Assembly (NCBI GenBank): GCA_010356995.1
Contig: ML996696.1
Coordinates: 126,364 to 190,363 of the forward strand
Reading direction: 5' to 3'
DNA from: Trichodelitschia bisporula
Lineage: Eukaryota
DNA length: 64,000 bases
Shown here: positions 1 to 64,000 of the stretch, piece after piece
Position numbering within the stretch: position 1 is the first letter of the stretch
Layout of the letters: the number at the start of each line of letters is the position of its first letter
Notes under the pieces: generated by a model
What the model was told of the DNA's origin: nothing
Seen by the model: only the letters and a program-made list of their open reading frames with translations
Database searches by the model: none
Translations under genes and position numbers: made by a program

Positions 1-1
1 G

Positions 2-187
2 GTGGCTAGCCGGTACATCAAGTTCAACTTCAAGGTCGCCGACCTGGTACAGCCGACTGGCCGGAACAACAACGATACCTTCTCCTCCGAGACAGGTACG
101 GCCAACCAGAATGGCGGAGCCGCGGCTACAGATGGTGCGGCTGCGACGAGCGCTGCTGCCCGGCGTCTGTTGGTCAAGTACATGTGA
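2..187 (+). CDS. 3' end of an unidentified gene truncated by the window edge
   Basis: Frame is open from the window start to TGA at 185-187 with gene-like codon usage, followed by a UTR-like T-rich tract. Confidence 0.5.
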   Translation: MASRYIKFNFKVADLVQPTGRNNNDTFSSETGTANQNGGAAATDGAAATSAAARRLLVKYM

Positions 188-1423
188 AGCGGTTAAATTG
201 TTGGAAGGTGTAATTATATGCTTGGCTGTTGGGCCTTGTCAATCGCTTGGTTTATTCAACCAGCGCTGTGGATAGTGTGATTGGGGGTGGGCAAGCAAGC
301 AAGCAACGGCGCGGCATGCGGGGGAGGGCTTAATGAAATCATACACTAGTGATCGGACTGGCTTGTTTTTGCGCTTGGTCTTGTTGGGTGCATCTTTGTG
401 GCGCTAGGATTGATGGCGTCGGACTTGTTCATTTTTTCTTTTCTTCACGGGGAAGAGAACTTTATGGGAGAGTGTATATAGATGGTAGGCGATATTGAAT
501 TTGTTGACGCATGGCTTTTACTCCAACGTGGTTCCAGTGAATGGTGAGGTTTGTGGTGTGGTGCTCTGCTCGGGGATGCCGTTGACTCTGCCACGCGGGT
601 CTTCAGGTGGGTAAAGGCTAGACCTACTGCTTTTGAAGCCTCTAACCTTCGCTAGACATCCCCAACTCATTCATCCAACTGCAGTCTTCGCTCTCCACGT
701 CAAATTTCTACAACTTCCATATTTCACGTGACACACCCTCGATGCAGCTGACAAAACTCCGAAGGTCCAGTCCTGCCAAAATCTACCCCTCACGCCTGGA
801 ATACGAGTCGGAAATATACGTCTACGCGGGCCCCAAGGCCTAAGATAAACCACCAATCTCACTTTCCGCCGTCAGCATGTTCCGCAATCTATCGCAAACG
901 CGCCATCGCGTGCCCCCATCCGGCATAATCAGCAACGGGTATGACGCCGATGGAAGAGCAAAGTACACTCCCAAATATCAACTCACTGCATTCGCTAAAC
1001 TGAGGCTCAAAGTGCACGGCAGCAGTTTCTCCCCAGATGCTCACGTCGATGACATCGATCTGGACCGCCATGCCGTTACTTCGAGATCCAACGCTGTAGT
1101 TCTAGTAAAATCTTAAACACATCCCGTGTCCCGCCATGTATATTGCCCAGCGCCGCATCACCTGCAACAACCTCTCGATCCACCAATCCTCCCCCGATGA
1201 ATGAGAGAGATCCGCCAATCCGCCTCCCCCCGCGCATTTATTCTCCGCAAAGGCGGCACAACCTGCCCCTTCAAGCCCTCCATCTGACCCTCCGCCCGGG
1301 CCGTGCGCGCGTCGCATCCATAAGGTTATATACCCAACGGGCGCGGTGCTCGCGCGTGCTTGCTTCACGACCACCAACCCCAGCTTCACCCATCCTACCG
1401 CCGCCATGCGACCAGACACAAGC

Positions 1424-2258
1424 ATGACAAGCTCACTCTTGCTCGCCCTGCTGGCAAGCGTGGCCCCCCTCGCCGCGGCCCACGGCCATGTCACTGGTAT
1501 TGTGGCGGCGGGGAAGTACTTCACGGGGTATACGCCGAACTTCCAGTACATGAATCCGAAGCCCAAGGTGCCGGCGTGGAGTGCGGGGGGGTATGGGCAG
1601 GGGGGGATTGTGGCGGATGCGTATAATAAGGTATGTTCTCCTCTGGGCTGTATAAGCTCGCACTAGCTCGCCCGCTGCGCTCGTCGACACTCGCTGACAC
1701 TTGCTCGTTCCTTAGATCGACATCGTATGCCACGACAACGCAAAGCCTGGCGAAGCCTACGCCACCGTGCCCGCGGGCTCGAAGATTGATATTCAATGGT
1801 CCCCCTGGGCGGAGTCGCACCACGGGCCCGTCATGGACTATCTCGCGCCCTGCCCGGGGGACTGCCTTACCCTACGCGACGGCTCGGGGCTCAAGTTCAC
1901 TAAGATCGCGGAGAGTGGGCTGATCACGCCCGGCCCGCCGAGCAGCTACGTGTGGGCGACGGATGTGATGCGCAAACGGAACAATACGTGGAGCGTGACG
2001 ATCCCCGCTGGGTTGAAGGAGGGGAATTATGTGCTGCGGAATGAGATTATTGCGCTGCATACGGCGGGGACGGTGGGGGGGGCGCAGAATTATCCGCAGT
2101 GCTTTAATGTTAAGGTCACTGGGGGGGGGGGGAAGGGGTTGCCGGGGGGGGGGGGTGCGATGCAGTTGTATAAGCCGGAGGCGAAGGGGATTGTGTTTAA
2201 TATTGCGGCGAATGTGGCGAGTTATCCGATTCCGGGGCCGCCGGTTTGGAAGGGGTAG
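1424..2258 (+). CDS. AA9 (GH61) lytic polysaccharide monooxygenase, 2 exons (intron 1631-1715)
   Basis: Signal peptide then N-terminal His (HGHVTGI), HHGPVMDY, YVLRNEIIALH and AQNYPQC motifs. The GTATGT...GCTGAC...TTAG intron joins the frames exactly (69+181 codons). No CBM1. Confidence 0.95.
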
Positions 2259-2519
2259 GGTTTTGGATGAAATTCATGCATTTGGTTATTGCGAGTGAGC
2301 GTCTGGTGTGGTGTTTGAGCATGTCATGTGAAGATCGTGGGCTTCAACCGGGGGAGGAGAGAGATTATGGAGTATTTCTCAGCCCCGCAAGCGAATCTGC
2401 CCGGAGCACCATCCGGCAGATCAGATTTGGCGTAAACACATTAGGCATGTATGACACCCAAGGCGTCATTCTTATCGTTGGAAGGAGCATATCACTCTTG
2501 GGAAGGGGCATGTCTATGG

Positions 2520-2700
2520 AAGGCGTACGTGATGTAATGTGCGCACGATGGGAGAAAGGACCATCGGAGGATGCTGGGCAGCCACGAAGGTATTTATTCT
2601 CGAGAATCTCTAACTCTTTCCTCCCTCTCGTCGTTTTTACAATATTCTGCTTCGCACCGTACCCTTTTGCACATGTCAAGTCTATGTTTCCAAGACCCGC
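2520..2700 (-). repeat. Dispersed degenerate repeat family A, copy 1
   Basis: Reverse complement contains gtaaaaacgacgagagggaggaaagagttagagattctcgagaataaatac...catcgtgcgcacattacatc, matching 5960-6060 and 63905-64000. Confidence 0.65.
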
Positions 2701-4246
2701 GTGCCCGGAACGCTCCATCCGGCAGATCGTGTAGCGATAACGAACGTGTCCCGTGAGCGCGATGCAGATACAAACTTGCCGGAAAGGCCTAGTGCAAGAC
2801 TAGCATGAATCAAGCCGGGTGTATCACCTTCCCCACAGCTAATAATAGTCCGCGCTTCCGTGTCTTCGCCCGTGTCGTACCGGGCTGCGGGTAGCCGAGC
2901 CCGACGCTTGCGACTGTGCGGGTATCAATTCGTCATCGGCCGAGGCGACCAGCAAAAAGTCTTTATCTCTATACACTCAAGACTAGACAGGTTGAAAGGG
3001 CTGCATACTGTACACTTCTCAGCAGGTCAACGTCGTTCATCCGACAAGGCTGAAAACCCAGCTCATCACCCGGAGAAAGGTGGCCCCGCCCCGACATCCT
3101 CAGACTCATGTTGAAGCTCAACCTCATCTCAACTTCATCTCAGCTCTATTCATCTCCTCACCGGAGACCGATCCGTGTCATGACTCTTCTCCACATCTCC
3201 ACACTCGTGGGCCTCGCCTTCCCCACGCAGGTACCCGAACGTCCACGGGGATTCCCCGGTCCCAACCCGTCAGATTGATAACCGGGGCCAAGGCGGAGAT
3301 ATTAGCCCTCCCATCGGCGTCCTTTTGCCGCCGGTATTCCTGTCCACTCTCAGGCCCGTATGCGACTCTTCCTCTCCCCTTTAGGCCCATACACGGCCCA
3401 ACTCGCCTCTCTCCCCCATACGTGCCACTTGGATGTCCCCATACTCACCCTTCTGGGTCATCAGCATCCCCCGCATGTTTAATGGGCCCGGGCCAGCGCG
3501 GTCCCCTCATCCTCGGTTCCCACCGACGCTGCCACCACGCGTGGAAAACCCGGGATTCTCGGCGCAATCTGCGGCCAGCAATGCTCCCGCGGAAAGGCGA
3601 GTATGCGGTTCTGGGCGCCGCGCCGCGGGCATTGGGTGACGCGTGGACGGGCGGCTTGCGGGATGCGAGAGCGGGCTGGACAGGGCATATTTTTGGCATT
3701 TTTTTTTGCGGGTGGCGAGGGCTCTGAAGATGGTGTGGGGTTGCGGAGAATCAGCATGGGCAGAGCCCGATATTGATGGGGCAGATTGGGGATGGCCCGG
3801 ATAGGTGAGTGCGGGCCCCGGCGGCCCCGCGTGCGCAGCTTGATTTGCGCCTGGCGGGGAATCCTGGGAAGAGAGTGCGGGCTGCCGAGTGCGCTTTCTA
3901 CACTGTCGAGAGCGCCGAGGGAGAGGGTCCCGGCGGCCAGGAAATGGGGTGTGGGCGACGTGGGCGGCGAAAAAAGACTCTGATTATACACTGCCCGCGC
4001 AACGCACTCTCTTCACCACACACTCCTTTGAACGTCCTTCCGCTTGCTGTCTTTACTGTGCGTTTGGCTGCGCTGCCCGACCCCGGTGTCGCTCACGTTG
4101 GGACTTGCTGAATTTCCGGAAGAGACGAGTATGTCGCCTACTGCGGGCTTCTAGATTCTGTATCTCCCTCCTTTGCCCGATGCTGCGACGACAGGCGACC
4201 CGCTCTTTATAATTACGACCTGCTGCGTTCTCGCGGCTACTACGCC

Positions 4247-5624
4247 ATGCTGCTCGCCCGGTTATCTGCGCTGTTCGCCTGCGCGGGCGCGAGTCTCGCC
4301 GCGGACTCGGGCCTCGAGCGCCGACAGGCGTCAAGCACGACGACGAAGCCGTGGCCGGAACCGGTGCCGCTGACCATGACACGAAGCAGCACTTCGACGA
4401 AGCCGTGGCCGCAGCCAGTGCCGCCGACGAGTTCGACGCTGACGCGGGCCAGCACAACGAAGCCGTGGCCGCAACCCGTGCCGCCGACGAATTCGCCAGC
4501 CCCCCGGATGGTGGAGAACGGGGTGGTGCGCGATGCGGAGTGCAAGAATTGTCCGTATCTGGGGTGTTTGAATGCGGGGGTTTTGTGGGAGAATGCGAAT
4601 GCGACGTTTTCGTGCTGGACGCAGGGGGAGATGATTGGGAATCAGAAGTATGTATTCTTTGTGGGTTGGGGTTTGTGGGGGTGATGCTGATGGTGGCAGA
4701 TTGTGGTTGAAGTACCAGTTTGGCCTCCGGACGGAGGATTTTTGCTATGTGAATACGTACGACCTTTTGCCGCGGCCGGGCGACTGTACGTTGATCGCGA
4801 GAGGGTTGTGGAGAAGTTGCTGACACGGCACAGATAAATCGGCTCTCCCGTACTGCGGCACCAAATCCGAACTCTCCTTCTACCTCCCGACCGCAAAGGT
4901 CAAAACCATCTTCTACACCGAGTGCAGCATCTGCCCGTACCGCGACTGCGACGGCGTAAAATTCTACCCGCCCGGCTCGTCGTTGGACGTAAATTGCCAG
5001 GTGCTCGACGGTTGGAACCAGTTCGGGCCACTGCACGTCAACGGGACGCGGTACGTCCTCCCTCTCCCCAACCGAATCCCCCTTCACCACACCCACTAGT
5101 TCTAACCTCCCTAAAGCAAATACTACCGCACCCCAGACAACTGCTTCGTCTCCCTGAACACAGTCGACGAACTCCCCGCCCGCCCCTCCGTCTCCACAAC
5201 CATAGCGTCCGTCCCAACAATGATAATGCAAGACCCGCTGCCCTCCTGCGGCCCTATCCCACACATCAACATCAGGGACCGCCTAGGCGGCGTATCCGCT
5301 GGCTCGGGCTCGGGCGGCGGCACGGGGAAGAGCACCTCTACTGCGGTGCCGTGGGCTGGGCGTCCGAATCCGCTCCCGACGGGCCCGCGGCCGACGGGGT
5401 CTGGGAGCTTGGGGGGTGGAGGCCCAGGCGGGCAGGGCGGGATTAATGGGCCTGTTGTGGGGGCGGGGCAGAGTGCTACGGCGGCGGCGGCGGCGGCAGC
5501 GGGGAATGGGGGGAGACAGCAGTTGCAGGATGAGTTGCCGGTTCCGACGCCGGTTATGTATGAGGGCCCGCGGGAGACGAGGGGGTGGGATTGGGGGTGG
5601 TGGGGGAGGGGGGGGAGAGGGTAG
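4247..5624 (+). CDS. Secreted protein with three TKPWP(E/Q)PVP repeats, two Cys-rich repeats and a Gly/Pro-rich tail; 4 exons (introns 4648-4699, 4786-4833, 5051-5116)
   Basis: Signal peptide, RR dibasic site and TATAAT at about 4208. Three canonical introns splice into one frame giving ECKNCPYLGC...FSCW...LWLK...FCYVN and ECSICPYRDC...VNCQ...KYYRTPDNCFVS. Confidence 0.8.
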
Positions 5625-5899
5625 GGGCTAAGAGGGTGAGGGTGAGGGTGGAGAAGTGAGCATGTGGTAATGGGCGTTTTTGCATTGCATTTGGTGCATT
5701 TCCCGCTGTTGTGGGCGGGTAGCATTGTTGTGGAGGAGAGGGAGGCATGCATGGCGTTGGGATGCTCTTTGAGGGCTGCGCTGGGGGGGGAAGGGGATTG
5801 TATATATAGTGATGTGGGATGTGGTTGTTTAGTGTACAGAGGGGAAGGGCGGAGAGGTCAGATGTGGTACTGTATAAATCGACTGATGTCTGATGCTAC

Positions 5900-6060
5900 T
5901 GATGGGAGCAAAGGCTCATTATGTGCGACATAGGCAACTGTAAAACTGAGGATTGAAGTGGAAGACAATGATGAAGAGAGGAAGAGACTCTTGGGACTTA
6001 AACACACAATGCTAAGTATCCTCCTTTGCTTCCTTCCATCATGCGCTCATTACATCATAA
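5900..6060 (+). repeat. Dispersed degenerate repeat family A, copy 2
   Basis: tgatgggagcaaaggc...aggcaactgta...gactc...ttccttccatcatgcgct aligns colinearly with 63851-64000. Confidence 0.75.
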
Positions 6061-6179
6061 CCCCTTAGTTCTAGTATGTGATGTGGGCATTGAGGCCTCA
6101 AGGCATAAAGGCGAATGTTGTTAGGTATCAGTATCGTTAGGTTGGAAGGAGCATCTCACTCCTGGTAAGAACCAATGGT

Positions 6180-6310
6180 GATAAGATGACGCGATCATAG
6201 AGTAGGGGAAGGAACTACGGAGGACTTTGCCACATCGTGTATTTTGGCATCGAGAGTTTCTTGACTCTCTTCTTCCCTCGTCTTTTGATTCGAAACGCTT
6301 CACTTCCTCG
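6180..6310 (-). repeat. Dispersed degenerate repeat family A, copy 3 (inverted relative to copy 2)
   Basis: Reverse complement aaagacgagggaagaagagagtcaagaaactctcgatgccaaaatac...tcctccgtagttccttccc resembles the core of the other copies, but is more diverged. Confidence 0.5.
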
Positions 6311-6830
6311 CGGTTTGAGAGTTGATGTCCCTTATTTGTAAGGATCCAGATTCGTCCAGCCTCCTACGGCCAGAGCACCGGGTGCTGTTGATGGCGAAGG
6401 ATGGGTTCGAGAGTCGACGATGGAAGCCACGGGTGATAGGAGGATGATACGTCTGAGAACCGAGGACTGGTAACTTCCCCCACAACACTTACTGCACTCG
6501 GCACTCATATATTTTTCTAGGAAGGAGTTAATCAAGGAGTCAACAATAGAAAAGCAGTTTGGTTCGACGACACCATATCGAAACCAATTCCAGAACAGGA
6601 TACTCCTCATCTTCACCACACACTTCATTCATCCACATATCATTACAGCTACAGAGCAAGATACTTCCATTTCCGCCGCACTCTCCATCCGTCCGCTTAT
6701 TTCCACTGAAGCTTCGAAACTGGCATCTACGGCCCCAGCCAACGCACAGCAGGTATATTGACATTCTACCAAGCAAAACACCTCCACTTTATCGAAAAGC
6801 AGGCTGTCCCTCCACAGTTCACAGCCCAAA

Positions 6831-7699
6831 ATGTCGCTACTCCTTCAAAAACCAGACCTGGTAATCCTCACCCACGCCTCCGACTGGCCCGCCTGGGACG
6901 ACCAACTCCACCTCTTCCTCACATCCCACAACTCCTGGCCCGTCATCACCACTCGCGGCTTCCGGCCCGGCATGGACCTCTGGCGATCCGAAAGCGAAAA
7001 CAGGCACGACGCGTACCTCGACGCTATATCCACCCGGCCTGCGGGAACCACGGCCAAGGAGTTGAGAGCCGAGACCGTGGCCAAGGGGGAAAAGGCTTTG
7101 GAGTTTATGCTCGCGACGATAAGCCCGCTGTCACGCAGGTTGGTAGTGAGGTGGGCGTACAGTCCGACGCGGTTGTATGGCGTGTTAAGGGATATGTACG
7201 GGTGGGTGAAGGGGGAGAGGGGGGGGGAGATGTGGCGGGCTGTGTACGAGGCGCACAAGGCTGCGTACTTACGTGAGGATTTCGAAGAGTGGGCGCTGAG
7301 GTGGCTGGTGCTTGAGCAGTGGGGCTTGGAATGCGATGTCCCGGTCAAGGGGATGTGGAGGGATTTTGCACGGGTTATGGATACGCATGAGCCGAGGTGG
7401 CGCGTGCAGGCGGCGGAGGAGGTGGTGGATATTGATGAGGGGGACGAGGTGAGGGAGGTGGTTAGGCATTTTGTGAGGTGGATGTATTTTGAGAAGGTGA
7501 GGGGGGGTGTGGTGAGGGGGTGTGTGGGGCGGATGCTGACGCTTTCTAGGGGGGCGAGGAGGAGGAGGAAGAGGAGGAGGTGGTGGTGGAGGAGGTGGGG
7601 GTGGAGGTGGAGGAGGAGGAAGAGGAGGAGGAGGAGGAGGAGTTTAGCTCGCTTGGCTCGGCTGACGTTAAGCAGGAGGAGGAGGAGGAGGAGGAGTGA
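6831..7699 (+). CDS. Hypothetical protein with a copia-type Gag-like N-terminal region and a poly-Glu tail; 2 exons (intron 7497-7549)
   Basis: LTHASDWPAWDDQLHLFLTSHNSWPVI and EKALEFMLATISP...PTRLYGVLRDMYG resemble Ty1/copia Gag (DUF4219/UBN2-type) motifs. The GTGAGG...GCTGAC...TAG intron converts the Arg-rich frame of the ORF track into GGEEEEEEEE...QEEEEEEE* (222+50 codons). Confidence 0.7.
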
Positions 7700-8013
7700 A
7701 GGGGTATTGTTAGGGGGAAGATGGGTGGTGAGATTCATGAGATTCATACGCGGCCGAGAGCACTGGAGGAGATTGGGTCTGTCTTTGACGAGGATCGGAT
7801 AGGTGGCATGCGAGGCGTTCATGATGTTCTTCGTCGTTGTGTGGTGGATGCTTAATCAGCATATTGTACTGCCCCACTTCAGCCTTACCCTGTCGAATGC
7901 TTGATGCTTGGTTCTATGCACCCCGCAATGTTAAAAGCTTCCTCATCTTCGTCACCATCACCATCATCGCCGTCACAATCACCATCATCATCATCATCAT
8001 CGCCATCTTCGAC

Positions 8014-8262
8014 ATGGCGTTTTCCTTCCAAACCGATGGCCCTCCTGTCCCCTCTTCTGTCCGCAAAATCAAGCCATCGACAGGTGGGGAAGAGCTGCTC
8101 ACCTTCCTCGCCTCTACTGATCCACTCCCTCCCTTCCAACGTCGCGAATCCGAAGCCAAGGCCTCTCTCAGTCGTCTCCCTCCTCGCCTTCTTTACGAAA
8201 TACTGCGGTTCCTTAAACCTGCTTCACTTTCAGCCCTCGCCCTTACCCGTCGCGATATGTAA
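8014..8262 (+). pseudogene. F-box-like family member A, premature TAA
   Basis: LSRLPPRLLYEILRFLKPASLSALALTRRDM*ALYQPLL. The TAA falls where the paralog has CAA, and the family leader sequence is present upstream. Confidence 0.7.
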
Positions 8263-8894
8263 GCCCTTTACCAACCGTTACTTCGAGACATTAAGGTTGA
8301 ATGGCTTCGGGATCAGGAGAGAAATAAAGAGAGAGAATTTTGTTATGCCCCCATAGCTGCTGGTAAAACCAGGACATTTCGAACATCCAATGTGGGGTGG
8401 ATCCTTGCTAAATCACAGAGTTATGATATCGAGGCTCGGGCATCCGCCCCAAAAAGTTCTGAATATTGGTACTGAGACGCCTTTACAAAGAACGTGCAAA
8501 GGAACGTGCGGAGGAACGTGCGAAGCGTACCACTCTTGGGGAAGATGCTTGCTAAAGGAAGCCGTTCATGCCGTTGTTCCATACCGTACGCACGCCTGGG
8601 TCTGGCACCGATGACGTGCGAACAGTACCAGGAAAAAGTAACGGAGGACATCATATATCTATTCTGCAGAGGCTCTCGTCTCCAGTATCCTATCGGCCGG
8701 TTGGGCCGACGTCCAGGGCGGACGCCATACCGTCGCCAAATTACGACGCACTGCCCCCTTCAGCCTGACCCCGCCGAACATGATAAATGCTTGATTCCCA
8801 CCACCCCGCATCGCCTTCAGCCCCCCACATCTTCATCGCCGCTGTCACCACCACCACTAGCACCACCATCATCATCATCGTCATCACCTTCGAC

Positions 8895-9227
8895 ATGGCC
8901 GATTCCAAAACTGCCCCCGGTAGTCGCTCTCCGCTGAGCCCTCAGGTCGGCTCCACTTTCGAACTCAACAATGTTCCTCCTCCCCGTCAAGTCAGCACCT
9001 CTTTCGTCCTCAAAACCAAGCCGTCGACCGTAGGGGAGGCTCCGATTACCTACCTCGTCTTCACTGAACTCTCTCCCTTCCGACGCCGCGAATTCCAGGA
9101 TAGAGATCCCCTTAGTTCTCTTCCTCCTTTCCTTCTATTCGAAATCCTAAAGTTCCTAAAGTTCCTTACACCTGATTCACTTCCAGCCCTCGCCCGTACC
9201 TGTCGCGATATGCAAGCCCTTATCTAA
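8895..9227 (+). pseudogene. F-box-like family member B, premature TAA
   Basis: FVLKTKPST...TYL...LSSLPPFLLFEILKFL...SLPALARTCRDMQALI*P. The TAA replaces the conserved Gln of QP, and the downstream DNA is TA-rich. Confidence 0.7.
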
Positions 9228-10068
9228 CCAACAATAAGTAGTATAAGGCAGGCATGTGTTAATAGGTACGGAAGTTATGCGGGTACGATTTTTCGCTCTT
9301 ATGAAACGAAACTTCTCCTTCGCTATGAACTCTTTATTTATCCTTATAAGTCTACTAAAGGTAATTTACGTATATTTCCCCTCCTTTCTTATAATCAGCG
9401 CACACCATTTATATGTCAACTGCGCATACTTTCTACTTGCCCCCTATCTCCCTTCCCTACCCTACGATATGAAACTCAAGTTCGCTACGCAGAATGCTCT
9501 TAGAAAACTGCTGACTAGCCTATAGAAACGTTTTTGGCCAGTGTGGTCAATCCAACCGTTTTGAACGGAACGGAACCAGCCGTTTACTAGCAAATTGCGT
9601 GTATTCGTTTGCCGTGGGTTACACAGAACTGGTTGGATTGACCACTCTGGCTGTTGGGAAGCTACTAACTAATGGGTGCTATGAAATCTTTAGCCCAAGG
9701 TCTGAAAGCTAACCGATACATCCGCTCAATACCTGCTATATACATCCGCTCAATACCTGATGTAGACGCCTACCTACACGCCTACATGGAACCGGGGATT
9801 CCAGAAGGCCTCGCACGCCCACAGGAACCATTTCGCGCACGCCCGACAAAGCTGAGGTACTGCTGGGGAAACTTGGAAGAAAAAGATCTCTGACTTAATC
9901 GCGTGTCTCTGTTGGAGGAAGCTATCTACCATCTGGACCAGTTCAATTTAACCTGAATGCATGTGACTGGATGAAGCTGGAGGCTTGGAATGAGCGTGTT
10001 CTGCAGACGGAGGCACTTGAATGCCGCAGCATCGAGCATGAGAAGAAGTATTGATGTCCACGAATAGA

Positions 10069-10797
10069 TTAGTCTCTCCAAATTCTCAACACAACTAGCT
10101 TCTCCCAGCCACCTACTTTCCCACTCCGGCCGCACACCTCCACATCCCATCCCGCGTCTCTCAGTCCCGCCGCCACCTCGTCGGGCCGATTGCGCGCACA
10201 CAGCAAGACATACGCCACACCTCTCTCACTCAGGATATCGCCCAGGCTGTCAAGCAACCGCTTCGTTGTCTCCATACCATCCTCGCCCCCGGCATACGAC
10301 AGCGAGAGAAGATATGAATCCCGTTCGAACTCGCGTCCCGGCACTACAAGGTCGTCCGGCAGCGCCGGTAGCTCCTCAGTTGGGACATACGGCGGGTTGA
10401 ACACGAGTACATCGACCTTGCGTGCTCGTAGAGGTGATGCCAAGTCTCCGGCGACTACGTCTGTGAATATGCCCGCTTCCGCTTTGTGCTCCTTGCATGC
10501 CACTTGTACTGTTTCCCGGGCTGCTCGGCATGCGAACCCGTTCACGTCCGTCCCGAGAGTGATGACATTTGTATGGCCAAAGAGCTTCCGCGCGTGGGCG
10601 CTTATGAAAGCTAGTACGACGCCGGAGCCAGTGCCGATTTCGAGCGCGAGCGGAGCGGGAGCATGGACGGGGAAGCGTTGTGAGAGAAAGGCGGTTTCCG
10701 AGGCGGAGGATAGGGTGTCTAGGACGAGGTATGAGTCTTCAGCAGGCTCATACACGTTGTCGAAGGAGACGTGCGAGGTGGAGGGCGTCGGCAGCAT
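10069..10797 (-). CDS. MTQ2: eRF1 glutamine methyltransferase (Mtq2/N6AMT1/HemK2)
   Basis: MLPTPSTSHV...VYEPAEDSYLVLD, EIGTGSG, FNPPYVPT and YAGGEDGME motifs. Start placed at the MLPTP ATG. Confidence 0.95.
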   Translation of the reverse strand: MLPTPSTSHVSFDNVYEPAEDSYLVLDTLSSASETAFLSQRFPVHAPAPLALEIGTGSGVVLAFISAHARKLFGHTNVITLGTDVNGFACRAARETVQVACKEHKAEAGIFTDVVAGDLASPLRARKVDVLVFNPPYVPTEELPALPDDLVVPGREFERDSYLLSLSYAGGEDGMETTKRLLDSLGDILSERGVAYVLLCARNRPDEVAAGLRDAGWDVEVCGRSGKVGGWEKLVVLRIWRD

Positions 10798-10941
10798 GTT
10801 GGGCCTGGAACAGGCTGACGTTGCTGGGTCGTTTGGTGAATGGTAGCGGTTAAATGATGTTCCGGCGGAACTAGTCCGCGCCCTCCGAGCTTTTAAGCTC
10901 AACCCGCGAGAACTTTGCATCCCGAATTTGGCCAAAGCGAC

Positions 10942-11417
10942 ATGAAGCCCTCAAGCAGGTTGCTGGCGACTGCCAGCTCGGTCATTACGAACAATCCGAA
11001 CCGCGCTCAGCCGCAAGCTCTTCTCCCACCTCTCCACCTGTACAGGCGCGTGTTGCGTGCTCAGCGCAAGCTGCCGAGGGACCTTCGGGTACTGGGAGAC
11101 ACCTTTATCAAGCAAGAGTTTCGGCAGCACAAAGATGTTGAGAACCCGTTGCAGCTTGTAGGTGTACTCAATGCCAGTTGAGACCTCGCTGACAAGATAG
11201 GTCGGCTTCCTTAGTAGCTGGCAGCTGTTTGCGCAGAACCTTGAGGGTGACACTTGGAGGGCTGGCAAGCTTGACAAGGCTATCTTTGAGAAGATGAGCG
11301 GTTAGAATGACCCACAAATGTGAGGTGTCAATGCTGAATGGAATAGACGATCAAAAGGTGCAGCTGTACGAACTCATGCTGGCTGCCCGCAAGGGTGACG
11401 CAGACGAGAGCCAGTGA
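10942..11417 (+). CDS. SDH7: Succinate dehydrogenase assembly factor 3 (Sdh7/Acn9), LYR family; introns 11158-11200 and 11301-11346
   Basis: LLPPLHLYRRVLRAQRKLP...LGDTFIKQEFRQHK...VGFLSSWQ...KMSDDQKVQLYELM. Canonical introns restore the frame. Confidence 0.92.
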
Positions 11418-11567
11418 AGGCTTGCACCGTGAAAGGCGGCATTCACGAGAGCCTTGCGCATAAAAGCTCGTTGACCTTTACCTCCTGCAATCTCCAAACT
11501 CACAGCTACCGATATGAGTGAGCGCGCGGCTTCGTTGGCTGAAGAAATTGGACAACAGGCGTGAGAG

Positions 11568-11870
11568 ATGTGCCACACAACACTCCTCCGCCATCGCTGC
11601 GGACACCTCTTCCTGGTTCTGCAGTATCCGTGTGCGCCGGGCCGCGACTTGATGGCCTGTCCGAACTTCTACGACGGCGCAACGAGCTACAACCACACGA
11701 GGATATCGGAACATCGGGCGCCGCCGCATAGCTGTCCGCTGTGCCACTTCCACGGCAACTACAACCGGCGGTACTGCCGTCAAGTTCTCCGCGATCAGAG
11801 CGGTGTGCGACTTGGTCTTGGTCCGTCGCGCCATCATCCGGGCGTTGACTGTCCGTGCGTGGTTATGTAG
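11568..11870 (+). CDS. Small Cys/His-rich protein ending in CaaX (CVVM)
   Basis: MC-x8-CGH...PC...CP...CPLC pattern and C-terminal DCPCVVM. Paralogous to the next gene. Confidence 0.75.
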   Translation: MCHTTLLRHRCGHLFLVLQYPCAPGRDLMACPNFYDGATSYNHTRISEHRAPPHSCPLCHFHGNYNRRYCRQVLRDQSGVRLGLGPSRHHPGVDCPCVVM

Positions 11871-12063
11871 TGCACTGCACCGCTCCTTCCGCACCACATT
11901 GTCCCAGAAACGTCATCCCCGCCAACTCGACCCCGTAAATCAACTGCCCGGCCTCGACAACACTTGCATTCTGACAACAAACCTGCACCTTCTCATTTCA
12001 ACAACAATTCGGACGCGCATCGCAACACAATCATCACAGAGTTATCGCCGCCATATCGTCAAA

Positions 12064-12861
12064 ATGTGTTTGTGCGATCACTTTGTCCACCCATGCGGCC
12101 ACGCCTACCTCCTGCTCAAGGATCCCTGTGAGCCGGATCGCACCTTTTTAAACTGCCCCGTCTTCCATTACGGCACTTTGGAGTTCCTCAACACGAGTCC
12201 GCCGTTCCCCGCCCGCAATGTCGAACCCGGTACCTGCCCGATATGCGATATACCCGCACCTCTTGATGATCGCTACGTGCAGCTCGTGAGCCGACACCGC
12301 ATTCCTGGCCATCGGAGCATCTACTTCTGCTTCGACGATGACGGCATGGCCAACCGCTATGATCATTACGACAGGTACGATGAGCGGGGGCGTCACCGGT
12401 ACGCTCGCCACGATCGCTTGGACCCGGATGGCGGCAACTACTATAGGAGCGTGCGATACGACAACCAGGTCACTCTCTATAATGATGGCAACCCGGGCAA
12501 CCAGCTCGGTCTCTACAATGGTGGCGACCGGGTCCGCCTCTACGATGGTGCAGGCCCGCTCTTCAACCGCAGCAATCGGTTTGGCCCTCTTTACAATCGT
12601 GGCGATCAATTCGGTTCTTTCTACAGCGGTAGCAACCAGTACGGTTCTTTGTTCGACCACATTGAGCGGTACGGTCTTGATCCCAACATCGTTGATCAGC
12701 ACGTAATGTGTCGTCGGCGCCGGACTAGGTCGACCCATACGCGCCGTTCCAGATACCACACGCCTGATGTCCATTCCACCACGAGGTATGAGCGGAACGA
12801 ACGCTACGAGCGCAACTACAATCGTGGGGGCAATCAGTGTGGGAGCTGTTCGGTTATGTAA
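12064..12861 (+). CDS. Cys/His-rich protein with N/G/Y-rich repeats ending in CaaX (CSVM)
   Basis: aaaATG context, MC-x8-CGH...PC...CP...CPIC aligned with the upstream paralog, C-terminal QCGSCSVM. Confidence 0.75.
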   Translation: MCLCDHFVHPCGHAYLLLKDPCEPDRTFLNCPVFHYGTLEFLNTSPPFPARNVEPGTCPICDIPAPLDDRYVQLVSRHRIPGHRSIYFCFDDDGMANRYDHYDRYDERGRHRYARHDRLDPDGGNYYRSVRYDNQVTLYNDGNPGNQLGLYNGGDRVRLYDGAGPLFNRSNRFGPLYNRGDQFGSFYSGSNQYGSLFDHIERYGLDPNIVDQHVMCRRRRTRSTHTRRSRYHTPDVHSTTRYERNERYERNYNRGGNQCGSCSVM

Positions 12862-13231
12862 GGCTGCGCGATCTGTCCTGTGACGTGGTTTTGTCTGATC
12901 ATCACCACGGCTGGCAGCCCGTCGTACCCCTACCGGTTTGCAAGCCCTTGGATCTGAACTGCGCCCCCGAGTTTGCCCTCACAATTCGACGAGAGATTTA
13001 CTATGCACTCTTGCACGGTTTTCACCCGCTTTGTCGCTGCCACTTCACGCCTGAATTTCTCCTATGGCAGCCCCCACATTGGACCCCTCGATTAGCCAAC
13101 ACCATACATCTCGGAAAGACTTCCATGGACACCTGCTGGTACCTTCAACTGGTTGTTATCATCGCTTCCACCCTGACCATGACTCCGGAACGCCTTGCCT
13201 AGGTAAGATATAGGCCCCCCTTCCTTCTCCT

Positions 13232-13312
13232 GCGGATGATTATACATTTTTAACCCTGAGTGCTACGGCGCGACGAGGATCAAAACGCAACACTCTAATT
13301 TTTTCATGACGC
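13232..13312 (+). ncRNA. Intronic box C/D snoRNA, copy 1
   Basis: GCG/CGC terminal stem, C box ATGATTA, D' CTGA, D box ATGA. Guide AACACTCTAATTTTTTC is complementary to the conserved 18S rRNA sequence GAAAAAAUUAGAGUGUU. Lies inside a GTAAGA...GCTAAC...CAG intron (13203 to about 13376). Confidence 0.85.
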
Positions 13313-13508
13313 TTATCTTATACGATTCATGTTCCTGAGACCCGGGCGAAGAGATGCTAACGAGGTCAGCCTGCAGATCGTCATCGATTATGAAATGGCC
13401 TCGGACTCCGCCTCGGACTTTAGCGGTGGATTCTCAGTGACGTACATTTTCGTCGTCGGGTTACCGGAAGGGTACGTGGCCTCTTTTCTTCCCCTTCTCA
13501 TTGCTCCT

Positions 13509-13591
13509 GGCGGATGATTATTCCTTTTTAACCCTGATGCTTCGGCTTCTGAAGATCAAAAACAGCAACACTTTAATTTTTTGATGACGCC
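13509..13591 (+). ncRNA. Intronic box C/D snoRNA, copy 2 (paralog of copy 1)
   Basis: GGCG/CGCC stem, ATGATTA, CTTTTTAAC-C-CTGA, C' TGAAGA, AACACTTTAATTTTTT-G-ATGA. Lies inside a GTACGT...GCTGAC...CAG intron (13472 to about 13651). Confidence 0.85.
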
Positions 13592-13820
13592 TTTCGTATC
13601 CAGTACTCTCATTGCACAAAGTGAATGGACTCGGCTGACGATGTAAAGCAGATCTTTCAGTTGGGGGCACTCGGTTTCCATCGTGGACGTATGGGTGGTT
13701 GAGGAAGTATTAACATAGTGCATCTACGAGTACCTAGACAAAATCTTACAATCACTTCCCACCAATGCTCAAGACGTGACAATATATTTTCTCGATTACA
13801 TTACACTACCCAACGCGGCT

Positions 13821-15944
13821 CTACCGCCGCCTACTAACCCCCTTCTTCCCATTCTCCTGCCCCAGCCCACCAACCTCCTCACTCAACTCCTGCCACAGCT
13901 GCCCGATTCCCACTCGCTTCGCAGGCAACATGGAATACTGCAGGCTGTACAGGTTCTTGCGGTGGATGGGCGGGACAAAGCGCCCGGTCGCCAGGCACAG
14001 CATCACCCCGGGCGACGCGTAGTGCTTGCGGATGCGGTTGCCCAGGCTGACGTAGCTGTTGAGCATCGCACTGAGGGGGAGGGGGACGGACTGGTGCGGG
14101 TTAGCTGGGTCTCGCTTCGGGGATGTGTTTACTGGGCTGGGGGACGGTACCTTCAAGTGTACAAGCGCAACATGCGCCTCCCCCTCCTGCACGGGCGGCA
14201 CACACAACTCAAACTTAATCCCCCCCGGCAACCTCCTACTATCCTTAAACCGCAGCATGAGCGCAAAAAGGGGAAAATGATTCAAACACGCAAGACACGT
14301 ATCCAGCCCCGCCTTGAGCATTATAATCGCCATCCGGGCCCCGGCGAACGTGATGTAGAACACGAAGACCGTGGGGAGGAGGAAGAAAAGGAGGGTGAAG
14401 AGGATGGTGCCGAGGAGGAGTTGGTCCAGGTCGTAGTCGCAGGAGTCGATTCGGCTGCGGAGGACGTTGTTTTTTTTGCCTCGGAAGAGGTGGAAGAGCG
14501 ACATGATGATGGTGAGTTGCCAGTGGAAGATCCGGGCGCTGGCGGCGTAGAAACTGTAGACGTGTAGCGTGAGGACGGAGACGAGGTCTGAGAAGAGCGA
14601 TATGGGCATGGTGGCGCCCGCGAAGGCGCTGAAGCCGATGAAGCGGACTACGGCGGGTAAGTGCGGGCGTAGCACTGCCATGCATCCGGCCCAGTAGTCG
14701 ATGACCCAGAGGAACAAGTCGCCTAGGAAAGTAGCGAGTTCGGTGTTGAGCTTGAGGCCTGCGGGCCAGTCCATCAACCACGCGATCATGCGCTGCAGCC
14801 CGTCGATCGTCCACGCATCGAGCACGCGGTCCAGTTGCAGCGCCACCAGGTCCGCGTTGTCGATTATGTAGCTGCCCAGCGCAATACCGATGATCACGTC
14901 GTTCGCGACCAGCCACAAGCTGTTGTAGAAGCGGATATACTCCGGGTGGCTGTGGGTTATACTCTGCCATGTCTGCTTCCGGCGGCGCAGGGTCAGGTAC
15001 TGCTTCGGCCAGTAGCAGAACTGTTGAAGCCGGATGTCGACCTGTTGCGCTGTGGCGCTGACGTCCTTGAGCGCCGCGTGCCCCGGAAACAAGCGCCAGT
15101 CCAGCACGTGCAAGACTAATTCGGCGGCCATGCGGTGCACGATGAGCCCGACGACGAAGAGCCGTGCGAAGACGGGGTATATCCATATTACGATCACGTG
15201 CCACAGGGCCAGTAACACGTAGTCCCACAGGTTAGTCGCGGACTTGACAACGCGTTCGCTGACGCTGAGGGCGCGCCGGGGCCGGGACCCTACGAGGCCT
15301 ACGTTGCGCTGGAGTAGAGCGTTGAGTTCGAAGGAACAGTTTATTTGCTCGATTATGATGGGCAGCAGCTTTTCCTTGGGCGTGTGCGCGTGCCAGACCA
15401 CGGTGTGCTGGCGCAGTTTCTCGACGAGCGCTTCTTTGCGCCGGCGTTCGCGCTCTTCGGCTGCTTCGACGCCGTCAAGGGGGGGGAACCCTTTTTCGCC
15501 GGCTTTGTCGCCTAGCGCGAGGGAGATGGGCGATAGGCTGAGGTACTGCATTTGCGTTGGGTGCGGGCGGTCGAACAGGATGATTTGGAACATGAGTGCC
15601 GTGGCGCCGGTGTAGAGGCGCGGGAAGCGCGTTTTGCGGTCTATGGACACGACGATGGATGCCGGGTTGAAGGCCGCGGGGGGGGAGCGCGGATTCACGG
15701 TCCCGAGGACCTGGAGCGCGCCCTTGCCGCAGCGTTCGAGGACGAGGGATATAGCATACGGACTATTGCGGTAGAGCGTCTCGAGGCGGAGCGCATTGTC
15801 CACGCTACGGAGCTCGACATCCTGCAGCACGGCCACGACCGTCATGTCCAGCTCTGAGTTGCGGAAGCCGACTAGCACGCCTGGCCGCGCTTCGGTGGGC
15901 GCGTCGGACGGCCAGAAGATGCGCATGAGGCCATTGTGGAGCAT
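13821..15944 (-). CDS. GPI1: GPI-GlcNAc transferase subunit Gpi1 (PIG-Q); in-frame 60-nt intron 14091-14150
   Basis: FYNSLWLVANDVIIG, WLMDWPAGLKLNTEL and LFRGKKNNVLRSRIDS...DQLLLGTILFT motifs. Confidence 0.96.
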   Translation of the reverse strand: MLHNGLMRIFWPSDAPTEARPGVLVGFRNSELDMTVVAVLQDVELRSVDNALRLETLYRNSPYAISLVLERCGKGALQVLGTVNPRSPPAAFNPASIVVSIDRKTRFPRLYTGATALMFQIILFDRPHPTQMQYLSLSPISLALGDKAGEKGFPPLDGVEAAEERERRRKEALVEKLRQHTVVWHAHTPKEKLLPIIIEQINCSFELNALLQRNVGLVGSRPRRALSVSERVVKSATNLWDYVLLALWHVIVIWIYPVFARLFVVGLIVHRMAAELVLHVLDWRLFPGHAALKDVSATAQQVDIRLQQFCYWPKQYLTLRRRKQTWQSITHSHPEYIRFYNSLWLVANDVIIGIALGSYIIDNADLVALQLDRVLDAWTIDGLQRMIAWLMDWPAGLKLNTELATFLGDLFLWVIDYWAGCMAVLRPHLPAVVRFIGFSAFAGATMPISLFSDLVSVLTLHVYSFYAASARIFHWQLTIIMSLFHLFRGKKNNVLRSRIDSCDYDLDQLLLGTILFTLLFFLLPTVFVFYITFAGARMAIIMLKAGLDTCLACLNHFPLFALMLRFKDSRRLPGGIKFELCVPPVQEGEAHVALVHLKVPSPSPVNTSPKRDPANPHQSVPLPLSAMLNSYVSLGNRIRKHYASPGVMLCLATGRFVPPIHRKNLYSLQYSMLPAKRVGIGQLWQELSEEVGGLGQENGKKGVSRRR

Positions 15945-15954
15945 GGGTGCTATT

Positions 15955-16321
15955 TTAGAAGGAGCCGCGGCGCTTGAGCTGCTCGCGCGCGGAGATGCCG
16001 CCGCTGGGGGTGCGGGGGTGCTTTGCGGGGTTAGTTGGCGGAGGGCGACGGGGAGGAGACGTACTAGGTCTGTTTCGCGGACGGCGAGGCGCTCGATGGG
16101 GATTATGAATAGGAAGAAGAAGATGGAGAGGATGGTGAAGCCTTTGGCGGCGCGCGTCTGGGAGCGGTTAGGGGTGCGGCAGAAGACAGTGGCATACGCA
16201 CAACAACGCCGTGGTCCCAGGCAAAGATAGCCAGCTCATATAGTCGGGTGACAAGGTCCCACCTTGCGGTAATGTACCCAGCGACGAATATGCCCAAGGT
16301 TATACCGGAGAAGGGGTGCAT
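15955..16321 (-). CDS. 92-aa two-TM membrane protein directly upstream of GPI1; introns 16158-16201 and 16021-16064
   Basis: Two 44-nt canonical introns with CTAAC branch sites give exons of 40+31+22 codons: MHPFSGITLGIFVAGYITARWDLVTRLYELAIFAWDHGVVTRAAKGFTILSIFFFLFIIPIERLAVRETDLHPRTPSGGISAREQLKRRGSF*. Confidence 0.85.
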
Positions 16322-16908
16322 AGGCCTTGGGGGTTTGCGTCTCTGGCGGAGGAGGGCTATTGGCGGTACAGCGGTGAGCGGAGGGGGTTACGGAAGAAAG
16401 CTGTTGTTGTCATTGTCTACAGATGGTTCGGTGGAGGTGGGTGAGTGAAGGCGATCTGGGAGCGCAGATTGTCAATAGAGATGAAGCGGCGGTCCTGGTG
16501 TTGAGGGTCCGTGCGCTTCAACATGGCGCTTCAACGTATATTAAGCGCCTCTGCCGCCTGCCGCCAATGACAGCAGGCGCGAAACAACGGCGCCAAGCTA
16601 TATGAGGAAAGATGTATACTTGGCAACGACGCTGTGGCGCCGCACTGCGATCGGTCAAGTGGCGCATGGTGATGTGGCTGGTTCAGCTCACCTGCAGACT
16701 AGGAACATCGCGTGGTCCATGCCTTTGTACCTTTCCTTCTCTCATCTGCGACAAACCTCTCCACACTTTCATTCACCACTCTTTCTCTATTGTCACACCT
16801 CCACAGGTTCTCTTCGCCCTCCCCACCTCCTTCCTCCACTACTTCATCGCATTTCCACATTCCTTCGCAAACCGAGCTTCCGCTGCCCTCCGTGGCGCAT
16901 CATCAGCT

Positions 16909-18769
16909 ATGGCTGTCTGTAAATTCTGGCAGCGCGGGAGCTGCAATCGCGGATGTGAGCACACTCTGATCTCTACAATACTGGGAGGCTGACCATATAG
17001 CCGAATGCAATTTCGCGCATCCTCCAAACGCGAACCCCAACGCCAACAACAATGCCAGCCGCCCCCAAAACCGCCCTCCGAGCCGTCCGCAAGGCGACCA
17101 CTATCGACAGGGTGACAACTATCGACCGAACAACTTTGGGCGCGGTCGTGACAACAGCCGAGGTCGTGACAACAACCGACCCCCTCCGGGCCCAGCCCAG
17201 CATCATGGCGGAGGCCGCGGCGACGGTGGTGGTGGCTACGACAACAGACGACCGTTCGACACCCGGCAGCAAGACAACCGACACAACGACAACCGGGGCT
17301 ATGACAACCGGAACGACACCCGCGGCCGCAGCCGTGGTCGCGACACACCCGTGAACAAAGAGAAGGAGCGCATCGAGCCCAACATGATCTACCAAGACCT
17401 AATGTGGGAACTCCCCGAATGGCCCCTCTCCTGCTACGCCCCAAAACCCGAAGTTCCCATCAACCTATTCTCCGGCCCAACCGAACAAAGCCCCGAAGAA
17501 GTGCGCATAGAATACTACCTCGCGCGCCTCCAAGGCGCAGAGCCACAAGCAGTTTGTCCCTCCACCGCCCCTCCCGTACGCACCCCGCTAATCCGCTCCT
17601 AGCAAGCAGCCGAAGCTGGCGCCGCTGCCGCCGCCTCGCAGCTGCGCTCCCAGGCCATGGGCGATCTTGCCGGTGCGGTTAAGCATGTCGTTGCTGCGTT
17701 CCGCGAGCATCCGAACCGGTTTGACGTCTGCCGGGAGAGTTCGACTGCGCCGCGCAACTCGACGCTTTTTGCGCGTGATAACCGGCCTCGTGTGCAGCGT
17801 CAAGCGCAGAACGCGCCTGTGCAATCGAATGGGTCGTTTGGACAGCCTAGCCAGCCTGCTTTTAGCCAGCCTAGTCAGCCGGCGTTTGGTCAACCGAGCC
17901 AGCCCTTTGCTCAGCCAACACCCACACCCTTTAGTCAACCGTCACAGCCCGCTTTTGGTCAACCGTCACAACCAGCCTTCGGTCAACCGTCTCAGCCTTC
18001 TAACCCCTTCAATCAACCCGCTCAGCCCGCCTTCAATCAACCCGCTCAACCCGCCTTCGGTCAACCGTCGCAACCCGCTTTTGGCCAACCGTCACAGCCA
18101 ACACAGTCATTCGGCCAGCCCTTCCAGCAACCACAGCAGCAAGCTTTTAGCCAACCCAATCCCTTCCAACAACCTGCCCAACCTGCCTTCGGTCAACCGT
18201 CGCAACCCGCGCAGTCATCCTTTGGCCAACCTTCTGCGCCCACGCCGTTCCAGCAACAACAACCAACCTTCGCCCAACCCCAGCCGCAAGGCATTCCCGC
18301 TACTCCCTTTGGGCGACCACCAGCAGAGAATGCGTTCGGAGGCGATGCCTCGAATTCCTTCGCAGGACAGAACGGTTTCACACAGCAGCAAGCTCCACAA
18401 CAAAACGGCTTCGACCAGCAAAACAGCTTCCAGTCACGGCCTCCGCAGAACGGATTCAGCAATCAAAACCCGTTCCAGACACAACCGCAGCAGAACGGAT
18501 TCAGTCAGCAGAATCCCTTCCAGTCCCAGCCTCAACAGCAGAGCTTTGGACAGAACGGCGCGGGCCGGCAGTTCGACCCTAACCCGATGTTGAACCCGAA
18601 TTTCGATCCCCCGGCTGAGATGTACGTCGATATGGCGCCCTACCACCAGGAGTACCAGAAGGTGGTGCAGACGAAGCGTTTTGTGAATGAGCATATGCCG
18701 GAGTTGGCGCCGCCATTGCGCTGGGTTTTTCCGGTTAGGAATGAGGGGTTGGAGGGGCCGCCGCAGTGA
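16909..18769 (+). CDS. AMO1: CCCH zinc-finger FG nucleoporin (Amo1/Nup42/NUPL2-like); introns 16955-17000 and 17552-17602
   Basis: MAVCKFWQRGSCNRGSECNFAHP zinc finger, PEWPLSCYAP...EQSPEEVR, many AFGQPSQP repeats, and a C-terminal MPELAPP Gle1-binding-like motif. Confidence 0.88.
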
Positions 18770-19019
18770 TCAGATATGGATGCAGCTTTTGAGGATTAGG
18801 GATTTGTAGGATTTGTACTGGTGGATACTGGGGGTTAGGATGGTACTGATACCCATGGTTTTTGTGTTTGTATTGCATAGCAAGGTGGATTATGGGGGTG
18901 ATATTTGTACATGGCTCGAGCGTGCGAGTGGATAGGGCGCGGATCTTGCAATATGCATCTGGCAAGACATGAAATAGTATGGAGAAGTTTGATTTCGAAC
19001 TAGAACTAGCATTCTGACC

Positions 19020-22000
19020 CGACGCACCCGACCGCGCAATGTCCTGGTGTTGTTCCAGGCCTGGCCGCACACCCATCGGTCCCACTCCACACCCACCCGG
19101 CCCGAGACATCTCGTTCACGCTCTTCAGGCCTAGCTTCGTGCGCGGCGCATCCGCTGATATATCCGTATCCATCTGCCGTACATCCCTTACCCAAAGTCC
19201 AGTAATTCTTGACACGGCACACCACACGGCGCAATAAGCTGCGTCGCTGTTTGGCCCGGCCCGGGATATGTGTCCTTTGCGTCGGACGCCCGGCTCCGTG
19301 CCAGCGGAGAGGCGCACGCACCACAGCACAATATGTCCTCCCCCTCGGTGACCCGGCTGCATCCTCGAGCTCGATACACCGCCCGCCCGGCCCGGAACAT
19401 GCATCCTTTGGGTTGGCTGCCCGACTTCGTGCCAGCGGAGCGGCGCACGCGCCACCGCGCAATTCCTCGTCGTCCTCGGGGACCCGGCTGCAGCTCTCAA
19501 CTTCAAGCCACCCCGCCCGGGCCAGGACATGCACTCCTAGCCTCCCGGGTCCAGGATATGCAATGACATTCTGCGGTGCCCGACTTCGTGCTGGCGGTGT
19601 AGCTGTGCAGACCACACACCACCGCGCAATTTAGCCTTTAGGTCGGACATCCGGCTGTATGCCTCGAGCTCAATAAAGCCCCGCCCGACCCGAGCCATTT
19701 ATCATGACGGTGGTGTGCCTAACAACGTGCCAGCGCAGACACGCACACCCCACCGCGCAATTCGTCGTCGTCCTCCCGGGCCCGGCTGCGCCCCTCACCC
19801 GGATCGAACGCCCGCCCGGCCCGGGCATGTACTCCTAGCCTCCCGGTCCAGGAAATGCAATGACAGTCTGCGGTGCCCGACTTCGTGCCGGCGGTGTAGG
19901 TGTGCACACCACACACCACCGCGCAATCGTTCTTCGTCGTCGGTGTCCCGGCTGTACCCCTCACCCGGACTGGGCACCCGCTCGGCCCGAGCTATTTGTC
20001 ATGACAGTGGTGTGCCTAACAACGTGCCAGCGCAGACGCGCACACCCCACCGCGCAATTCCTCATCGTCCTCGCGGACCCGGCTTATCCCTCACTGGGAT
20101 CGAACACCCGCCCGGCCCGAGCCATGCGCCTTCACGGTGGCGTGCCTAACTGCATTTCGGCTCAGACGCGCACACCCCACCCAATGACGCTGGATGAACG
20201 GTGACCCGGCTAACGAGCCGTGCTCCTTTGACCTTAAGTCCAATACCTGCCCGGCCCGGGATATGTGTCCTTTGCGTCGGACGCCCGCCTTCGCCCCGGT
20301 GGAGCGGAAGTGCGCGCACAACGCACCACCGCGCAATCGTTCTTCGTCGTCGGTGTCCCGGCCGCACTCCTCACTCGGATCGAATACCAGCCCGGCCCGA
20401 GCAATGTTGAGTTTGCTTGGTGCGCCTAACTGCGTGCCAGCGCGGACGCGCACACTGCACCCAATGACGCTGGATGGACGGTGACCCGACCACCGGGCCG
20501 TGTTCCTTCAACCTGAAGTTCCACACCTGCTCAGCTCGCGATATGGAGCTTCAGCGTGACGTGCTTAGCTTCTTTCCGGCGGCGTAGATGCGCACAACCA
20601 CGCACCGCCGCGCAATTATCTTCATCGTCATCGGACCAGCCGTGTCCCTCGTATCAAGCACCAGCCCCAGCCCGAGCCATTCTTTCTCAGGGTGGGACGC
20701 CTGTCTTCGTGTCAGCGCGGACGCGCACACCCCACCCAATCACGCTTGAGTGTTCGTGGCCCGACCACCGGGCCGTATTTCTTCAACTTTGCGTTCAACA
20801 CCTCGTCGGCTGGGGACATGGAGCTTCAGCGCGACGTGCCCGGATTCATACAGTCGGTGTAGATGCGCACGCCACGCACCGCCGCGTAATGATTCCTCAT
20901 CGTCGGTGACCCGGCCGCATCCCCTCTGGCCCCGGCACACCACACGGCGCAATACACTCTCCTCCTCAGGGACCCGGCTGCATTCCTTGACTCCGATGCA
21001 CGCCCCCGCCCGGATGAAGACATACCCCCTCAGCGGAACGGACCCGGCTTCGTGCCAGCGCAGATGCACACACCCACCCAATGTTCCTGGAGAGTCTGTG
21101 GCCCGGCCACCGGGCCGTATTCCTTCTACCTCAAGTCTAACACCTCGTCGGCCGGGGACATGGAGCTTCAGAGTGACGTGCCCGGATTCGTACGGGCGTA
21201 GAGGCGCACACCAGGTAACGCCATGCAATCATTGCTCGTCGTCGCCGGCAGAGACAAATGATCCTCGGCAAGATTCCAAATTGAGGCTTAGTAGTTCGAT
21301 GGCTCTCTCTTCTAACCCGGCTGCATCGTCTCTTGACCCGGCACACCACACGGCGCAATACTAGCTCCTGCAGCTGGATCCGGCTGAATTCCTTGCCTCC
21401 GATGCACGCCCCCGCCCGGACGAAGACATAGTTCTGGGGCGTCACGGGCCCGGCTTCGTACCAGCGGCGTGAATGTGCGCGCACCACACCGCGCAATTCA
21501 TCTTGAGCTATGTTGACCCGGCAGCGTCCCTCGAGCTCAATATACCCCCACCTGGCCCGAGCCATGACCTGGTTGGTTGGTATGCCTGCCTTCGTCCCGG
21601 CGGTGCATCCGTGCCCCCAGCACACCCCACGGCGCAATGTTTAGATCCCGGTATGCCCCGGGCCGCACCGTGAACTCGAAGCCAAGACCCGCCCGGCCCG
21701 GGACATGCATGACCGCTTCCCGGCGCCCGACTTCGTCCCGGCAGCTTAGGTGCGCGCACCACACCCCACCGCGCAATACGTCGTCATCATCCTCGTCCCG
21801 GATCTGGGCGCGTCCTTCGACTTCGATCCACCGCCCGTCCAGCCCGGGTCATAGCTCTTGACGTAGGTACGCCTGAGTACTAGTAGCGTAGACGTGCACA
21901 CCCCCCACCCCAGAAATAGGTGCATGTGGGAAGGGGCCCGGCAAAGAAGTAGTCCAGACCGGACTTGGATTGGAAGACCCGGGTGTTGGCCCACCACACC

Positions 22001-23500
22001 CCAGCGCGCCATACCGTCTTGTTCTCCCAAGTCGGGCCCACATTCCCCGGCCTTAACCCAGCTCCGCCCGGCGTGGGGCATGGAACCTCGGGTTCGTAGG
22101 CCTGGCTTCGTGCCGGTGTAGAGGCGCACACCCCGACACACAGAGGATTATAATCTTCATCCCAGGCCCGGGCATAAAATCGGTCCAGCCCGGACCTGGG
22201 TAGGCGAGATCAGATTGTTCGCCCACCGTACCCCACCGCGCAATGAGTCGTTGTGGACGGCTACCGGGCCGTACCCCCGACCCGAAGCCAAGGCCCGCCC
22301 GGGCCGAGACATGGATCTTCCGGACCACGTGCCCGGCTTCATGCCGAACTATCCGGCCTCCGGCCCCGCAGAGAATTTTACGTCATCGTCGACGGCCGGG
22401 CATGGATAGCTCTGGAACCGATAGAGATATTCGAAGACCGAGGGCAGGCCGGGGAGTAATCATTATCCTCAACACCGCACCCAAGAAGAGCCGCTATTTC
22501 TTGCAGAAGTACACGCCCGGCCCGATACATCCATGTTCGGTAGTAGGCGCCGGAGCATATATGCTCGGTGATCAGCGCCGGAGCACCCATGTTTGGTGGT
22601 GGGCGCCAGAGTCTGCATCTCCGGTGGTTGGCGCCGGAGCATGTTGCTGTGCCATCTCAAACCTGGAAGTAGAAGACCCGAGGGTAGGTTGGGGAGTAAT
22701 CAAGATCCTCACCGCACCCGAAACGGGCGGCAATGGCGAGGAACAGGTGCCTGCCCGGCTCCGGACATAGATCTCCTGAAACGTGAGCCCGGCTTCATAC
22801 CGACGGTGTGGACATGCGCACCCAGCCCCGCGGAGAAGACGACGGAAGTGTGCTGGACCGGAGCATACATCGCCTCTGAGGGCAACCGGGAGATCGGAAA
22901 ACCTGAGTTTTGAACTGGGGAGCAATCAGCATTCTCACCCCACCAGAAACGGGTGGCAATGTTTCAGAAGAAGTGCACGCCCGGTCCGAGGCATGCATAT
23001 TCGGTAGCAGGCGCCGGAGCATGTTGCTGGGCCGTCTCCCACCTGGAAGAAGCGGAAGACCCGAGGATGGGCCAACCACACTCCACCGCGCAACAACTTA
23101 CGTCTGCGTCAAGAGGGGCCGCACTCCCCTCACCCGAAATCGACAACCGCCCGGCCAGGAACATCCGTCTTCGCGTATGCCTGCCTGACCACTGGTGTTG
23201 TAGACGCGCAGCCCCCAACACGCAGATATACTTGGGCTGTTTGGGAGGCTCGAGGACCAGCCTTGTCCAGTGTGAACCTGGATCGGAAGAGCGAGGGCAG
23301 GGCCGGTGAGCAATCAATCGCCAGGTCGGCCCGCCCGACAGGAACGCCAATACAGGAGGGCTATGTTATTCCCGGCCCTGCGCGAAGAATCTGCTTCCTG
23401 CATGCTGTACCCGGCTTCGTGCCGGTGGCACGGACGCGGACACACCGCCGCGTGGACCATAAAGCATGCCGGTGTTCCGCCAGAGCACCCATAGATATGC
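19020..23500. repeat. Degenerate GC-rich tandem repeat array with units of about 120-200 bp
   Basis: Recurring ccg(a/g)cttcgtgccagcg...gcgcacacc..caccgcgcaat...tcgtcgtc...acccggctgc...cgcccggcccg. About 18 occurrences of the (a/g)c(c/g)gcgcaat core counted by eye, and no sustained ORF. Confidence 0.85.
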
Positions 23501-26372
23501 TCCAACGACAACCGGAGAGGATCGGAAGACACAAGCCGGGCCGGAATTTGTTGGAATGAGTGTCCGCCTGTCCCGCGAACGTGTCTTCGGGCCCGAGTCC
23601 CGGGCCCCCAGATAGGACGACATAGCGAAATTCCGAAGGAGGAGGTATCTGGCCGGCGAGCCAGACGCCGCACTATGCGCGGGCACTTCGCGCGCCCCGA
23701 CCGCGGAGGCAGCATGTCGGAGAACGTTGCTAAGCAGTTCCATAATGCGGTGGTGATCCAGCCGGCCCGTTTTAGGTGTAGGGCATGATGTGCCGGTACG
23801 TTCCGCATAGCGTATGTAGGTTTCGACGCCACGGAGCACAAATTTGGTCAGGCAAAGCCCGAAAAGGGCGGTAATTTCTTGTTGGCCTTCAAGCCCGGGC
23901 CGAGCACCGAGGGCCCAATAGGCTAGTTGTCTTGGTGGCCGAGGCACTGCTTCGCAAAAGCGTAGCGACGAACTCCCTCCAGCTCAATCCAGGCTTTCCA
24001 ACCAGTCCCGGAGGTAATTGTTGTCCAGCGATTCGTTTCCATGGTGAACTTCATGTGCCTCCGCCTCTCACAGCGTAACGGCTGGTTCGACGCCGCGGAG
24101 CAAGGGGCTGATCGGCTGTGGCTCGAAAGGTACGGCAAGGACATCATGGGAGCACGCCCAGCCCAGCCCGGGCATGAAATGCCGTGTTGAGGGTCCGCCG
24201 CCGGCACGGCGGAACATGGTTGCACTGGTTCAGCCCCCGGCCCGGCAGAGCATGGATAGGCTACAGGCGCAACCGGGATGAATATCAAGACGTTGTTCAC
24301 CGCCTACATCGTATACGTCCTTCAGACCCCGCGGAGAATGACTCTTCAGCCTCTTCCCCCCGAAACAGGCGGAAATCCATTAGCGTCCTTGACGCCCTGT
24401 ATGAGTCCGCATTGTCGGCCTCCTTCACCCGCGGCGCGCGCATAGTTCTAGGCCAATTCGTGCGGAAGCCGGCCAAACGCGCGAATGTTTCGGGTAGTTT
24501 TCCGCCCGGAACCCAGTCCTGCGGTGCATACACGCGCCACCCGGCCCCGCAGAGAACCGGACCAGTCTGAGGAACCCCGGAGCGTGGATGGGCTCCAGTT
24601 CCAACCAGGGAGAATGGCTATTCTTCCACAGCCTCCCGAAACCGGGCGGGAATGGATATGTTGCTTTACCAGACGCGTACCCGGCTTCGAGTCCTGAGCT
24701 CGGTCAACCACGCACATAGGCGTATGGGCCGGAAAGCCCGGCATGCAATGCAACATCCGGTTCGGCGCGCGGACCGGGCGCAGCGGAGGATAATCTGGCA
24801 GCCCACCTTCCCCGGATCGAAAAGTGCGGAGCATCGCCTAAATACTGGAACATTCACGTATACCGGGATGCTGAGCCCGCTTTCGACCCCGCAGAGTCTA
24901 CTGTCTTCTCTTCATCCTCCCGAAACAAGAGGGACTTCTCTCAGGGACCTGCCCAGGGTATGAGCAAAGAGACTACATGGAACTTCACCGAAACCGCGCG
25001 CACCTGGCTATAAGTGTGGATCCTGACCAACTGGGCACATCCACAACTTTTTCGTCCTTCTAGGCATGCGCCCCGTGGTGTGGGCCGAGCGCAGCAGACG
25101 ATGAGTAGTTGGAGATGATGACCAGGATAGGACCATCCAAAGTGGTGGCGCGATACTGTGCACACCCCCGGACCGAGATGACTACCCAGCTTCCTGGGCC
25201 GGCGGGTGGAAAGGACGCCGCAGCGTGAGGATAGAGACGGGGAGCCGGTGCCGAAATCGGGTATGCTTTGTAAAAAACCGGGATGCAGCCGCTGCAGCAG
25301 CGCCGTGTTGGTAGCGATTATCGGTGTCCCGGATTGAGGACGGAGAGTTATGCGTCCGGATGGAGACGAGAAGCCGGCGTGGAGATAAAGACGCTTGCCA
25401 CCGCCCCCGGATATAGCTCGTGGACATTACACCGGGATGAAATTATCGGATCATGCGCCGGGATGGAGGACGAGGTCGCGGTAGTCCATGAGGTTGCACA
25501 CCCGGGACCGGACATGCTCCTGCAGAAACCACCCCCTGACAGCGGGGTACACCAGTCGTGGAGGTTCAGCGAACGTCCAATAGATTGAACGAGCCCAGAG
25601 CCGGGAACGCAAATGCCAGCCTTGCTCATGGTGCCCGATTTCGGTACCATATACCCGTTCATTACTGGAGGAATGAGCCTCCATCCGGTGAAACGCCAAC
25701 CAAAGCGGCGGAATACGTGGGCTAGTTGAAGGAGCCGGATTCGGACTCAGCACTCGCACTCTTGCGTCGCGGCCTCCGTGAGGGAGGACTATGCGAGCTG
25801 CTGGTGTAATGCCGCCGGTTGGAACTTCGAGCCGGACGGGTCATACTTATGATCCGGGGGGCCGTAGGCGCGGGCAATATCGGGTAATGCACAAGAATCC
25901 AGATTGGGTACGGCATTGGGGACCGAGATGACCATATGTTAGACCGCCGGACCGAATTAGGCGGATGGATGGCATTGCGGAGGAGGTGACCCGGACCACG
26001 CGCAAGATGATGGGGCATCCGGCCGCAACCCCCAAATTTGGCGAAAGGCCTGAGAACCGGAATAGCTGGAAATGGTGTTGCGCTGGAATGAAGAGGGCAT
26101 CTGCGCCGCAATTGGAGATCCCGTACCGCATGGGCTTGCGTGCAACATGCAGCCGGCGGAACATTATGCATTTCCACCCCGCGCCTGAGATCGCACCCGG
26201 CGCGGCGAGGCCGCGGAATCCATTGTTGTTTTGGTTGGCCCGGCAACGCGGAGGAATGGCTTGCGATGGCAGACGTCTGACGACGCGAAGCACCGCGCTG
26301 ATCCGATGTCCGAGCTGAGGAAGGCGAGAGAATCCGAAGGCGTGCTCCCCGGCCCGGCTAGCTAGGGCCTTT

Positions 26373-26501
26373 CTGGCCGGGTAGGAGAATTGGTCTAAGA
26401 GAACAGCCGGAATGGGCGTGGTGCCCTCTGTTGCTGGCCGGGTAGGAGAATTGGTCTAAGAGAACAGCCGGGATGGGCGTGGTGCCCTCTGTTGCTGGCC
26501 G
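26373..26501. repeat. 61-bp tandem duplication, near perfect
   Basis: ctggccgggtaggagaattggtctaagagaacagccgg(a/g)atgggcgtggtgccctctgttg occurs twice with one mismatch. Confidence 0.95.
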
Positions 26502-26539
26502 CGGCGCACAATTTTTGGTCGTCTGCGAGGTTCAGGCCG

Positions 26540-26870
26540 CCAATTGAACCTCAATGTTGCGAGACCGAGGCCGAGGAATCATCTGAAAGCAGTCCACGCC
26601 TGGCGCCAACGCCAACGAATACAGGGAGCCCATCATGGCCCAGACCGCACATCGAACCTCAATGTGGCGAGCCCGGGGCCGAGGAATCATTTGCCAGCAG
26701 GCTGTGCCTGGCACCAGCGCCGACGAATGCAATGGTGCCATCACGGCCCAGGCCGCGCATCAAATCTCAAGGTGGCGATCCCAAGGCCGAGAAATCATCT
26801 GGAAGCAGTCCACGCCTGACGCCAACGCCGACGAATACTCGGGCTTCATCATGGTCCAGGCCCTCTCGGA
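26540..26870. repeat. Tandem repeat of about 117 bp, 3 copies
   Basis: aacctcaatgt.gcga..ccg.ggccgaggaatcat.tg..agcag...gcctg.c.cca.cgcc.acgaat occurs three times. Confidence 0.85.
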
Positions 26871-28929
26871 ATCAACGGGAGGCGGCCAAACCGCCGCATG
26901 CGCCTTGCGGTAGAACAGGCCCACGGCGCAGGATATACGCGTTGTTTGGAAATCCAGACCCGAGACAATAGAAATCGGGGTCGGGATCCCGGAATGAACG
27001 CCGTTGGATCCCCGAAGCACGTTGACGTTGCGGTTTGCGGCGGGTGATGATCGGTGAGCGCGAGTCGGTTATGGACGGTACCGGCGGTATCGTTAGTAGC
27101 AGTCTGTGCCATACAGGACCGCCAGGCCAAACAGGCAAGTGCGGCGCATGGACCCCACAGGACAATTGAACCTCAGCCCAGTGCTCCAAGGGGCCAGAGT
27201 TGACGGGGCTGACAAATCGGGCATCCGGCGAGCGAAGCTCTCCACCCTGCCGTAAAGCCGCGGAGTGCCCACCACCGCAGACCGACGGAATAAACCTACT
27301 GGTTGGATTGCCCGGCCGACGTCGGACAGGGCCATGGTTTGATGGATAGGCCCCCGAGCAGAGATCAACCGGTATATCTTCAAGTCCGGTTACCCATCTC
27401 ACGGGCCAGATTCAATCGCGAGGACCAGTTGGAAAGCGGCACATGCCGAGGAATGGTTCCAAGCCGAGCAGCGATTCAGCCGTTTGGCCACCCGGGCAGC
27501 CGACGAAACATAAACTCGCCCGGCGAAATGCCAGACAACGGGCAGGCAGTTCCGCAGGCAGAATTCAGCTTTTCATTCCTGTAAGAGAGACCTTCATGAA
27601 GGTCCATATTCCAACGGAGGGCCTGAGAGGTGAGGTGGTTTCTACCCGGTGGCAGGATCCGCAGGCATTCGGCCCTCAGCAGTTCAGCGAGGGAGACAGC
27701 CGAGCTATGTTGTAAACTGGTTCCACGCCGAAGGCGGTATTAAACAGCAAGATTCTCCGCCAACAACCGCCAGGACCCGTCCACCGGGCGGCGCTGCAAA
27801 AGAGCCGGCGCGTGATGATATGGAAACGCGTTTTTGAAAGCGGGCAACTCCACATTAGTACCGAAGTTGATGAAGAAGAAAAATTCTTCTTGGTGGGCCT
27901 GACCCAGCCTTACTCCTCCACAGGGCACCGTGTCGTGATGCCTCACCGAATAAACCCGTCCTTGTGCAAGGTCGCGTGGAAAACTATGTCGCACAATCGT
28001 GTGGCTCTGCGACTCGCCAAAGCCGAGTGAGTCCATTCCGGCAACGGCGCGAGGAGCCAAATCATAGTCAGAGCCGTAGTGCCTGGCACAAACGCCTTCC
28101 CGGCAACTCGGACGATCCGGCGTGTGCCTCGCTCCAGGAGCGCAGGAAGCCAGAGAAGCATGGATGTTGATGATGCCACGCCTGACAGCTTGCGAGCAAG
28201 GCGAACTGGCTCCACGGTGTTACATCCAGGTACCGAGTGAGGGATGTTATCGATGCTCCGAGGATACCATGGTCAAAGTGAAGTGTAATCAAGACGGGAA
28301 CATCTAAGTCCACGCCAGAATGCGAGTTGATGATATTTGTCCAGATAGGCCTCGAGGGATGGACGAAGAGGTGTTCGAGTTCGTTCAGGTACCACACAGA
28401 ATCGCCTTCACTTTCGCATCAGAACGTCCGGGCAATCCGGGAGGCGGCTAGACTTGATATCCAGGCTGGCGCGGCCGCAGGGCCATAAGGATCTGATGGC
28501 AAAAACCCGACAACGCGGCCAAATTTGATGGCGCGGTAGACAACCCGGTACCGAAGTTAGTTTTTCTGAGCACACCGCAGAGCAGCACATCTGTTCATGC
28601 TAATGGGTGCCCGGAATAGAGCATGCGGCACACAATCCCGCACTGGAGGCAGCCCAGCACAATTTTGAGCTCCCGTTCGCACCCGAGATACGCGGCGGAA
28701 CACAAGACCGGAATGGCATCGTTGTACTTTATACCCGACAGCCGCACTCCGCGACGGCCGCACACGCCGCGCACAACATCGTAAAGCCGGATGCGGACCC
28801 GGACTCCGGAGCTCGGATGGAATCTCCCATCACACGGCCCTGTGGGGAAGGCATGAGAGCCCCCGCCGCATGGCGGAGTGATTAAGGACGCCAGGCAGCA
28901 TTGCGGAGAGCCTTAGGGCGCCCGGCAAC

Positions 28930-30230
28930 TTAGATTGTCTTCGAGAAGCGCCGGGATCAACACCCCGAGGCTCGGGTACGCTGCTGAAGCTGAAGATGCA
29001 AGCCGAGAGCCGCATGGCATACCGTTGTGTCCTTCCGGGCCGACACATTCAAATCGCCCGAAAGCCGCAGCGCAGCGAGAACACGGCAATAGAAGACGAG
29101 GACGTAGACCCAGGATCTGGAATGCGGGGATTGTCCCCCGCACGGAATGTTTTTCCAGGGATGCGTGCCAAAATTCTGTCGGTCGTTGGGGGACCGAGCT
29201 AGACTGCGGTGAGGCCTTGGGCCCTGAATTGAGTCCGTCGTCGAGCACCCGGCGCATGGTGTGGGTGGAAGCCGTGCCAGGCAAAATAGGTTGACTTTTA
29301 AGGAGAGCCGGGATCAACGCCCCAAGGCTCAGGTGTGTGTTGGTGATGTCGGAAGGCAAGCCGAGAGGCGCATCATATGCATGTAAGCCCCCCCGGGCCG
29401 ACACATTCAAATCGCCGAGAGCAGCAACGCCACGAGAGCACGGCAATGGAGGGTGAGGACGTGGGTCCAGGATCTGGAGTGCGGGGATCGTTCCCCACAC
29501 GGAATGATCCTTCTCCGTCTTGAGCCAAAATGCCTTTCGTCGTTGGTGAACCGGACTGGGCCCGCAGTGAGGCCTTGGGCCTTAAACTGAGTCCATCGTG
29601 TCCAGTCGAGTGTGAAGTGCGATGAGCATCTGTTACAGCTGGCTCGTGAAAATCTTCGAGAGCCGCAACGCAGCGCGAGCGCGACAATACCAGATAGTGT
29701 AGGTCGCGCCAGGTTCCGGAGTGTGGGGATCGCTTCCCGCACGGAATGGTTCCTCTCCGTCTAGGGCCAGAATTCTTGCGGTCGTCGGGGAACCGGACTG
29801 GGACGTGATGAGGTTGGGACTGGAAGGGGTCATGCAGGAGTCTGCGAAGCCGCCGCGCGGCCGCATCACGGACAATGGCTGGCTCTTCTGTGATGGCCGC
29901 ATCATGGACAACGGCACGGCCCCCCGCGATAGTCGGAGCATCGACGCCGGCACGTTCCATTGTGATGCCCGCCTCATGGTTGGATTAAGAGAAGCGAAAT
30001 GGGTTGGGCGGACCCACATTCTCAGGCGCGCGCGCAACTTGCTGCTGCGCATGCATTCTGTTGCTGAGCACATAGAACTCGAATTGACCAGCATATCGGA
30101 CGCCTCCACCAGCTGAGAAAGGACTTGCTGGAGGACGTACCCGACCGCAGGTGAGGCCTTGGGCCTGAATGGAGTCTGTCGTGTCTAATCGAGTGCGAAG
30201 TGCGATGAGCATCTGATGCAGAAGGCTTTC
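28930..30230. repeat. Degenerate direct repeats of about 360 bp (2-3 copies plus a fragment)
   Basis: gccgggatcaac.ccc.aggctc.ggt...gggccgacacattcaaatcgcc...ccaggatctgga.tgcggggat...gtgaggccttgggcc at about 28950, 29307 and partially at 29710 and 30150. Confidence 0.8.
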
Positions 30231-30411
30231 GAGCTGGTCGTCACATTTCGGGGGTCGGGTACCGCGACGGCGCGGAGAGATCGAGGTGTTTGGTGCGGAG
30301 CCAGAAAAAGGCCCCGTTCATGAGATATGCCGGCCATAGGCTGAGTACCGTGACGATGTACCCAGGGGCGACACGGGCGGGGGCCCGAGTAGGATGCGGC
30401 ATGGGTGCGGT

Positions 30412-31330
30412 CTGGAGTGGTTAGCTCAAATACACGTGGGCGGGATGGGGACTCACGCTGGAAGCACGGCAGCAGAAATGGTTGGCGCAGATCATGAGCC
30501 AGGCATTGGGATGGCAGGATGGCGGTCCGGGATTAGAGGGAAGAACTGAAGTGCCGGAAGACGTCAGCGTGGGTCGTGCAGATTGGAAGAGCCCGAGTCA
30601 GATGTGGCGTGGGTATGGGCTGGAGGGGTTAGCCTGAATGTGCATGGAAAGGACGGAAACTCACGCTAGAAGCACAGCAGCAGAAATGGTTGGTGCAGAT
30701 CATAAGCCAGGCAATCGGCTTGCTCGATGTCGTTCCGGGATACAGGGAAGCGTTGAAATGGCGGACGACGTCGGCGTGGGCCGTGCAGATTAGAAGAGCT
30801 CAAGTTAGATCCGGTGGCAGTGAGGTCTGGAGTTGTTAGCCTGAGTGTGCGTAGACGGGATGGGGACTCACGCCAGGAGGACGGCAACAGAAATAAGGCA
30901 TGGCTGAGCCATTCGTAAATGAATGTTTGGCGCATCATGCGATCTAGCATTAGGCTGGAATTTGAAACCGGGTAATTGAGCGGAGGGGGCCAGGGGCCCC
31001 GAAAAGCATAAGGTATGTGGTAGTGGTCTGAAATGGTCAGCTAAAGCGTGCGTAGAATGGATGGGACTCACGCCGGAGGGACGGCAGCAGAAATAGGCAG
31101 TTTCTGTTTAAAACCAGGCAATACAACCTTGAGGTCCTCGTCCAAGATGGAAAGACGTGATGAACGGGTGATAATAGCGGCGTAGGGCGTGCAGATGGGA
31201 AGAGCCCGAGTTGGAGGTGGTGTTGGTGAGGTCTGGAGTGGTTAGCTTGAGGAGATGGAAGGGGTGGGAGCTCACGCCGGGAGGACGGCGGCAGAAATGA
31301 TGAGATATAGGTGAAAACCAGGGAATCTGA
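30412..31330 (-). repeat. Five tandem exon+intron cassettes of about 205 bp
   Basis: Minus-strand introns 31233-31275, 31028-31071, 30827-30871, 30620-30664 and 30412-30456. Each reads GC|GTGAG(T/C)...GCT(A/G)AC....CAG and is preceded by atttctg(c/t)tgccgt. Confidence 0.85.
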
Positions 31331-31377
31331 TGGTGGTGTACCTGTCCACGATGGAAGGATTTGATGAAGGGGTGGAT

Positions 31378-31461
31378 GATGGCGATGGACGATGGCGATG
31401 GATGATGGCGATGGATGATGGCGATGGATGATGGCGATGGATGATGGGGACGATGGCGATG
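31378..31461. repeat. 13-bp minisatellite (GATGGCGATGGAT), about 6 copies
   Basis: Directly visible in the sequence. Confidence 0.9.
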
Positions 31462-31981
31462 AACAACGAACTGGACCGCGCAGATCAGAACATACGAGAA
31501 TCAAAGCTTGCTGACGGCCAAATCGAACACCGAAATGGTAATGATGCATAGCGCAAAGGCCGAAAGACAGAACGAGCGGACTGAAAAGCAGCACTTGCTC
31601 CACAGCAAGAAGGCTTGAAAGATGAAAAGAGAAGAAGAGAGGAAAGGAGTGAAGCTGAAGTGAGGACTGCTGAGTGACTGATGTTCAACAGAGGACGGCC
31701 AGAGGGGGGTATATATACCCTCTGTCGCAGCCGGTCATCAACAACCGCCTCAGGCCGAAGTCAACACCCCCTCTACGTAGTTGGAAGTCATCCTCGCCGG
31801 GAAGCAGAAAGCAGAGACCCGTGCGAGGAAGGCTGATGTCGTTCCAACAGGTAACCAGGTCCCTCAACTGGCACAGAGCGAATCGAACTGTCAGCCATCG
31901 ACCCAGATGTAGAAATCGGGATGACTATCGGACACACGGCTGGGAAGTGGCCAGCTCGCGGCCCTCCGTTTGGTAGTGAAG

Positions 31982-32160
31982 ATCACTGGAGGTCGAAGGC
32001 GCCTATCATGTGCTCGGGGTAGGCTCGCTGTACGCAGTCTGGCAGTGGACATCACTGGGAGTCGACGGCCATCATGTTCTCGGGGTAGGCTTGCTGTACG
32101 CAGTCTGGCAGTGAGTAACACTGGAGGTTGAAGGCGCGCATCATGTCCTCGAGGCAAGCC
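31982..32160. repeat. Tandem repeat of about 67 bp, about 2.5 copies
   Basis: cactggaggt.gaaggcgc..atcatgt.ctcggggtaggct.gctgtacgcagtctggcagtg is repeated. Confidence 0.8.
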
Positions 32161-32446
32161 CATCACAACTGAGCGCGCTGGCCCGGTAGGGCAGTCGACC
32201 CCACTCGAACGCGCAGCCGCGTCAGCAGCCTCGTGGCAGCCAGATCAGAACCATCGCCCAGTCGCCACCCAGCTTAGGGGGAAGCAAGGCTGAAAAATCC
32301 GCTTCCCGATCCGAGACCAACTCACACAGTTCGTCACAAGTCGCAAGCCAGGCCCTGAGAAGTACAATTCTAGTCGAACTATTAGGTAGTGTCTACAGAC
32401 CTTTCGCCATCCGGTCTATCATCCTGCACAGTCCAGTCCAGTCCCA

Positions 32447-33272
32447 TCAGAGCTTCCCCATCAGCAGATTGCGAATCATCTCACGGGCCGTGATCCGAAT
32501 GGTGTGATAGAGCGAACCGACATCCAACGTCGAGAAGAACGCATCCGCGAACCCGAACGGCAACATGCCGGGGATGAAACCTGTTCCGTTAGCCTCTCTT
32601 CCCCAAAACAACCACAAAACCAAAGCCCAAACTCACCCTGCGCGAGCTCAATCGCCCAGCACCCCTCATGCATCTTATACTGCTTAACATCGCCCCGGCG
32701 GAGATGATGCACCGCCCCCTTCGGATACCTCTCCATCACCAAGCTGTTCGCCGTAGCCGCCCACTGCTCCCCCTCAATAATATGAAAGTAATCATCCGCA
32801 GTATGGCGCCCGCTATGTCCTTCCGTCCCCAGCGGCGTGCCAAACACAATCAGATACTCCGTAATACTCGCATGAAGCAAGTACATGCTGCCCATCGCGC
32901 CGCCCGCATTATTAAACACCCACTCGCCCTCATACGGCGATACCTGCGCACTGGAATTGTACGCCAGCGCCTCGGGCGTGCCGGCGTTGGGATGGTAGGG
33001 AAAGGGATCGATGTTGATGCTTTTTCCGTGGGTCTCACGCAGGCTCGTCGCGATGTGGTGCACCACGCCAGCCGTCGAATTGGGATACAACTCCATCGCC
33101 TCAAGGACCAGCTTGTGCATAGTCGGCGGATCGAAGATGTAGAACCGTGGCTACTTCGCGCGTTAGTATTATTCTTTCCAGGCAAAGGGCGACGCACCAT
33201 CAGCGGAGCAGAGAGGGAAATGAAGGCCACGAGCGCGGCAAAGGCCAGCGCGGCGCGTGAGAGGAAGGCCAT
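32447..33272 (-). CDS. ERG2: C-8 sterol isomerase; introns 33151-33197 and 32581-32636
   Basis: EWVFNNAGGAMGSMYLLHASITEYLIVFGTPLGTEGHSGRHTADDYF and spliced ELAQGFIPGMLPFGFAD. Confidence 0.96.
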
Positions 33273-34067
33273 TGCGACGCGAGTGGGATGGACAGAAGGC
33301 TGCCCGGTGGAGAATGGGAAGGTGGTGTACGTTTGCCAGACTGTGTTACAGTGATGGCAGTTGCTATCTCGTTAGTATTTATCGCGCCTGGTCGCGCAGG
33401 CCATCCCTGGCGTTAGACCCTTGGACCCTCTTGGCGCGGCGCTGCATGCAGGGAATTCAAGCCTGCGGTTGGACGGCAGGATCGGGCACGGATTCGGAGG
33501 CGTCGTTCAATGCCGTACCATTTTTTGGTGGCTGGCCGGTGATGCATCCGGAGCCGAGAGGCACGTGTAGTCGCAATGCTGGCGCGTTCAGGCTAGGGGT
33601 TGGAAGAAGAGCAGCTTCTCTAAGGATTGTGGACAGTTAAGTTTGGTGTCAGCACACTTTTCCGGTGAGTTACTCGTAACTTCACTTCCCAACGATTTGC
33701 TCCGCGTTGCAGTATCGAAGTCGCATGGGGGTCCGGTCCTCGCGGCGGGGAATAGCATCCACTGCGAGCCCTGCCTTGCAAAAGCATGACCAAGAGAGGA
33801 GCATTCCGGCGAGGAACATGCGTTTGGTCCGATGCCAGTTTTAACAAGACATAGAGCATCATTCCCGGCGGTATCGGAGCCCAGTATGTCCACATCGCCA
33901 TCCGTAAATTGGATCCCTACCCAAGGTCGGCAGGCCGTCGATTGATACAATGTCACCAGCACGTTTCACCATCACGGCAAGACAAGTTCAGGCGGAAACA
34001 CCTTTATTTGTACACAATAACATTCATGGTATCATCACCATCATTTCTATTCATCTCCCATCAGCAT

Positions 34068-34391
34068 CTAGTGCTTGTCAAGCCCGAGCGCGTTCTTGGT
34101 CTTGTCGAGGATGCTCTCGCCAGTGCCGCCGTGCACATGCTCGTCCTTGGAGCGGCCCATCTTGTCGCTGACGGACTGCGACGTGCTCTTGGAGTCGTCA
34201 GGCTGCAGGCCGCGGGCAACGCGGTCGCCGGCGCCAGTGACGGTCTCGCCCATCTTGTCGATGGTCGACCTGGACATTGTCAGCTACCACTGTGATGAAA
34301 TAGTGCTCAGAAGCGGAACTCACTTGGTGGAGTCGGGCTGGAGGCTCTCCTTGGCCTTGTCACCGAAATCCTTGCGGCCGAGATCAGACAT
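34068..34391 (-). CDS. HSP12: Heat shock protein 9/12; intron 34270-34323
   Basis: MSDLGRKDFGDKAKESLQPDSTKSTIDKMGETVTGAGDRVARGLQPDDSKSTSQ. Confidence 0.93.
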
Positions 34392-35435
34392 GTTGATTGA
34401 GGTTGGTTGTAAAAGGGTTGAAAGTGTGAGTGTTTGGCTTGTAGGTTGTAGTGAGGAAGCTGAGTTGAGTTGCGGTTGATGGTCGTTTGAACAGCGCTGC
34501 TCTCTGTCCCTTATATCCCCCTCCCGAGACCCCTACGTCATCGGTCAGACCCGCTCCTTCCCAAACTCCCATTACCCCTCAGCCCCTCAGCCCCTCAGCC
34601 AAAGTGCATGTGCAAGCGGGCCCCCGCATCACTGCCTTGGTCAACGACTGCCCAACCACTTACGCCAGCCTCGTTCGGGCCTCCAGTGCAGCGCCTGACC
34701 TGAAGGAACCAACGAGCGATCAAGGGGTTACGAGCATGCCAACGCCGCTTCTAGCCTCATGCACTGCGTGCGGTACGTAGATTGGACCCATCTCCAGAAC
34801 GAGCTCAGCCGGGCTATTGAGCCTGGATCATGGGGCCTGTGGCCTGTAGCCATATAACGTCATCGGCATGTGGGGTTTGCCATGTCGGAGCAATGGCATT
34901 GCGAGCACCAATGGCATGGGAAGGCACGATCTGCAGGTACCTGGCCTGCTGGTTTAAAGACGCGAAAAAGCTTGCGTCATGGGCCATTCGCCGCTTTGTT
35001 TGGCGTTTACGTTGCGGCAATTTGGGGTGCAACTTGGAGCTAGGGAACTGGCCATGCAGAATGCACAATGGGTGTTTGCGGAGCCCTCCCCGTTTGCGTG
35101 CAGTGGCAGCTCGTTGTTACCAAGGTTCGGTGGTACGCTCATGGACAAGCATCGCGGGGCGCGAATCCCAATTCGACGGGCCCTGACATCATCCCCGCGC
35201 CCTTGCGGTAAGGTTATACCAACCGCGCTAGTCTGCATCAGGAAGCCAATTACATCATAGCTTCCACTCTTACGTGCGGGGTGACTACAGCCGCAAGCGG
35301 GGGCTGTCCAACTCCAATCTCCAAACATCTCACAGCACTAGTCTCACACTCCGTTGTCCAATAGACACCGCTCCGAATTCATCCGCCCACGTCTCCCCCC
35401 CACATCCCGGCTTCCTGTCATCCCAGGACCCAGAC

Positions 35436-35847
35436 ATGGCTACCACCGTTCCCCGTTTCAAGCTCGTCTTCTTCACACCAGTGCCTGCGGCAACGCCATG
35501 CAAGGCTGCCGTTTTCGCTACGGGGGCGGGACGTATCGGGTCGTACTATGAATGTGCGTTTACAACCCAGGGTGTTGGGCAGTTCCGTCCCGGCGACGTT
35601 ACCAATCCGGCTACTGGGAAAGTCAGGGTTACGGAGACTGTACCGGTGCCGGAACTCAAGATAGAGATGGTTTGTTATGAGGACGAGGGCGTCAGGATGG
35701 CGATTGCCGCGCTGAAGGAGTGAGTACTGTGCTGTATTTCGGCTTCATTGTTGTTCGAGGTAAGGGGACTTTAGTGGGACTGATCAGGGCCGAACTCATC
35801 CAGATGAGGAGCCGGCCTATGACGTCTACCGTATGGAGGACTTCTAG
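35436..35847 (+). CDS. Small Nif3/YbgI PII-like-domain protein; 3' splice site ambiguous, possibly a pseudogene
   Basis: FKLVFFTP...CKAAVFATGAGRIGSYYECAFTTQGVGQFRPG...EMVC, donor GTGAGT at 35720, and terminal HPDEEPAYDVYRMEDF*. Confidence 0.8.
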
Positions 35848-36421
35848 TGCTGGGATGGATCCAGTGGGGAGGACGATGTGGGAATGCGTGATATTGATGA
35901 CTTGAACACTCGTGGTATGAAGCATGATATGGAGTTCCGGTGGGGTTTAGCCATTAGATGGGGATAACGATGAACGAACAAACCATCCGACTCAACCACA
36001 GCTGCTCTGCCTCCGTTCCGCTGTGGTTAAGTTGAATGTCTTATTCCACCCTAGCACGGTTCGAATGGCCGAGCCCTCTAGTCAAAAACCGTCGAGATGA
36101 GATATCTCGTCTAGAAAATGTCGAAATGAGCAGCCGCTCTCCTTTCATCCTCGCATGTGCGAAGGGACGAAGGAATCGTCATCTCGCTGAAGCTGAGAAG
36201 ATTTTGACGGCAACCTATTGATGTGGCAACGCATGCAGTTTCATCCTTCCCGAGCCGTGACGGTATGCTACTAATTCTCTCATCAAAAATGAGTTGGGAC
36301 ATTCCCTTTCATCCTGCTGGCCTCAAGACGAATCGAGCCGTCACCCAATTGATGTCGAGATGAGTGCAAACTTCCACCTGAACTCGAATCAAAGCAGGTC
36401 ATTGACTGCTCGAACATACCA

Positions 36422-37957
36422 CTAGCTCTCCGAAGCCTTCTCCTCCTCATACTTGTCTAGCACTTGACTCAGCACCTCCTCCACCACCGCTCCTTCCCTC
36501 TCTACTTCAACCTGCCAATTCGCCACCGCTAACCGTACCGCCGTCTCCCCCTCCCATACCGTACCCGACACATAGATACGGCCTGTAGCATTAATCCTAC
36601 GCGCAAGGCTCTTGTCCAGCTCTTCATCCCTTGCGCGGAACAAGACAATCATGAAGATATCCCCCCTCTCCCCGCCTCTCGGCAGCAACTCATACCCCTT
36701 ACTCCCCTCAATCCACGCCGCAACCCGTCTCGCCAACCCAATCTGCCGAAACACCATCTCAGAATACCCACTCCCGCCATACGCCAGCAGGGTTGCGTAA
36801 ACCGGCAGTGCCCTGAAACGCCGACTATTCTCGATGCCGATGTTGAGAGGCGAGGGCACGGTCGGCCCGCTCGATGCAGGCGGAGTGAGGTACGCAGCGG
36901 CGTTGGCGAGCATGCGTGAAGCGAGGGCCAGGTGCTTGGAGAAGAAGAAACCACAGTCGTACGGCACGTTGAGTAGCTTGTGCGCGTCGCCAGTTATGCT
37001 GTCAGCGAGCTCCTCGGCATAGGACCGGTGGATAGCGGGGTAAGTGGAGGGGTGCAGAATGCGGGCCATAAGGCCAAAGGCTGGGTTGAGGTCTCAGTAC
37101 GCGGTCAAAGCGAGAGCAGAAAGGTAGGGATGGTAAGAAGGAGACAAACCCCCATCAGCATGCAGCCAGGCCCCAAACTCATCGCACGCCGCCCGCACCG
37201 CATACACGTCCTCAGGCGCCGTGTCCAAATACCCCGTATTCACCTCTCCCGCCCCGAGGCACACGATTGAACCCACGCCCTCACGCCCCAGCTCCGCTCG
37301 CAGCTTTTTGATATCCACCCTCCACGGTGCCCCATCGCGCGCCACGTCCACGATATTCGCCCGCCCGAGACCCGCAATACTCACCGCTTTCGCAACGCTC
37401 GAGTGCGGCATAGCACTCAGCACACGGATCTCGTCCAATCCAGCGAGGCGCATAGCCTTCACCAGGCCATGATCGGTGACAGAAACCTCGACGCCCTTAC
37501 GCCGCGCCGCCTCCTCAACCACCCAGTCGCGCCCCAGCGTGAGGCCGATGACATTACTCGCCGTAGCGCCGGTGGTGAAAGTGCGGTGTGTGAACACCTC
37601 GGGGTCAAAGTCGAGCAGGTCGCACAGGAGGTCCAGTGCCGCAGCTTCGACTTCCGTTGCGATGCTCTCGGCTGGCAGATGGACGGCCACGCTATAATCC
37701 CAGGCTGTAACGAGTGAGTCGGCGGCGCGGGCGGCGGGCGTGGCGCCCCCGGTTATGAAGCCGAAGTAGCGTGGGGAGACGCTGCTTGCTGGGACAGCGG
37801 GTGCGATGTCGGATTCCAGGTGTTTGAGAGTCGCGTCTAGGCCGAGAGGGGTGGAAGGCAGGGTGTGGTGCAGCGTGGTGCGGGCGTGATTGAGGGAGGG
37901 GGTAGTTGGGAGAACTAGGGCTGGTGGAGTGCTGGTTGTGTCCATTGCGGTTGTCAT
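36422..37957 (-). CDS. Group II PLP-dependent amino-acid decarboxylase; intron 37081-37149
   Basis: SPRYFGFITGG, FTTGATASN, PHSSVAKA, WLHADGAFG and DSITGDAHKLLNVPYDCG (PLP lysine). Confidence 0.93.
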
Positions 37958-38411
37958 AGGAGTTCTAGATAGACGGTGAGTAATGTAGAGATGTGATACG
38001 GGAGTGGTGATGTTTTATAAACACGGAAAGGGGAAGGACTCGAAAAACTCGAAGACTCAAATTGACCGATGGGAGCTGTCCTAATGTAAAGCCGTTGACT
38101 CACGACCCCGCCATTCCACAAGTGCTTATTATCCCGTACAGTTCGTATGCACACACGGCACATCACCCCGCGGCGTCTGTGAAGGTGGAGTCACTAATCA
38201 CTCCGGACTCGGGGGGCGCTTTGCGGGATCAATCAAAATCTCTCATCCCGGGTCTACAGCCTTGGCGTAAACCCGGGCCGACGCGTCTATCGCGCGGCTC
38301 GCCCAGTGAACATCAACTCCCTCAACCCCAAAAAAGCGCCACCAGCAAGCGACACCACCACAACGAACTCCGGCCACCCGCTCACTTACCCACCAAACAT
38401 GGTCCATCTCC

Positions 38412-41400
38412 ATGTCTAGAACGTCGAATAACCTCAAACCGCACCTCGACTGGCTCCTCACCTCCCGCCCCGTCGTTCCTCCGCCCCCGCTCGTGCCCTC
38501 CGCCATCCCCGATAGCTCGGCCTCCAGCTCGCAGAATGCGACGGGCCTTGAGGCGGTGACGATAAATTTCGCTGGGCTTTCTGGAGGAGAGGATAGACGC
38601 GTGCGCACACCGTCGCCTTCGCGCTCGCAACCTGCGCTCCAGCGCACGCCGCAGATGGCGAGGTTGCGCACGGCGCTCAGTTCGGCGAGCAAGCCGCGGC
38701 TCCTCAGCGAAGATGGCATACCCAATGGGCAGAATTCGCCGTGTATGACCTCCCGTCCTTTCATAATAGTACCACTAACCCCTCCAGCACGATCAACAGT
38801 CAAAAACACTCTCCCGTTGACGACTACGTCCGTGAACCCGCGCGTTACCCGCTCACGGCGGAATATCGACATGTCGCATGTAGAGGCTGTCGATCTGACG
38901 GACGACCCAACGCCTATAGAAAACTTTCGGTCGACTCGGAAGCGCAAGAGTGACGAGATGGACAACCTTACGCGTACGAAGTCCCCGCGTCCTGCGTCCC
39001 GTACCGCTCCCATAGAGGACAAGTACGCAGGCTTCACATCGATTGAGGAAGTCATATACCCGTCCGACCCTCCTCCTTCGTACCATACTGCCACCCATGA
39101 TTCCTCACGGAAAATGAGGACGGCTGCTCCTCCCGCTGTTCCGTCGACATCGGGTTCTGTACCTCTGGTAAAAGAGACGCCAAGGAAGGGGCGTGCGGGG
39201 TATGAGGAGTCTGCCCAGGACACCGTGACTGAGGTCACGCGCAAACGGAAGGAACTTCAGCGGACGGAATCCGAGATCTCGCATAGTGATGTCCGGCCGG
39301 CGCGGCGGAGACAAACCATCCCCAATTCTGAAGATGACGCGGTGCTTGTCGAAGATTCGGATGCGGAAAATGAGATCAGCAAGAACGCGGACGAGAGCGG
39401 GCTTATTGAGGACTCGGATCTGATGATCGGAGATGAAATCTCACATGCAGCACTCAACTCGTTCAAGACGCTGGACCTCGTTGCTGGCGATACTTCGGAG
39501 CTCTTTGTAGATGCGGACGAGACGCTGCCCGATGTCAACGAGAACTCGGTAATGACTATTCCAGACGAGCCGGAGTTCTCGAAGCCGGCAATACCTAATC
39601 TGCTTCCCACCGAATCCGCGCCTCCCCTCAGCTCTTGTTCAGCCTCAAACCCGGAGCTGCAGAGCATCGTCGACGCCTTTGTCAAGTGGACGGATCACGA
39701 GCTCAATGCCTACACGGAGCACCTGTCCAAAGAGCGCAAGGTGCTCGTCGCTCAAGTATGTGCGGCCCTGGAAAACGACAGCTTCGTGCCGCCCGAGATC
39801 CAATCTCAACTCAGCGCGAACAAGGAGAAACAGAAGGCAGTTGAGCAACTCGGTTTTCTTCGCATAGAGCACAGGAACCATGTTCAGCGTAAGGCCGAGC
39901 TGCGTGCCCGCTCTATGCATCTGTTTGAGGAGGGTATGGACCTGTCGAGCGCCGAAAAGGCGGAGAATGCCTCCGTCACTTCTGCGCTCAAGGCGACGCA
40001 AGATGCCATTCACTCCACCCTGCAGACCGCTGGCCTCATCAATGGCGCTAACATGCTCGTTGCACCTCCGAAATCATCCGTCATTGTACACTCGACACAA
40101 GCAACCCCCGCTCCTCCGCTCCTTTACTCCATCTCCGCCCCCATACAGAGCGTCCACCTAACCCAGATGATCCCCCAGAGCCCACAGAGTCCCTCTAAGC
40201 GATCTCAGCCTTCTCGCATACAGACAACTAACGTAAACCGGAGCTACCAAGCAGGCGATCGGATCCGGTTCTCGCCTACAAAACCCGTAAAGTCCGCCAG
40301 GCAGGCCAATCCATTCTACACAGACCGCGTACCGTCCCCTCCCATCTTTGACCTCGATAATATTGAAGATGAGCCGCAGTTTGCCGGCGTCATGGGTTCC
40401 CCGCCTCGCCAGGTGGGGCTGAATTCCGATTTTTTGGATGAGGATCTCGATGAGGAGGAGATGATCCGCGCGGCTGAGAGCGTGGAGATGATGCCTCGCT
40501 TTGGTGTCATGGGATCGTCTCAGGGAGCCTACCAGGCGAACTCAACCGTCCAGACCTCTGCGTATCAATCACATCCCGGGTTCCAGTCAAATGCTGGGTA
40601 CCAGTCCAATGCCGGGTACCAGTCCAATTCGAATTCGATATTCCAAACGAATCAGAATTATCAGTCGAATCAAGGCTATTCTAATTCCGGTTACCAGTCA
40701 AATGGCGGGTATCAATCCAACTCGGGGCCGTCGTATCCGGCGCCATATCAGTCTACCCCGACGTATTCGACTCAGAAGCCAATGGGGTCGATGGCACCCT
40801 CCAAAACTATGCCAAACAACACACAAAAGCCCCCAACGCCGAAGAAAGCGGAGCTCAGCTACCCCTGGTCCAACGATGTCAAGACTGTTCTACGCGACAT
40901 CTTCGGACTTCGTGGCTTCCGCCAACATCAACTGGAAGCCATCAACTCGACGCTCGCAGGCAAAGACACCTTCGTCCTGATGCCCACTGGCGGCGGCAAG
41001 TCGCTCTGCTACCAGCTGCCTGCTGTCGTCCAGTCCGGTCGCACCAAGGGCGTCACGATCGTAATCTCGCCGTTGCTCAGCTTGATGGAGGATCAGATCA
41101 GCCATCTCAAGGCTCTGGACATCCAGGCGTTTCTCATCAATGGCGAGTCCAAGGCCGAGGAGCGCCGCGAGCTCATGAACCACCTGCGCCGCTACGACGT
41201 CGAGCAGTACATCCAGCTGCTCTACGTGACCCCCGAGATGCTGAGTAAGAATATGGCAATGATCCGCGAATTCGAGGGTCTGCATCAGCGTGGCCGTCTG
41301 GCGCGCATTGTCATCGACGAAGCGCACTGCGTCAGTCAGTGGGGCCACGACTTCCGTCCGGATTACAAGGCGCTAGGACAAGTGCGGCAACGTTTCCCGG

Positions 41401-43739
41401 GTGTGCCAGTCATGGCGCTCACCGCAACCGCAACGCAAAACGTCAAGGTCGACGTGGTTCACAACCTCGGCATCCGCAACTGCGACGAGTACAAGCAGAG
41501 CTTCAACCGGCCGAACCTGACGTACGAGGTCATTGAAAAGTATGGCGGCTGCAACGTGCTTGACGAGATTGCTGGGATTGTTCGCAAGTATCGGAACAAG
41601 ACTGGTATCATCTACTGCCTTGCGCGCAACAAGTGCGAATCGGTCGCGAAGTCGCTGCGCGAACAGTATGGCATCAGGGCTCATCACTACCACGCTGGTA
41701 TGAAGCCCGACGAAAAGCGCCAGGCCCAGCAACAGTGGCAGGCTGGAGAGTACCACGTCATCGTCGCAACCATTGCGTTTGGCATGGGAATTGACAAGCC
41801 AGATGTGCGCTTCGTCATTCACTTCACTCTGCCCAAGAGCTTGGAAGGCTATTATCAGGAAACCGGCCGCGCCGGTCGTGACGGCAAGAAGTCAGGCTGT
41901 TATTTGTTCTACCACTACGGCGACGCAAACCCGCTGCGCAGGATGATCGACGAGTCGGACGGCAGCCAGGAGCAGAAGAATCGGCAGCACAATATGCTCC
42001 GCAACGTAGTGCAATTCTGCGAGAATCGCGTCGAATGCCGCCGCGTGCAGATCCTTCGCTACTTCAGCGAGATCTTCCCGGCGGAGAAATGCGCCGGCGC
42101 CTGCGACGTCTGCAAGTCGGGGAAGAAGATGGAGTTCCGTGATTTCACAGCCCATGCCGCTGAAGCCGTCGCACTGGTAAAGTCGCTGCCCAAGGGCTCG
42201 GAGCTTACAATCCTCATGTGCATCGACATCTTCCGCGGCTCGAAACGCGGCTTCGAGAGTCTGAACGGCTTCGGCAAGGGCAGAGAACTTAATCGCGGCG
42301 ATATGGAGCGCATGTTTGCGCGGCTGATGAGCGAAGGCGGCCTGGCGGAAATGAACAAAGTCAACGGACGCGGCTTTACGACATCGTACGTGAAACTCGG
42401 CCCGCGGGCTAACGACTTCCTCGAGCGGCGCCGGCCCATCAAGTTACCGGTGCAATTGTCCCAACCCGACAAGCCAGCGTCGAAGAAAGCCGCGGCGAAG
42501 ACGAAGAAGGCGGCCGCAGAGAAGGAGCCCAAGGCCACGAAGACAACGAAGAAGAAGGCGGCAGCAGCAGAGAAGGAGCCCAAGGCCACGAAGACAACGA
42601 AGAAGAAGGGCCCAACAACCGGCATGACCGGCGTCGGGTCCTCCCAACTCGCCTCAACAAACGTATCCTCGCCGCTCGCCGCCCCGCGCCGCAAAGCAAC
42701 CACCGCCGCCACATCCCTCGACCCCGACACCTCGCTGCACAGCAACGGGTACGCACGTTACTCGTTCGTAATACGTGACGGCGATGGCGATGACGATGAC
42801 TCTGCCTTCGAAACGGTAGGCGGGCCCGCGTCGCGCACCGTGGCGCGCGGGTGCGGCGGCCCCGGCACGCCCATCACCGAGGACGCAATCATGGCCGCAC
42901 TCTCGCCGCGCAAGCGCAGCATCGTCGACGACTTCATTACCCACGCTAAGGATACGGCGCGCACGCTGATGCTCACGCACCAGCTACGGGCCGCGCCGTT
43001 TACGGACACCGTGCTGCGCGAAATGGCGGTGCGCATGCCGCGTACTCAAGCGCAGCTCGCGAAGATCCCCGGCGTGAGACCGGAGATGGCGACGAGGTAT
43101 GGAGAGCCGTTTTTGAAGATGATACACAAGAGCGCGGATTTATACGCTGCGATGCGCGAGGATGATGGTGATGCGAATGAGGAGGAGGAAGATGAGGAGG
43201 AGATTCCTGAGGACCCGAATCATCGCGTCACGTACGTTATTTCCGACGACGAGGACGAGGGCGATGAGCACTCGGCCCCGCCGCCACGCACACAGGGGCT
43301 GCAGAACGTGGTCTCGCTCGTGGACGACGGGGCTGAGGAGACGGATTACGGCTCCGACATCGACCTCGACGACGAAGACGAGGAGGAAGTCGAGGCGAGC
43401 ACGTACTTCGCCGGACCGGCTTTCTCATCGCCCATAAAGCCGCGTCCGCAGCGCGCGGCTGCGGTCAGGGAATTCAACGAGCGCATGGCGCAACTGTCTG
43501 GTAAGCCCGAAGCTGAGAAGGCCGCGCCGGCGCCTAGGACGGCGAGGGGAGGGAGGAAGAGGGGGAGTTCTTCTACCGCTGGGAAAGTGCGGAGGCCGCG
43601 TATGAGTGGGAGTATGGGGGCGGTGAGGAAGAGGACGAGTGCTGGGACGGGGGCGAGGGGGGCGAGGAAGACTTCTGCTGGGAGGGGGGGGAGAGGGGGA
43701 CGTGGAGGAGGAGGGGGAATCGGTATGATGCCGGTTTAG
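38412..43739 (+). CDS. SGS1: RecQ-family DNA helicase (Sgs1/MusN/QDE-3 type); probable in-frame intron 38743-38787
   Basis: MPTGGGKSLCYQLP, DEAHCVSQWGHDFRPDY, ALTATA, ATIAFGMGIDKPDVR, YYQETGRAGRDG, RQC Cys cluster and an HRDC-like region. Confidence 0.97.
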   Translation: MSRTSNNLKPHLDWLLTSRPVVPPPPLVPSAIPDSSASSSQNATGLEAVTINFAGLSGGEDRRVRTPSPSRSQPALQRTPQMARLRTALSSASKPRLLSEDGIPNGQNSPCMTSRPFIIVPLTPPARSTVKNTLPLTTTSVNPRVTRSRRNIDMSHVEAVDLTDDPTPIENFRSTRKRKSDEMDNLTRTKSPRPASRTAPIEDKYAGFTSIEEVIYPSDPPPSYHTATHDSSRKMRTAAPPAVPSTSGSVPLVKETPRKGRAGYEESAQDTVTEVTRKRKELQRTESEISHSDVRPARRRQTIPNSEDDAVLVEDSDAENEISKNADESGLIEDSDLMIGDEISHAALNSFKTLDLVAGDTSELFVDADETLPDVNENSVMTIPDEPEFSKPAIPNLLPTESAPPLSSCSASNPELQSIVDAFVKWTDHELNAYTEHLSKERKVLVAQVCAALENDSFVPPEIQSQLSANKEKQKAVEQLGFLRIEHRNHVQRKAELRARSMHLFEEGMDLSSAEKAENASVTSALKATQDAIHSTLQTAGLINGANMLVAPPKSSVIVHSTQATPAPPLLYSISAPIQSVHLTQMIPQSPQSPSKRSQPSRIQTTNVNRSYQAGDRIRFSPTKPVKSARQANPFYTDRVPSPPIFDLDNIEDEPQFAGVMGSPPRQVGLNSDFLDEDLDEEEMIRAAESVEMMPRFGVMGSSQGAYQANSTVQTSAYQSHPGFQSNAGYQSNAGYQSNSNSIFQTNQNYQSNQGYSNSGYQSNGGYQSNSGPSYPAPYQSTPTYSTQKPMGSMAPSKTMPNNTQKPPTPKKAELSYPWSNDVKTVLRDIFGLRGFRQHQLEAINSTLAGKDTFVLMPTGGGKSLCYQLPAVVQSGRTKGVTIVISPLLSLMEDQISHLKALDIQAFLINGESKAEERRELMNHLRRYDVEQYIQLLYVTPEMLSKNMAMIREFEGLHQRGRLARIVIDEAHCVSQWGHDFRPDYKALGQVRQRFPGVPVMALTATATQNVKVDVVHNLGIRNCDEYKQSFNRPNLTYEVIEKYGGCNVLDEIAGIVRKYRNKTGIIYCLARNKCESVAKSLREQYGIRAHHYHAGMKPDEKRQAQQQWQAGEYHVIVATIAFGMGIDKPDVRFVIHFTLPKSLEGYYQETGRAGRDGKKSGCYLFYHYGDANPLRRMIDESDGSQEQKNRQHNMLRNVVQFCENRVECRRVQILRYFSEIFPAEKCAGACDVCKSGKKMEFRDFTAHAAEAVALVKSLPKGSELTILMCIDIFRGSKRGFESLNGFGKGRELNRGDMERMFARLMSEGGLAEMNKVNGRGFTTSYVKLGPRANDFLERRRPIKLPVQLSQPDKPASKKAAAKTKKAAAEKEPKATKTTKKKAAAAEKEPKATKTTKKKGPTTGMTGVGSSQLASTNVSSPLAAPRRKATTAATSLDPDTSLHSNGYARYSFVIRDGDGDDDDSAFETVGGPASRTVARGCGGPGTPITEDAIMAALSPRKRSIVDDFITHAKDTARTLMLTHQLRAAPFTDTVLREMAVRMPRTQAQLAKIPGVRPEMATRYGEPFLKMIHKSADLYAAMREDDGDANEEEEDEEEIPEDPNHRVTYVISDDEDEGDEHSAPPPRTQGLQNVVSLVDDGAEETDYGSDIDLDDEDEEEVEASTYFAGPAFSSPIKPRPQRAAAVREFNERMAQLSGKPEAEKAAPAPRTARGGRKRGSSSTAGKVRRPRMSGSMGAVRKRTSAGTGARGARKTSAGRGGRGGRGGGGGIGMMPV

Positions 43740-44277
43740 TGGGTGGTATGAATTATCGAGGTATGCTGACTTCGGCGTTGGTCAGGAGGGCGTTCTGGTG
43801 CCATTTGCCTGGTTCTACTGGTGGTTTTCTCTGGCTGTGGGTGTATTGCGGGGCCTGTGTTGTAATTGGGCCTGGTTATGCTCTCGTTGGATCGACTTTG
43901 GTCGATCGCCGGCGTTGGTGGGGATGAATAGATATACTCTGTTAGCCTGTCTCTTTAGTGCACGGTGAGGTAAAGCCGTGAACATGGATTGAACGGACGA
44001 TCCAATATGATTCCATGAGCACATAGTGCACCGGGGAAATATCCCGTGAGACTCATTCAAGGCAACCTTACACAAGTCAGTAGCTAGGTGCCGATTAGGG
44101 CTGGCACCGGCCCGCACATTCCAACCTCGGCCCGTGTGCGCGCTCATACCGGCACTTCCCGCGACCTTCAACTTCACCTCCTATTTCACTGTGCAAAATC
44201 TTATAATGCAGCTGTCAAGCTGAGTAGCAAAAAAAAGGATTCATCCATTGATGAAAAAAAAAAGATCAAGACATTCA

Positions 44278-44374
44278 GGGTTGTGCCGCGGATTGAACGC
44301 GGGACCTCTCGCATGTTTCCAGTGGAACTCAGGGTGAACCCTAAGCGAGAATCATACCACTAGACCACACAACC
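44278..44374 (-). tRNA. tRNA-Pro (AGG) with a 25-nt intron (44314-44338)
   Basis: GGTTGTG/CACAACC acceptor stem, TGGTCTAGTGGTATGA D arm, CTCGC-TTAGGG..T-GCGAG anticodon arm, GTTCAATC T loop, and a downstream oligo-T terminator. Confidence 0.96.
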
Positions 44375-44788
44375 TGGGATCTTGTTGGATGGATTTGCAC
44401 AATTAATGTACATAACAAAAATTTTACATAGGTAGGGTGGCATAAGGCAGGAGAATACTTGTCTAAGGAAGGGGCAAGACATAATGTGCTCATAGCTGAG
44501 CGAAGGAGCGTTTGAGGATATCCTGTATCAAATCGAGAGAGCCTCTCGACACTCTTCCCTTCATCATCTTACATCAATCTTCAACTTTCACAGTCGCCTG
44601 CTGCACATGAGGAGCCTTTGCTCCTATTAGAGTGCCGTCGGCAAATAAACGTGAATTGGACGTCACAATCGGGATCCAGAGTGAAAGATATTATCCAGAT
44701 CCATTATCGACTACGCTTACACATTTTCCATGTCTATAGGATATACCCCCCCACCCCCCCAACACCAAACACAAACGCCGCCCAAACA

Positions 44789-45712
44789 TCAAACCTCCGG
44801 CTCTCTCCTCTCCTCCCTCGGTGTATACGCCGGCGGCGGCCCCACACCCTCCTCCCCATGCCCATGCCGCTGACACATATACGGCGGCGCCGGTACATGT
44901 ACCTCTGCCGTCTCCGCCGTCTCCTCCACCCCCCTCACCACCGGCGGAACCGGCACGCGGCTCGCCAGCGCCAGCGCCAGGGAAATCAGAATCCTGTCAT
45001 CGTGAGCTTAACCACCCAGCCGTAAGGTCACTCGTAAGGCGACTCACACTTCCACAACCGCGCCCCAAAACCCGCCGCTGGCCGCACGACACGCGTCGCT
45101 CAGCCGCGCGCGCTGCGCGGTCCCCGTCCCACACATGTTAGACCCGTCGGTCGGAGCGCAGGTCTCTGTGCTCCCCGGGGCGGAGAATAGCGTGCGCGCG
45201 GCGTAAGAGGCGGGGTCGAAAGTGAAGAGACGCGCACACCCGTTCGGTAGGCCGGTGAGGGCGAGGAGCACGATGATGACGAGGAGGAGGGGGAGGTGTA
45301 GGCCTGCACTAAGGAAAAGGTGGGACAGGTGGTATGTCTTTCGGCGGATGGGCGTGGGGATGAAGAGCGTGGTTATGAAGAGGAGGGGGGGTGTTATGGG
45401 GAGGAGGATGGACTAGGGGGTTAGTCGGGGCGTGACTATGATGGAGGGACGTACGATTATGGCTACAACGCGTATGTGTTTATGGCTGCTGAACCCAGCC
45501 GGCAGCCCGAGGGCCAGATTCGCGAATATACCCAGCAGCACGACGGCGAGGATCCAAGCTGCCGTGCGGAGAACGGCAAGTGCGCGGGTCAGCGTAACTG
45601 GATGCGAAGCCCACAAGCGCATGCGCTGGCGGCGCGACAACAACTCCATAGACACAACAACCACGAGCGCCACGGGACAGAGGAGGAGGCAAAGTGAGCT
45701 CCAGAGCCTCAT
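44789..45712 (-). CDS. Multi-pass (MARVEL-like) membrane protein with a C-terminal PPAY motif; introns 45413-45454 and 44994-45047; start uncertain
   Basis: Two canonical introns join three frames into about four hydrophobic segments, a Cys-containing loop and a GPPPAYTP tail. Confidence 0.7.
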
Positions 45713-46748
45713 CCGCGGTGCAGCGGCCTATTTGACTGCACCACCAAACGTCTCCCGCCGCACATCGCCGCCACCCCGGGGCCGATCATGGTGCGACGGA
45801 CCTGCCGCGCGAGGACTGGGCGTTGCGCGATCCGGCGGATGGGCCCGCGAGGGTTAAAGGTAAGGGTTTCTTGACAGTGTTGCTGTGCCTCGCGCCCATG
45901 GGCCGCGATGTCGCGGGCGTGATCCGCGACCGGCTTCTGGTGAGATAGATTAACTCGGAAGGCGGGTAGATAAATTGGGAGCACGCGACGACGGGGTTTT
46001 GCAACCGGGGGTCGGGCCGGGAGGGCTGGTTGGCACGGGATGGGAATGTCGCTTGTATGTAAGCTTTGCGGTGTAGCTGGTGGTGGTTGGGGGCAAGGCT
46101 GAGCCCGATGCGGAAGGTGATGCTCTACTTCGCAGTATGAAGGGAAACTCCCCACCGGCGCTCGATATGAATAGCCTGATCCCCACTTGCACGGACACTG
46201 CGAGTCAGTCAGCCAGCGTGGTGCCGCATCGCGGGGTCCGCTGTCGAGCATCACATCTTAAGCTCCAGTATTCACAACAGCCAAATCCGGCGAGCATGGA
46301 AAACGCCACGCTGCGCGCACGAGTAGCCTTTAGACGTAACCCCCGCATCGAGATAGAAGCCCCGGCCTATCGTGGCAGGTAAATTCGCCTTCGGGCATGA
46401 ACAGCTGGCAAAAAGGACAGCACTTCTTTGTCCCCTGCCTCGCGCCGGCTTGCTCGAAACGAGTGGATGCCTGAGGCATATGTGGGTGCCTGCGCCTGCC
46501 GCCCCGTGAACCCAGCCCCCCGGACATTGACGTAGCAGGTTCTGCTCCGTGACAACACCGCGATAACTCCCGCTATTATGCTCTCAACTTCGAAGGCCGC
46601 TTGATCTCCGTTATTGTCGCGCATATCCACCCGAACACCCCCCATCGCCGCATACACGCCCGCGCCCGCGCCGTCGGCTTATCTCGCAACGTACCGTGCC
46701 GCGGCCCGAACACCGCGCCAAACGAACCCCACCACAACAACCGCAACA

Positions 46749-47384
46749 ATGACCGCCTTCCTAACCTCCCTCTGGACCTCTATCTTCACACCCGGCCCCA
46801 CGCCAACCCTCCTACTCGCAACAAACGCCTCCTTCGCGGCCTTGCAAGCCCTTCTCTTCGCCCTCCTCGTCGCAACCCGGAGCGCGCATTTCCTCGCCTT
46901 GTCCCTTATCAGCGGGGCACTGTGGTGGAGTATTAACTGGTTTGCGGCGGAGCTGCGCAAGGCAGAGAAGGCGGAGGAGGAGGCGGGAAGGCTGAGACGG
47001 CGGCGGACGGAGGTTGAGGGGGAGAAAGGGAAGGAGAGGGGGGGGGAGGGGAATAAGGAGGAGAAGGAGAAGCCGGTGGTTGAGAGTTTGGATACGAGTG
47101 CGCACTTGGGTGGTGATGAGGCTTCGCCGGCTACAACGCCGACGGAACCAGTGTTTGCGCCTGTAAGGGTGCGGGGCGGGCCGGGGAAGATATTGGGTGT
47201 TATGCAAAGTGCAAGGCGGGCGAGGGAGGAGAGTGCTGCGGAGCAGGCGAGTGGGCTGGATACTGGCAGTGCTGCTGCGGCGGGTGTGACGAGGAGGAAG
47301 GGAAGCGGGGAGGGGGAAGCGGGGACGGATAGCGAGTGGGAGAAGGTGGAGGGGAGCACTTCTTCGTCTGGGAAGGTGGAGTGA
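46749..47384 (+). CDS. PKR1: ER V-ATPase assembly factor Pkr1
   Basis: MTAFLTSLWTSIFTPGPTPTLLLATNASFAALQ...ATRSAHFLALS..SGALWWSINWFAAEL, with C-terminal TDSEWEKV. Confidence 0.92.
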   Translation: MTAFLTSLWTSIFTPGPTPTLLLATNASFAALQALLFALLVATRSAHFLALSLISGALWWSINWFAAELRKAEKAEEEAGRLRRRRTEVEGEKGKERGGEGNKEEKEKPVVESLDTSAHLGGDEASPATTPTEPVFAPVRVRGGPGKILGVMQSARRAREESAAEQASGLDTGSAAAAGVTRRKGSGEGEAGTDSEWEKVEGSTSSSGKVE

Positions 47385-48443
47385 TGGTTGGATTTCGCTG
47401 TGATCGCTTGGTTGGGAGGGCCGGCTAGATTTTTGATGCCTTTTTATACCTTTGGGGCTTGGTCCAGCGACCGATTTTCTAGGCTCTGTATGTCATTGAT
47501 TCGATGTCTGAATGTTTGGATGAGGTTGGCGTGGAGTAGAGGCTTTTTTATGCCTGTTTGTCTTGATTGCTTTCCCTCTCGCGGCTCTTTTGGACGACCA
47601 GATTTGTCCTACGCAATACAGCACGTTGGAGGGGTATCACGACAGCTGCGAAGGGTCTTTGAAGGGACTAGGTGGTGGAAAGTACAAGCTGGACGGTTTG
47701 ATGATCCCGGTTCCCATGAGGGCAACCTAAATACCTCTTGTTCCTCCAAGCAACACGCAACTAGCAGTAGTTTCCACAATATCCTGCATATCATAGATCA
47801 GAATGTCGCTGATCGACTTCATAGGCGCTTCTGTCAGGACGCCTAACACCCATACCCATGCCTGATCAACCATTCGAAACACCACAGCCTACACTACAGC
47901 AGTACATATGGACCCGCTAACCTTATACATCGGAGCTTCAGTCCGTCTCCAAGCTTCTTATAAGCTTATCGTTCCCAGAATACACCATTCAGCGCACATT
48001 ATCTCCACCACAGCCACCCCCAACCAACTCCACCACCATAAATCCCCAGCAACAACGGCCAAAAACCACCAAGCGTACCCGGCCCCACCTCCAGCGCCAC
48101 AGCCAAGCGCATCCCGCAGGAACGCAGGATCGCACCCAAAATAGCCCAACCGTCAGCCTCAGTTCATGCTCAATGGCTGCGCCATCCGCGCCGACGCCCA
48201 CAAGCACACAAGCGCGAAACACATCCCTATGAAAGACTCCAAGGCCCAAGGCCTGCCATGGCAGCGAGCGTCAGCAGCATGTCGCGATGCTCCTAGTCCC
48301 CTAGCGCGGACGACCTCCCATCGTCTCCTCAACCCAGGCACAACAACGCTTTTCCGCCTTCGTTTAAGGGAATATAACCCACATACTCGGCCCGGTTCCT
48401 TCATCCTTCTCTGCTTCCTCCGGCGGGTGAACCAGCCGCCGCA

Positions 48444-49279
48444 ATGGCCAAAACCACCTCCAAACCCCCCCGCGCGCCCTTCCCGGGCCGCAAGCGCTTC
48501 GTCGTGCCCCTCTGGATCTTGCAAATCATCATCGGGCTAGTCATCGTCTTTTTATCCACAGTAGCGCTGGCCGTAAAACTTGATGACGAGACCAAGGAGG
48601 AGAGAAAAAAGTACGTACCATTGGGCCACCAGCCCATGCCTACTCCATGCATGGTGCTGACTGCCGCAGAATCCAAGGCATCGCGCTCTACTACATTTTC
48701 TTCGGCGCCATCGTCCTGATCCTCACTATCGTCGAGCCCATCCTGTTCTGCGCGCACCGCTTGTCGCCGCTTGTCTTCCTCATCTTCCACGCGGTCAAGG
48801 TGGTTATTCTCGCTGTGCTGCTCATCCGTAGCATCGTCAATGTTGCAGGGCAGACCACGGAAGTGGGGAATACGGCGATTGTGATTGTGCTCACTGTGTT
48901 CCTGTAAGTTATCCCCTCCATCAGAAAGCATAGTGGCTAACGAGACAGCATCATCTTCATCGCTTCCTTCCTCTATGCCCTCGTTACATGGCGCCACGCT
49001 CGCCGCGACGCAAAATACCAAGTCGTAGCGAACCCTGATCAACCGTTACATCGCGAGTCGACGGGCACGGAATATGCGCCGTATGCCGGCTATGGATTCA
49101 AGGCTGAAGCTATGGGCAACGATGTGTATGAGATGCAGCATGCGCCTGTCCAGCACGAGATCGATGGGCGACCCGCGGTGTTCGAAGCGCCGGATGGAAG
49201 GGGGGAAGTCGCCGAATTGCCGGCCGCTCAAATGCCGCGGGAGCAAAGAGTTGGGGAGGTTGGGAAAGAGGACCGATGA
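48444..49279 (+). CDS. Four-TM (MARVEL-like) membrane protein; introns 48611-48669 and 48904-48948
   Basis: Canonical introns give a continuous frame with four hydrophobic helices and a tail with VYEM/HEIDG/AELPA motifs. Confidence 0.8.
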
Positions 49280-49991
49280 CAGGAGGGGAATGCATGACAT
49301 CATACTCATAGGAGGGCAGTCGGAGGGCGGGCAGGAGCGCCCGAACGCACCTGCACCCTGGAGAAGGAAGGCATGATTGGGTAGAGAGAGCTCGGCATCG
49401 ACGAACTAATGAAATGTAAATGCACCATCAGCACTCCTTAGTCGCGAAGACTCACTAGCCATTGTTCAGAAGCTCACGATGCAGATGCGCGGGTTATGCT
49501 CTGCGTTGGAAACGAGGAGCAGAATGACTGTAACCGCGCTTGTTAAAAGCTTAGCGCAGAGGAAGCTCTTGCACGATCTCTATGAAGCCATAATCCACTT
49601 ACTCCACGTACCACACACTTCTCTTTAACCCTGAAACAGAGCATTCTCAAGACCGAAGGTCACTTTCCCTTTCCTGTAGGCATACGAGTAATTCTCTAAT
49701 ATTATCATATTCGTCAAAGCCAAGAATTTCGATCCAGTCCTCCTCTACAACTTCCGAGTAGAACGAGCGGCTTTGAGGGTTCATCAAAATAAGCCCATCA
49801 AATCCCACAGTTGCAAACTCGGAGAGGAAGCCAAACTGTCCATCCATTGAAATCTCGTAGCCATCACCAAGAATAGTTCCCAATCCTCATAGCTTGCCAT
49901 GAGAGCGCTCAGAGTTGCTCCTAAGATCATAATGAACGACCTTGTTCTACTTACTTCCTACGCGCTTGCAAGGCGGATTCGGCGAACTTAG

Positions 49992-50267
49992 CTACATACA
50001 TAATAAACGAATAGGGTGCCTTGATTCCCATTGTGAAGAATCTTGATACATAATTATAGCTCTCATACGCTTGTAGGAGTCGAGTGTCGGGTGTAGGCTT
50101 GAATATAAGTCGTTGGACACGCGGGCAAGACATACTAGGTCGCTTATTGGGAGAAATAATGAAATTTTAGAGCCGACTTCGACCGGAAGAAGGGTAAGGC
50201 GGGATTCGAATGGCTGGCGATCGGCGATTAACGGTCGTTTGGCGGAATGGGGGCTTGAGAATGGCAT
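49992..50267 (-). pseudogene. F-box-like family member C (truncated or frameshifted)
   Basis: RLTLLPVEVGSKISLFLPISDLVCLARVSNDLYSSLHPTLD. Confidence 0.6.
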
Positions 50268-51273
50268 TTGAGGCTGCTGAAGACGGAAATAAGTGTAGTC
50301 TGTGAGGGGAATGGAGAGTTGTACTGCAGATATCAGGTCTCGAAAAATCTACCCACAGCTGGCATTTACGGCGAATCCAACTTTGGAGGAATGAGACTGA
50401 GATGGGGCTGTGCATATAATGACTTATCATCGTTACTACAGGTCAAGCTGGCACATTTTCAGCCGACATGAGCTCAATCCGCTCCTTTGCAATGCGTCGA
50501 TCGTCCATGAAACGAGCTATGTGCCTTGCTAAAAGACTCCAGTAATTCGCTCATGATGGAGCGCATAAAAGCGAGGGCGACGATAGAAGCACGGGGAATG
50601 TGAGGTCCGACGTTGGAGCTGATTTTCAGGGAATGGGGAATCCATTTCGAATGGCTTGTCATTAGGTGGTTGCGGCGGCGGACTGTGATAGAAGGGAGAG
50701 ACTCCAGAGAAAGATGAGATGATCAGGGTTGGGAGGGGAGAGGGTGTGCTTCTCTTCAAGTCTTCTGCAGGAGGTTGACCGGGATGTTCAACATTGATGG
50801 CGGGGGAAAAAGTTGATCCGGTTGCGTTCCCCCAGGTCATGATATGGAGGAGGGTCGCATTGCGCTTTTTAGCTCCCTCAATGTTTCTGCGCTTGGTGAT
50901 ATGGACATGAACTCAGAAATGCCTTCATCAAGCGCTGAATCATCATTTGCCCGTGGCTTGCTTTTGGACTCTGTCTCCAAAGATATCAGAGCTCTTTCAT
51001 CCCCATCACCACGCGCTGTACACGATCGCAGCCAAACCAGATGTTCCGATGCATTCTAAGAGCAGCCACAATTCCGCTTGGACAGCAGCACACTAGAATA
51101 AAGGCTGAGGATCAGGTGAAGCATCGACAAGCAGCGGTAAGGCATACCTGCTCCCGGGCGCTCTCATTTCCGTCGCTCGCTGGCGCCGCGACACAGCGAG
51201 CACCCAACCCTCCACCTCAGTCCACCAACCCTCCGCACCCACCAGTGAATTCCCAACGACCCAAACCCCACAC

Positions 51274-51736
51274 CTAGAAGCCTCTGCCACCTCTCCCCCG
51301 TCCGCGTCCCCGGCCGCGGCCCCTCCCACGCGGACCCCCGCGCGGAGGACCACCCCGATCCGCCGTCTCCTTCCGGGCCTTGTTGCGCGGCTTAGGCGCG
51401 TCGTCGATGAGCAGACTATCGAGCGGCAAGCTGTCCGGCAGAACGATGTAGCGGATGGTGTTGCCGCGGATGTTGATAGTTTCGAGGGTGAACGGCTCGC
51501 GGCCCTTGGGGCTGACCTTAACCGTACGCAGCGCCGTGTTCATCTGCGGGGAGACGGAGGCAATGGTGCCATGGAGGACGGTGCCTGAGTGTGTTAGTGC
51601 GGTTGGAGGGGGGGAGGGGCTGGGACGGACCGTTTTTGAGCTCGATGGAGACGGTTTCGTTGGCGCACTTCATTAGGAATCTGAGGGGTTAGCTGGGCAG
51701 GAGCTAGATTTTGGGGGCTTACCGGACGAGCTTCAT
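51274..51736 (-). CDS. SMD1: Small nuclear ribonucleoprotein Sm D1; introns 51681-51722 and 51585-51630
   Basis: [29 protein letters not shown]...[16 protein letters not shown] and an RG-repeat tail. Confidence 0.97.
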
Positions 51737-52890
51737 GGTAGTGGTAGTTGGCTGGTTATGGTTTGTGTGAGGGAGCTTCGGGATGTGTGGTGATGGCGCG
51801 TTGTTTGGTGGTTTAGGTGGAGGTTGGAGGACGAGGTGTTGATGAGCACGGACCCTTGGACCAGGCAGCGCACCGAATTATTTTCTCTGCCTGGGGCATG
51901 AATTTGTGGCGGGGGGATACCTGACTCTATCTCGACATCAGACTGCGCCTTCGAAGTCGCATCACGATTTTCATTAGCAACTATAATGTCAATGTACACT
52001 TTTCATGCTTAGTCCCTTTTTTTCGTCTGAATCTCTTCTGTAGGCCTCTCCTTGCTCAATGACGGAAATATCTCGACCATACCGTGAAAGAGGTGCTTTC
52101 TCTGTCCCGGCCTTCCCCCTCAGTACCGACCGCTCAGCTCCCTGTCCCGTTTGAGATGCACATTGTATCCGCGCAGCTGACCCATCAGGTCTTCTCGCAT
52201 GGTACCTCGGCGGGTGCTGAGTTCCAGTTCCAGCCCTCCAAGTTCATGACTATACCCGTCATCTCCGCAGTTATCGAGCCCCAGGCCAATGGTTTATCTG
52301 CGAACTCTGAGACCGAAGCAACTCGTTGCTTATCACGAGCGATTAGTTGGATCACTGGGCGCCGCGCCTGGAGGTTCCATGTCTGAAATCGGCGAGGATG
52401 GAAGCATCGGGAACACGCTGCTTTAGATACTGACCACTAGGGATGAAGCCGAACGATACGTCAAAGGGGATGTTGAATTAGTGCTTTGGGGGGCTGTAGG
52501 CTGGCCGATGGTGCAGAGACACGTGTTAAGAGGAGGTCAACGCGCTTGATATCCGCAATTATCCAGGAACGGCACAGCCGTCCTCAGTGTTACAGCAAGC
52601 ACGACCTCGAAGTTCGAGCGACCAACCTCCAAAGACGACATCTACTTGCATTCACCATGAAAACTGGGGCCAGCTACCCTGTGCAGTAAAACAAACGAGT
52701 TCTCTCTCAACATCATCCTCGCGGCACGACGACCACCGCCGAGAACTTGAGAGCCTGGCCCCAATCCGGCGTCATCAAGCTCCTTGCCTCGCAGTGTGTG
52801 CGACAGGAATTCCGCTTCACCTTTCTCCCCAAAACTCCTCGCCTGGTCTTCATGCATCTCCCTCGCGGTGGCCTCCCACGCGGTGCACAT

Positions 52891-53493
52891 CTAGTTCGGA
52901 TACAAATTGGTTCGTGGAGGATGAGAAACAAATTCGACGTCTTCATCTAGAAAAGAGTCAATACATAACCTTTGTTCGTCTAGTGCGAACTCACCTCTGT
53001 AGCTGAAGGTTCCCGCACTGCTCCTCCTTCGTATAACATCGAAGGGTTGATGAACCCACTCGTCCCTCGGCCTCCGCGACCCCTCTCGCAACATTACCGT
53101 CCCCAGCAAAAATAATTCTGCTAGTGCCGTTTGCTGCGCTATTCGTCTTTCAGTAACTGACCCCAGCCGCCCTGCTCGTTCCTTCCGTAGGTCTTGGGAT
53201 ATAAGGGCAAAGTTCATCAGGAGATGAATTCGTTCCTTTTCAGAGCCAAAGGCCTTAAGAAAAGGCCACACTGTTTCGATCAAGGTGGAGATTGGGTAGT
53301 AGAAGCAGAAGGCGAAGACAGAAGGGGGGGCGAGGTAATAGATGATTCTTGCTATTATTTCCGGGGGAAGCATGAGGAGGCCAATCTCTATTCGAGGTTC
53401 AGTGGTGGGGCGAGGCTGCCGCGTTGGCTTGAGGACGGGCGCAGGAAGGTATCTCTCGACCTCGAGGGGTTGGAGAGAACTGCTCGATGCCAT
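52891..53493 (-). CDS. F-box-like family member D (divergent, ORF open)
   Basis: MASSS...GLLMLPPEIIARIIYYLAPPSVFAF. Confidence 0.55.
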   Translation of the reverse strand: MASSSSLQPLEVERYLPAPVLKPTRQPRPTTEPRIEIGLLMLPPEIIARIIYYLAPPSVFAFCFYYPISTLIETVWPFLKAFGSEKERIHLLMNFALISQDLRKERAGRLGSVTERRIAQQTALAELFLLGTVMLREGSRRPRDEWVHQPFDVIRRRSSAGTFSYRGEFALDEQRLCIDSFLDEDVEFVSHPPRTNLYPN

Positions 53494-53834
53494 GGTGAAG
53501 TTCCTTGATGTTGAGTCAGAACGGATGTCGTGAGATGGGACATCGCGCAGTTCGTCCTGAGGGGTTGAGGAGGCTGTGCATAATGTTGCCCTATCATGGC
53601 TTTCAGAGAAGCAACATCGTACGGTACTCGCGGGGCTATTCTCTACAAGCAAAGATGGAAGTATTATTGCTAACTCTCTATCGCAGGAAGCTATGTCATT
53701 GCCACACCGGACACCTCCTATAGCTAACTGCGTCAGTGCCCCTAATAAGCATGAACATTGGTGACCGTCGTCATTAGTTGCTCCGATGAGGTACAGACAC
53801 TCCCTATCCTACTCTTGAATCGACGACAGCATCT

Positions 53835-55157
53835 CTACATGTTGTGATAGTAAATGCCTATGAGGTAACGTATTCCCTCACGTGTCATACTTATATGAGG
53901 TTCAATATCTTTCGCTCCTAAATGCACTCGATACTGCTCCTCAGCCTCCTGTGCCGCAGCCATAAGCCTCGGCGGGTCCTCTATCATTCCCATAAGTACC
54001 GTCCGCACCTCGGCCACATCCGGCAGCGAAATCGGGGAAACTAGGGGTAACATTTCGTTCCCCGAAATAGCGTTTACAAGTACAACGAAGCGCTCTATGT
54101 TTCCCAGGATCTTCGCATTGCAAGTTCTGATCTCTTCGACCTCATGGACGCCTAAAAAGCGCTTTTTGTCCACCAGACCCTCAGGGTGGGAGGCCCCAAT
54201 CGCATCCTCAAAGGCCGCGGTGAACGCGAGCACGCGACCCACAAGTATGCGATTCGCAAGTTCAATGCGCATTTTGTACTCCTCGGCCGCAGAGAGGCAG
54301 ACTTTGAGCTAGGCACTGAAGTACTCGTTTGAGTGGACTATTAGTAGTGCTCGACTTAGTAGTTCGTTGGCTCTTTTTACAAAGATTTCGCTGGAAGTGG
54401 AGCCGCCGAGCTTGTGCTCTGCTGGTCGAGAGAATTCGATTTTGAGTTCGACGTCTTCTTCGTTTTTGACAACGTCGCTGGGCTTGCGCTTTGTGGGTCG
54501 CGGAAATTCGTCTCCGAGGTCCTCTCCACTTTCGACAACGTCGCTGACATCTCCCTTAACATCGCTCTCAGCGTTGTCCCGAATGTGGCTCCTAGATTCC
54601 GGCAAACGAAAACTCTTACGCAGCTGTCCGTAATACGAGATGTCCAGAACTAAGTGGTGTATATCAGAAAAGAAAAAAAACTTCAACTTCGTAGAGGCAG
54701 CCACGGAGTTTATAATCGACATACCTGAATGAGACCCCAGCCGTGCCACATATGAAGAGTTGATAAAATTGAGGTATAAAGACCTCGAAAGGAATTTCAT
54801 TTCCACCATATGAAATAATTGCCCAGCCCTTGCAATATTCCATTCGTATGATCGAGCCATAAGGATTTTTGATCACTGATTGTTCGCTGGAGAGAGACGT
54901 TCATAGCATAGTAGGTACGGGCGAGGGCCAGAAGTGATGCAGGTGGTAGGGACATCATGATTTCGAAAAAGGTCAGGAGGAAGACTGCTGAGAGGGTCCT
55001 CGGGTTGGTATTGGATGCCTCGAAAGGGAGGGAGTGGTTTGGCGGAGGAGAGGTAGGTAAGTGGGGCATCCCCTGCGAACGACTCTTTGGTGCTGAGGAT
55101 ATAAGAGGCAGTGATATCACGGTTACGACGGTGAGTGGTTTCAGAAGAGGGTGTCAT
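53835..55157 (-). pseudogene. F-box-like family member E, long and disrupted by frameshifts and one in-frame TAG (54309-54311)
   Basis: YILSTK...APLTYLSSAKPLPPF...PLSSLPPDLF, then after a frameshift LPPASLLALARTYYAMN. ORFs 54309-54860 and 53835-54272 are in the same frame. Confidence 0.7.
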
Positions 55158-55990
55158 GTCGAAATGATGATAATTGTGATGGTGATTGCGGTGGTAGTAG
55201 TGACGGGAGAGCTGATAATGACGTGGAGTAGAAGGAATCAAGCATTTCTTCAGAAGTCGAGGCAGTACCGGGTATCTAGAAGTAAGCCGATGGAGGGATA
55301 AGGCTGAGCGGGGCTGTGTTGATGATAGCGGTGAAAGGTTTAAAGGCAGCCTGTGAAACTCATGGCCGCCGCACCCAGCCGCCTTTGCTGACCGCGGCGG
55401 CCATGACTTTCTCGGATTCCCCGGGCCACTAGTATATGGATGCGGGGAAAGGAACTCTTACCGTAGTCCCTTGGCTACCAACAACCTTTTCCTCCTCAAC
55501 ATCAGCTCCTCGCTTTCACTCCCAATGCACCTGCTCCTCAATCCCCTGAACCGCACAAGCCGCGACGGCTCCTCAAGGTTCCTATTACCACCGTGTGCGC
55601 CTCGGCCACGTCCCGCAGTAAAAAGCTCGCGAAGGCTCGCGAAGGTCGAGGCGTCTTGGTACTCATACGTCTTCACACTCCTTCATATTCCTTCACACGC
55701 GCCCGGCTTCCCCTCAACAACTCTTACCCAGGCTAACGTTGTGCAGAGCCCTCGCGAGCTCCCTCCGCTGCACGGCCTCATTTACGCGTGGGAACGCTTG
55801 ATGGCGATATTCTACGAGCGGCAGACGAAGCAGCACAAATGCACACGATGGAGTACACTTGTACTTAGCTCTTCCGGGGCAAACCTAATACAACCCACGC
55901 TTGTTAGAGCCAAGAACAAAGAAGCTTTGGGTAAGTGAATCAAGCGCTACCTCAGAGATCTTTAACGGCACGCATATTCGAACTGCACGT

Positions 55991-56161
55991 GGGGGCGTAG
56001 TGCTCTTTACGTCAGTACTCGATAGTGATGGGGAAATGATCGTACTCGCCTGGTGCTTTATTTGCCCGTAGCCGGCCTCAATTTTGGCTAGCTACGGGCA
56101 AATAAAGCATCAGGAAAGTACGGTCATTTCCCCATCACCGTCCAAAGAGTAGTACGCCCCC
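55991..56161 (+). repeat. Long inverted repeat / hairpin (core arms of about 53 bp, 56025-56138)
   Basis: gtgatggggaaatgatcgtactcgcctggtgctttatttgcccgtagccggcc / ggctagctacgggcaaataaagcatcaggaaagtacggtcatttccccatcac, plus an outer gggggcgta..gctcttt / aaagagt..tacgccccc stem. Confidence 0.92.
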
Positions 56162-56479
56162 CCGGGCTGCTCGGAGATGCGTGCCGTCAATGACTTGTAA
56201 GGCAGCGCTTGATGTAATTACCCAGAGCTTGTTCTCAACTCCATCAGAAGCAGCTTCTATTGGGGTTGCCCTACGAGAGCTGAGCACAAGTATACATTGT
56301 CCTTTGCCGATAATAGCTTTGTATCGGCTAGCTAGTCGTCTGCATGGTTCATTTTGAACCGCGCTGGACGCTCGCAACAGCGCACAGAAATTTGATAAAC
56401 GTATTAGGAATAGTTTCAGCATCTAGACTTTGGGCGTTTTTGGTGATATCTAATCTATTCGATTCCTTTGCCGAAACTG

Positions 56480-56920
56480 TTATCCAATGGCTCCTTGGAG
56501 TGTGTTTGGCCGGGCCGAAAACCCATACCTATTTGTACTTGTTCCCACAGTAACGTCAGTCAACTCCCTGGAAAGGAACATGAGGAGGTTGAGAAAGAAA
56601 TCAAATGTATTAAAGCCACTCCGAGGTCTTGGGATATATCCTTCCGTATGGGGGGAGCATTTTCGTTTGTAGAAGCTGAGTGTAGGTTGGAGAATGGCAT
56701 TCATGTGGCGACAGGCCAGGGCGAGGGCTAGAATTGAAGCAATTTGAAAGGGACTCCCGTGTTTTGAAAAAGATATCATGAGGAATCTTAGTGAGGGGAC
56801 GTTCGATCAGGAGTTCGCGGCGTCGAATGGGGGGGAGTAGTTCGGTGGAGGAGAGGTACGTCAGTGAAGCTCCTGTGGTCTACAGCTTGGTTTTGAGGAC
56901 GAAAGAGCCGGCGTGGTGGC
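56480..56920 (-). pseudogene. F-box-like family member F, stop plus frameshift
   Basis: FVLKTKL*TTGASLTYLSSTELLPPIRRRE..., then after a frameshift ASILALALACRHMNAILQPTL. Confidence 0.7.
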
Positions 56921-57074
56921 TATCAGTTCTTCTGAGGGGATCTCTGCCTTGAAACTCGGCTTCTCGGAAGGGGCAGGTTAGTGGAGCTCCTATTAAGAAC
57001 GAAAGAGGATAATTGTTGACTCTCTCCCATAGCTTCATGAAAACTGAAAATTCCCGGGCAACCGGTAAGTTGCG

Positions 57075-57389
57075 CTAAGCGTCCAGGCCCCCATCTCCAA
57101 GGTAAACGAGCCTCCCAAACCTAAGTAGGGGTTGGAGGATGAAATTTGTAGCATGGCAGGTAAGGGCGAAGGCTAGAAGTGAAGCGTCTGGAAGGTAGCG
57201 TACGATGCTGATAAAGAGAGGAGCAGGAAGACGATTGAAGGGCGACTTTCCGGCTTGGACTTCGGGACGTTGGAAGGGAGGTAGTGGAGGGGTAGAGAGG
57301 TAGGTAAGCGGGGCTCCTGTCATCGACGGCTTGGTTTTAAGGATAAAAATAGTGATATTACGGCTATCAGTGCGGGAAGAGGCCGCCAT
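57075..57389 (-). CDS. F-box-like family member G (104 aa; may be truncated)
   Basis: MAASS...FILKTKPSMTGAPLTYLSTPPLPPFQRPEVQAGKSPFNRLPAPLFISIVRYLPDASLLAFALTCHATNFILQPLL. Confidence 0.65.
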   Translation of the reverse strand: MAASSRTDSRNITIFILKTKPSMTGAPLTYLSTPPLPPFQRPEVQAGKSPFNRLPAPLFISIVRYLPDASLLAFALTCHATNFILQPLLRFGRLVYLGDGGLDA

Positions 57390-57652
57390 ATCGAAGACGA
57401 TGTTGACGAGGATGATGATGGAGCTGAAGACGATGCGGGGTGGAAGGCACCAAGCATTTATTCCAGAGTCGGGCCGGTAAGGCTGAAGGGAAGTAGTGCA
57501 TATGCTGAGCACAACGTACGGTAGCAGGCATGAAGAAAAAAACCACTAACAATGCTAGGAAAAAGCGATGCAGATCGTGTAATAGCCGATTGAATTATCC
57601 TACAACCCCTCTCGTCCACTACTACAGTACAGTCCACCATTCGGCACGCATT

Positions 57653-58153
57653 CTAATCTAGATGGGAACTTGTTGACTGCGAGATTATTGAGTGAAAGAT
57701 TCTAAGCCTATCCATGAATTCACGGGTAGAGAAAGGCTGCCTCAAGTACGAAGAGAAAGTTTCGGCGACTCCCTTCTCGAGGTGCCATAGCTCTATGAGA
57801 ACTTTTATATCTCGGACAAGCGCCGGCACGTTGCGCAAAGCGCCTACATCCCTAACCATGACAAGGGAAATGAGCCTCCGAACCTTAAGCATCGGTTGGA
57901 GGAGAAAATTTGTAGCATGGGAGGTAAGGGCGAAGGCGGAAAATGAAGCGTTTGGAAGGTAGAGTACGATTCTAGTAAAGATAGAAATAGGAAGACGACT
58001 AAAGAGCTCTCCGGCTTGGACTTCGGGGCGTTTGAAGGGAGGGAGTGGTTCGGCGGAGGAGAGGTAGGTGAGCGGGGTTCCTGCTGTTGACCACTTGGTT
58101 TTGAGGACAAAAGAGGCGCCATGACGGTCAGAAGGTTGGAAGGAGGACGCCAT
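57653..58153 (-). CDS. F-box-like family member H (166 aa)
   Basis: MASSF...FVLKTKWSTAGTPLTYLSSAEPLPPFKRPEVQAGELFSRLPISIFTRIVLYLPNASFSAFALTSHATNFLLQPML. Confidence 0.7.
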   Translation of the reverse strand: MASSFQPSDRHGASFVLKTKWSTAGTPLTYLSSAEPLPPFKRPEVQAGELFSRLPISIFTRIVLYLPNASFSAFALTSHATNFLLQPMLKVRRLISLVMVRDVGALRNVPALVRDIKVLIELWHLEKGVAETFSSYLRQPFSTREFMDRLRIFHSIISQSTSSHLD

Positions 58154-58240
58154 GTCGAGGATGACAACGGTGATGCGGATGATGATGGCGGTCGTGGTGG
58201 CCGTTGTGAGGGGGGCTTAAACGATGCGGGGTAGAGGGAA

Positions 58241-58867
58241 TCAAGCATTTATCCTAGAGTCGGGCCGGTAAGGCTGAAAGGTGGCAGTGCATCCCACCAG
58301 TAGGTTCGGCAAATGTGATGCAGATCGAGCACTGCGTAGATAACCACTCGAATTACCATACAAACTGCTCACGTCTCGCTCCATTTCAGCATCCGAAATG
58401 AATTCAAAAGAGCGTTGCCCGAGTGAGAAGTTCTCGGAGAGGACTCGGATACTGGAAAAAATCTCAGTGACCCCCCTCACGAGATACCGCTGGACGATGG
58501 GAGGTTTGGGTTCGCAAAGAAATTCTATCAAGCCGTACGTAACCACTGGGTCCCCAATTGAGGCGAGATAGCAGAGCCTCTGGAGCCTGAACATCGGTTG
58601 GATGAGGGAGTGCGTAGCGTGACAGGTAAGGCGCAAGGCTGGGACTGAGCCTTCTGGAAGAAAAGACAGGATGATAAAAAAGATACTAACAGGAAGGGTA
58701 CTAAAGTGCTCTCCGACGTAGAATTCGCGATGTTGGAAGGGAGCAAGGGGTTCGGTGGAGGAGAGGTATGTGAGCGGGCTCGGCGGGGTTATCCCTATAG
58801 TTGACGGCTTCGTTCTAACGATAAAAAAGGGGACGTGACGGTCACTAGTTTGGGAGGAGGCCGCCAT
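58241..58867 (-). CDS. F-box-like family member I (runs into the leader of member H)
   Basis: MAASS...FIVRTKPST...PLTYLSSTEPLAPFQHRE...FSTLPVSIFFIILSFLPEGSVPALRLTCHATHSLIQPMF. Confidence 0.7.
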   Translation of the reverse strand: MAASSQTSDRHVPFFIVRTKPSTIGITPPSPLTYLSSTEPLAPFQHREFYVGEHFSTLPVSIFFIILSFLPEGSVPALRLTCHATHSLIQPMFRLQRLCYLASIGDPVVTYGLIEFLCEPKPPIVQRYLVRGVTEIFSSIRVLSENFSLGQRSFEFISDAEMERDVSSLYGNSSGYLRSARSASHLPNLLVGCTATFQPYRPDSRINA

Positions 58868-59385
58868 ATCAATGATTTCGAAGTGAAGATGATGACGAGA
58901 ACGATCAGAGAGCTGAAGACGATGCGGGGTAGAGGGAATCAAGCATTTTTATCCCGGAGTCGGCGCGGCAAGGCTGAAGGGGCCAGTGCACTGTCTGACT
59001 AAGCATCCACCATGCAACGACGAGGAGCATCTTGTATACAGTACTATCTATCTGACAGAAGAAACATCCAATCTAGCTTCATCGTTCAGACACGAGTAAA
59101 CCTTCGTCATTAACGAATACGTCCATCACCGGTACACACAAACCCGCGGCCCAAGCGAACCCATAAGGTTAATCGATGTCATGGGAGGATACCATCTCTC
59201 CCATGTCAAATGGCCACATGCCCTGTATGGGTCACGTGACCCGGTAAGATTGATGCCGGATGCTGCAATTCCAGCCCCGGCTGGACTTGCCGGGTAAGGG
59301 CTTGGCGCTGGCCTGGGCGCTAGCACCCCCAGCTCCCCCACACTCCAAATTCAGACGCGAAACCTTTACATAGTTCTTCAAGCTT

Positions 59386-60097
59386 TCAATGAATGTTATT
59401 CCACAACCAATGCTGTGCAACCAGTGATTTGTGCGCCCCGACAATCGACAACGCAAGCGAATATTGGACAGAAGAACCAAGCGCAAGAGAACATTGCAAA
59501 GAGGAAGCAACAGGTATACGCGGTAAATGTACAGATACAGATAGGTACTCAGGGTTCCAGCGAACGAGTTGCCTGTACTGCGAGAGGAAGAGCGCAGTGC
59601 AGCGCTGCAGGGGAAGGAAATAGTCGGCCATGGTTGAACCGCAGGGCACGGACTGGAGTAGTTTTAATACCAGGACGTGCTGTTCCGTGATGCTGGATTT
59701 GACGAGTAAGTCCGTGGACCGGCGGACTAGATCAGTCGCTTGGACCTCCTCCTCAATTTCTTCCTCGATTTCCTCCTCGATTTCCTCCTGAATTTCGTCC
59801 TCGATTTCGTCCTCGAGAGTCCTTGAATGATCGATCCGGGCACCCTTGTGGACATCGAGTATAGGCTGCACAATGGCATTCAAATCGCGAGAAACGCGGG
59901 CAAGACATGGTAGCGCGCCATCTGGAAGGAAGAGTAGAATCCGGGAGTGGAGGTCGATGGGAAGGGAGGTGAAGTGGGCGCCGCATGGCTTGCGGTCGGC
60001 GAAGTGCAAGAGCCGTGTAGTTGAACGGCGTTTGAGGGTGGAAGGAGGATCTGAGGGGGATGATGAAGCTTCGTTGAAGACTAATGCGTCGGATCAT
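59386..60097 (-). pseudogene. F-box-like family member J with an acidic (EEEI)n repeat; 5' part frameshifted
   Basis: HFTSLPIDLHSRILLFLPDGALPCLARVSRDLNAIVQPILD...EDEIEDEIQEEIEEEIEEEIEEE. Confidence 0.6.
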
Positions 60098-60613
60098 GGC
60101 GCAAGGCTGAGGGGGAGGATGGGCTTGGCTCCGGGCCGAAAGGTAGGTTAGAAGAGAAAAGTGCACCAGGCAGAAGGCTTAGCGGCGAGTCGAAAATTGC
60201 TGGAAAGACGAATAACTCATTATTTTAAATAGGATGCGGCTCTGTCGCTCGTTGGGGTTGTGTTGTTTCTACCGAACGGCGCATTGGTCGCTTCAAGAGG
60301 CCGTACCAGAGGCCGTTTTTCAAGGCGGCCGATATTTTCGGGCAACCACCCATTTCACCTGCTAATTTAGAAGACCCCAGATAAACATTGCGCTGGCAAT
60401 TATAACCCTCCAGAAACACACCACAGGTGCGCGGAAGTACTCCTCCAAGGCAAAGTAGCAGGAGAGGCTATTCGACACGGATCAGCAGAACACGCCACGC
60501 CCCGATATTATCGGGCAACCAACCTCACATGCCAGTTTAGAATACCGCAGATAAACTCGTACTGTCCATTACAAACATTCAGAGACACAGATTAGCCGTC
60601 CCACCCCCCCAAA

Positions 60614-61093
60614 CTACCGCCTACTGCTCTCCCCCTCCCCTTCATCCCGCGGCAACCTAACCCCCATCATGCCCATCATATTCCCCGCCGGCCCCGCCAG
60701 CCCAGCCTGTCCCTTTAGCGCCTCCAACATATTCCTTGCCAAATTGACGTCGATGTCGAGTTCGGCCTCCTCATCCTCATCCTCCTCCTCCTCGGCGTCA
60801 GACGTGGCAGGATCGGCACTTGTGGGTTCGATCGCCTTTTCCTTCCCCTTGCCCTTGCCCTTCTCTACCGGAACATCGAGACTCAGCGCGCCCGCAGCCC
60901 GCAGTTCGGTTTCCATTTGCGCGGATAGCGCGTGGATGGCCGCCTCGTCGTCCTCCTCGTCTTCGGCCTCGGGTACACGCTCCAGGGGACGCGCGTCCGG
61001 CTCCGCAGGCATGCCCATCATCTCGCGCATCAACCGCGCAAACTCATTCTCGTCGAACGAAACCTCCCTGTCCTCATCCTCATCCTCTTCGTC

Positions 61094-61137
<44 letters not shown>

Positions 61138-62465
61138 CATCCATCTCATCCCCCTCCTCCCCCTCAACACCCTCCACCCCCCCCCCCTCATTCAAAAACC
61201 CCTCAAACCTCTCCACCATCCGCCGTAAATTCTTCTGCGCCGCCTGATCCCCAAACTCCCCCCCCTTCTTCCCCGCCAACTCCGCCTCAAAATCACCATA
61301 ATCGATATCAAGCCAATCCTCAGCATCGTCCCTCACCGGCCACGCCGCAATCTCCTCATCCGACGGCAGGCTCTCCTCCCCCGCGCCCAAATCCTCGAGC
61401 AAAAGCCGAATCTCCCGCACAGCGCGCTTATCCGCGTTCGCCGGGTCAGCAAGCATCATCTCGAACCCGCACACGAGCTTCATGCCCAGCTGCGCGCGCC
61501 CCTCGGCCGCAGGCGTCTGAGCTGCCGCAATAGCAGCTGCCCAGGCCGCTGTCGGTGGATCGAAGACCTGCGAGCGCAGCTGTGCGAAACCGACCTTTGT
61601 GAAGCGCACGGTGGTGGTGACGAAATCAAAGGGCGGAAAGACGGGTGTGGGGCTCTTGAGGGCGCGCAGGGAAATCGGGTCGCGCAGGTAGAAGGCTTCG
61701 ATTGCGGGGGCGATGGTTGCGGGAAGGGCGTGCAGGATGAAGGCTAGGATGCGGGGGAGGGGGAGGGGTGTGTGGTGCAGGCTGGATTGGATGGCGGCGG
61801 GGTACGCGGAGAGGCGGTGCAGGGCTTCGGATTCGATGAGCGGGGAGTGGATTAGCTTTTCGGGCGTTGAGGACAGGAAAGTGAGTGCTTGGGTGAGGGT
61901 GAGGTTGCGCGGCGTTGGGGTGCTGTCTGTTGGCTTGAGGGGGATGATTTGCAGTGTCCCGGCGTGGAGCCAGACTCTGTGGTCTGCGACCTCGGGGTTC
62001 AGCCACTTGGGCAGCGCGGACGCGGCCTCGATGAGCAGGAACTCGCCGTCGGAGTCGTAGACGCGTGTCCATGTGGTTGGGAACTGCGTGCTCAAGGTGT
62101 AGAGGAGGTACACGATGAGCCACTCGTCGGCAATAGAATCGCCGTAGTTCGTACGGCCGCGGAGGAGCCACGTATCTGCCGCAGTTAGCACAATCCACCC
62201 AACATACGCACAGAGTAATACCATCCTCACGCTTCAACTCCAGCCCAAACCCCTCCCGCTGCCAGATATACTCCTTAAGCAACCTCCTCCCCATCTCCGC
62301 CGCCGCCCGCTGCACCTCCCCCAACCTCGCACGCACCTGCCCATCCGCCATCCCCCCATCGCGCACAAAAACCGCATATTCAACCGTATCCTCCGGCAGC
62401 CCGCGCGGGAACCCCTCAAACCCCTCGCCAGGCCACTTAAAACCGTCATCCACAGACTCGGTCAT
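60614..62465 (-). CDS. Ecdysoneless/SGT1-family protein; intron 62176-62221
   Basis: LPEDTVEY, YIWQREGFGL, LRGRTNYGDSIADEWLIVYLL, DSDGEFLLIEAA..LPKWL and AFYLRDPISL motifs, with an acidic C-terminus containing AGPAGNMMG. Confidence 0.93.
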
Positions 62466-62948
62466 GATGTTTGATTTTATATGTGGCGCGGGCCGCTCCG
62501 CTCGTGGCGCATGCGCCCAGGGCCATGTGCAGCACGCACGGACCCACCGGAAACTTACAGCCGCCGCTGTCCGCGAAAACGCCCAGCTTGCCCAGCTACG
62601 ACTTTTCCGGCGCCCTCGGACAAATCTCCGGTGCCCTCGGACAAGACCTCCGGATAGGCACGCGATAGTGCGCCTCAAGCACGCCAAGCACCCAATGGGC
62701 TGATCCCATTCCAACTTCAGCAGGGGAGGTACAGGAATGAAGCTCCTCCATACGGTACCATGGAACCCCACCATGCAGACTCGCGCAGATGGTGTCATCC
62801 CCGCGGCCTCCCGGGGGCGTCATCCGCGCATCACGCCTCGCAAACTCCACCATCGGCCTCCCTCGCCTCCATCCACACTCGGCCTCTATCACCTGAACTT
62901 CACTGAATTTCCCTACACCCTCTACGAGTACCTACCTCGTAACCTACC

Positions 62949-63819
62949 ATGGCCACAATCGGCATAATCGGCGGCACGCGGGGCCTCGGCCGCGCTCTTG
63001 TCGACGAATACACCCGCCGCGCCGGGCACAGCGTCTACGCAACCGCACGGTACACGCCGCCCCTCGGCACTCCCCCCGCCGGGCTGCACTGGATCGGCGA
63101 CGTGGACATCGCGCATGCCGACGCGGCGACCAAAATCTCCGTTCGGTATGGAGAAGCCGGGCCCCTGGACGTGCTCATCATCTCAGCGGGCTACTTCGGC
63201 AAAGAAGAATTCGGACACCTGGACTGGGAAGCCGAGATGCGGATGTATGCGACCAGCGCCGTAGGCCCGGCTTTCTTGGTGCAGAACCTCGTGAAGAGGA
63301 AGATGTTGGGCAAGGGGTCGAAGGTGGTGCTGATTACGAGTGAGAGTGGGAGTATCGGGTTGAGGCATGAGAGTGAGGGGGGGGGGAATTATGGGCATCA
63401 TGCGAGTAAGGCGGCGGAGAACATGGTGGGGAAGCTTTTGAGTTTGGATTTGAAGAAATTGGGGATTGCGGTTGCGATGGTGCATCCCGGGTTTATGCGG
63501 ACGGAGATGACGCGCGGGGTTGGGTTTGATAAGTATTGGGATCAGGGGGGAGGTAAGGCGAACTGCACACGCTTGGAGGGAGAAGATGCTAATGGCTTTG
63601 ATAGCTGTCGAGCCGGCCGTGGCGGCGAAATCCCTCGTCGACTGGATTGACACGTTTGATATCTCGAAGACGGGCGAGTTCTGGGCGCCTCGCGGAGCAG
63701 CGTACGTTCAGCCTTGCCGATCTCCGATCTTGCTAACATCGGTTAGGGACATTGGAACTGCCGAACACGTTCTCGGCCCGAAGGATAAGCTGCCGGTCCC
63801 GCTACAGCTTCCGTGGTAG
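62949..63819 (+). CDS. Short-chain dehydrogenase/reductase (CsgA-like); introns 63553-63604 and 63702-63746
   Basis: IIGGTRGLGRAL, LDVLIISAG, ITSESGS, NYGHHASKAA and VHPGFMRTEMT. Spliced end is PRGAADIGTAEHVLG...LQLPW*. Confidence 0.92.
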
Positions 63820-63850
63820 ACCGCAGCGATGATTCCGTTTCGATAGCCTC

Positions 63851-64000
63851 TGATGGGAGCAAAGGCCCGTTTACGCGCTAAGGCAACTGTAGCCCTTAAG
63901 ATGGAAGTAAAGACGAAGAGAGGACGAGAGGCATAGACTCTCGAGATTAAATACTTAATGCCAACTTTCCTCCATCTCTCCTTCCTTCTATCATGCGCTT
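63851..64000 (+). repeat. Dispersed degenerate repeat family A, copy 4 (runs off the window end)
   Basis: Colinear similarity to 5900-6048. Confidence 0.75.

Follow-up and report, generated by a model that had tools for sequence, protein, structure and literature searches.

Both snR47 of yeast and U36 (SNORD36) of vertebrates and plants carry one guide for a particular adenosine of 18S rRNA and a second guide that addresses large-subunit rRNA. The two box C/D snoRNAs described here, from a 64-kb stretch of DNA that was analysed as a whole (hereafter the window), carry a D′ guide predicted to address that same adenosine, whereas their second guide pairs with 18S rRNA in place of large-subunit rRNA. 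Covariance models for snR47 and SNORD36 gave no match to either copy at E ≤ 10 when positions 12900–14000 were searched. In the part of the fungal snoRNAome of Canzler et al. (2018; PMC5824354) drawn on here, snR47 (CD_67) is confined to Saccharomycotina and is a family separate from CD_41, to which the window copies are assigned below. The same survey gives snR53 (CD_11), again a separate family, as a widespread guide for 18S-796. This box C/D guide is directed to the same 18S domain as the D guide of the window copies; its target is Am796, ~40 nt from the adenosine (~755) at which the window D guide would act.

The family now termed CD_41 (AM921940) was first cloned from Aspergillus fumigatus as Afu-298 (Jöchl et al., 2008; PMC2377427), where it is represented by three 93-nt cDNA clones, gave a signal at ~90 nt on a northern blot, maps between genes and was classed as an orphan. 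According to the part of Canzler et al. used here (PMC5824354), paralogues of CD_41 have been kept in Leotiomycetes and no trace of the family is found in Saccharomycotina. Putative conserved targets for the remaining A. fumigatus orphans are given in Table 1 of that survey, and an assignment for CD_41 may already be printed in that table or in the supplements. Afu-298 is unmentioned in a paper on the ncRNAs of T. rubrum.

With regard to host genes, UHG/GAS5-like hosts and the intronic C/D clusters of Neurospora crassa share with the window the placement of one snoRNA per intron, a spliced host and short or no neighbouring ORFs. For N. crassa, one-snoRNA-per-intron organization in non-coding UHG-like host genes was described by Liu et al. 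(2009; PMC2780460). These hosts carry different snoRNAs in their introns, whereas both window introns carry the same family; unlike them, the window host is represented by a contig that runs into upstream protein-coding ORFs.

Two Afu_298 snoRNAs in consecutive introns

When the whole 64 kb was scanned against Rfam at gathering thresholds, exactly two matches were returned, both to RF01507 (Afu_298, box C/D snoRNA; gathering threshold 40 bits). They lie at 13232–13311 (57.6 bits, E = 3.4e-05) and 13510–13589 (61.0 bits, E = 8e-06), with E values calculated for the 64-kb window, and both alignments span model positions 1–93. This full-length covariance-model match takes in the C, D′ and D boxes and the two guide blocks, in all of which Afu_298 and the window copies are alike; the model has 93 positions against 80–83 nt in the window copies, in which the spacer before the D guide is shorter. 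The segments UUUUUAAC-N-CUGA and CACU(C/U)UAAUUUUUU-N-AUGA align to upper-case columns of the RF01507 consensus, which itself consists at these places of a D′ block UUUUUAAC, one nucleotide and CUGA, and a D block ACACUCUAAUUUUUU, one nucleotide and AUGA. Family membership of the two copies is thereby established.

Because the Rfam consensus holds the same two guides, the pair is not novel; the initial annotation had proposed novelty and had itself named a match of this kind as the result that would remove it. The pair is in this respect largely ordinary, and what the genome annotation gains is two snoRNA genes with the introns that hold them. New here are a compensated k-turn pair, a proposed target assignment for a formerly orphan family and a predicted lineage-specific Am in an A-run of 18S rRNA. 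A search of positions 10800–13900 for further snoRNAs gave none at E ≤ 5, only two meaningless weak matches being returned.

Copy 1 occupies 13232–13312 (81 nt, plus strand; nhmmer E = 3e-17), with the C box AUGAUUA at 13236–13242, the D′ box CUGA at 13256–13259, the D box AUGA at 13306–13309 and a C′-like element, ACGAGGA, at 13273–13279. Its D′ guide lies at 13247–13254 and its D guide at 13289–13305, and the ends of the RNA (13232–13234 with 13310–13312) form a terminal stem of 3 bp, GCG/CGC. Copy 2 occupies 13509–13591 (83 nt, plus strand; nhmmer E = 1.3e-16), with AUGAUUA at 13514–13520, CUGA at 13534–13537, AUGA at 13584–13587 and the C′-like element CUGAAGA at 13549–13555; its D′ guide lies at 13524–13532, its D guide, which includes one G:U pair, at 13567–13582, and its terminal stem of 4 bp, GGCG/CGCC, is formed by 13509–13512 and 13588–13591. 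A single unpaired nucleotide separates the terminal stem from the C box in both copies. Two features that define the box C/D class, k-turn-capable C and D boxes and a terminal stem, are present in each.

Splicing of the surrounding transcript was examined using contigs from two runs, X1 and X2, placed on positions 11500–14000; the records of these runs are labelled 'RNA?', a label that is a guess. Two GT..AG introns on the plus strand are skipped by the contigs. Intron 1 (13203–13369, 167 nt) begins with GUAAGA, has a branch-site-like GCUAAC at 13356–13361 and ends with CAG at 13367–13369; contigs of both X1 and X2 join 13202 to 13370. Intron 2 (13472–13651, 180 nt) begins with GUACGU, has a branch-site-like GCUGAC at 13634–13639 and ends with CAG. 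The joint of 13471 to 13652 is seen in X1 alone, as 13471 is the last position that the X2 contig reaches. Contigs that lack exactly two GT..AG-bounded segments are most simply spliced RNA, the contigs being unstranded assemblies and not read-level data, and splicing of both introns is taken as established. The branch-site A falls 47–48 nt past the end of each snoRNA.

The neighbouring exonic sequence comprises the 3′ part of exon 1 (12862–13202), exon 2 (13370–13471, 102 nt; present in contig pieces of X1 and X2) and the start of exon 3 (13652–13800), all on the plus strand. Exon 3 is covered by an X1 contig piece from 13651 on and meets the 3′ end of the convergent Gpi1 gene (13821–15944, minus strand), identified by a match to Pfam PF05024. 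Translated after splicing, 12862–13202, exon 2 and 13652–13800 show stop codons in each of the three frames and contain no credible ORF. A spliced host with one snoRNA per intron, as defined by the two GT..AG joints, is one of the features of non-coding snoRNA host genes.

These results bear out the initial annotation in its intron positions, in its description of a unit of ~82 nt per intron with AUGAUUA, CUGA, AUGA and a terminal stem, and in its reading of the units as two paralogous intron-encoded dual-guide box C/D snoRNAs. Both copies are very probably members of the known fungal family Afu_298 (RF01507; AM921940; CD_41), carried one per consecutive spliced intron of a plus-strand Pol II transcript.

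Aligned to each other, copy 1 and copy 2 are identical at 65 of 83 columns (78%); identity in the intron flanks is lower, at 16 of 43 and 25 of 61 columns. Diverged flanks around conserved bodies fit an old duplication followed by selection on the snoRNA bodies.

To place the locus in its family, metagenome contigs were scanned with a sequence pattern, which gave 71 loci. Two of these (L030 and L037) were chance matches and were dropped because they have neither a C nor a D box; one further locus, L034, is cut by a contig end. Both guide cores are constant in the 69 homologues by construction, since the search pattern fixed them; independent support for guide constancy comes from two sources only, the RF01507 consensus and an upstream paralogue of the L033 type detected by nhmmer. 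The RF01507 gathering score was passed by 19 of 20 homologues tested, the one failure being L033. At 61 of the 69 loci, a 5′ splice-site-like motif was found upstream (within 150 nt, median 32 nt) and a branch-site-like motif followed by YAG downstream (median 52 nt), these being loose motifs scored with no shuffled control; the median intron length that they imply is 182 nt. Intronic placement thus appears typical of the Afu_298 family. The window differs from most of these loci in having two copies in adjacent introns: among the metagenome loci, a second family copy within 500 nt was seen at only 3 of 69 (L033, L081 and L090, all of one sequence type), where the upstream copy lies in the preceding intron and has kept the D′ guide but carries a different D guide.

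Paired exchanges in the C and D boxes

In the k-turn of box C/D snoRNAs, position 6 of the C box and position 1 of the D box form a Watson–Crick pair of stem II, which is normally G:C. Both window copies have U at the former position and A at the latter, and so these two positions were compared in 70 parsed family sequences (68 metagenome loci and the two window copies), a set whose members are not independent, only 50 distinct sequences having been present before removal of L030 and L037. The combination U/A was found in 62 sequences and G/C in 8, with no mixed combination in any; the G/C class amounts to 7 distinct sequences in about three groups. This covariation of the boxes is established within the set, and the lack of mixed pairs argues that AUGAUUA with AUGA is a compensated k-turn variant, with U:A in the place of G:C, and not a defect. 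The terminal stems behave in a comparable manner: 3–5 bp could be formed in 50 of 69 members, and the stems covary between lineages, with GGCG/CGCC, UGC/GCA and UUGC/GCAA among the examples.

A compensated pair of this type would also account for the published status of the family. Afu-298 was reported as an orphan, and it would have escaped target prediction because U:A replaces G:C in its C and D boxes, which makes them unrecognisable to programs that seek a CUGA D box. In the part of van Nues et al. (2011; PMC3116282) considered here, the k-turn is described only as a stem-loop-stem.

Predicted guide targets in 18S rRNA

Guide targets were scanned in 18S rRNA only, with 18S fragments of other eukaryotes as the test sequences for pairing. 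A 27-nt 18S pattern recovered 22 contaminating fragments from bacterial and archaeal assemblies, and had no matches in viral contigs; all three of the fragments that were tested further were identified as Rfam SSU_rRNA_eukarya. For the box-anchored scan, the 7 longest of the 22 fragments were used, with pairing allowed to start at positions 1–3 from the box; a match needed 8 or more contiguous pairs, of which no more than one could be G:U. In 7 of 7 fragments, the longest pairing of each guide (at least 8 bp) fell at its named site, which is GUUAAAAA(G) for the D′ guide and the A-run for the D guide. The base-pairing geometry at both sites is established in this sense.

Positions were numbered by setting the first A of GUUAAAAAG to 619 and asking whether the other 2′-O-methyl (Nm) positions listed for yeast by Yang et al. 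(2016; PMC5199042) then carry the right base. They did so at 8 of 8 positions in fragment L005 and 4 of 4 in L011, and with the anchor shifted L005 reached at most 5 of 8. Agreement was poorer in the other 12 fragments, where between 3 of 10 and 9 of 14 positions fitted, as indels in these taxa would lead one to expect. In 10 of the 14 fragments, no shifted anchor did better than the unshifted one. In these 14 of the 22 fragments, GUUAAAAAG lies 128–144 nt 5′ of the A-run target.

The D′ guide pairs with GUUAAAAA(G) over 8 bp in copy 1 and 9 bp in copy 2, with the first A at position 5. No other anchored site was available to it in 6 of 7 fragments; the exception, L004, has a variant site with G at the target position, and there copy 2 has one extra 8-bp match. 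The base agreement obtained with the anchor at 619 points to this adenosine as the Am619 equivalent, which in published site tables (PMC8583080, PMC8817022) is Am619 in yeast, Am668 in human, Am623 in Arabidopsis and Am612 in Dictyostelium. The initial annotation had named the Am619/Am668 site for this guide, a reading that the box-anchored scan, the numbering and the site tables uphold. The assignment is made on geometry, conservation and the complementary distribution of CD_41 and snR47, and not on energy: in an unconstrained duplex search the energy optimum of the D′ spacer, a guide of only 8–9 A/U-rich bp, fell at other 18S sites. The table of 55 N. crassa C/D snoRNAs in the portion of Liu et al. 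(2009; PMC2780460) drawn on here lists no guide for the A619 equivalent or for the A-run.

A second contact may reinforce this very short guide. Directly 5′ of the A619 site, all 13 of the 18S fragments with enough upstream sequence contain GUUGUUG followed by two nucleotides (CA in 11 of 13). Its exact complement, CAACAAC, occurs in the spacer before the D guide in 66 of 69 homologues, and the window copies have GCAAC, complementary to GUUGC of the same 18S stretch. By analogy with the 'extra base-pairing' reported by van Nues et al. (2011; PMC3116282), which stimulates methylation when located beside a methylation site and which, in the part of that study used here, is found in snoRNAs with the shortest guides, snR47 among the examples, the conserved CAACAAC/GCAAC spacer may strengthen the D′ interaction by pairing with GUUGUUG(C).

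Pairing of the D guide with the A-run is far longer, at 17 bp and −20.2 kcal/mol for copy 1 and 16 bp with one G:U and −15.9 kcal/mol for copy 2. In duplex energies the optimum was always at the expected A-run site, and minor 8-bp matches elsewhere were seen for copy 1 in 6 of the 7 fragments and for copy 2 in 2 of them. Box C/D guides have an antisense element of at least ~10 nt adjoining the box and their target at the fifth pair; the D guide has 17 and 16 bp, and the fourth A of the A-run sits at position 5 from the D box, which is about A755–756 in yeast numbering. Both the pairing itself and the G:U that results from the C/U difference between the copies had been described in the initial annotation and were recovered in the box-anchored scan. 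Yeast Am796, the snR53 site, was also considered as a target of this guide and was rejected, the A-run site lying ~40 nt 5′ of A796.

No 2′-O-methyl is on record for the A-run in the lists consulted, in agreement with what the initial annotation had said of S. cerevisiae. Yeast has zero ribose methyls between Am619 and Am796 (PMC5199042), and in the same interval Arabidopsis has only Am780, Am796 and Am801, the last being the equivalent of yeast 796. The main text of a RiboMethSeq paper on Chaetomium thermophilum names no 18S Am near the A-run site (PMC12723226). With the methyl absent from the yeast and Arabidopsis lists and the two target sites only 128–144 nt apart in 18S, the long D guide might have no role in methylation and might instead assist folding as a chaperone, or give the weak D′ guide a docking contact within the 18S domain that the two guides share. 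We consider this unlikely: the duplex ends right at the D box, in perfect register for the fifth-nucleotide rule; 16–17 bp is in the normal range for a guide; and the D box is part of the compensated k-turn. The missing methyl in yeast is, moreover, uninformative because yeast has no CD_41 family, and the Arabidopsis site table names no CD_41 homologue beside any site. A methylation guide is the reading of the D guide that is preferred here.

It was also asked whether both copies serve this function. In copy 2, one pair of the D guide is G:U and position 1 sets a G against the target G; the duplex is thereby weakened from −20.2 to −15.9 kcal/mol, and copy 2 is the sole carrier of U for C at that D-guide position among 71 family sequences; the U could reflect relaxed constraint. 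That copy 2 is a decaying duplicate and copy 1 alone is functional nonetheless seems quite improbable. Copy 2 scores higher than copy 1 against Rfam (61.0 and 57.6 bits, respectively), its boxes are intact, it has the longer terminal stem, of 4 bp, and the longer D′ pairing, of 9 bp against the 8 of copy 1, and its branch site is at a distance typical of the family. The bodies have also remained 78% identical although the intron flanks diverged, and persistence of CD_41 paralogues is reported for Leotiomycetes in the part of PMC5824354 drawn on here.

Taking both copies as functional, the pathway would run as follows. After splicing and debranching, exonucleases would trim the introns back to the snoRNP-protected RNA of 81–83 nt, at whose ends AUGAUUA (C box) and AUGA (D box) would build a k-turn, with U:A in place of the pair between G at C-box position 6 and C at D-box position 1. 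With the D′ guide on GUUAAAAA(G), the fifth nucleotide from D′ would face the Am619 equivalent, which is the first A of that site; with the D guide on the A-run, the fifth nucleotide from the D box would face the fourth A (~A755). RNAs of the box C/D class are bound by Snu13, Nop56, Nop58 and Nop1 and direct 2′-O-methylation, and here the 2′-OH at both 18S sites would be methylated by Fibrillarin/Nop1. That the small RNA accumulates in this organism, as Afu-298 does in A. fumigatus, and that either site is methylated are predictions, inferred from the sequence. Chances are about even, in our estimate, that Afu_298/CD_41 is the Am619-equivalent guide in fungi outside Saccharomycotina and also the installer of a 2′-O-methyl at the fourth A (~A755). 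Being absent from the yeast and Arabidopsis lists, the latter would be a lineage-specific rRNA modification. Two concrete 18S predictions for filamentous fungi follow, one of them unlisted in yeast and Arabidopsis, and both can be tested by RiboMeth-seq.

Upstream reading frames and the nature of the host

The initial annotation had described the host as non-coding, with no credible ORF in the flanking exons. The second statement holds for 12862–13202, exon 2 and 13652–13800 but not further upstream, where the contigs continue through a 265-aa ORF; the first fits the neighbouring spliced exons but is called into question by the collinearity of the contigs with upstream protein-coding ORFs. Two plus-strand ORFs are concerned: ORF A (11568–11870, 100 aa), taken from the ORF list, and ORF B (12064–12861, 265 aa), which has an N-terminal Cys/His-rich domain and is a possible coding part of the same transcript, given here as context. 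From exon 1, the contigs are collinear back to ~11003.

Since the contigs are collinear with the upstream ORFs, the two introns could belong to the 3′ UTR of a small-protein gene. In that case a coding mRNA from the ORF B gene would serve as host, and its spliced form would probably be degraded by NMD. The X1 contig (5003 nt) and the X2 contig (2299 nt) are both continuous from ~11003 as far as 13202, a stretch that takes in ORF A and ORF B, and go on over the splice joint or joints, and ORF B ends 341 nt before intron 1. The ORFs themselves are real genes, as they have in common a 77-aa domain with 100 further relatives at E ≤ 0.001. Set against this, contigs in a compact genome can fuse overlapping neighbour transcripts, and the same X1 contig enters the convergent Gpi1 gene; two separate ORFs on one contig are unusual for a eukaryotic mRNA. 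Within 500 nt of the 69 homologous snoRNA loci, tblastn with the ORF A/B domain gave 0 matches, and non-coding hosts are common in filamentous fungi according to the part of PMC2780460 drawn on here. We therefore hold the 3′-UTR reading as tentative, though a serious possibility. The snoRNA introns could belong to a non-coding RNA that serves only as their host, or to the ORF B 3′ UTR. A test of synteny, in which the 69 homologous loci were searched by tblastn with Gpi1, ORF A and ORF B, likewise gave 0 matches.

Although a word-indexed search with ORF B returned only ORF B itself, and Pfam gave no match for ORF A, ORF B or 8 small relatives, the two ORFs are related to each other, with 32% identity over the N-terminal 77 residues (E = 6e-11). 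A profile of this 77-aa domain, run against 1.84 billion representatives, found 101 proteins, ORF B among them, at E ≤ 0.001; 14 of the 101 were at E ≤ 1e-10. The shared domain and its 100 further relatives argue that ORF A and ORF B are real small Cys-rich protein genes; most of the 101 domain relatives are 100–200 aa in length.

Box and spacer conservation in Afu_298 homologues

Across the 69 metagenome loci homologous to Afu_298 (RF01507), a family of box C/D snoRNAs, position 2 of the C box was free to vary (AUGAUUA, AAGAUUA, AGGAUUA, ACGAUUA and CUGAUUA), and GA was constant at positions 3-4. CAACAAC was found in the spacer 5' of the D guide, the longer antisense element, in 66 of these loci; both window copies carry GCAAC in the spacer before this guide (13286-13291 and 13565-13569). 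In all 13 of 13 18S fragments, the A619 site, the 18S adenosine predicted to pair with the D' guide, is immediately preceded on its 5' side by GUUGUUG(C), which is complementary to CAACAAC/GCAAC. The spacer element may lend the short D' guide additional base-pairing. The 22 short eukaryotic 18S fragments are contaminating contigs in assemblies catalogued as genomes or MAGs of bacteria or archaea.

Tandem copies and the snoRNA host

In three metagenome loci (L033, L081 and L090), Afu_298-like copies were located at positions 267-317 and 484-563, the upstream, second copy lying in the preceding intron. This tandem two-intron layout is shared with the window pair (13232-13312 and 13509-13591, plus strand); unlike that pair, the guides in the three loci have diverged, whereby the upstream copy keeps the D' guide and boxes and has a different D guide. 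Convergent to the snoRNA host is a gene for a homologue of Gpi1, a GPI-GlcNAc transferase component (13821-15944, minus strand; PF05024, E 7.5e-112), the 3' end of which adjoins host exon 3.

Cys/His-rich domain of two upstream ORFs

Two tandem plus-strand ORFs, ORF A (11568-11870) and ORF B (12064-12861), share an N-terminal Cys/His-rich domain of ~78 aa, with invariant residues including M1, C2, C11-G12-H13, P21-C22, C31-P32 and C58-P59. No Pfam family was found for this domain. A profile search of 1.84 billion representatives matched 101 proteins, including ORF B, at E<=0.001; most are 100-200 aa long and carry the domain at the protein start. These proteins look like an uncharacterised small-protein family.

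Follow-up and report, generated by a model that had tools for sequence, protein, structure and literature searches.

GPI-anchor synthesis, an antifungal target, is essential to fungi, and the first enzyme of this synthesis is a poorly understood multi-subunit complex. Eri1 of yeast and PIG-Y of mammals are about 70 aa in length, and PIG-Y is translated by leaky scanning. PYURF-PIGY is named in one report among previously characterised bicistronic transcripts (PMC13303939). Polycistronic transcription has also been reported in fungi, with 321 polycistronic loci given for long-read cDNA of Fusarium graminearum and polycistronic transcripts described as widespread in mushroom-forming fungi. The F. 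graminearum text mentions GPI zero times. A literature search for bicistronic or polycistronic GPI1 or PIG-Q found no description of such a locus, which may be included in the supplement of the F. graminearum preprint.

The locus described here lies within 64,000 nt of Trichodelitschia bisporula DNA (contig ML996696.1; the window, to which all positions refer), in which a small gene for a 92-aa protein stands directly upstream of GPI1. We consider it reasonably probable that both genes belong to a single conserved transcription unit, whose bicistronic mRNA is translated into two distinct proteins, with Gpi1 made mainly by leaky scanning. By analogy, the locus would resemble human PYURF-PIGY in placing two conserved ORFs, one of them for a GPI-GlcNAc transferase subunit, on one mRNA. 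However, the downstream subunit is here the large Gpi1/PIG-Q, whereas it is the small PIG-Y in human, and the upstream protein, a predicted membrane hairpin, is not detectably related to PreY/PYURF or PIG-Y. Further, the GPI1 arrangement belongs to Pezizomycotina and that of PYURF-PIGY to human. The 92-aa protein is itself comparable with yeast Eri1 and mammalian PIG-Y, being small, having two hydrophobic helices and showing a genetic link to the initial step of GPI synthesis, but it is longer, with a long N-terminal helix bearing conserved charged residues and a basic conserved tail. As in the fungal polycistronic transcripts, two neighbouring ORFs on the same strand would share one transcript. 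Most of those cases result from read-through between genes that are also transcribed on their own and are separated by ordinary intergenic gaps, whereas the gap here is 6-32 nt, the pairing is kept in five classes and the upstream ORF carries a signature of being passed by ribosomes.

The small gene (16321-15955, minus strand) consists of three exons and two 44-nt introns, both in phase 0. Exon 1 (16202..16321; codons 1-40) opens with the ATG at 16321, whose context is weak, with C at -3 and C at +4. Intron 1 (16201-16158; GTGCGT..CTAAC..CAG) is followed by exon 2 (16157-16065; codons 41-71), which encodes the second hydrophobic helix, and intron 2 (16064-16021; GTACGT..ACTAAC..AAG) by exon 3 (16020-15955; codons 72-92 and the stop), which encodes the conserved tail HPR....G[IV]SAREQL[KR]RRGSF. 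The two canonical introns that the initial annotation had placed upstream of GPI1 are both removed exactly at the predicted borders in the transcript contigs of two runs, X1 and X2. Its placing of the TAA (15957-15955) and the GPI1 ATG (15944-15942) on the same strand, 10 nt apart, was likewise confirmed from the sequence, with the spacer at 15954-15945. A leader uORF of 18 codons plus stop (16357..16413, minus strand), with A at -3, starts at -92, ends 35 nt before the small-ORF ATG and falls within the transcript contigs, which start at 16499/16498.

Coding exon 1 of GPI1 (14151..15944, minus strand) begins with the ATG at 15944 and also holds an out-of-frame ATG at 15934 and a second in-frame ATG at 15926. 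It is separated by a 60-nt intron (14091..14150), removed in the contigs of both runs and absent from the deposited Gpi1 protein of T. bisporula (P0080), from coding exon 2 (13821..14090), whose last codon is the stop TAG (13823-13821). Splicing gives a product of 687 aa. The downstream ORF matches the Pfam profile PF05024 (Gpi1) over its whole length (positions 1-265 of 265; E 7.5e-112; 373.5 bits against a cut-off of 22.2), and a search of solved structures by sequence gave none for Gpi1/PIG-Q.

Adjacency and spacing, which the initial annotation proposed to examine across Pezizomycotina, proved to be conserved. From a linkage set of 80 related metagenome loci, two without the tail and four that were too short were left out; the other 74, each with 130 nt or more of downstream sequence, are informative, and all of them have the N-terminal motif of GPI1 33-93 nt past the small-ORF stop. 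Spacers measure 6-32 nt (median 20) in the 40 non-redundant loci. These locus counts come from related rather than independent sequences. Similarly, the pair carries the neighbouring locus tags 006644 and 006645 in Neodothiora, and both proteins are encoded on one contig in Lineolata. As judged from these sequences, the arrangement of the small gene and GPI1 is far beyond chance. The 92-aa protein was found in five classes of Pezizomycotina, to which Aspergillus, Penicillium, Coccidioides, Exophiala, Venturia and Alternaria belong, with exon 1 about 95% identical and 49 of the 92 positions invariant among 15 aligned sequences; GPI1 identity between classes is 60-75%. Four-fold degenerate sites of the small CDS have an entropy of 1.67-1.81 bits, and since its synonymous sites are saturated, the constraint on the small gene acts at the protein level. 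Sequence comparison thus indicates that both ORFs encode proteins under purifying selection, which is very strong for the 92-aa protein.

Transcript contigs extend over both ORFs. X1 and X2 are two runs from one sample, the RNA type of which was guessed; their cDNA origin is indicated by the splicing of the contigs. The spliced contigs cover 13768..16499 on the minus strand (X2 record 3, 16498-13768; X1 record 1, 16499-13651 and beyond), lack all three introns (skips of 44 nt at 16020/16065, 44 nt at 16157/16202 and 60 nt at 14090/14151) and cross the 10-nt spacer without a break. Spliced contigs over both ORFs exist in other species too: L026 is 99.9% identical to the genomic locus L039 minus its introns, L047 matches L031, and L016 matches L042. 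L014, L019, L020 and L026 each contain a complete ORF of 92-93 aa and an uninterrupted GPI1 ORF of 711-731 aa. The first 114 nt of L047 were considered as an alternative first exon, but they match no locus and have no splice acceptor, and were treated as an assembly chimera. All of these contigs are assemblies, in which overlapping transcripts can be merged, so a spanning contig does not prove a single molecule. Thus, the bicistronic locus proposed in the initial annotation stands as a conserved two-ORF unit with contigs spanning both ORFs, while a single RNA molecule does not follow from them; translation of the two ORFs from one RNA molecule is what we infer.

The start codons of the two ORFs differ sharply in context. 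Around the small-ORF AUG, the 40 non-redundant loci show T in 34 cases and C in six at -3, never a purine, and C at +4 in 39. Ahead of the GPI1 AUG, by contrast, 34 of them carry a purine at -3 (G in 28, A in 6); as a rough background, 22 of 25 first ATGs of long ORFs have a purine at this position. The small CDS is also depleted of AUG. The small protein contains no internal methionine in 3639 residues, compared with 107 among 4988 residues of the GPI1 N-terminus, and its CDS has 0.0050 ATG per nt, one quarter of the 0.020 found in GPI1. All 39 internal ATGs of the small CDS in these loci are out of frame with a pyrimidine at -3; in 27 of the 40 loci, one of them stands at CDS position 82 (position 85 in one locus). 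In the window this AUG (16238-16236), with T at -3, is the only one between the two starts.

Codon choice points in the same direction. The His37 codon is CAC in 31 of 31 cases, while the His72 codon is CAT in 25 of 40 (Fisher 4.7e-9, a value that is not a true probability because the sequences are related). As Gly follows His37, a CAT codon here would give rise to a new ATG flanked by A at -3 and G at +4. Likewise, at Arg20, which precedes Trp, the third base is A in 4 of 40 loci, against 113 of 322 for other Arg codons. The locus carries a strong and conserved signature of leaky scanning, one of the two routes to GPI1 translation put forward earlier, in the weak first AUG of all 40 loci and in the depletion of AUG. 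Against this trend, the AUG at CDS position 82 recurs in 27 loci, and in the window itself both the GPI1 AUG and the second in-frame AUG have C at -3, and the out-of-frame AUG at 15934 is in good context. In addition, a strong-context out-of-frame AUG occurs 8 nt ahead of the GPI1 AUG in 21 of the 40 loci, although it is absent from the window, and this spacer AUG does not fit pure leaky scanning.

In the proposed mechanism, the first cistron would be translated into the 92-aa helical-hairpin membrane protein, while ribosomes would often bypass its weak-context AUG, scan some 290 nt that hold no strong-context AUG and initiate at the GPI1 AUG, a few bases past the first stop. Short leader uORFs would probably let further ribosomes avoid the first AUG, by reinitiating beyond it; a uORF of this kind, 3-5 codons long and ending 0-25 nt before the small-ORF AUG, is present in half of the relatives. 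The small protein may then work with Gpi1 in the GPI-GlcNAc transferase, their co-expression thereby setting their ratio.

It is rather unlikely, though well worth weighing, that the locus instead gives two overlapping monocistronic mRNAs, with a GPI1 transcription start inside the small gene, a small-gene mRNA ending inside or after GPI1, and contigs that merge the two. Contigs cannot separate molecules, and overlapping UTRs are common in compact fungal genomes. The read-through polycistronic RNAs of the 321 F. graminearum loci are reported to coexist with independent transcripts. However, were GPI1 transcribed from an internal start, nothing would account for a first AUG that is weak in all 40 loci, for the absence of Met or for the selective loss of strong-context AUGs throughout exons 1-3. 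Nor is any conserved DNA element such as a promoter visible within the small CDS, since its synonymous sites are saturated, and the contigs of both runs begin at nearly the same base (16498/16499), upstream of the small ORF.

Less probable again is that the small ORF serves mainly as a regulatory uORF, the C-terminal peptide of which would act in the ribosome at termination so that a paused ribosome gates, or hands over to, initiation at GPI1. Such a role would suit the last 12 residues ahead of the stop, which are nearly invariant in the alignment, and the stop-to-start distance, which is always very short (6-32 nt). It would also suit 3 of the 21 loci with a spacer AUG, in which the stop of the mini-ORF overlaps the GPI1 ATG as ATGA (ORF end +4). 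On the other hand, the best conserved part of the protein in the alignment is the N-terminal 40 residues rather than the tail, the model confidently predicts a helical hairpin with hydrophobic stretches, and ribosomes normally reinitiate poorly after translating 92 codons. Synonymous sites vary freely ahead of the small-ORF stop, so that no conserved RNA motif can be seen there. A TURBS-type termination-reinitiation motif was not found, the third-codon positions of exon 3 varying freely (1.81 bits at four-fold sites), and an Rfam search of the small gene and the start of GPI1 gave no match at E up to 0.1. This regulatory role is compatible with a bicistronic mRNA read by leaky scanning, and the two can coexist.

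A single fused Gpi1 of 798 aa, carrying an extra N-terminal helical hairpin through retention of intron 2, is very improbable. With intron 2 left in the transcript, exon 2 leads into GPI1 in the GPI1 frame without meeting a stop, a point that the initial annotation had missed, and P0080, at 798 aa, is exactly this read-through; many other deposited Gpi1 models, of about 790-830 aa, also bear the small protein at their N-terminus. Intron 2 is nevertheless spliced out in the X1 and X2 contigs, whose dominant splice form keeps the ORFs separate, so the fusion of both ORFs by splicing that the initial annotation had allowed for is not what they contain. Retention would join the frames in only one of the 40 non-redundant loci, that of the window, and would lose the conserved tail and the stop codon. 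In 13 of the 40 loci intron 2 is missing, so a stop directly separates the two ORFs there. Moreover, in seven fused models (six and P0005) the junction differs ad hoc by species, which is the pattern expected where gene callers forced one CDS per transcript. The deposited 798-aa model is thus probably a mis-annotation. Fusion by stop-codon read-through or frameshift was rejected as a conserved mechanism, the relative frame of the two ORFs not being conserved (15, 13 and 12 of the 40 loci in the three frames).

The two hydrophobic helices ascribed to the small protein are supported by an AlphaFold2 model built for the first row of alignment A1, a homologue of 92 aa, rather than for the window's own product; the model predicts helices H3-36 and H39-71 at a mean pLDDT of 82. 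On this model, the 92-aa protein is a helical-hairpin membrane protein. Pfam contains profiles for PIG-Y/Eri1, PIG-P/Gpi19 and DPM2. Five 92-aa homologues, run through hmmscan against Pfam-A at E up to 10, matched none of these families and nothing besides a chance-level Piezo row (E 0.11), and single exons of the window's small gene had no Pfam match. The kinship to PIG-Y/Eri1 or PIG-P/Gpi19 that had been considered earlier was therefore not supported by this search. In Colletotrichum graminicola, a published BLAST survey gives GLRG_01976 as ERI1 candidate and GLRG_02030 as GPI1, which are not adjacent. A search of solved structures with the small-protein profile gave just one chance-level row (E 1.5), and Foldseek of the hairpin model against the PDB gave 0 matches at E up to 10. 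The ESM Atlas held the protein's own clusters, automatically named 'pig-Q', and a bacterial row at 0.82, with no usable named cluster. A profile search of 1.84 billion representatives yielded 259 matches at E up to 0.001, the best 150 of which are all close relatives or mis-called ORFs.

Being more conserved than Gpi1 and tied to GPI1 in five classes, the 92-aa protein is a candidate for a missing component or regulator of the first enzyme of GPI-anchor synthesis. We tentatively suggest, as a possibility that is still doubtful, that the hairpin is an unrecognised GPI-GlcNAc transferase subunit or regulator across leotiomyceta, its amount relative to Gpi1 being fixed by translation from one mRNA. 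Among fungi, the locus would offer an unusually clear natural example of a conserved bicistronic mRNA in which selection for leaky scanning has left its mark at the codon level. Many Gpi1 models of about 790-830 aa in the databases look artificially fused and need correction, as do the misleading names given to the 92-aa proteins, such as 'PIG-Q'. As a separate observation, the invariant basic tail of the 92-aa protein terminates in a site of the Arg-Arg-x-Ser type, which resembles the consensus of cAMP-dependent kinase.

Re-reading of the minus strand bore out the coordinates and description of the locus in the initial annotation, which had proposed that the small gene and GPI1 form a probable bicistronic unit. 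The small gene reads as three exons, with its ATG at 16321 and the exons at 16321-16202, 16157-16065 and 16020-15955 (TAA at 15957-15955). Its two 44-nt introns, at 16201-16158 (GTGCGT..CTAAC..CAG) and 16064-16021 (GTACGT..ACTAAC..AAG), were also seen to be spliced in contigs, and the spliced translation gives 92 residues. Ten bases past the TAA, the ATG at 15944 opens a 707-codon frame, which contains a single 60-nt intron (14150-14091) and covers the whole Pfam Gpi1 profile (PF05024, E 7.5e-112).

From 214 confirmed stretches, scanning of metagenome contigs with the small-protein alignment gave 80 loci. Of these, 78 show the conserved tail and stop, the remaining two contigs ending too early, and at least 130 nt downstream of the stop was available in 74 of the 78. 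The N-terminal motif of GPI1 (..GLMR[IV]FWP) lies 33-93 nt past the small-ORF stop in 74 of 74. Exon structure was solved in 60 loci including the window, and the 40 retained at <97% CDS identity have a stop-to-ATG spacer of 6-32 nt (median 20); thus, the adjacency to GPI1, proposed initially as a check, is conserved. In deposited genomes, the Neodothiora pair carries adjacent locus tags (006644 and 006645), and the occurrence of the small protein and Gpi1 on equally long contigs in Lineolata, Patellaria, Microthyrium and Monascus agrees with adjacency. The introns also keep their positions, after codons 40 and 71, though each can be missing (both present in 23 of the 40 loci, neither in 12, only intron 2 in four and only intron 1 in one). 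In the window, retention of intron 2 would keep the frame open from exon 2 across the intron, exon 3 and spacer as far as GPI1, a feature not mentioned in the initial annotation. Such a frame fusion occurs in one of the 40 loci, the window itself, and the small ORF is distributed 15/13/12 over the three frames relative to GPI1, which together rule out that fusion, read-through or frameshifting yields a conserved product. Judged from these loci, the conserved state is a stop codon between two proteins.

Exon 1 alone as a query retrieved 1035 proteins, the best 120 of them at 85-100% identity. An alignment of fifteen 92-aa homologues from Eurotiomycetes, Dothideomycetes, Leotiomycetes and Sordariomycetes has 49 invariant columns, with residues 1-40 nearly invariant and a tail ending in ..SAREQL[KR]RRGSF; a separate occurrence in Xylonomycetes is a fused model. 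Third positions of 4-fold codons, measured on the 35 of the 40 non-redundant metagenome-derived CDSs that have standard length, show an entropy of 1.67-1.81 bits. Synonymous sites are therefore saturated, which places the constraint on the protein and not on RNA or DNA. These comparisons mark the small protein as genuine and highly conserved. AlphaFold2, run on the alignment with a 92-aa homologue (its first row) as the modelled sequence rather than the window's own product, predicted a helical hairpin (residues 3-36 and 39-71) and a short helix (82-88), with a mean pLDDT of 82 and values >88 at residues 11-60. The small ORF might be purely regulatory, as a uORF whose tail encodes an arrest peptide, and such a role may coexist with a protein function; however, conservation is highest in the N-terminal hairpin. 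The invariant C-terminus R-R-G-S-F (residues 88-92; 15972-15958, minus strand) fits Arg-Arg-x-Ser, the consensus for cAMP-dependent protein kinase.

Contigs covering the locus were available from two sequencing runs of one sample, X1 and X2, whose RNA label is a guess. All three introns are removed at exactly the predicted borders in contigs of both runs, so spliced RNA is the source of both. A single contig in each run continues unbroken from 16499 or 16498 to 13651 or 13768, through both ORFs and the 10-nt spacer. Assembled contigs drop rare forms, carry no local depth or ends and may merge overlapping transcripts; thus, the two ORFs may, but need not, share a single molecule. Some 'metagenome' contigs are also cDNA-like. 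L026 (2669 nt), whose start lies 177 nt ahead of the first ATG, is 99.9% identical to the genomic locus L039 except that the intron of the small gene and two of those in GPI1 are removed, and L047 and L016 stand in the same relation to L031 and L042, respectively. On L014, L019, L020 and L026 (2.6-3.7 kb), a complete small ORF of 92-93 aa is accompanied by an uninterrupted GPI1 ORF of 711-731 aa. Several species therefore yield assembled transcripts that span the two ORFs, with the same proviso that assemblies may merge overlapping transcripts. The first 114 nt of L047 have no counterpart in any other locus and run into the small ORF at its codon 15, where L031 has no splice acceptor; they are probably an assembly chimera. 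In L047, the acceptor of intron 2 lies 3 nt further upstream, which adds a CAG.

The initial annotation had suggested that GPI1 may be reached by leaky scanning or reinitiation, and the distribution of AUGs in the 40 loci favours the former, in counts whose independence is overstated as they come from related sequences. Position -3 of the first AUG is T in 34 loci and C in six, and +4 is C in 39; in a rough background, first ATGs of long ORFs taken from the window and the loci, 22 of 25 carry a purine at -3. For the GPI1 AUG, position -3 is G in 28 loci and A in six. Internal Met is absent from the small protein (0 of 3639 residues, versus 2.1% in the GPI1 N-terminus). ATGs counted in any frame come to 60 in 11892 nt, compared with 618 in 30833 nt for the initial 900 nt of GPI1, and of the codon pairs that could form an out-of-frame ATG, 39 of 180 do so, versus 216 of 386 in GPI1. 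A pyrimidine occupies -3 of each of the 39 ATGs within the small CDS. Among single sites, the pattern is clearest at His37-Gly38, where a CAT codon would generate an ATG flanked by A (-3) and G (+4): His37 is encoded by CAC in 31 of 31 cases, whereas CAT encodes His72 in 25 of 40. Similarly, Arg20, before Trp, has an A-ending codon in 4 of 40, versus 113 of 322 at other Arg. Removal of strong-context AUGs, tolerance of weak ones and a weak first start followed by a better second one are what selection for leaky scanning predicts. Reinitiation may add to this, since ribosomes reinitiating after leader uORFs would pass the first AUG as well. Short uORFs (at most 10 codons, starting at most 60 nt upstream and ending before or at the first AUG) occur in 19 of the 39 loci with enough upstream DNA, mostly with 3-5 codons and a purine at -3, and the window has an 18-codon leader uORF (16413-16357, minus strand, A at -3) ending 35 nt before the first AUG. 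Separate overlapping mRNAs for the small gene and GPI1 are a possible but less likely reading, as they would leave the scanning signature unexplained and the 4-fold sites reveal no conserved DNA element within the small CDS.

Several features fit leaky scanning less neatly. In the window, the GPI1 AUG and the second in-frame AUG (15926) both have C at -3, and an out-of-frame AUG in good context (15934) lies between them. An out-of-frame AUG with T at -3 occurs at CDS position 82 (85 in one locus) in 27 of the 40 loci, at Tyr28-Glu29 or, in three loci, His28; its short ORF usually stops >100 nt before the GPI1 AUG. In 21 of the 40 loci, the window not among them, a strong-context out-of-frame AUG (purine at -3), often ATGTTGACATG, lies exactly 8 nt before the GPI1 AUG (L001, L002, L005-L008, L012, L015, L018, L021, L023, L025, L034, L039, L043, L051, L054, L060, L064, L073 and L080). 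Its mini-ORF stops between 4 and 163 nt beyond the GPI1 start, and the mini-ORF stop overlaps the GPI1 ATG as ATGA in L001, L008 and L060. Coupled use of closely spaced AUGs and local reinitiation are possibilities for this arrangement.

A single fused protein is what the public annotation of the locus describes: P0080, retrieved in the exon 1 search and deposited as 'N-acetylglucosaminyl transferase component Gpi1' of the Dothideomycete Trichodelitschia bisporula (798 aa), is letter-for-letter the window read-through with intron 2 kept and the GPI1 intron out. This is contradicted by the contigs of both runs, where intron 2 is spliced out, so that the main assembled form encodes the 92-aa protein with its own stop and splicing into one ORF, named at the outset as evidence against a bicistronic locus, is not the main form; the comparative data and seven other-species models (six plus P0005), each with a different ORF junction, are also against it. 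The varied junctions point to gene callers having had to fit a single CDS to each transcript. Many Gpi1 records of ~790-830 aa (among them P0005, P0235, P0242, P0254, P0292, P0313 and P0335) have the first 70-80 residues of the small protein fused on, with the junction different each time, and stand-alone 92-aa proteins are often labelled 'PIG-Q' or 'hypothetical'. The problem of annotation at this locus looks systematic.

The conserved co-expression unit suggests that the small protein may work with Gpi1 in the GPI-GlcNAc transferase. The kinship with PIG-Y/Eri1 or PIG-P/Gpi19 raised earlier gained no support, as a Pfam search of the homologues detected no sequence relation to these or to DPM2, and the small protein itself matched no Pfam family. 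Foldseek of the predicted hairpin against the PDB returned nothing, the ESM Atlas only its own clusters, auto-named 'pig-Q', and sequence search found no solved structure of Gpi1/PIG-Q. A published Colletotrichum graminicola survey places the ERI1 candidate (GLRG_01976) apart from GPI1 (GLRG_02030). With this separate candidate and no PIG-Y/Eri1 relation detected, the small protein, if a subunit, would more probably be an extra member of the complex than the orthologue of Eri1. Subunit lists and the yeast Ras/PKA links of Eri1 and Gpi2 appear in PMC3184424 and PMC11294708. PYURF-PIGY, listed as a bicistronic transcript in PMC13303939, is like the small-ORF/GPI1 pair in encoding two conserved proteins, and polycistronic transcripts are known in fungi. 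No paper linking GPI1 or PIG-Q with bicistronic or polycistronic expression was found in a search that did not extend to subscription journals and preprint supplements. The kind of mRNA is thus already known, and what the locus offers is an uncharacterized protein family attached to an essential pathway.

Convergent to the GPI1 3' end are two plus-strand copies of the C/D-box snoRNA Afu_298 (Rfam RF01507; 13232-13311 and 13510-13589; 57.6 and 61 bits against a gathering score of 40), 278 nt apart. The X1 contig diverges from the window sequence at 13651, and its loose end matches, by eye, ~13441-13470, which suggests that the snoRNAs lie in introns of a spliced host transcript. On the other side, a divergent plus-strand neighbour (~16780-18770) has an ATG near 16896, a C-x-C-x-C-x-H-like zinc-finger start and then a long FG/QP-rich repeat ORF (17657-18769); from its ORFs it looks nucleoporin-like. 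Contigs of the two runs begin at 16780 and 16825, and a ~300-nt divergent promoter region (16499-16780) would be common to this gene and the small-ORF/GPI1 unit.

Follow-up and report, generated by a model that had tools for sequence, protein, structure and literature searches.

Repeat-built non-coding RNAs such as NORAD, Xist and FIRRE carry their repeats within exons, and the conserved element in them is a protein-binding site. Tandem exon duplication is familiar from coding genes, in which the reading frame is preserved and the exons are often mutually exclusive, while the introner-like elements of Dothideomycetes are near-identical introns dispersed into unrelated genes without their exons. 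At the mouse Blustr locus, the splicing of a lncRNA, and not its sequence, reportedly affects a nearby gene; we know of no enhancer architecture of the enhancer-lincRNA kind in a fungal genome. As far as the accessible parts of two reports go, splicing rather than sequence affects nearby genes in the case of enhancer-associated lincRNAs (PMC7035876), and human multi-exonic lincRNAs show constraint in splice-related motifs (PMC4245815).

The locus described here lies in a window of 64,000 nt from Trichodelitschia bisporula (assembly GCA_010356995.1, contig ML996696.1, positions 126,364 to 190,363), and all coordinates below count from the first letter of this window. Five tandem units of about 205 nt, each with one intron of 43-45 nt, adjoin the sterol-pathway gene ERG2, just downstream of it and on the same (minus) strand. 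With a probability of roughly 0.7, we read this locus as a minus-strand RNA polymerase II gene below ERG2 that produces a low-abundance, efficiently spliced and independently transcribed long non-coding RNA. A spliced non-coding RNA had also been the preferred reading of the initial annotation, made from the sequence alone, and it is upheld by exact junctions in RNA contigs, by retained splice signals and by the absence of coding signals.

Like the human lincRNAs, the array RNA is spliced and non-coding, with weak exon constraint and with selection apparently focused on splice sites and exon ends. It departs from the accessible description of those RNAs (PMC4245815) in that the evidence comes from five paralogous cassettes in one fungal gene rather than from orthologues, in that its introns of 43-45 nt are probably recognised by intron definition, and in that its exon-end block is one 25-nt sequence rather than a set of diffuse enhancer hexamers. 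With the enhancer-associated lincRNAs, as described in the accessible part of PMC7035876, and with Blustr it would share a function ascribed to promoter-near splicing and an exon sequence that is dispensable or poorly conserved; here, however, ERG2 is the upstream neighbour and has the same orientation, and a cis effect is hypothetical. The resemblance to NORAD, Xist and FIRRE lies in a long non-coding RNA whose tandem units each bear a short conserved motif and could bind protein multivalently, but in the array every unit includes an intron, and no positions are kept better than the splice signals. As in the tandem exon duplication of coding genes, unequal duplication of an exon with its flanking intron would have produced a run of similar exons, yet the array preserves no frame, and all of its exons occur in the one contig. 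Our literature search found no paper on a non-coding counterpart of tandem exon duplication, and literature searches turned up no account of exon-intron cassettes repeated in tandem within a non-coding RNA of a fungus; among the papers naming T. bisporula, none dealt with its RNAs, as judged by title or the start of the abstract. The locus resembles the introner-like elements in having several similar short introns in a dothideomycete genome, but here the whole exon-intron unit was locally duplicated, its copies are about 62-79 % alike, and neither the unit nor its exon-end motif recurs elsewhere in the 64-kb window.

It is a standing question whether a long non-coding RNA owes its importance to sequence, to transcription or to splicing, and as a natural experiment on it this locus is unusually clean. 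Five modules in one transcript, with drifting exon bodies, kept signals and a kept junction-proximal block, would be the signature of selection for splicing itself, and the setting is a fungus whose genome is compact and whose introns are very short. The locus also indicates that genuine, processed transcription units can lie hidden in gene-free, repeat-rich stretches of dothideomycete genomes; the annotation here was checked by one peptide search.

Transcription and exact splicing of the five-unit array

The initial annotation had placed five minus-strand introns here, with GTGAG donors, GCT(A/G)AC branch points and CAG acceptors, internal exons of 161, 156, 162 and 163 nt, and a palindromic TATA-like box and a CT-rich leader in the correct orientation upstream. 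All of these are present at the positions given in Table 1. The exon at 30665-30826, described there as closed in all frames, is indeed so, as is the exon at 30457-30619, and exons 2 and 3 each have two of the three frames open. A strict short-intron pattern gave five matches in the 1309-nt stretch of the array, against a mean of 0.015 and a maximum of 1 in 1000 dinucleotide shuffles, the five introns being paralogues of one unit and not independent events; across both strands of the 64-kb window the same pattern gave 17 matches. The array introns are of the same type as the verified introns in the neighbourhood (47-56 nt, GTGAGT/GTGCGT, RCTRAC, YAG). Homology between the units stops about 33 nt into exon 6, at about 30379, and the locus contains several degenerate tandem arrays, of which the five-unit array is one.

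Table 1. Features of the array and its surroundings, in window coordinates.
Feature	Positions	Strand	Description
TATA-like box	31707..31720	minus	palindromic, GGGTATATATACCC; candidate core promoter, read from the sequence, with a putative promoter role
Exon 1	31276..31700	minus	CT-rich leader; first AUG 31549; candidate 5' end
Intron 1	31233..31275	minus	43 nt; GTGAGC...GCTAAC...CAG; joint 31232/31276 in run X1, absent from X2 contigs
Exon 2	31072..31232	minus	161 nt; includes the stop (31108) of the 132-aa first-AUG frame
Intron 2	31028..31071	minus	44 nt; GTGAGT...GCTGAC...CAG; joint 31027/31072 in X1 and X2
Exon 3	30872..31027	minus	156 nt; body mostly unlike other exons save the last ~35 nt
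Intron 3	30827..30871	minus	45 nt; GTGAGT...GCTAAC...CAG; joint 30826/30872 in X1 and X2
Exon 4	30665..30826	minus	162 nt; stops in all three frames
Intron 4	30620..30664	minus	45 nt; GTGAGT...GCTAAC...CAG; joint 30619/30665 in X1 and X2
Exon 5	30457..30619	minus	163 nt; stops in all three frames
Intron 5	30412..30456	minus	45 nt; GTGAGT...GCTAAC...CAG; joint 30411/30457 in X1 and X2
Exon 6, first part	30019..30411	minus	contiguous within the spliced X1 contig, record 2
Exon-end motif, five copies	30461-30479, 30669-30687, 30876-30894, 31076-31094, 31280-31298	minus	consensus ATTTCTGCTGCCGTCCTCC; at most 3 mismatches
Unspliced RNA contig	26442..30042	inferred	3601 nt; X1 record 1, X2 record 7; probable exon 6 continuation

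The RNA evidence consists of contigs from two runs (X1 and X2) of a single sample in a single study, which amount to one independent observation and carry no strand, end or quantitative information. A search of sequencing runs gave none recorded as RNA; X1 and X2 are labelled 'RNA? (a guess)', and we took them as RNA because the ERG2 introns at 32579-32634 and 33151-33197 are skipped in them, in agreement with the exon structure of the annotated ERG2 protein. An X1 contig of 1180 nt (depth 11.7) skips all five array introns exactly and includes all exons, being the single full contig, and an X2 contig of 580 nt (depth 5.72) skips four of the five. All joints have CT..AC ends, which correspond to GT..AG on the minus strand. 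The junctions that had been predicted from the sequence are thus found as exact exon-to-exon joints at every one of the five introns. The array is transcribed, and canonical spliceosomal introns are removed from its RNA, which is more than 200 nt long.

Multiplying contig depth by the exonic fraction gave expected bin depths over the array of 8.55, 10.1 and 8.65, against 8.52, 10.1 and 8.62 observed. As the bin depths match the exonic fraction and the contigs join across the introns, the unspliced form is little present. In X1 the contig depth of the array was 11.7 against 2561 for ERG2, contig depth being a poor measure of expression.

On the 5' side, the ERG2 RNA contig ends at 31935 and the TATA-like box follows 215 nt further downstream; the array RNA would have a promoter of its own. 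The body of exon 1 differs from those of the other units in that a 13-nt microsatellite (5.8 copies, 31373-31447) takes the place of the exon body of unit 1. The spliced contig covers exon 1 at 31276-31420 and ends within this microsatellite, and by arithmetic the bin depth implies additional low cover of exon 1 to about 31677. Between 31678 and 31934 the bin depth minus the ERG2 contig was approximately nil; a separate start near the TATA-like box would fit this, a lack of cover in contigs carrying no weight as evidence.

Conservation among the five units

The initial annotation had proposed that selection acts on splicing rather than on protein, and alignment of the five units agrees with it in that neither the exon bodies nor the remainder of the intron are kept nearly as well as the splice signals. 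Thirteen of 14 signal columns were invariant, compared with 8 of 31 among the other columns of the intron (p = 3e-5 in a one-sided Fisher test) and with 33 of 194 when all other columns were taken together (p = 8e-9). The signal columns were defined by the intron-finding pattern; all five units with the homologous region keep them, and none was dropped. Mean pairwise identity was 0.97 in the signals and 0.62 in the remaining intron, and it reached 0.79 in the last 25 nt of the exon against 0.36-0.52 in the exon bodies.

The conserved core extends to the last ~25 nt of each exon. A search for the exon-end motif with at most 3 mismatches gave five matches, all of them inside the units, where shuffled sequences gave a mean of 0.01, and the heptamer ATTTCTG is invariant at positions -23 to -17 from the donor in all five units, without indels. 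Donor, branch point, acceptor and the last ~25 nt of the exons are therefore probably held by purifying selection, as judged from five paralogous units in one genome, the next-best ERG2 proteins being at most 83 % identical. Since the signals and the last ~25 nt of the exons are kept while the exon bodies have drifted, splicing itself would be what is selected. Repeat-induced point mutation is not supported as a source of the divergence: transitions and transversions numbered 453:470 over all unit pairs and 17:17 to 22:36 in exon pairs, without a marked surplus of transitions, and the GC content is not lowered.

The same array could be a neutral by-product, in which a repeat with one good short intron was amplified in the open region below a strong gene and its signals are alike by chance or through gene conversion. 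Degenerate tandem arrays (68-83 % identity) are indeed common in the non-coding DNA of the window, so that the array as such is not special, and the apparent low expression and the empty structure and homologue searches would also suit such an origin. Against this, 13 or more invariant signal columns out of 14 are very improbable when the neutral proxy has 8 of 31 (Fisher p = 3e-5), gene conversion would also have homogenised the non-signal intron positions, which are just 62 % identical, and the distance from heptamer to donor is fixed without indels in every unit. We consider a neutral by-product quite unlikely.

Coding potential of the array RNA

Coding signals are absent from the array, and by its stops, frame breaks, codon scores, Pfam results, homologue searches and periodicity the RNA would have no protein-coding capacity. 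A codon log-likelihood score trained on six known coding frames, which themselves score 0.21-0.42, was -0.28 for the first-AUG frame and at most 0.18 for all ATG frames of at least 25 aa. No stop-to-stop frame of at least 80 aa between 21.2 kb and 32.48 kb scored above 0.12, and Pfam returned 0 families for 12 frames of at least 110 aa between 28916 and 31684. Three-base periodicity of substitutions was lacking in all six exon pairs (p = 0.07-0.98): codon-position counts were flat in five of them, and between exons 4 and 5 one position was weakly depleted of changes ([14, 5, 15], with p = 0.07 before any correction for the six tests).

Two protein searches, which covered annotated proteins, gave no coding relative or intact paralogue, as the initial annotation's reading would have it. 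The exon-1 peptide (91 aa) had a single weak match among 260 candidates (E = 2.5e-4, 56 % identity over 49 % of the query), and none of the annotated T. bisporula proteins of 50-160 aa matches it. The exon-2 peptide, searched with HMMER against 1.84 billion representatives, had one match (E = 3.2e-5), a 1009-aa repeat protein aligned 11 times over stretches of 21-38 residues with 28-33 % identity; the score is an artefact of adding these up. Both matches were rejected because composition or repeats explain them. Small frames that begin with MIC(T/A)NHFCC in units 4 and 5 were likewise discarded as a conserved peptide, since the AUG sits at another place in unit 3 and is missing from the first two units.

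A point against the non-coding reading is a His/Ser/Pro-rich frame of 132 aa, which may be translated and runs from the first AUG at 31549 to a stop at 31108. The RNA might be the mRNA for this orphan protein, with introns 2-5 in its 3' UTR making it a built-in target of junction-dependent NMD, and the downstream introns might then be selected to keep the message unstable or regulated; we regard such an mRNA as unlikely, and selection of that kind on its introns as similarly improbable. The geometry would fit an NMD target, as the frame crosses intron 1 and stops 36 nt before junction 2 with three further junctions beyond, so that four junctions lie downstream of the stop. The exon junction complex takes part in NMD in Neurospora crassa, according to the accessible part of a review (PMC6173133, citing Zhang and Sachs 2015 on 3' UTR introns), and the contig depth is low beside ERG2 (11.7 against 2561 in X1, a poor measure). 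Against this, the codon score of -0.28 is in the out-of-frame range and below the 0.21-0.42 of the window's coding frames, and much of the frame is the 13-nt microsatellite read in shifting phase. Its exon-1 part of 91 aa has the one weak match described above and no counterpart among annotated T. bisporula proteins of 50-160 aa, and an orphan mRNA would leave unexplained why intron 1 and the exon-end motif are alike in five units.

The initial annotation had offered as its alternative a recently dead repeat-protein gene, with repeats of about 54 residues, one per exon, that is still spliced and whose signals are too young to have decayed. Exon lengths near 162 nt, or 54 codons (161, 156, 162 and 163), the two open frames of exons 2 and 3 and the uneven counts between exons 4 and 5 ([14, 5, 15], p = 0.07 uncorrected) would speak for it. 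This alternative is nevertheless disfavoured, because identity is lower in the exon bodies (0.36-0.52) than at the intron positions outside the signals (0.62), the opposite of coding constraint followed by recent death, and because no codon-position pattern is seen, the counts being flat in five of six pairs. The tests for a repeat protein failed in that the exons have no common frame (161/156/162/163 nt, with two of the four internal exons closed) and no third-position bias. In its body, exon 3 bears essentially no relation to the other exons, Pfam matches were nil, and the exon-2 match was artefactual. A decayed repeat-protein gene is unlikely.

Structure, possible role and downstream continuation of the RNA

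The array had also been proposed as a small-RNA host, which is not supported: Rfam gave 0 matches at E <= 1 on both strands from 26000 to 35000, and a snoRNA would not fit into introns of 43-45 nt. No conserved C/D-box pair was found by eye in the exon alignment. The conserved core folds into a consensus structure of -7.76 kcal/mol with a covariation term of -0.28 and a compensatory change in 1 of 16 pairs, and we rejected it as a conserved structure; the strongly predicted pairs all involve splice-signal bases, which are invariant in any case. An unusual global structure was also dismissed for the 1420-nt spliced model (z = -0.40 against 40 shuffles), and a structure-based function of the array RNA has no support from these predictions. 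A 28-nt degenerate pattern of exon end and donor had a sole metagenome match, which we attribute to chance, as it has no tandem repeat or flanking similarity.

For the spliced long non-coding RNA, these observations suggest the following course. The 5' part would have arisen by tandem duplication of an exon-intron module of about 205 nt, now present in five copies, after which the exon bodies drifted almost to randomness while signals and exon ends were retained. What is selected would be the act or the mark of splicing at five close junctions, and not a peptide or a folded RNA. Five promoter-proximal splicing events, with the junction complexes they leave behind, could license or boost accumulation and export of the RNA. 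The licensed RNA would be long, pyrimidine-rich and repeat-built, probably unspliced for at least 4 kb more, to about 25-26 kb of the window, and it may then act locally near ERG2 or as a multivalent protein-binding platform. We infer any such function, licensing by splicing included, from the features above; if it is true, the five 5-nt donors would be a direct handle on the contribution of splicing to the fate of the RNA and to ERG2 expression.

According to the accessible part of 10.1101/677666, exon junction complexes sit some 24 nt upstream of the junctions. Because ATTTCTG (-23 to -17) falls where these complexes reportedly sit, we tentatively suggest, as a possibility with a rather low chance of being right, that the cassettes are a loading module for splicing and junction complexes. 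The five junction marks could then license export or stability of an RNA of roughly 6-7 kb, titrate factors of the junction complex or of NMD, or determine the chromatin state downstream of ERG2. If so, the locus would be a natural fungal non-coding RNA that functions by being spliced, with five internal replicates.

Downstream of the array, the spliced contig and the unspliced contig of 3601 nt overlap by 24 nt (30019-30042), and the two are probably continuous, though no contig bridges both. The longer contig includes a degenerate array with a spacing of ~240-580 nt at 28920-30227. The ~357-nt array of exon 6 was rejected as a coding repeat, with codon-position changes of [22, 25, 26] (p = 0.84) and indels; its spacing is 119 codons, and an open frame of 222 aa in it has a codon score of at most 0.12.

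Below the array, RNA contigs give unbroken cover as far as 26442 and further in the direction of about 25000, which would also be expected if the array were the multi-intron 5' untranslated leader of a coding gene further downstream on the minus strand. Such a leader is highly improbable: from 32479 to Gpi1 (16235) the minus strand has no stop-to-stop frame of at least 80 aa with coding-like codon usage, Pfam gave 0 families for frames of at least 110 aa from about 18.5 kb to 32.4 kb, and the leader would bear dozens of upstream AUGs. Between 25 kb and 32 kb, pyrimidines make up 54-63 % of the minus strand, and the RNA contigs span the same region.

Precise removal of the five cassette introns

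The cassette array consists of five tandem exon–intron units of about 205 nt each on the minus strand (30379-31384), which are 71-78% alike over their better-aligned parts. All five introns begin with GTGAG, carry GCT(A/G)AC near the 3′ end and terminate in CAG, and they are of the same type as the verified neighbouring introns, which measure 47-56 nt. The internal exons are 161, 156, 162 and 163 nt long, and the palindrome GGGTATATATACCC at 31720-31707 is followed by a CT-rich stretch. A strict short-intron pattern matched five times within 1309 nt (1000 dinucleotide shuffles: mean 0.015, maximum 1) and 17 times in the whole window on both strands; the five introns are not independent, because they belong to five tandem units. 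No further copies of the unit were found elsewhere within the window.

Coordinates of introns, ERG2 exons and repeat arrays
Feature	Position	Strand	Remark
Intron 1	31275-31233	minus	43 nt
Intron 2	31071-31028	minus	44 nt
Intron 3	30871-30827	minus	45 nt
Intron 4	30664-30620	minus	45 nt
Intron 5	30456-30412	minus	45 nt
ERG2	exons 33272-33198, 33150-32635, 32578-32450	minus	directly upstream of array, same strand
Repeat array	19254-21850		
Repeat array	26370-26862		
Repeat array	28920-30227		degenerate tandem array, probable downstream part of transcript
Repeat array	31954-32154		
Repeat array	54900-59000		
Repeat array	7800-9230		
Tandem array	26533-26862		degenerate, probable downstream part of transcript
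Tandem array	26373-26501		degenerate, probable downstream part of transcript

We compared assembled contigs over 26000-36000 from two runs, X1 and X2, which derive from one sample of one study and are labelled 'RNA? (a guess)'. Contigs from both runs skip the two ERG2 introns exactly (32579-32634, 33151-33197) and contig depth ranges from about 4 to 88,000 across this interval; the runs were therefore taken as RNA. Such contigs reveal the strand only via splice sites and give neither transcript ends nor a reliable expression level. All five cassette introns were skipped in these contigs, with borders exactly as predicted from the sequence. A 1180-nt X1 contig (depth 11.7) joins 30019-30411, 30457-30619, 30665-30826, 30872-31027, 31072-31232 and 31276-31420, giving exact exon–exon joints at 5/5 introns, and a 580-nt X2 contig (depth 5.72) contains four of the five, the joint 31232/31276 not being seen there. 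Since the skipped segments have CT..AC ends on the plus strand, the RNA comes from the minus strand. Across the array, the depth of each bin matches the product of contig depth and the bin's exonic fraction (expected 8.55, 10.1 and 8.65; observed 8.52, 10.1 and 8.62), and unspliced forms therefore contribute little. The end of the spliced X1 contig at 31420, inside a 13-nt microsatellite, is likely an assembly break. An RNA is thus made from the minus strand, and its five tandem introns are removed precisely.

Conservation of splice signals among diverged exons

Within the units, conservation is far higher at the splice signals and in a fixed block close to the junction than anywhere else. We aligned five cores, each consisting of an intron with 80 nt of exon on either side, and recorded how many columns were invariant; all five units with the homologous region keep the signals, and none was dropped from the count. 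The signals (GTGAG, GCTRAC and CAG) were invariant in 13 of 14 columns, against 8 of 31 other intron columns (one-sided Fisher p = 3e-5) and 33 of 194 among all other columns (p = 8e-9). Mean pairwise identity was 0.97 for the signals, 0.79 for the last 25 nt of the exon, 0.62 for the rest of the intron, 0.52 for the first 55 nt of the next exon, 0.39 for the earlier exon (-80 to -26) and 0.36 for positions 56-80 of the next exon. A search for the exon-end motif ATTTCTGCTGCCGTCCTCC with at most 3 mismatches gave five matches in the window, all within the units (shuffle mean 0.01). The heptamer ATTTCTG within the motif is invariant and sits at -23 to -17 from the donor in every unit, with no indels. 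The substitution spectrum of the array showed no strong transition excess. The initial annotation had offered a recently dead repeat-protein gene as its alternative; this pseudogene reading loses weight because conservation is lower in the exon bodies than in the intron interiors.

Old local repeat arrays, tandem or dispersed, are numerous in the window; almost all show 67-84% identity, and the level of divergence is similar across unrelated arrays.

Coding potential, RNA families and a proposed role

We found no sign of a protein product or of a known RNA family. Exon 30665-30826, as first reported from the sequence, and exon 30457-30619 have stops in all three frames. The spliced model holds no long coding-like frame, and its ATG frames of at least 25 aa all score 0.18 or less on a codon-usage reference trained on six known coding frames (0.21-0.42). 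Three-base periodicity of substitutions between exons was absent in 6/6 pairs (p = 0.07-0.98), the lowest p coming from exon 4 versus exon 5 (counts 14, 5 and 15). Of 260 candidates of 50-160 aa, one was a weak match to the exon-1 peptide (91 aa; E = 2.5e-4), and the annotated proteins of Trichodelitschia bisporula gave no match. An HMMER search of 1.84 billion representatives with the 53-aa open peptide of exon 2 returned one protein (E = 3.2e-5). We rejected this 1009-aa repeat protein as a relative: it matched in 11 places over 21-38 residues at 28-33% identity, with an additive score. Its own Pfam matches included no stretch passing alone, 3/4 fell below curated cut-offs, and the families were mutually unrelated.

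No Rfam family matched 26000-35000 at E <= 1. The cores had a weak consensus fold (-7.76 kcal/mol; compensatory change in 1 of 16 pairs), and the 1420-nt spliced model, 63% C+U, was no more stable than shuffles (z = -0.40, 40 shuffles). Scanning metagenomes with a degenerate pattern of 28 nt gave one match, dismissed as unrelated and due to chance.

A rival reading with some weight is an unstable message encoding the first-AUG frame (31549 to 31108, 132 aa), which would have four junctions behind its stop; according to a review, NMD in Neurospora involves the exon junction complex (PMC6173133). This frame crosses the microsatellite and has a codon score of -0.28.

The RNA joints, the kept signals and the lack of coding signs fit the main reading of the initial annotation, a spliced non-coding RNA with selection on splicing. 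Constraint in splice-related motifs, as in the array, is reported for human lincRNAs (PMC4245815). In the mechanism we prefer, the RNA is long, rich in pyrimidines and built of repeats, and five promoter-proximal splicing events would license or boost its accumulation and export. Splicing is reported to contribute to cis-regulation by enhancer-associated lincRNAs (PMC7035876), and exon-junction-complex components to govern the export of spliced lncRNAs (PMC13631367). Exon junction complexes reportedly sit about 24 nt upstream of the junctions (10.1101/677666), a region in which the ATTTCTG heptamer falls. Two related kinds of lncRNA are already known, spliced ones under splice-site constraint and ones built of repeat units; our literature search turned up no account of tandem exon–intron cassettes making up a fungal non-coding RNA and no paper on RNAs of Trichodelitschia bisporula. 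This locus has documented splicing and a clean signal of selection, on the basis of one sample and paralogous units of one genome.

Downstream exon and genomic neighbourhood

We infer that exon 6, the sequence 3′ of intron 5, runs on for at least 4 kb. A 3601-nt gapless contig (26442-30042; depth 22.6 in X1, 8.7 in X2) has a 24-nt overlap with the spliced contig, and another X2 contig extends from 26402 to about 1 kb below 26000. Short stretches common to much deeper contigs lie at the contig break at about 30020-30040, and the end at 26442, coinciding with a 61-nt repeat, is probably an assembly break. Pyrimidines make up 54-63% of the minus strand over 25-32 kb, the same span as the RNA cover. 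The downstream tandem arrays showed no coding signature; two copies of about 357 nt differ by 22, 25 and 26 changes per codon position (p = 0.84).

The 61-nt repeat (26373-26501; 2.1 units, 98% identity) is far younger than the other arrays. Two stretches of unspliced exon 6 (30004-30067 and 30081-30149; 64-69 nt) match X1 contigs of depth 754 and 462 at 90% or more. These deep contigs run into unlike sequence, 255 nt on either side, and the stretches are therefore short pieces of the locus common to abundant RNAs from elsewhere; possible explanations are CAG-rich near-low-complexity sequence, capture of a gene fragment, and a pairing site.

The roughly 11 kb at about 21200-32480, in our judgement long for a compact fungal genome, lacks a coding-like frame or Pfam match and has RNA contigs over at least 25-31.4 kb. 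Stop-to-stop frames of at least 80 aa showed no coding-like codon usage at about 21.2-32.48 kb (all 0.12 or less), and frames of at least 110 aa had no Pfam match at about 18.5-32.4 kb. Other genes of this fungal window encode Gpi1, a RecQ helicase, SGT1 and a PLP-dependent decarboxylase. An NCBI protein of Trichodelitschia bisporula, a dothideomycete, matches the central ERG2 exon at 100% identity (next-best matches at most 83%).

The ERG2 RNA contig extends about 510 nt beyond the stop codon (31935-32446), and this apparent 3′ UTR contains a threefold tandem array of 66-69-nt units (31954-32154); at its other end the contig reaches 34149, about 880 nt upstream of where ERG2 starts. Beside ERG2, 34016-34909 is a very highly expressed small gene, with extreme contig bin depths of up to 88,372 (X1) and 57,823 (X2) and a spliced 54-nt minus-strand intron at 34270-34323 (GTGAGT...GCTGAC...CAG).

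Follow-up and report, generated by a model that had tools for sequence, protein, structure and literature searches.

An array of F-box-like genes with a conserved front end and dissimilar tails in Trichodelitschia bisporula

In a 64,000-nucleotide stretch of the Trichodelitschia bisporula genome (hereafter the window), we describe an array of short F-box-like ascomycete genes that probably represents a young, lineage-restricted family in birth-and-death, or 'genomic drift'. Directly shown are the copies and their lesions, the duplication of units, the narrow distribution, and RNA with its splice joints; the reading builds on these. Tandem whole-unit duplicates, pseudogenes and confinement to one lineage, the marks of birth-and-death, are all found here, and the view of the initial annotation, a family in birth-and-death whose copies are partly open and partly broken, is supported. 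Whole gene units would have been duplicated locally in tandem, probably through unequal crossing-over, and the array would now be drifting: half of its copies are broken, and those still open show weak constraint and poor expression; the tails would be disposable and end wherever a stop falls. The pattern is ordinary for such gene families, while the conserved front end is unusually sharp. F-box families are textbook examples of fast gene turnover in plants and nematodes; to our knowledge, few fungal examples have been dissected to single units, lesions and transcripts.

The array was delimited with a family profile built from three members (G, H and I) and run against the six-frame translation of the window. 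Seven copies carry the full N-terminal peptide: A (8014-8286, E = 2.5e-21) and B (8994-9239, E = 2.6e-16) on the plus strand at 8-9 kb, and E, F, G, H and I on the minus strand at 54.9-58.9 kb. The matches of E (54878-55127) and F (56669-56930) are each split over two frames (4e-11 and 5e-3; 3e-14 and 5e-3), and those of G, H and I (57093-57389, 57854-58153 and 58562-58867; about 1e-53 each) are self hits. J matches in its F-box part only (59845-59988, minus strand, 2e-8). With E = 2.9 for C (50082-50198) and 5.9 for D (53305-53373), these two count as F-box-like by other evidence only; they are distant F-box-like neighbours of the array. Thus, where at least eight minus-strand members and two further ones had been listed, seven are full copies and J is one in part, but C and D are only distant, and A and B lie on the plus strand. 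The features are:

7820-8276, plus strand: A, with upstream element, leader (7868-7950), ATG (8014) and N-terminal domain; TAA at 8260-8262 in the F-box (HMM, sequence)
8745-9229, plus strand: B, with leader (8745-8835), ATG (8895) and N-terminal domain; TAA at 9225-9227 replaces the Q codon of LQP (HMM, A-B comparison)
49992-50267, minus strand: C, a 91-aa ORF with an F-box-like stretch and neither family leader nor pre-F-box motif (Pfam, tblastn)
52891-53493, minus strand: D, an expressed two-exon gene with an in-frame 48-nt intron (52947-52994) and a 184-aa product (RNA joint, database match, Atlas)
53835-55265, minus strand: E, the long form in a unit of about 1.75 kb, with leader (about 55184-55265), ATG (55157) and a frameshift in the F-box (HMM, translation, RNA)
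54309-54860 and 53835-54272, minus strand: tail ORFs of E, with stops between them (translation)
55266-56930, minus strand: F, a decayed long-form copy whose tail is closed in all frames (HMM, DNA alignment)
57075-57501, minus strand: G, with leader (57415-57501) and an open 104-aa ORF (57075-57389), listed as database protein P0003
57653-58292, minus strand: H, with leader (58200-58292) and an open 166-aa ORF (57653-58153), listed as P0002 (RNA contig)
58241-59034, minus strand: I, with upstream element and leader (58895-59034) and an open 208-aa ORF (58241-58867), listed as P0001
59386-60110, minus strand: J, with a degenerate leader and an F-box frame open for 214 codons (59386-60030) (HMM, Pfam)

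G, H and I repeat regularly, as had been noticed before, with start-to-start spacings of 764 and 702-714 nt. Their units measure about 0.7-0.8 kb, those of E/F about 1.75 kb and those of A/B 0.88 kb (882-nt period).

A front end of about 450 bp is the only part kept between tail classes. Besides a leader and a variable (CAT)n spacer, it comprises a short upstream element and a domain of about 95 aa, in which a beta-hairpin (FVLKTK / PLTYLSS) and, after it, three F-box-like helices are predicted. In A, the upstream element (7820-7889) has an 81% match in the DNA preceding I. Allowing up to 3 mismatches, the leader motif GATAAATGCTTGATTCCC occurs four times (0.03 expected), each time before a member, and CTTCAGCCTTACC, with up to 2 mismatches, ten times (1.4 expected). 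Described earlier as common to most members, the leader is indeed present in A, B, E, G, H and I, but is degenerate in J and absent from F, C and D. All leaders hold an upstream ATG, and its reading frame with respect to the main start differs from leader to leader. The leader may serve as a promoter or 5'UTR control element; no conserved RNA structure was found in it (four predicted pairs, no covariation, -0.2 kcal/mol), and the sole Rfam match, to a hairpin at 56033-56130, stays below threshold (37 bits versus a gathering score of 90). Head identity is 66-72% overall (72% for A-B), the head distances of A-B and I-H are 0.37 and 0.40 substitutions per site, and in the head tree (I,(H,G)) and (A,B) come out as groups. 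Across all eight pairs examined, identity in the PLTYLSS..PLPPF block is 0.73-0.93; in the non-coding leader core, identity is 0.71-0.94 and exceeds 1-pS of the respective pairs.

That the conserved peptide is F-box-like is plausible but weak, several weaker lines being in agreement. Pfam F-box and F-box-like profiles match G, H, I and C at E = 3e-4 to 4e-2, and the alignments in G, H, I, C, J and P0004, a database protein from another contig, all fall at profile positions 1-36 in the same register. None of these six sequences reaches a curated gathering cut-off: with PF12937 (24.3 bits) G scores 20.8 and C 19.6 (E = 7.6e-4), with PF00646 (20.5 bits) I scores 19.7 and J 20.4, and H (14.2 bits) and P0004 (18.2 bits) also lie below cut-off. 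E and D have no Pfam F-box match. Among the 12 weak remote matches of the family profile (E = 6e-7 to 6e-4), 11 carry a Pfam F-box or F-box-like domain above cut-off, the exception being P0014; they cover query positions of about 33-148, mostly about 48-90. Searching in the reciprocal direction, the profile thus picks up genuine F-box proteins and matches them in the corresponding region. The nearest ESM Atlas clusters by language-model features are small fungal F-box proteins (0.90-0.91); D, at 0.91 to small ascomycete F-box clusters, is F-box-like by such features only. P0004 and P0017, the latter identical to D, are named 'F-box domain-containing' in a database source.

Helices lie at 56-64, 68-75 and 79-100 in two AF2 models (pLDDT 68 and 71). 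Against the PDB, Foldseek found no match for either model at E<=0.001, hence no F-box match, and a wide structural search with VIA-align gave 3 F-box chains among 50 rows, at Z scores (4.2-4.6) not above those of unrelated rows. The profile run against PDB sequences reached only E = 0.23-0.67, two of the four rows being F-boxes. The F-box proposal draws on the sub-threshold Pfam matches in a common register, the remote matches, the Atlas and the database names; Pfam scores that all stay below cut-off and the structural searches weigh against it. The intact products (G, H, I, perhaps C and D) may dock on Skp1 via the F-box, as F-box-only adaptors or competitors. Substrate-binding C-terminal domains (WD40, LRR, Kelch and similar) are absent from the G, H and I tails and the E tail ORFs, for which Pfam at E<=1 gave only chance-level rows.

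The tails are short and without known domain, and their length is set by the chance position of a stop; in I, the ORF overlaps the leader of H with its last 17 or so codons. Of the E tail ORFs, the one searched (53835-54272) has no homolog among longer proteins. The proposal that the tails are newly acquired and generate diverse adaptors is not sustained by such short, domain-free, stop-limited sequences, and a role in defence or non-self recognition receives no support from any finding here. The DNA alignment of G, H and I continues through tail and spacer (blastn, 57027-57501 versus 57785-58292, 72% over 511 nt), and G ceases to be homologous to the H tail at about 57027. Local alignment of the tails alone gives z = 20 for I-H and 19.7 for H-G, with none of 100 shuffles reaching the score; the E-F tails give z = 22.5 and share a distal 118-nt patch (55513-55618 versus 53909-54026, 70%). 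Since the whole unit, tail included, was duplicated within these classes, G/H/I and E/F are ordinary diverged paralogs.

The other tail pairs, namely all 18 cross-class pairs and A-B, are at chance, with a simulated power of at least 0.9 to detect neutral tail homology at p<=0.45. Between classes, and in A versus B, similarity stops abruptly about 20-40 nt past LQP: over the first 40 or so columns beyond that motif, identity drops from 0.55-0.75 to 0.23-0.38 (A-B, A-H, B-I, E-H and F-H). The window holds at least five tail classes, and P0004 has a further one. Hence the C-termini, initially called unalignable, are so between classes and for A-B, but the I-H and H-G tails align and E-F share their patch. 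The initial annotation had taken tails that align as ordinary diverged paralogs to speak against its reading; they do so align within G/H/I and, in a distal patch, within E/F, though not between classes.

These boundaries could also arise if a module of about 450 bp, promoter plus N-terminal F-box, duplicates and lands before unrelated DNA, giving new adaptors or Skp1 decoys, with whole-unit duplication secondary. The abrupt drop in the five pairs compared, the chance-level tails despite the simulated power, the number of tail classes and the leader's never being found without a member all favour it, and the A-B tails, completely unlike although the head distance is about that of I-H, tell against simple whole-unit duplication. 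Nevertheless, we hold this account to be unlikely. No inverted repeats of 16 nt or more bracket any cassette in 7600-9900 or 53500-60200, and no transposon ends or mobile-element marks were found around the cassettes; no tail has a Pfam domain and the searched E tail ORF has no longer homolog; half of the copies are dead, in three loci in all. Moreover, the E-F tails, homologous by unit length and patch, are almost wholly unalignable, so alignment failure is not proof of non-homology. What stands of the duplicating cassette claimed earlier is the shared head with its sharp 3' limit between tail classes; whole-unit duplication within classes and the lack of mobile marks count against the rest. 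That the head is a self-contained duplicative module, repeatedly seeding genes before arbitrary DNA so that Skp1-binding proteins with de novo tails are born and lost in one fungal lineage, seems quite improbable; if it held, SCF adaptors or Skp1 competitors would be generated naturally by exon shuffling or from de novo tails. An apparent cassette boundary would likewise appear if old whole-gene duplicates had leaders and heads kept alike by gene conversion, while unpairable tails drifted to saturation. For I-H, pS and pN are 0.33 and 0.26 in the head and 0.62 and 0.50 in the tail, so that synonymous and non-synonymous differences alike occur in the head at roughly half the rate of the tail, a pattern that selection on the protein alone leaves unexplained; the leader core identity above 1-pS points the same way. 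However, the tail values are inflated by an alignment at 29% amino-acid identity and come from few sites, the head tree recovers the tail classes G/H/I and A/B, and with heads only 66-72% identical no conversion is recent. We regard concerted evolution as very unlikely, and birth-and-death by whole-unit duplication as the preferred reading.

Members had been described as ranging from open to multiply disrupted, and lesions were verified in five of the ten (A, B, E, F and J). A and B have TAA where their paralogs have CAA, and E has its frameshift inside the F-box; F is without leader or ATG, with a TAG in the KTK motif and an F-box frameshift; the F-box frame of J has no ATG until residue 134. 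Over 10 pairs, dN/dS is 0.44-0.91 (0.44-0.75 in seven; 0.91 for G-H). In an ungapped block of 68 codons, omega in the F-box frame is 1.11 for G-H, 0.61 for G-I and 0.63 for H-I, and in the two other frames it is 0.68-1.19. Coding constraint on the array is barely visible. RIP as the cause of decay was rejected on the substitution pattern and the composite index: the 215 polarised G/H/I differences include 68 GC>AT versus 69 AT>GC transitions, with C>T followed by A in only 5 of 42, and the index is -0.10 to -0.28 in the arrays and -0.33 to -1.04 in the flanks, never positive.

Two sequencing runs were treated as RNA because of their spliced joints and uneven depth; their contigs are without strand, end or level information. 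Nine joints have GT..AG or CT..AC ends. RNA over the array is low and messy, with bin depths of 1.5-50 versus more than 3000 at the neighbouring Sm gene. The joint in D gives a spliced product identical to P0017, E is transcribed (an RNA contig with 0 gaps; intron 54650-54724), and H is covered unspliced by an RNA contig (57632-58451). In I, a joint excises 58452-58690 (239 nt, GT..AG), which contains the F-box, and the spliced form would encode 74 aa; spliced antisense RNA crosses G. As to constraint and expression, on which the initial annotation had let its reading depend, dN/dS is 0.44-0.91 and RNA is present but low and partly mis-spliced, which lends that reading no support.

On these grounds, one might take the array for a transcribed pseudogene or non-coding repeat in which no copy encodes a working protein and G, H and I are open by chance. 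The G-H omega near 1, the small difference between the F-box frame and control frames, the splicing of the F-box out of I, the antisense RNA over G, the upstream ATGs and the accidental ORF ends are all in keeping with it. Yet three adjacent frames of 104-208 codons have stayed open at 28-31% nucleotide divergence, as has P0004 on another contig, and the PLTYLSS..PLPPF identity and the lower omega of seven of the ten pairs also oppose it; such an account is therefore highly improbable beside a drifting birth-and-death family.

The family is extremely restricted in distribution. Among 1.84 billion representative proteins it has four strong matches (E<=1e-10), of which three are G, H and I themselves and the fourth is P0004. 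P0004, the only outside relative, and P0017 are named Trichodelitschia bisporula proteins, and the FVLKTK / PLTYLSS / PLPPF pre-F-box motif was found only in this window and in P0004. Word-based homolog searches returned only I itself for I and only its own annotated form for D. A non-exhaustive literature search found nothing on the family, 'Trichodelitschia' with 'F-box' giving 0 papers.

Plant and Caenorhabditis F-box superfamilies are reported to evolve by birth-and-death, or 'genomic drift'; like this array, they have expanded in tandem within particular lineages, include many pseudogenes, are weakly constrained and combine a conserved F-box with C-terminal parts that change fast (PMC3030570, PMC8665587). 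Unlike those families as described there, T. bisporula has a handful of copies at three loci, with very short products (104-208 aa) in which no C-terminal domain can be recognised; conservation extends beyond the F-box, which scores below Pfam cut-offs, to a non-coding leader and a pre-F-box motif. Among Ascomycota, small hypothetical proteins with only an F-box (ESM Atlas clusters, 95-154 aa; PF00646/PF12937 on 23-87% of members) are alike in size, phylum and the F-box as sole recognisable element, but show no sequence-level homology beyond the F-box and do not have the pre-F-box motif. The SCF receptors Fbw7, beta-TrCP and FBXO42 with Skp1 (PDB 5ibk, 6ttu, 9o04) have the same LP..I...I..L pattern, with three predicted helices in register, and the family profile aligns to the Fbw7 and AnkB F-boxes at a statistically weak E = 0.35-0.61; structural overlays, at Z 4.2-4.6, are weak as well. 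In contrast to these receptors, array members, known here from sequence and predicted models, are without a WD40, LRR or Kelch tail.

Within 10 kb, the array presents all stages, from an expressed gene through open young copies and a truncated copy to frameshifted and stop-riddled ones, together with a sharp boundary where a conserved regulatory and F-box front end gives way to disposable tails. Binding to Skp1 would make the intact copies minimal F-box-only proteins marked by a new pre-F-box motif; should they not bind it, the locus would be a clean case of transcribed gene debris, annotated publicly as three proteins.

An S/P-rich alternative frame, open in H (57844-58248) and A (7904-8356), was treated as chance because it is not listed as open in other units. 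The closest relative of C is J (49% over 55 aa, tblastn), and a repeat of 12 nt (repeat family D2 and D6) lies in the J tail, at 59735-59816.

A profile made from the family's three cleanest units was searched over the six-frame translation of the window, and the full N-terminal peptide was found in seven copies. The F-box-like copies, A-J, are as follows.

F-box-like copies in the window
A, 8014-8286, plus strand: family profile match, full N-terminal peptide
B, 8994-9239, plus strand: family profile match, full N-terminal peptide
C, 49992-50267: F-box-like by Pfam; family profile not significant (E 2.9)
D, 52891-53493: F-box-like by language-model features; family profile not significant (E 5.9)
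E, 54878-55127, minus strand: family profile match, divided between two frames
F, 56669-56930, minus strand: family profile match, divided between two frames
G, 57093-57389, minus strand: family profile match, full N-terminal peptide
H, 57854-58153, minus strand: family profile match, full N-terminal peptide
I, 58562-58867, minus strand: family profile match, full N-terminal peptide
J, 59845-59988, minus strand: family profile match, F-box part alone

The array described in the initial annotation is borne out by the profile and by the motifs of the leader (conserved DNA 5′ of the ATG), which are far more frequent than chance and are found only beside members. However, three corrections are needed: A and B both lie on the plus strand; the leader is shared by most members, but F, C and D lack it; and the tails (the part after LQP) are not all unalignable. 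The window itself is eukaryotic and fungal, with intron-bearing housekeeping genes (Gpi1, ERG2, RecQ helicase, Pkr1, SGT1, Sm protein), and its GC content, 0.56-0.63 across most of its length, dips to 0.49-0.53 at 8-10 kb and 52-60 kb.

G, H and I arose as whole-unit duplicates. Their DNA alignment continues through the tail into the spacer ahead of the next leader (G-H blastn, 72% over 511 nt), and local alignment of the tails alone against shuffles gives z of 20 for I-H and 19.7 for H-G. Within this homologous DNA, H meets an early stop, G is cut off and I stays open to a TAA within the H leader; thus, the tail lengths differ because stops fall at different places, and not because the sequences differ. 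E and F are of equal unit length (~1.75 kb) and have a common distal tail patch (z 22.5; 70% over 118 nt), alignment being lost over the rest of their tails. In contrast, A-B and all pairs between the classes A, B, E/F, G/H/I and J align at chance level, as had been claimed for tails in general. Past LQP, identity of 0.55-0.75 gives way to 0.23-0.38 within ~40 alignment columns. The simulated power for neutral homology with indels is at least 0.9 at 45% substitutions, 0.5-0.8 at 50% and 0.2-0.4 at 55%; synonymous differences between classes are 0.38-0.53. A-B is the clearest instance of real tail replacement, since the heads of this pair (the ~450-bp shared front end) are as close, at 0.37 substitutions per site, as those of I-H at 0.40, whose tails are still alignable. 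In the head tree, which places E and F on long branches, the groups (I,(H,G)) and (A,B) are consistent with the tail classes.

The copies do range from open to disrupted, as first described. Frames are open in G (104 aa), H (166 aa), I (208 aa) and C (91 aa), while D encodes 184 aa once an in-frame 48-nt intron is removed, its spliced product being identical, letter for letter, to the database protein P0017. A is broken by a TAA inside the F-box where B reads CAA, B by a TAA in place of the Q of LQP, and E by a 2-nt frameshift within the F-box, with stops after it. F, which also has no start codon, is interrupted by a TAG in the KTK motif as well as by a frameshift, and its tail is closed in every frame; the F-box frame of J lacks an ATG. 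Immediately upstream of F, some 20 codons (~56940-57000, minus strand; ORF 56880-57038) repeat by eye the head piece PF.REFQ.RDPL, and this extra fragment between the G end and the F start reads ...APLT.CPFREAEFQGRDPL... in the ORF translation. A scrambled extra fragment therefore makes up the G/F junction, which indicates out-of-register recombination or deletion between units.

RNA evidence comes from two runs of one sample, labelled only guessed RNA, in which 54-70% of the window's sampled words are present. We treat them as RNA because nine joints in them, among these the D intron and those of the Sm gene, have canonical intron ends, and because their depth spans three orders of magnitude in the window. 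Since the contigs carry no strand, ends or levels, they attest presence only. Contigs cover D in spliced form, the head and tail of E (intron 54650-54724; frameshift confirmed with no gaps), the tail of F, J, and the whole of H with its leader, unspliced. A joint in I, using a donor GT peculiar to that copy, excises 58452-58690 (GTTAGT...CAG), whereby the F-box is lost, the frame is shifted and a 74-aa product results. The contig with this joint extends on through H, so that H may be transcribed as part of the I transcript. One low-depth contig gives spliced antisense RNA over G, with introns at 57160-57220 and 57300-57352 (plus strand) and GT..AG ends; their donor sites lie antisense to the conserved ALTC and LTYLS codons.

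Pairwise dN/dS is 0.44-0.91 (80-166 codons), and the F-box frame does hardly better than the two other frames over an ungapped block of 68 codons; therefore, any purifying selection is weak. Conservation of the DNA is highest in the leader core (identity 0.71-0.94) and in the PLTYLSS..PLPPF block (0.73-0.93 in 8 of 8 pairs examined). The leader has an upstream ATG whose frame relative to the main ATG depends on how long the (CAT)n spacer is; no conserved fold was found in it, and no RIP signature was found.

The simplest account is whole-unit growth and drift: a young F-box-like family would have expanded through unequal crossing-over of whole units and would now be drifting, with half of the copies dead, and with weak constraint and poor or aberrant expression in the others. 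This agrees with descriptions of the F-box superfamilies of plants and nematodes (PMC3030570, PMC8665587). Left unexplained by this account are the A-B tail replacement and the sharp 3′ limit that the conserved heads have in common. Both would follow if, as initially proposed, a promoter and F-box cassette duplicates and gains new, unrelated tails; we consider this reading unlikely. Gene conversion confined to the heads would produce the same two features and appears more doubtful still. Equally doubtful is a pure relic with no working copy at all. Nothing found speaks for a role in defence or non-self recognition, or against one. Growth and drift of whole units is of a known kind; what is new in detail is the pre-F-box motif (FVLKTK / PLTYLSS / PLPPF) and the leader conserved along with it.

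No member match attains the Pfam F-box gathering score. Sub-threshold Pfam F-box or F-box-like matches, all at profile positions 1-36, are given by G, H, I, C, J and P0004, a family protein of 236 aa on another contig. Pfam-positive F-box proteins make up 11 of the 12 weak matches of the family profile among 1.84 billion representatives, and against PDB sequences it gives four sub-significant rows, two of them being AnkB and Fbw7 F-boxes. H and D lie beside ESM Atlas clusters of small F-box proteins from ascomycetes (0.90-0.91). Of the ten structure rows for H, nine belong to F-box clusters, with TM <0.5 in all. AlphaFold models (pLDDT 68 and 71) have a beta-hairpin (FVLKT / LTYLS), three helices at the F-box place and helices in the tail. 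Foldseek returned no match for these models, and a wide structural search gave the F-boxes of beta-TrCP, FBXO42 and Fbw7 at Z 4.2-4.6 only, inside background. Both P0004 and P0017 bear the label 'F-box domain-containing' in a public source. The family is probably F-box-like, and we do not file it as a proven Pfam member.

At E<=1e-10, the family profile matches only G, H, I and P0004 among the 1.84 billion representative proteins; the pre-F-box motif therefore appears restricted to this organism, as far as these libraries show. P0004 is 40-50% identical to the window copies and is itself encoded outside the window; its annotated N-terminus is the translated family leader. Literature searches, which were not exhaustive, found no paper on this F-box-like family.

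Several other elements lie in and around the arrays. The decayed F tail holds a 315-nt foldback (55919-56233), in which 90-nt outer arms (78% complementary) enclose an inner hairpin whose own arms are 53 nt long (89%). RNA contigs cover this foldback, which has a sub-threshold Rfam miRNA-precursor match (37 bits vs 90) and might represent either a hairpin RNA or a MITE-like insertion. At 59177-59439, RNA depth rises to 245-620, and loose contig ends at 59177, 59209, 59232 and 59439, on either side, lead into unlike sequence, one of them nearly the reverse complement of the sequence centred locally on GTCACGTGAC. A short repetitive or palindromic element, shared with highly expressed loci elsewhere, is suggested by this. 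Just downstream of B, an AT-rich stretch (~9230-9530), unlike the rest of the window, precedes a 115-nt unit (9537-9651) between 21-nt inverted repeats (95% complementary), which may be a MITE-like relic in place of B's original tail. Directly upstream of A (6831-7822), two long ORFs of 323 and 325 aa overlap on opposite strands; they match no Pfam family and have a long low-complexity end, R/W-rich (or L-rich). In the J tail (59735-59816, minus strand), five overlapping copies of a 12-nt repeat encode an acidic (E-E-I-E)n run, and between J and the SGT1-family gene lies a 92-nt direct repeat (60329-60420 and 60502-60589, 77% identical).
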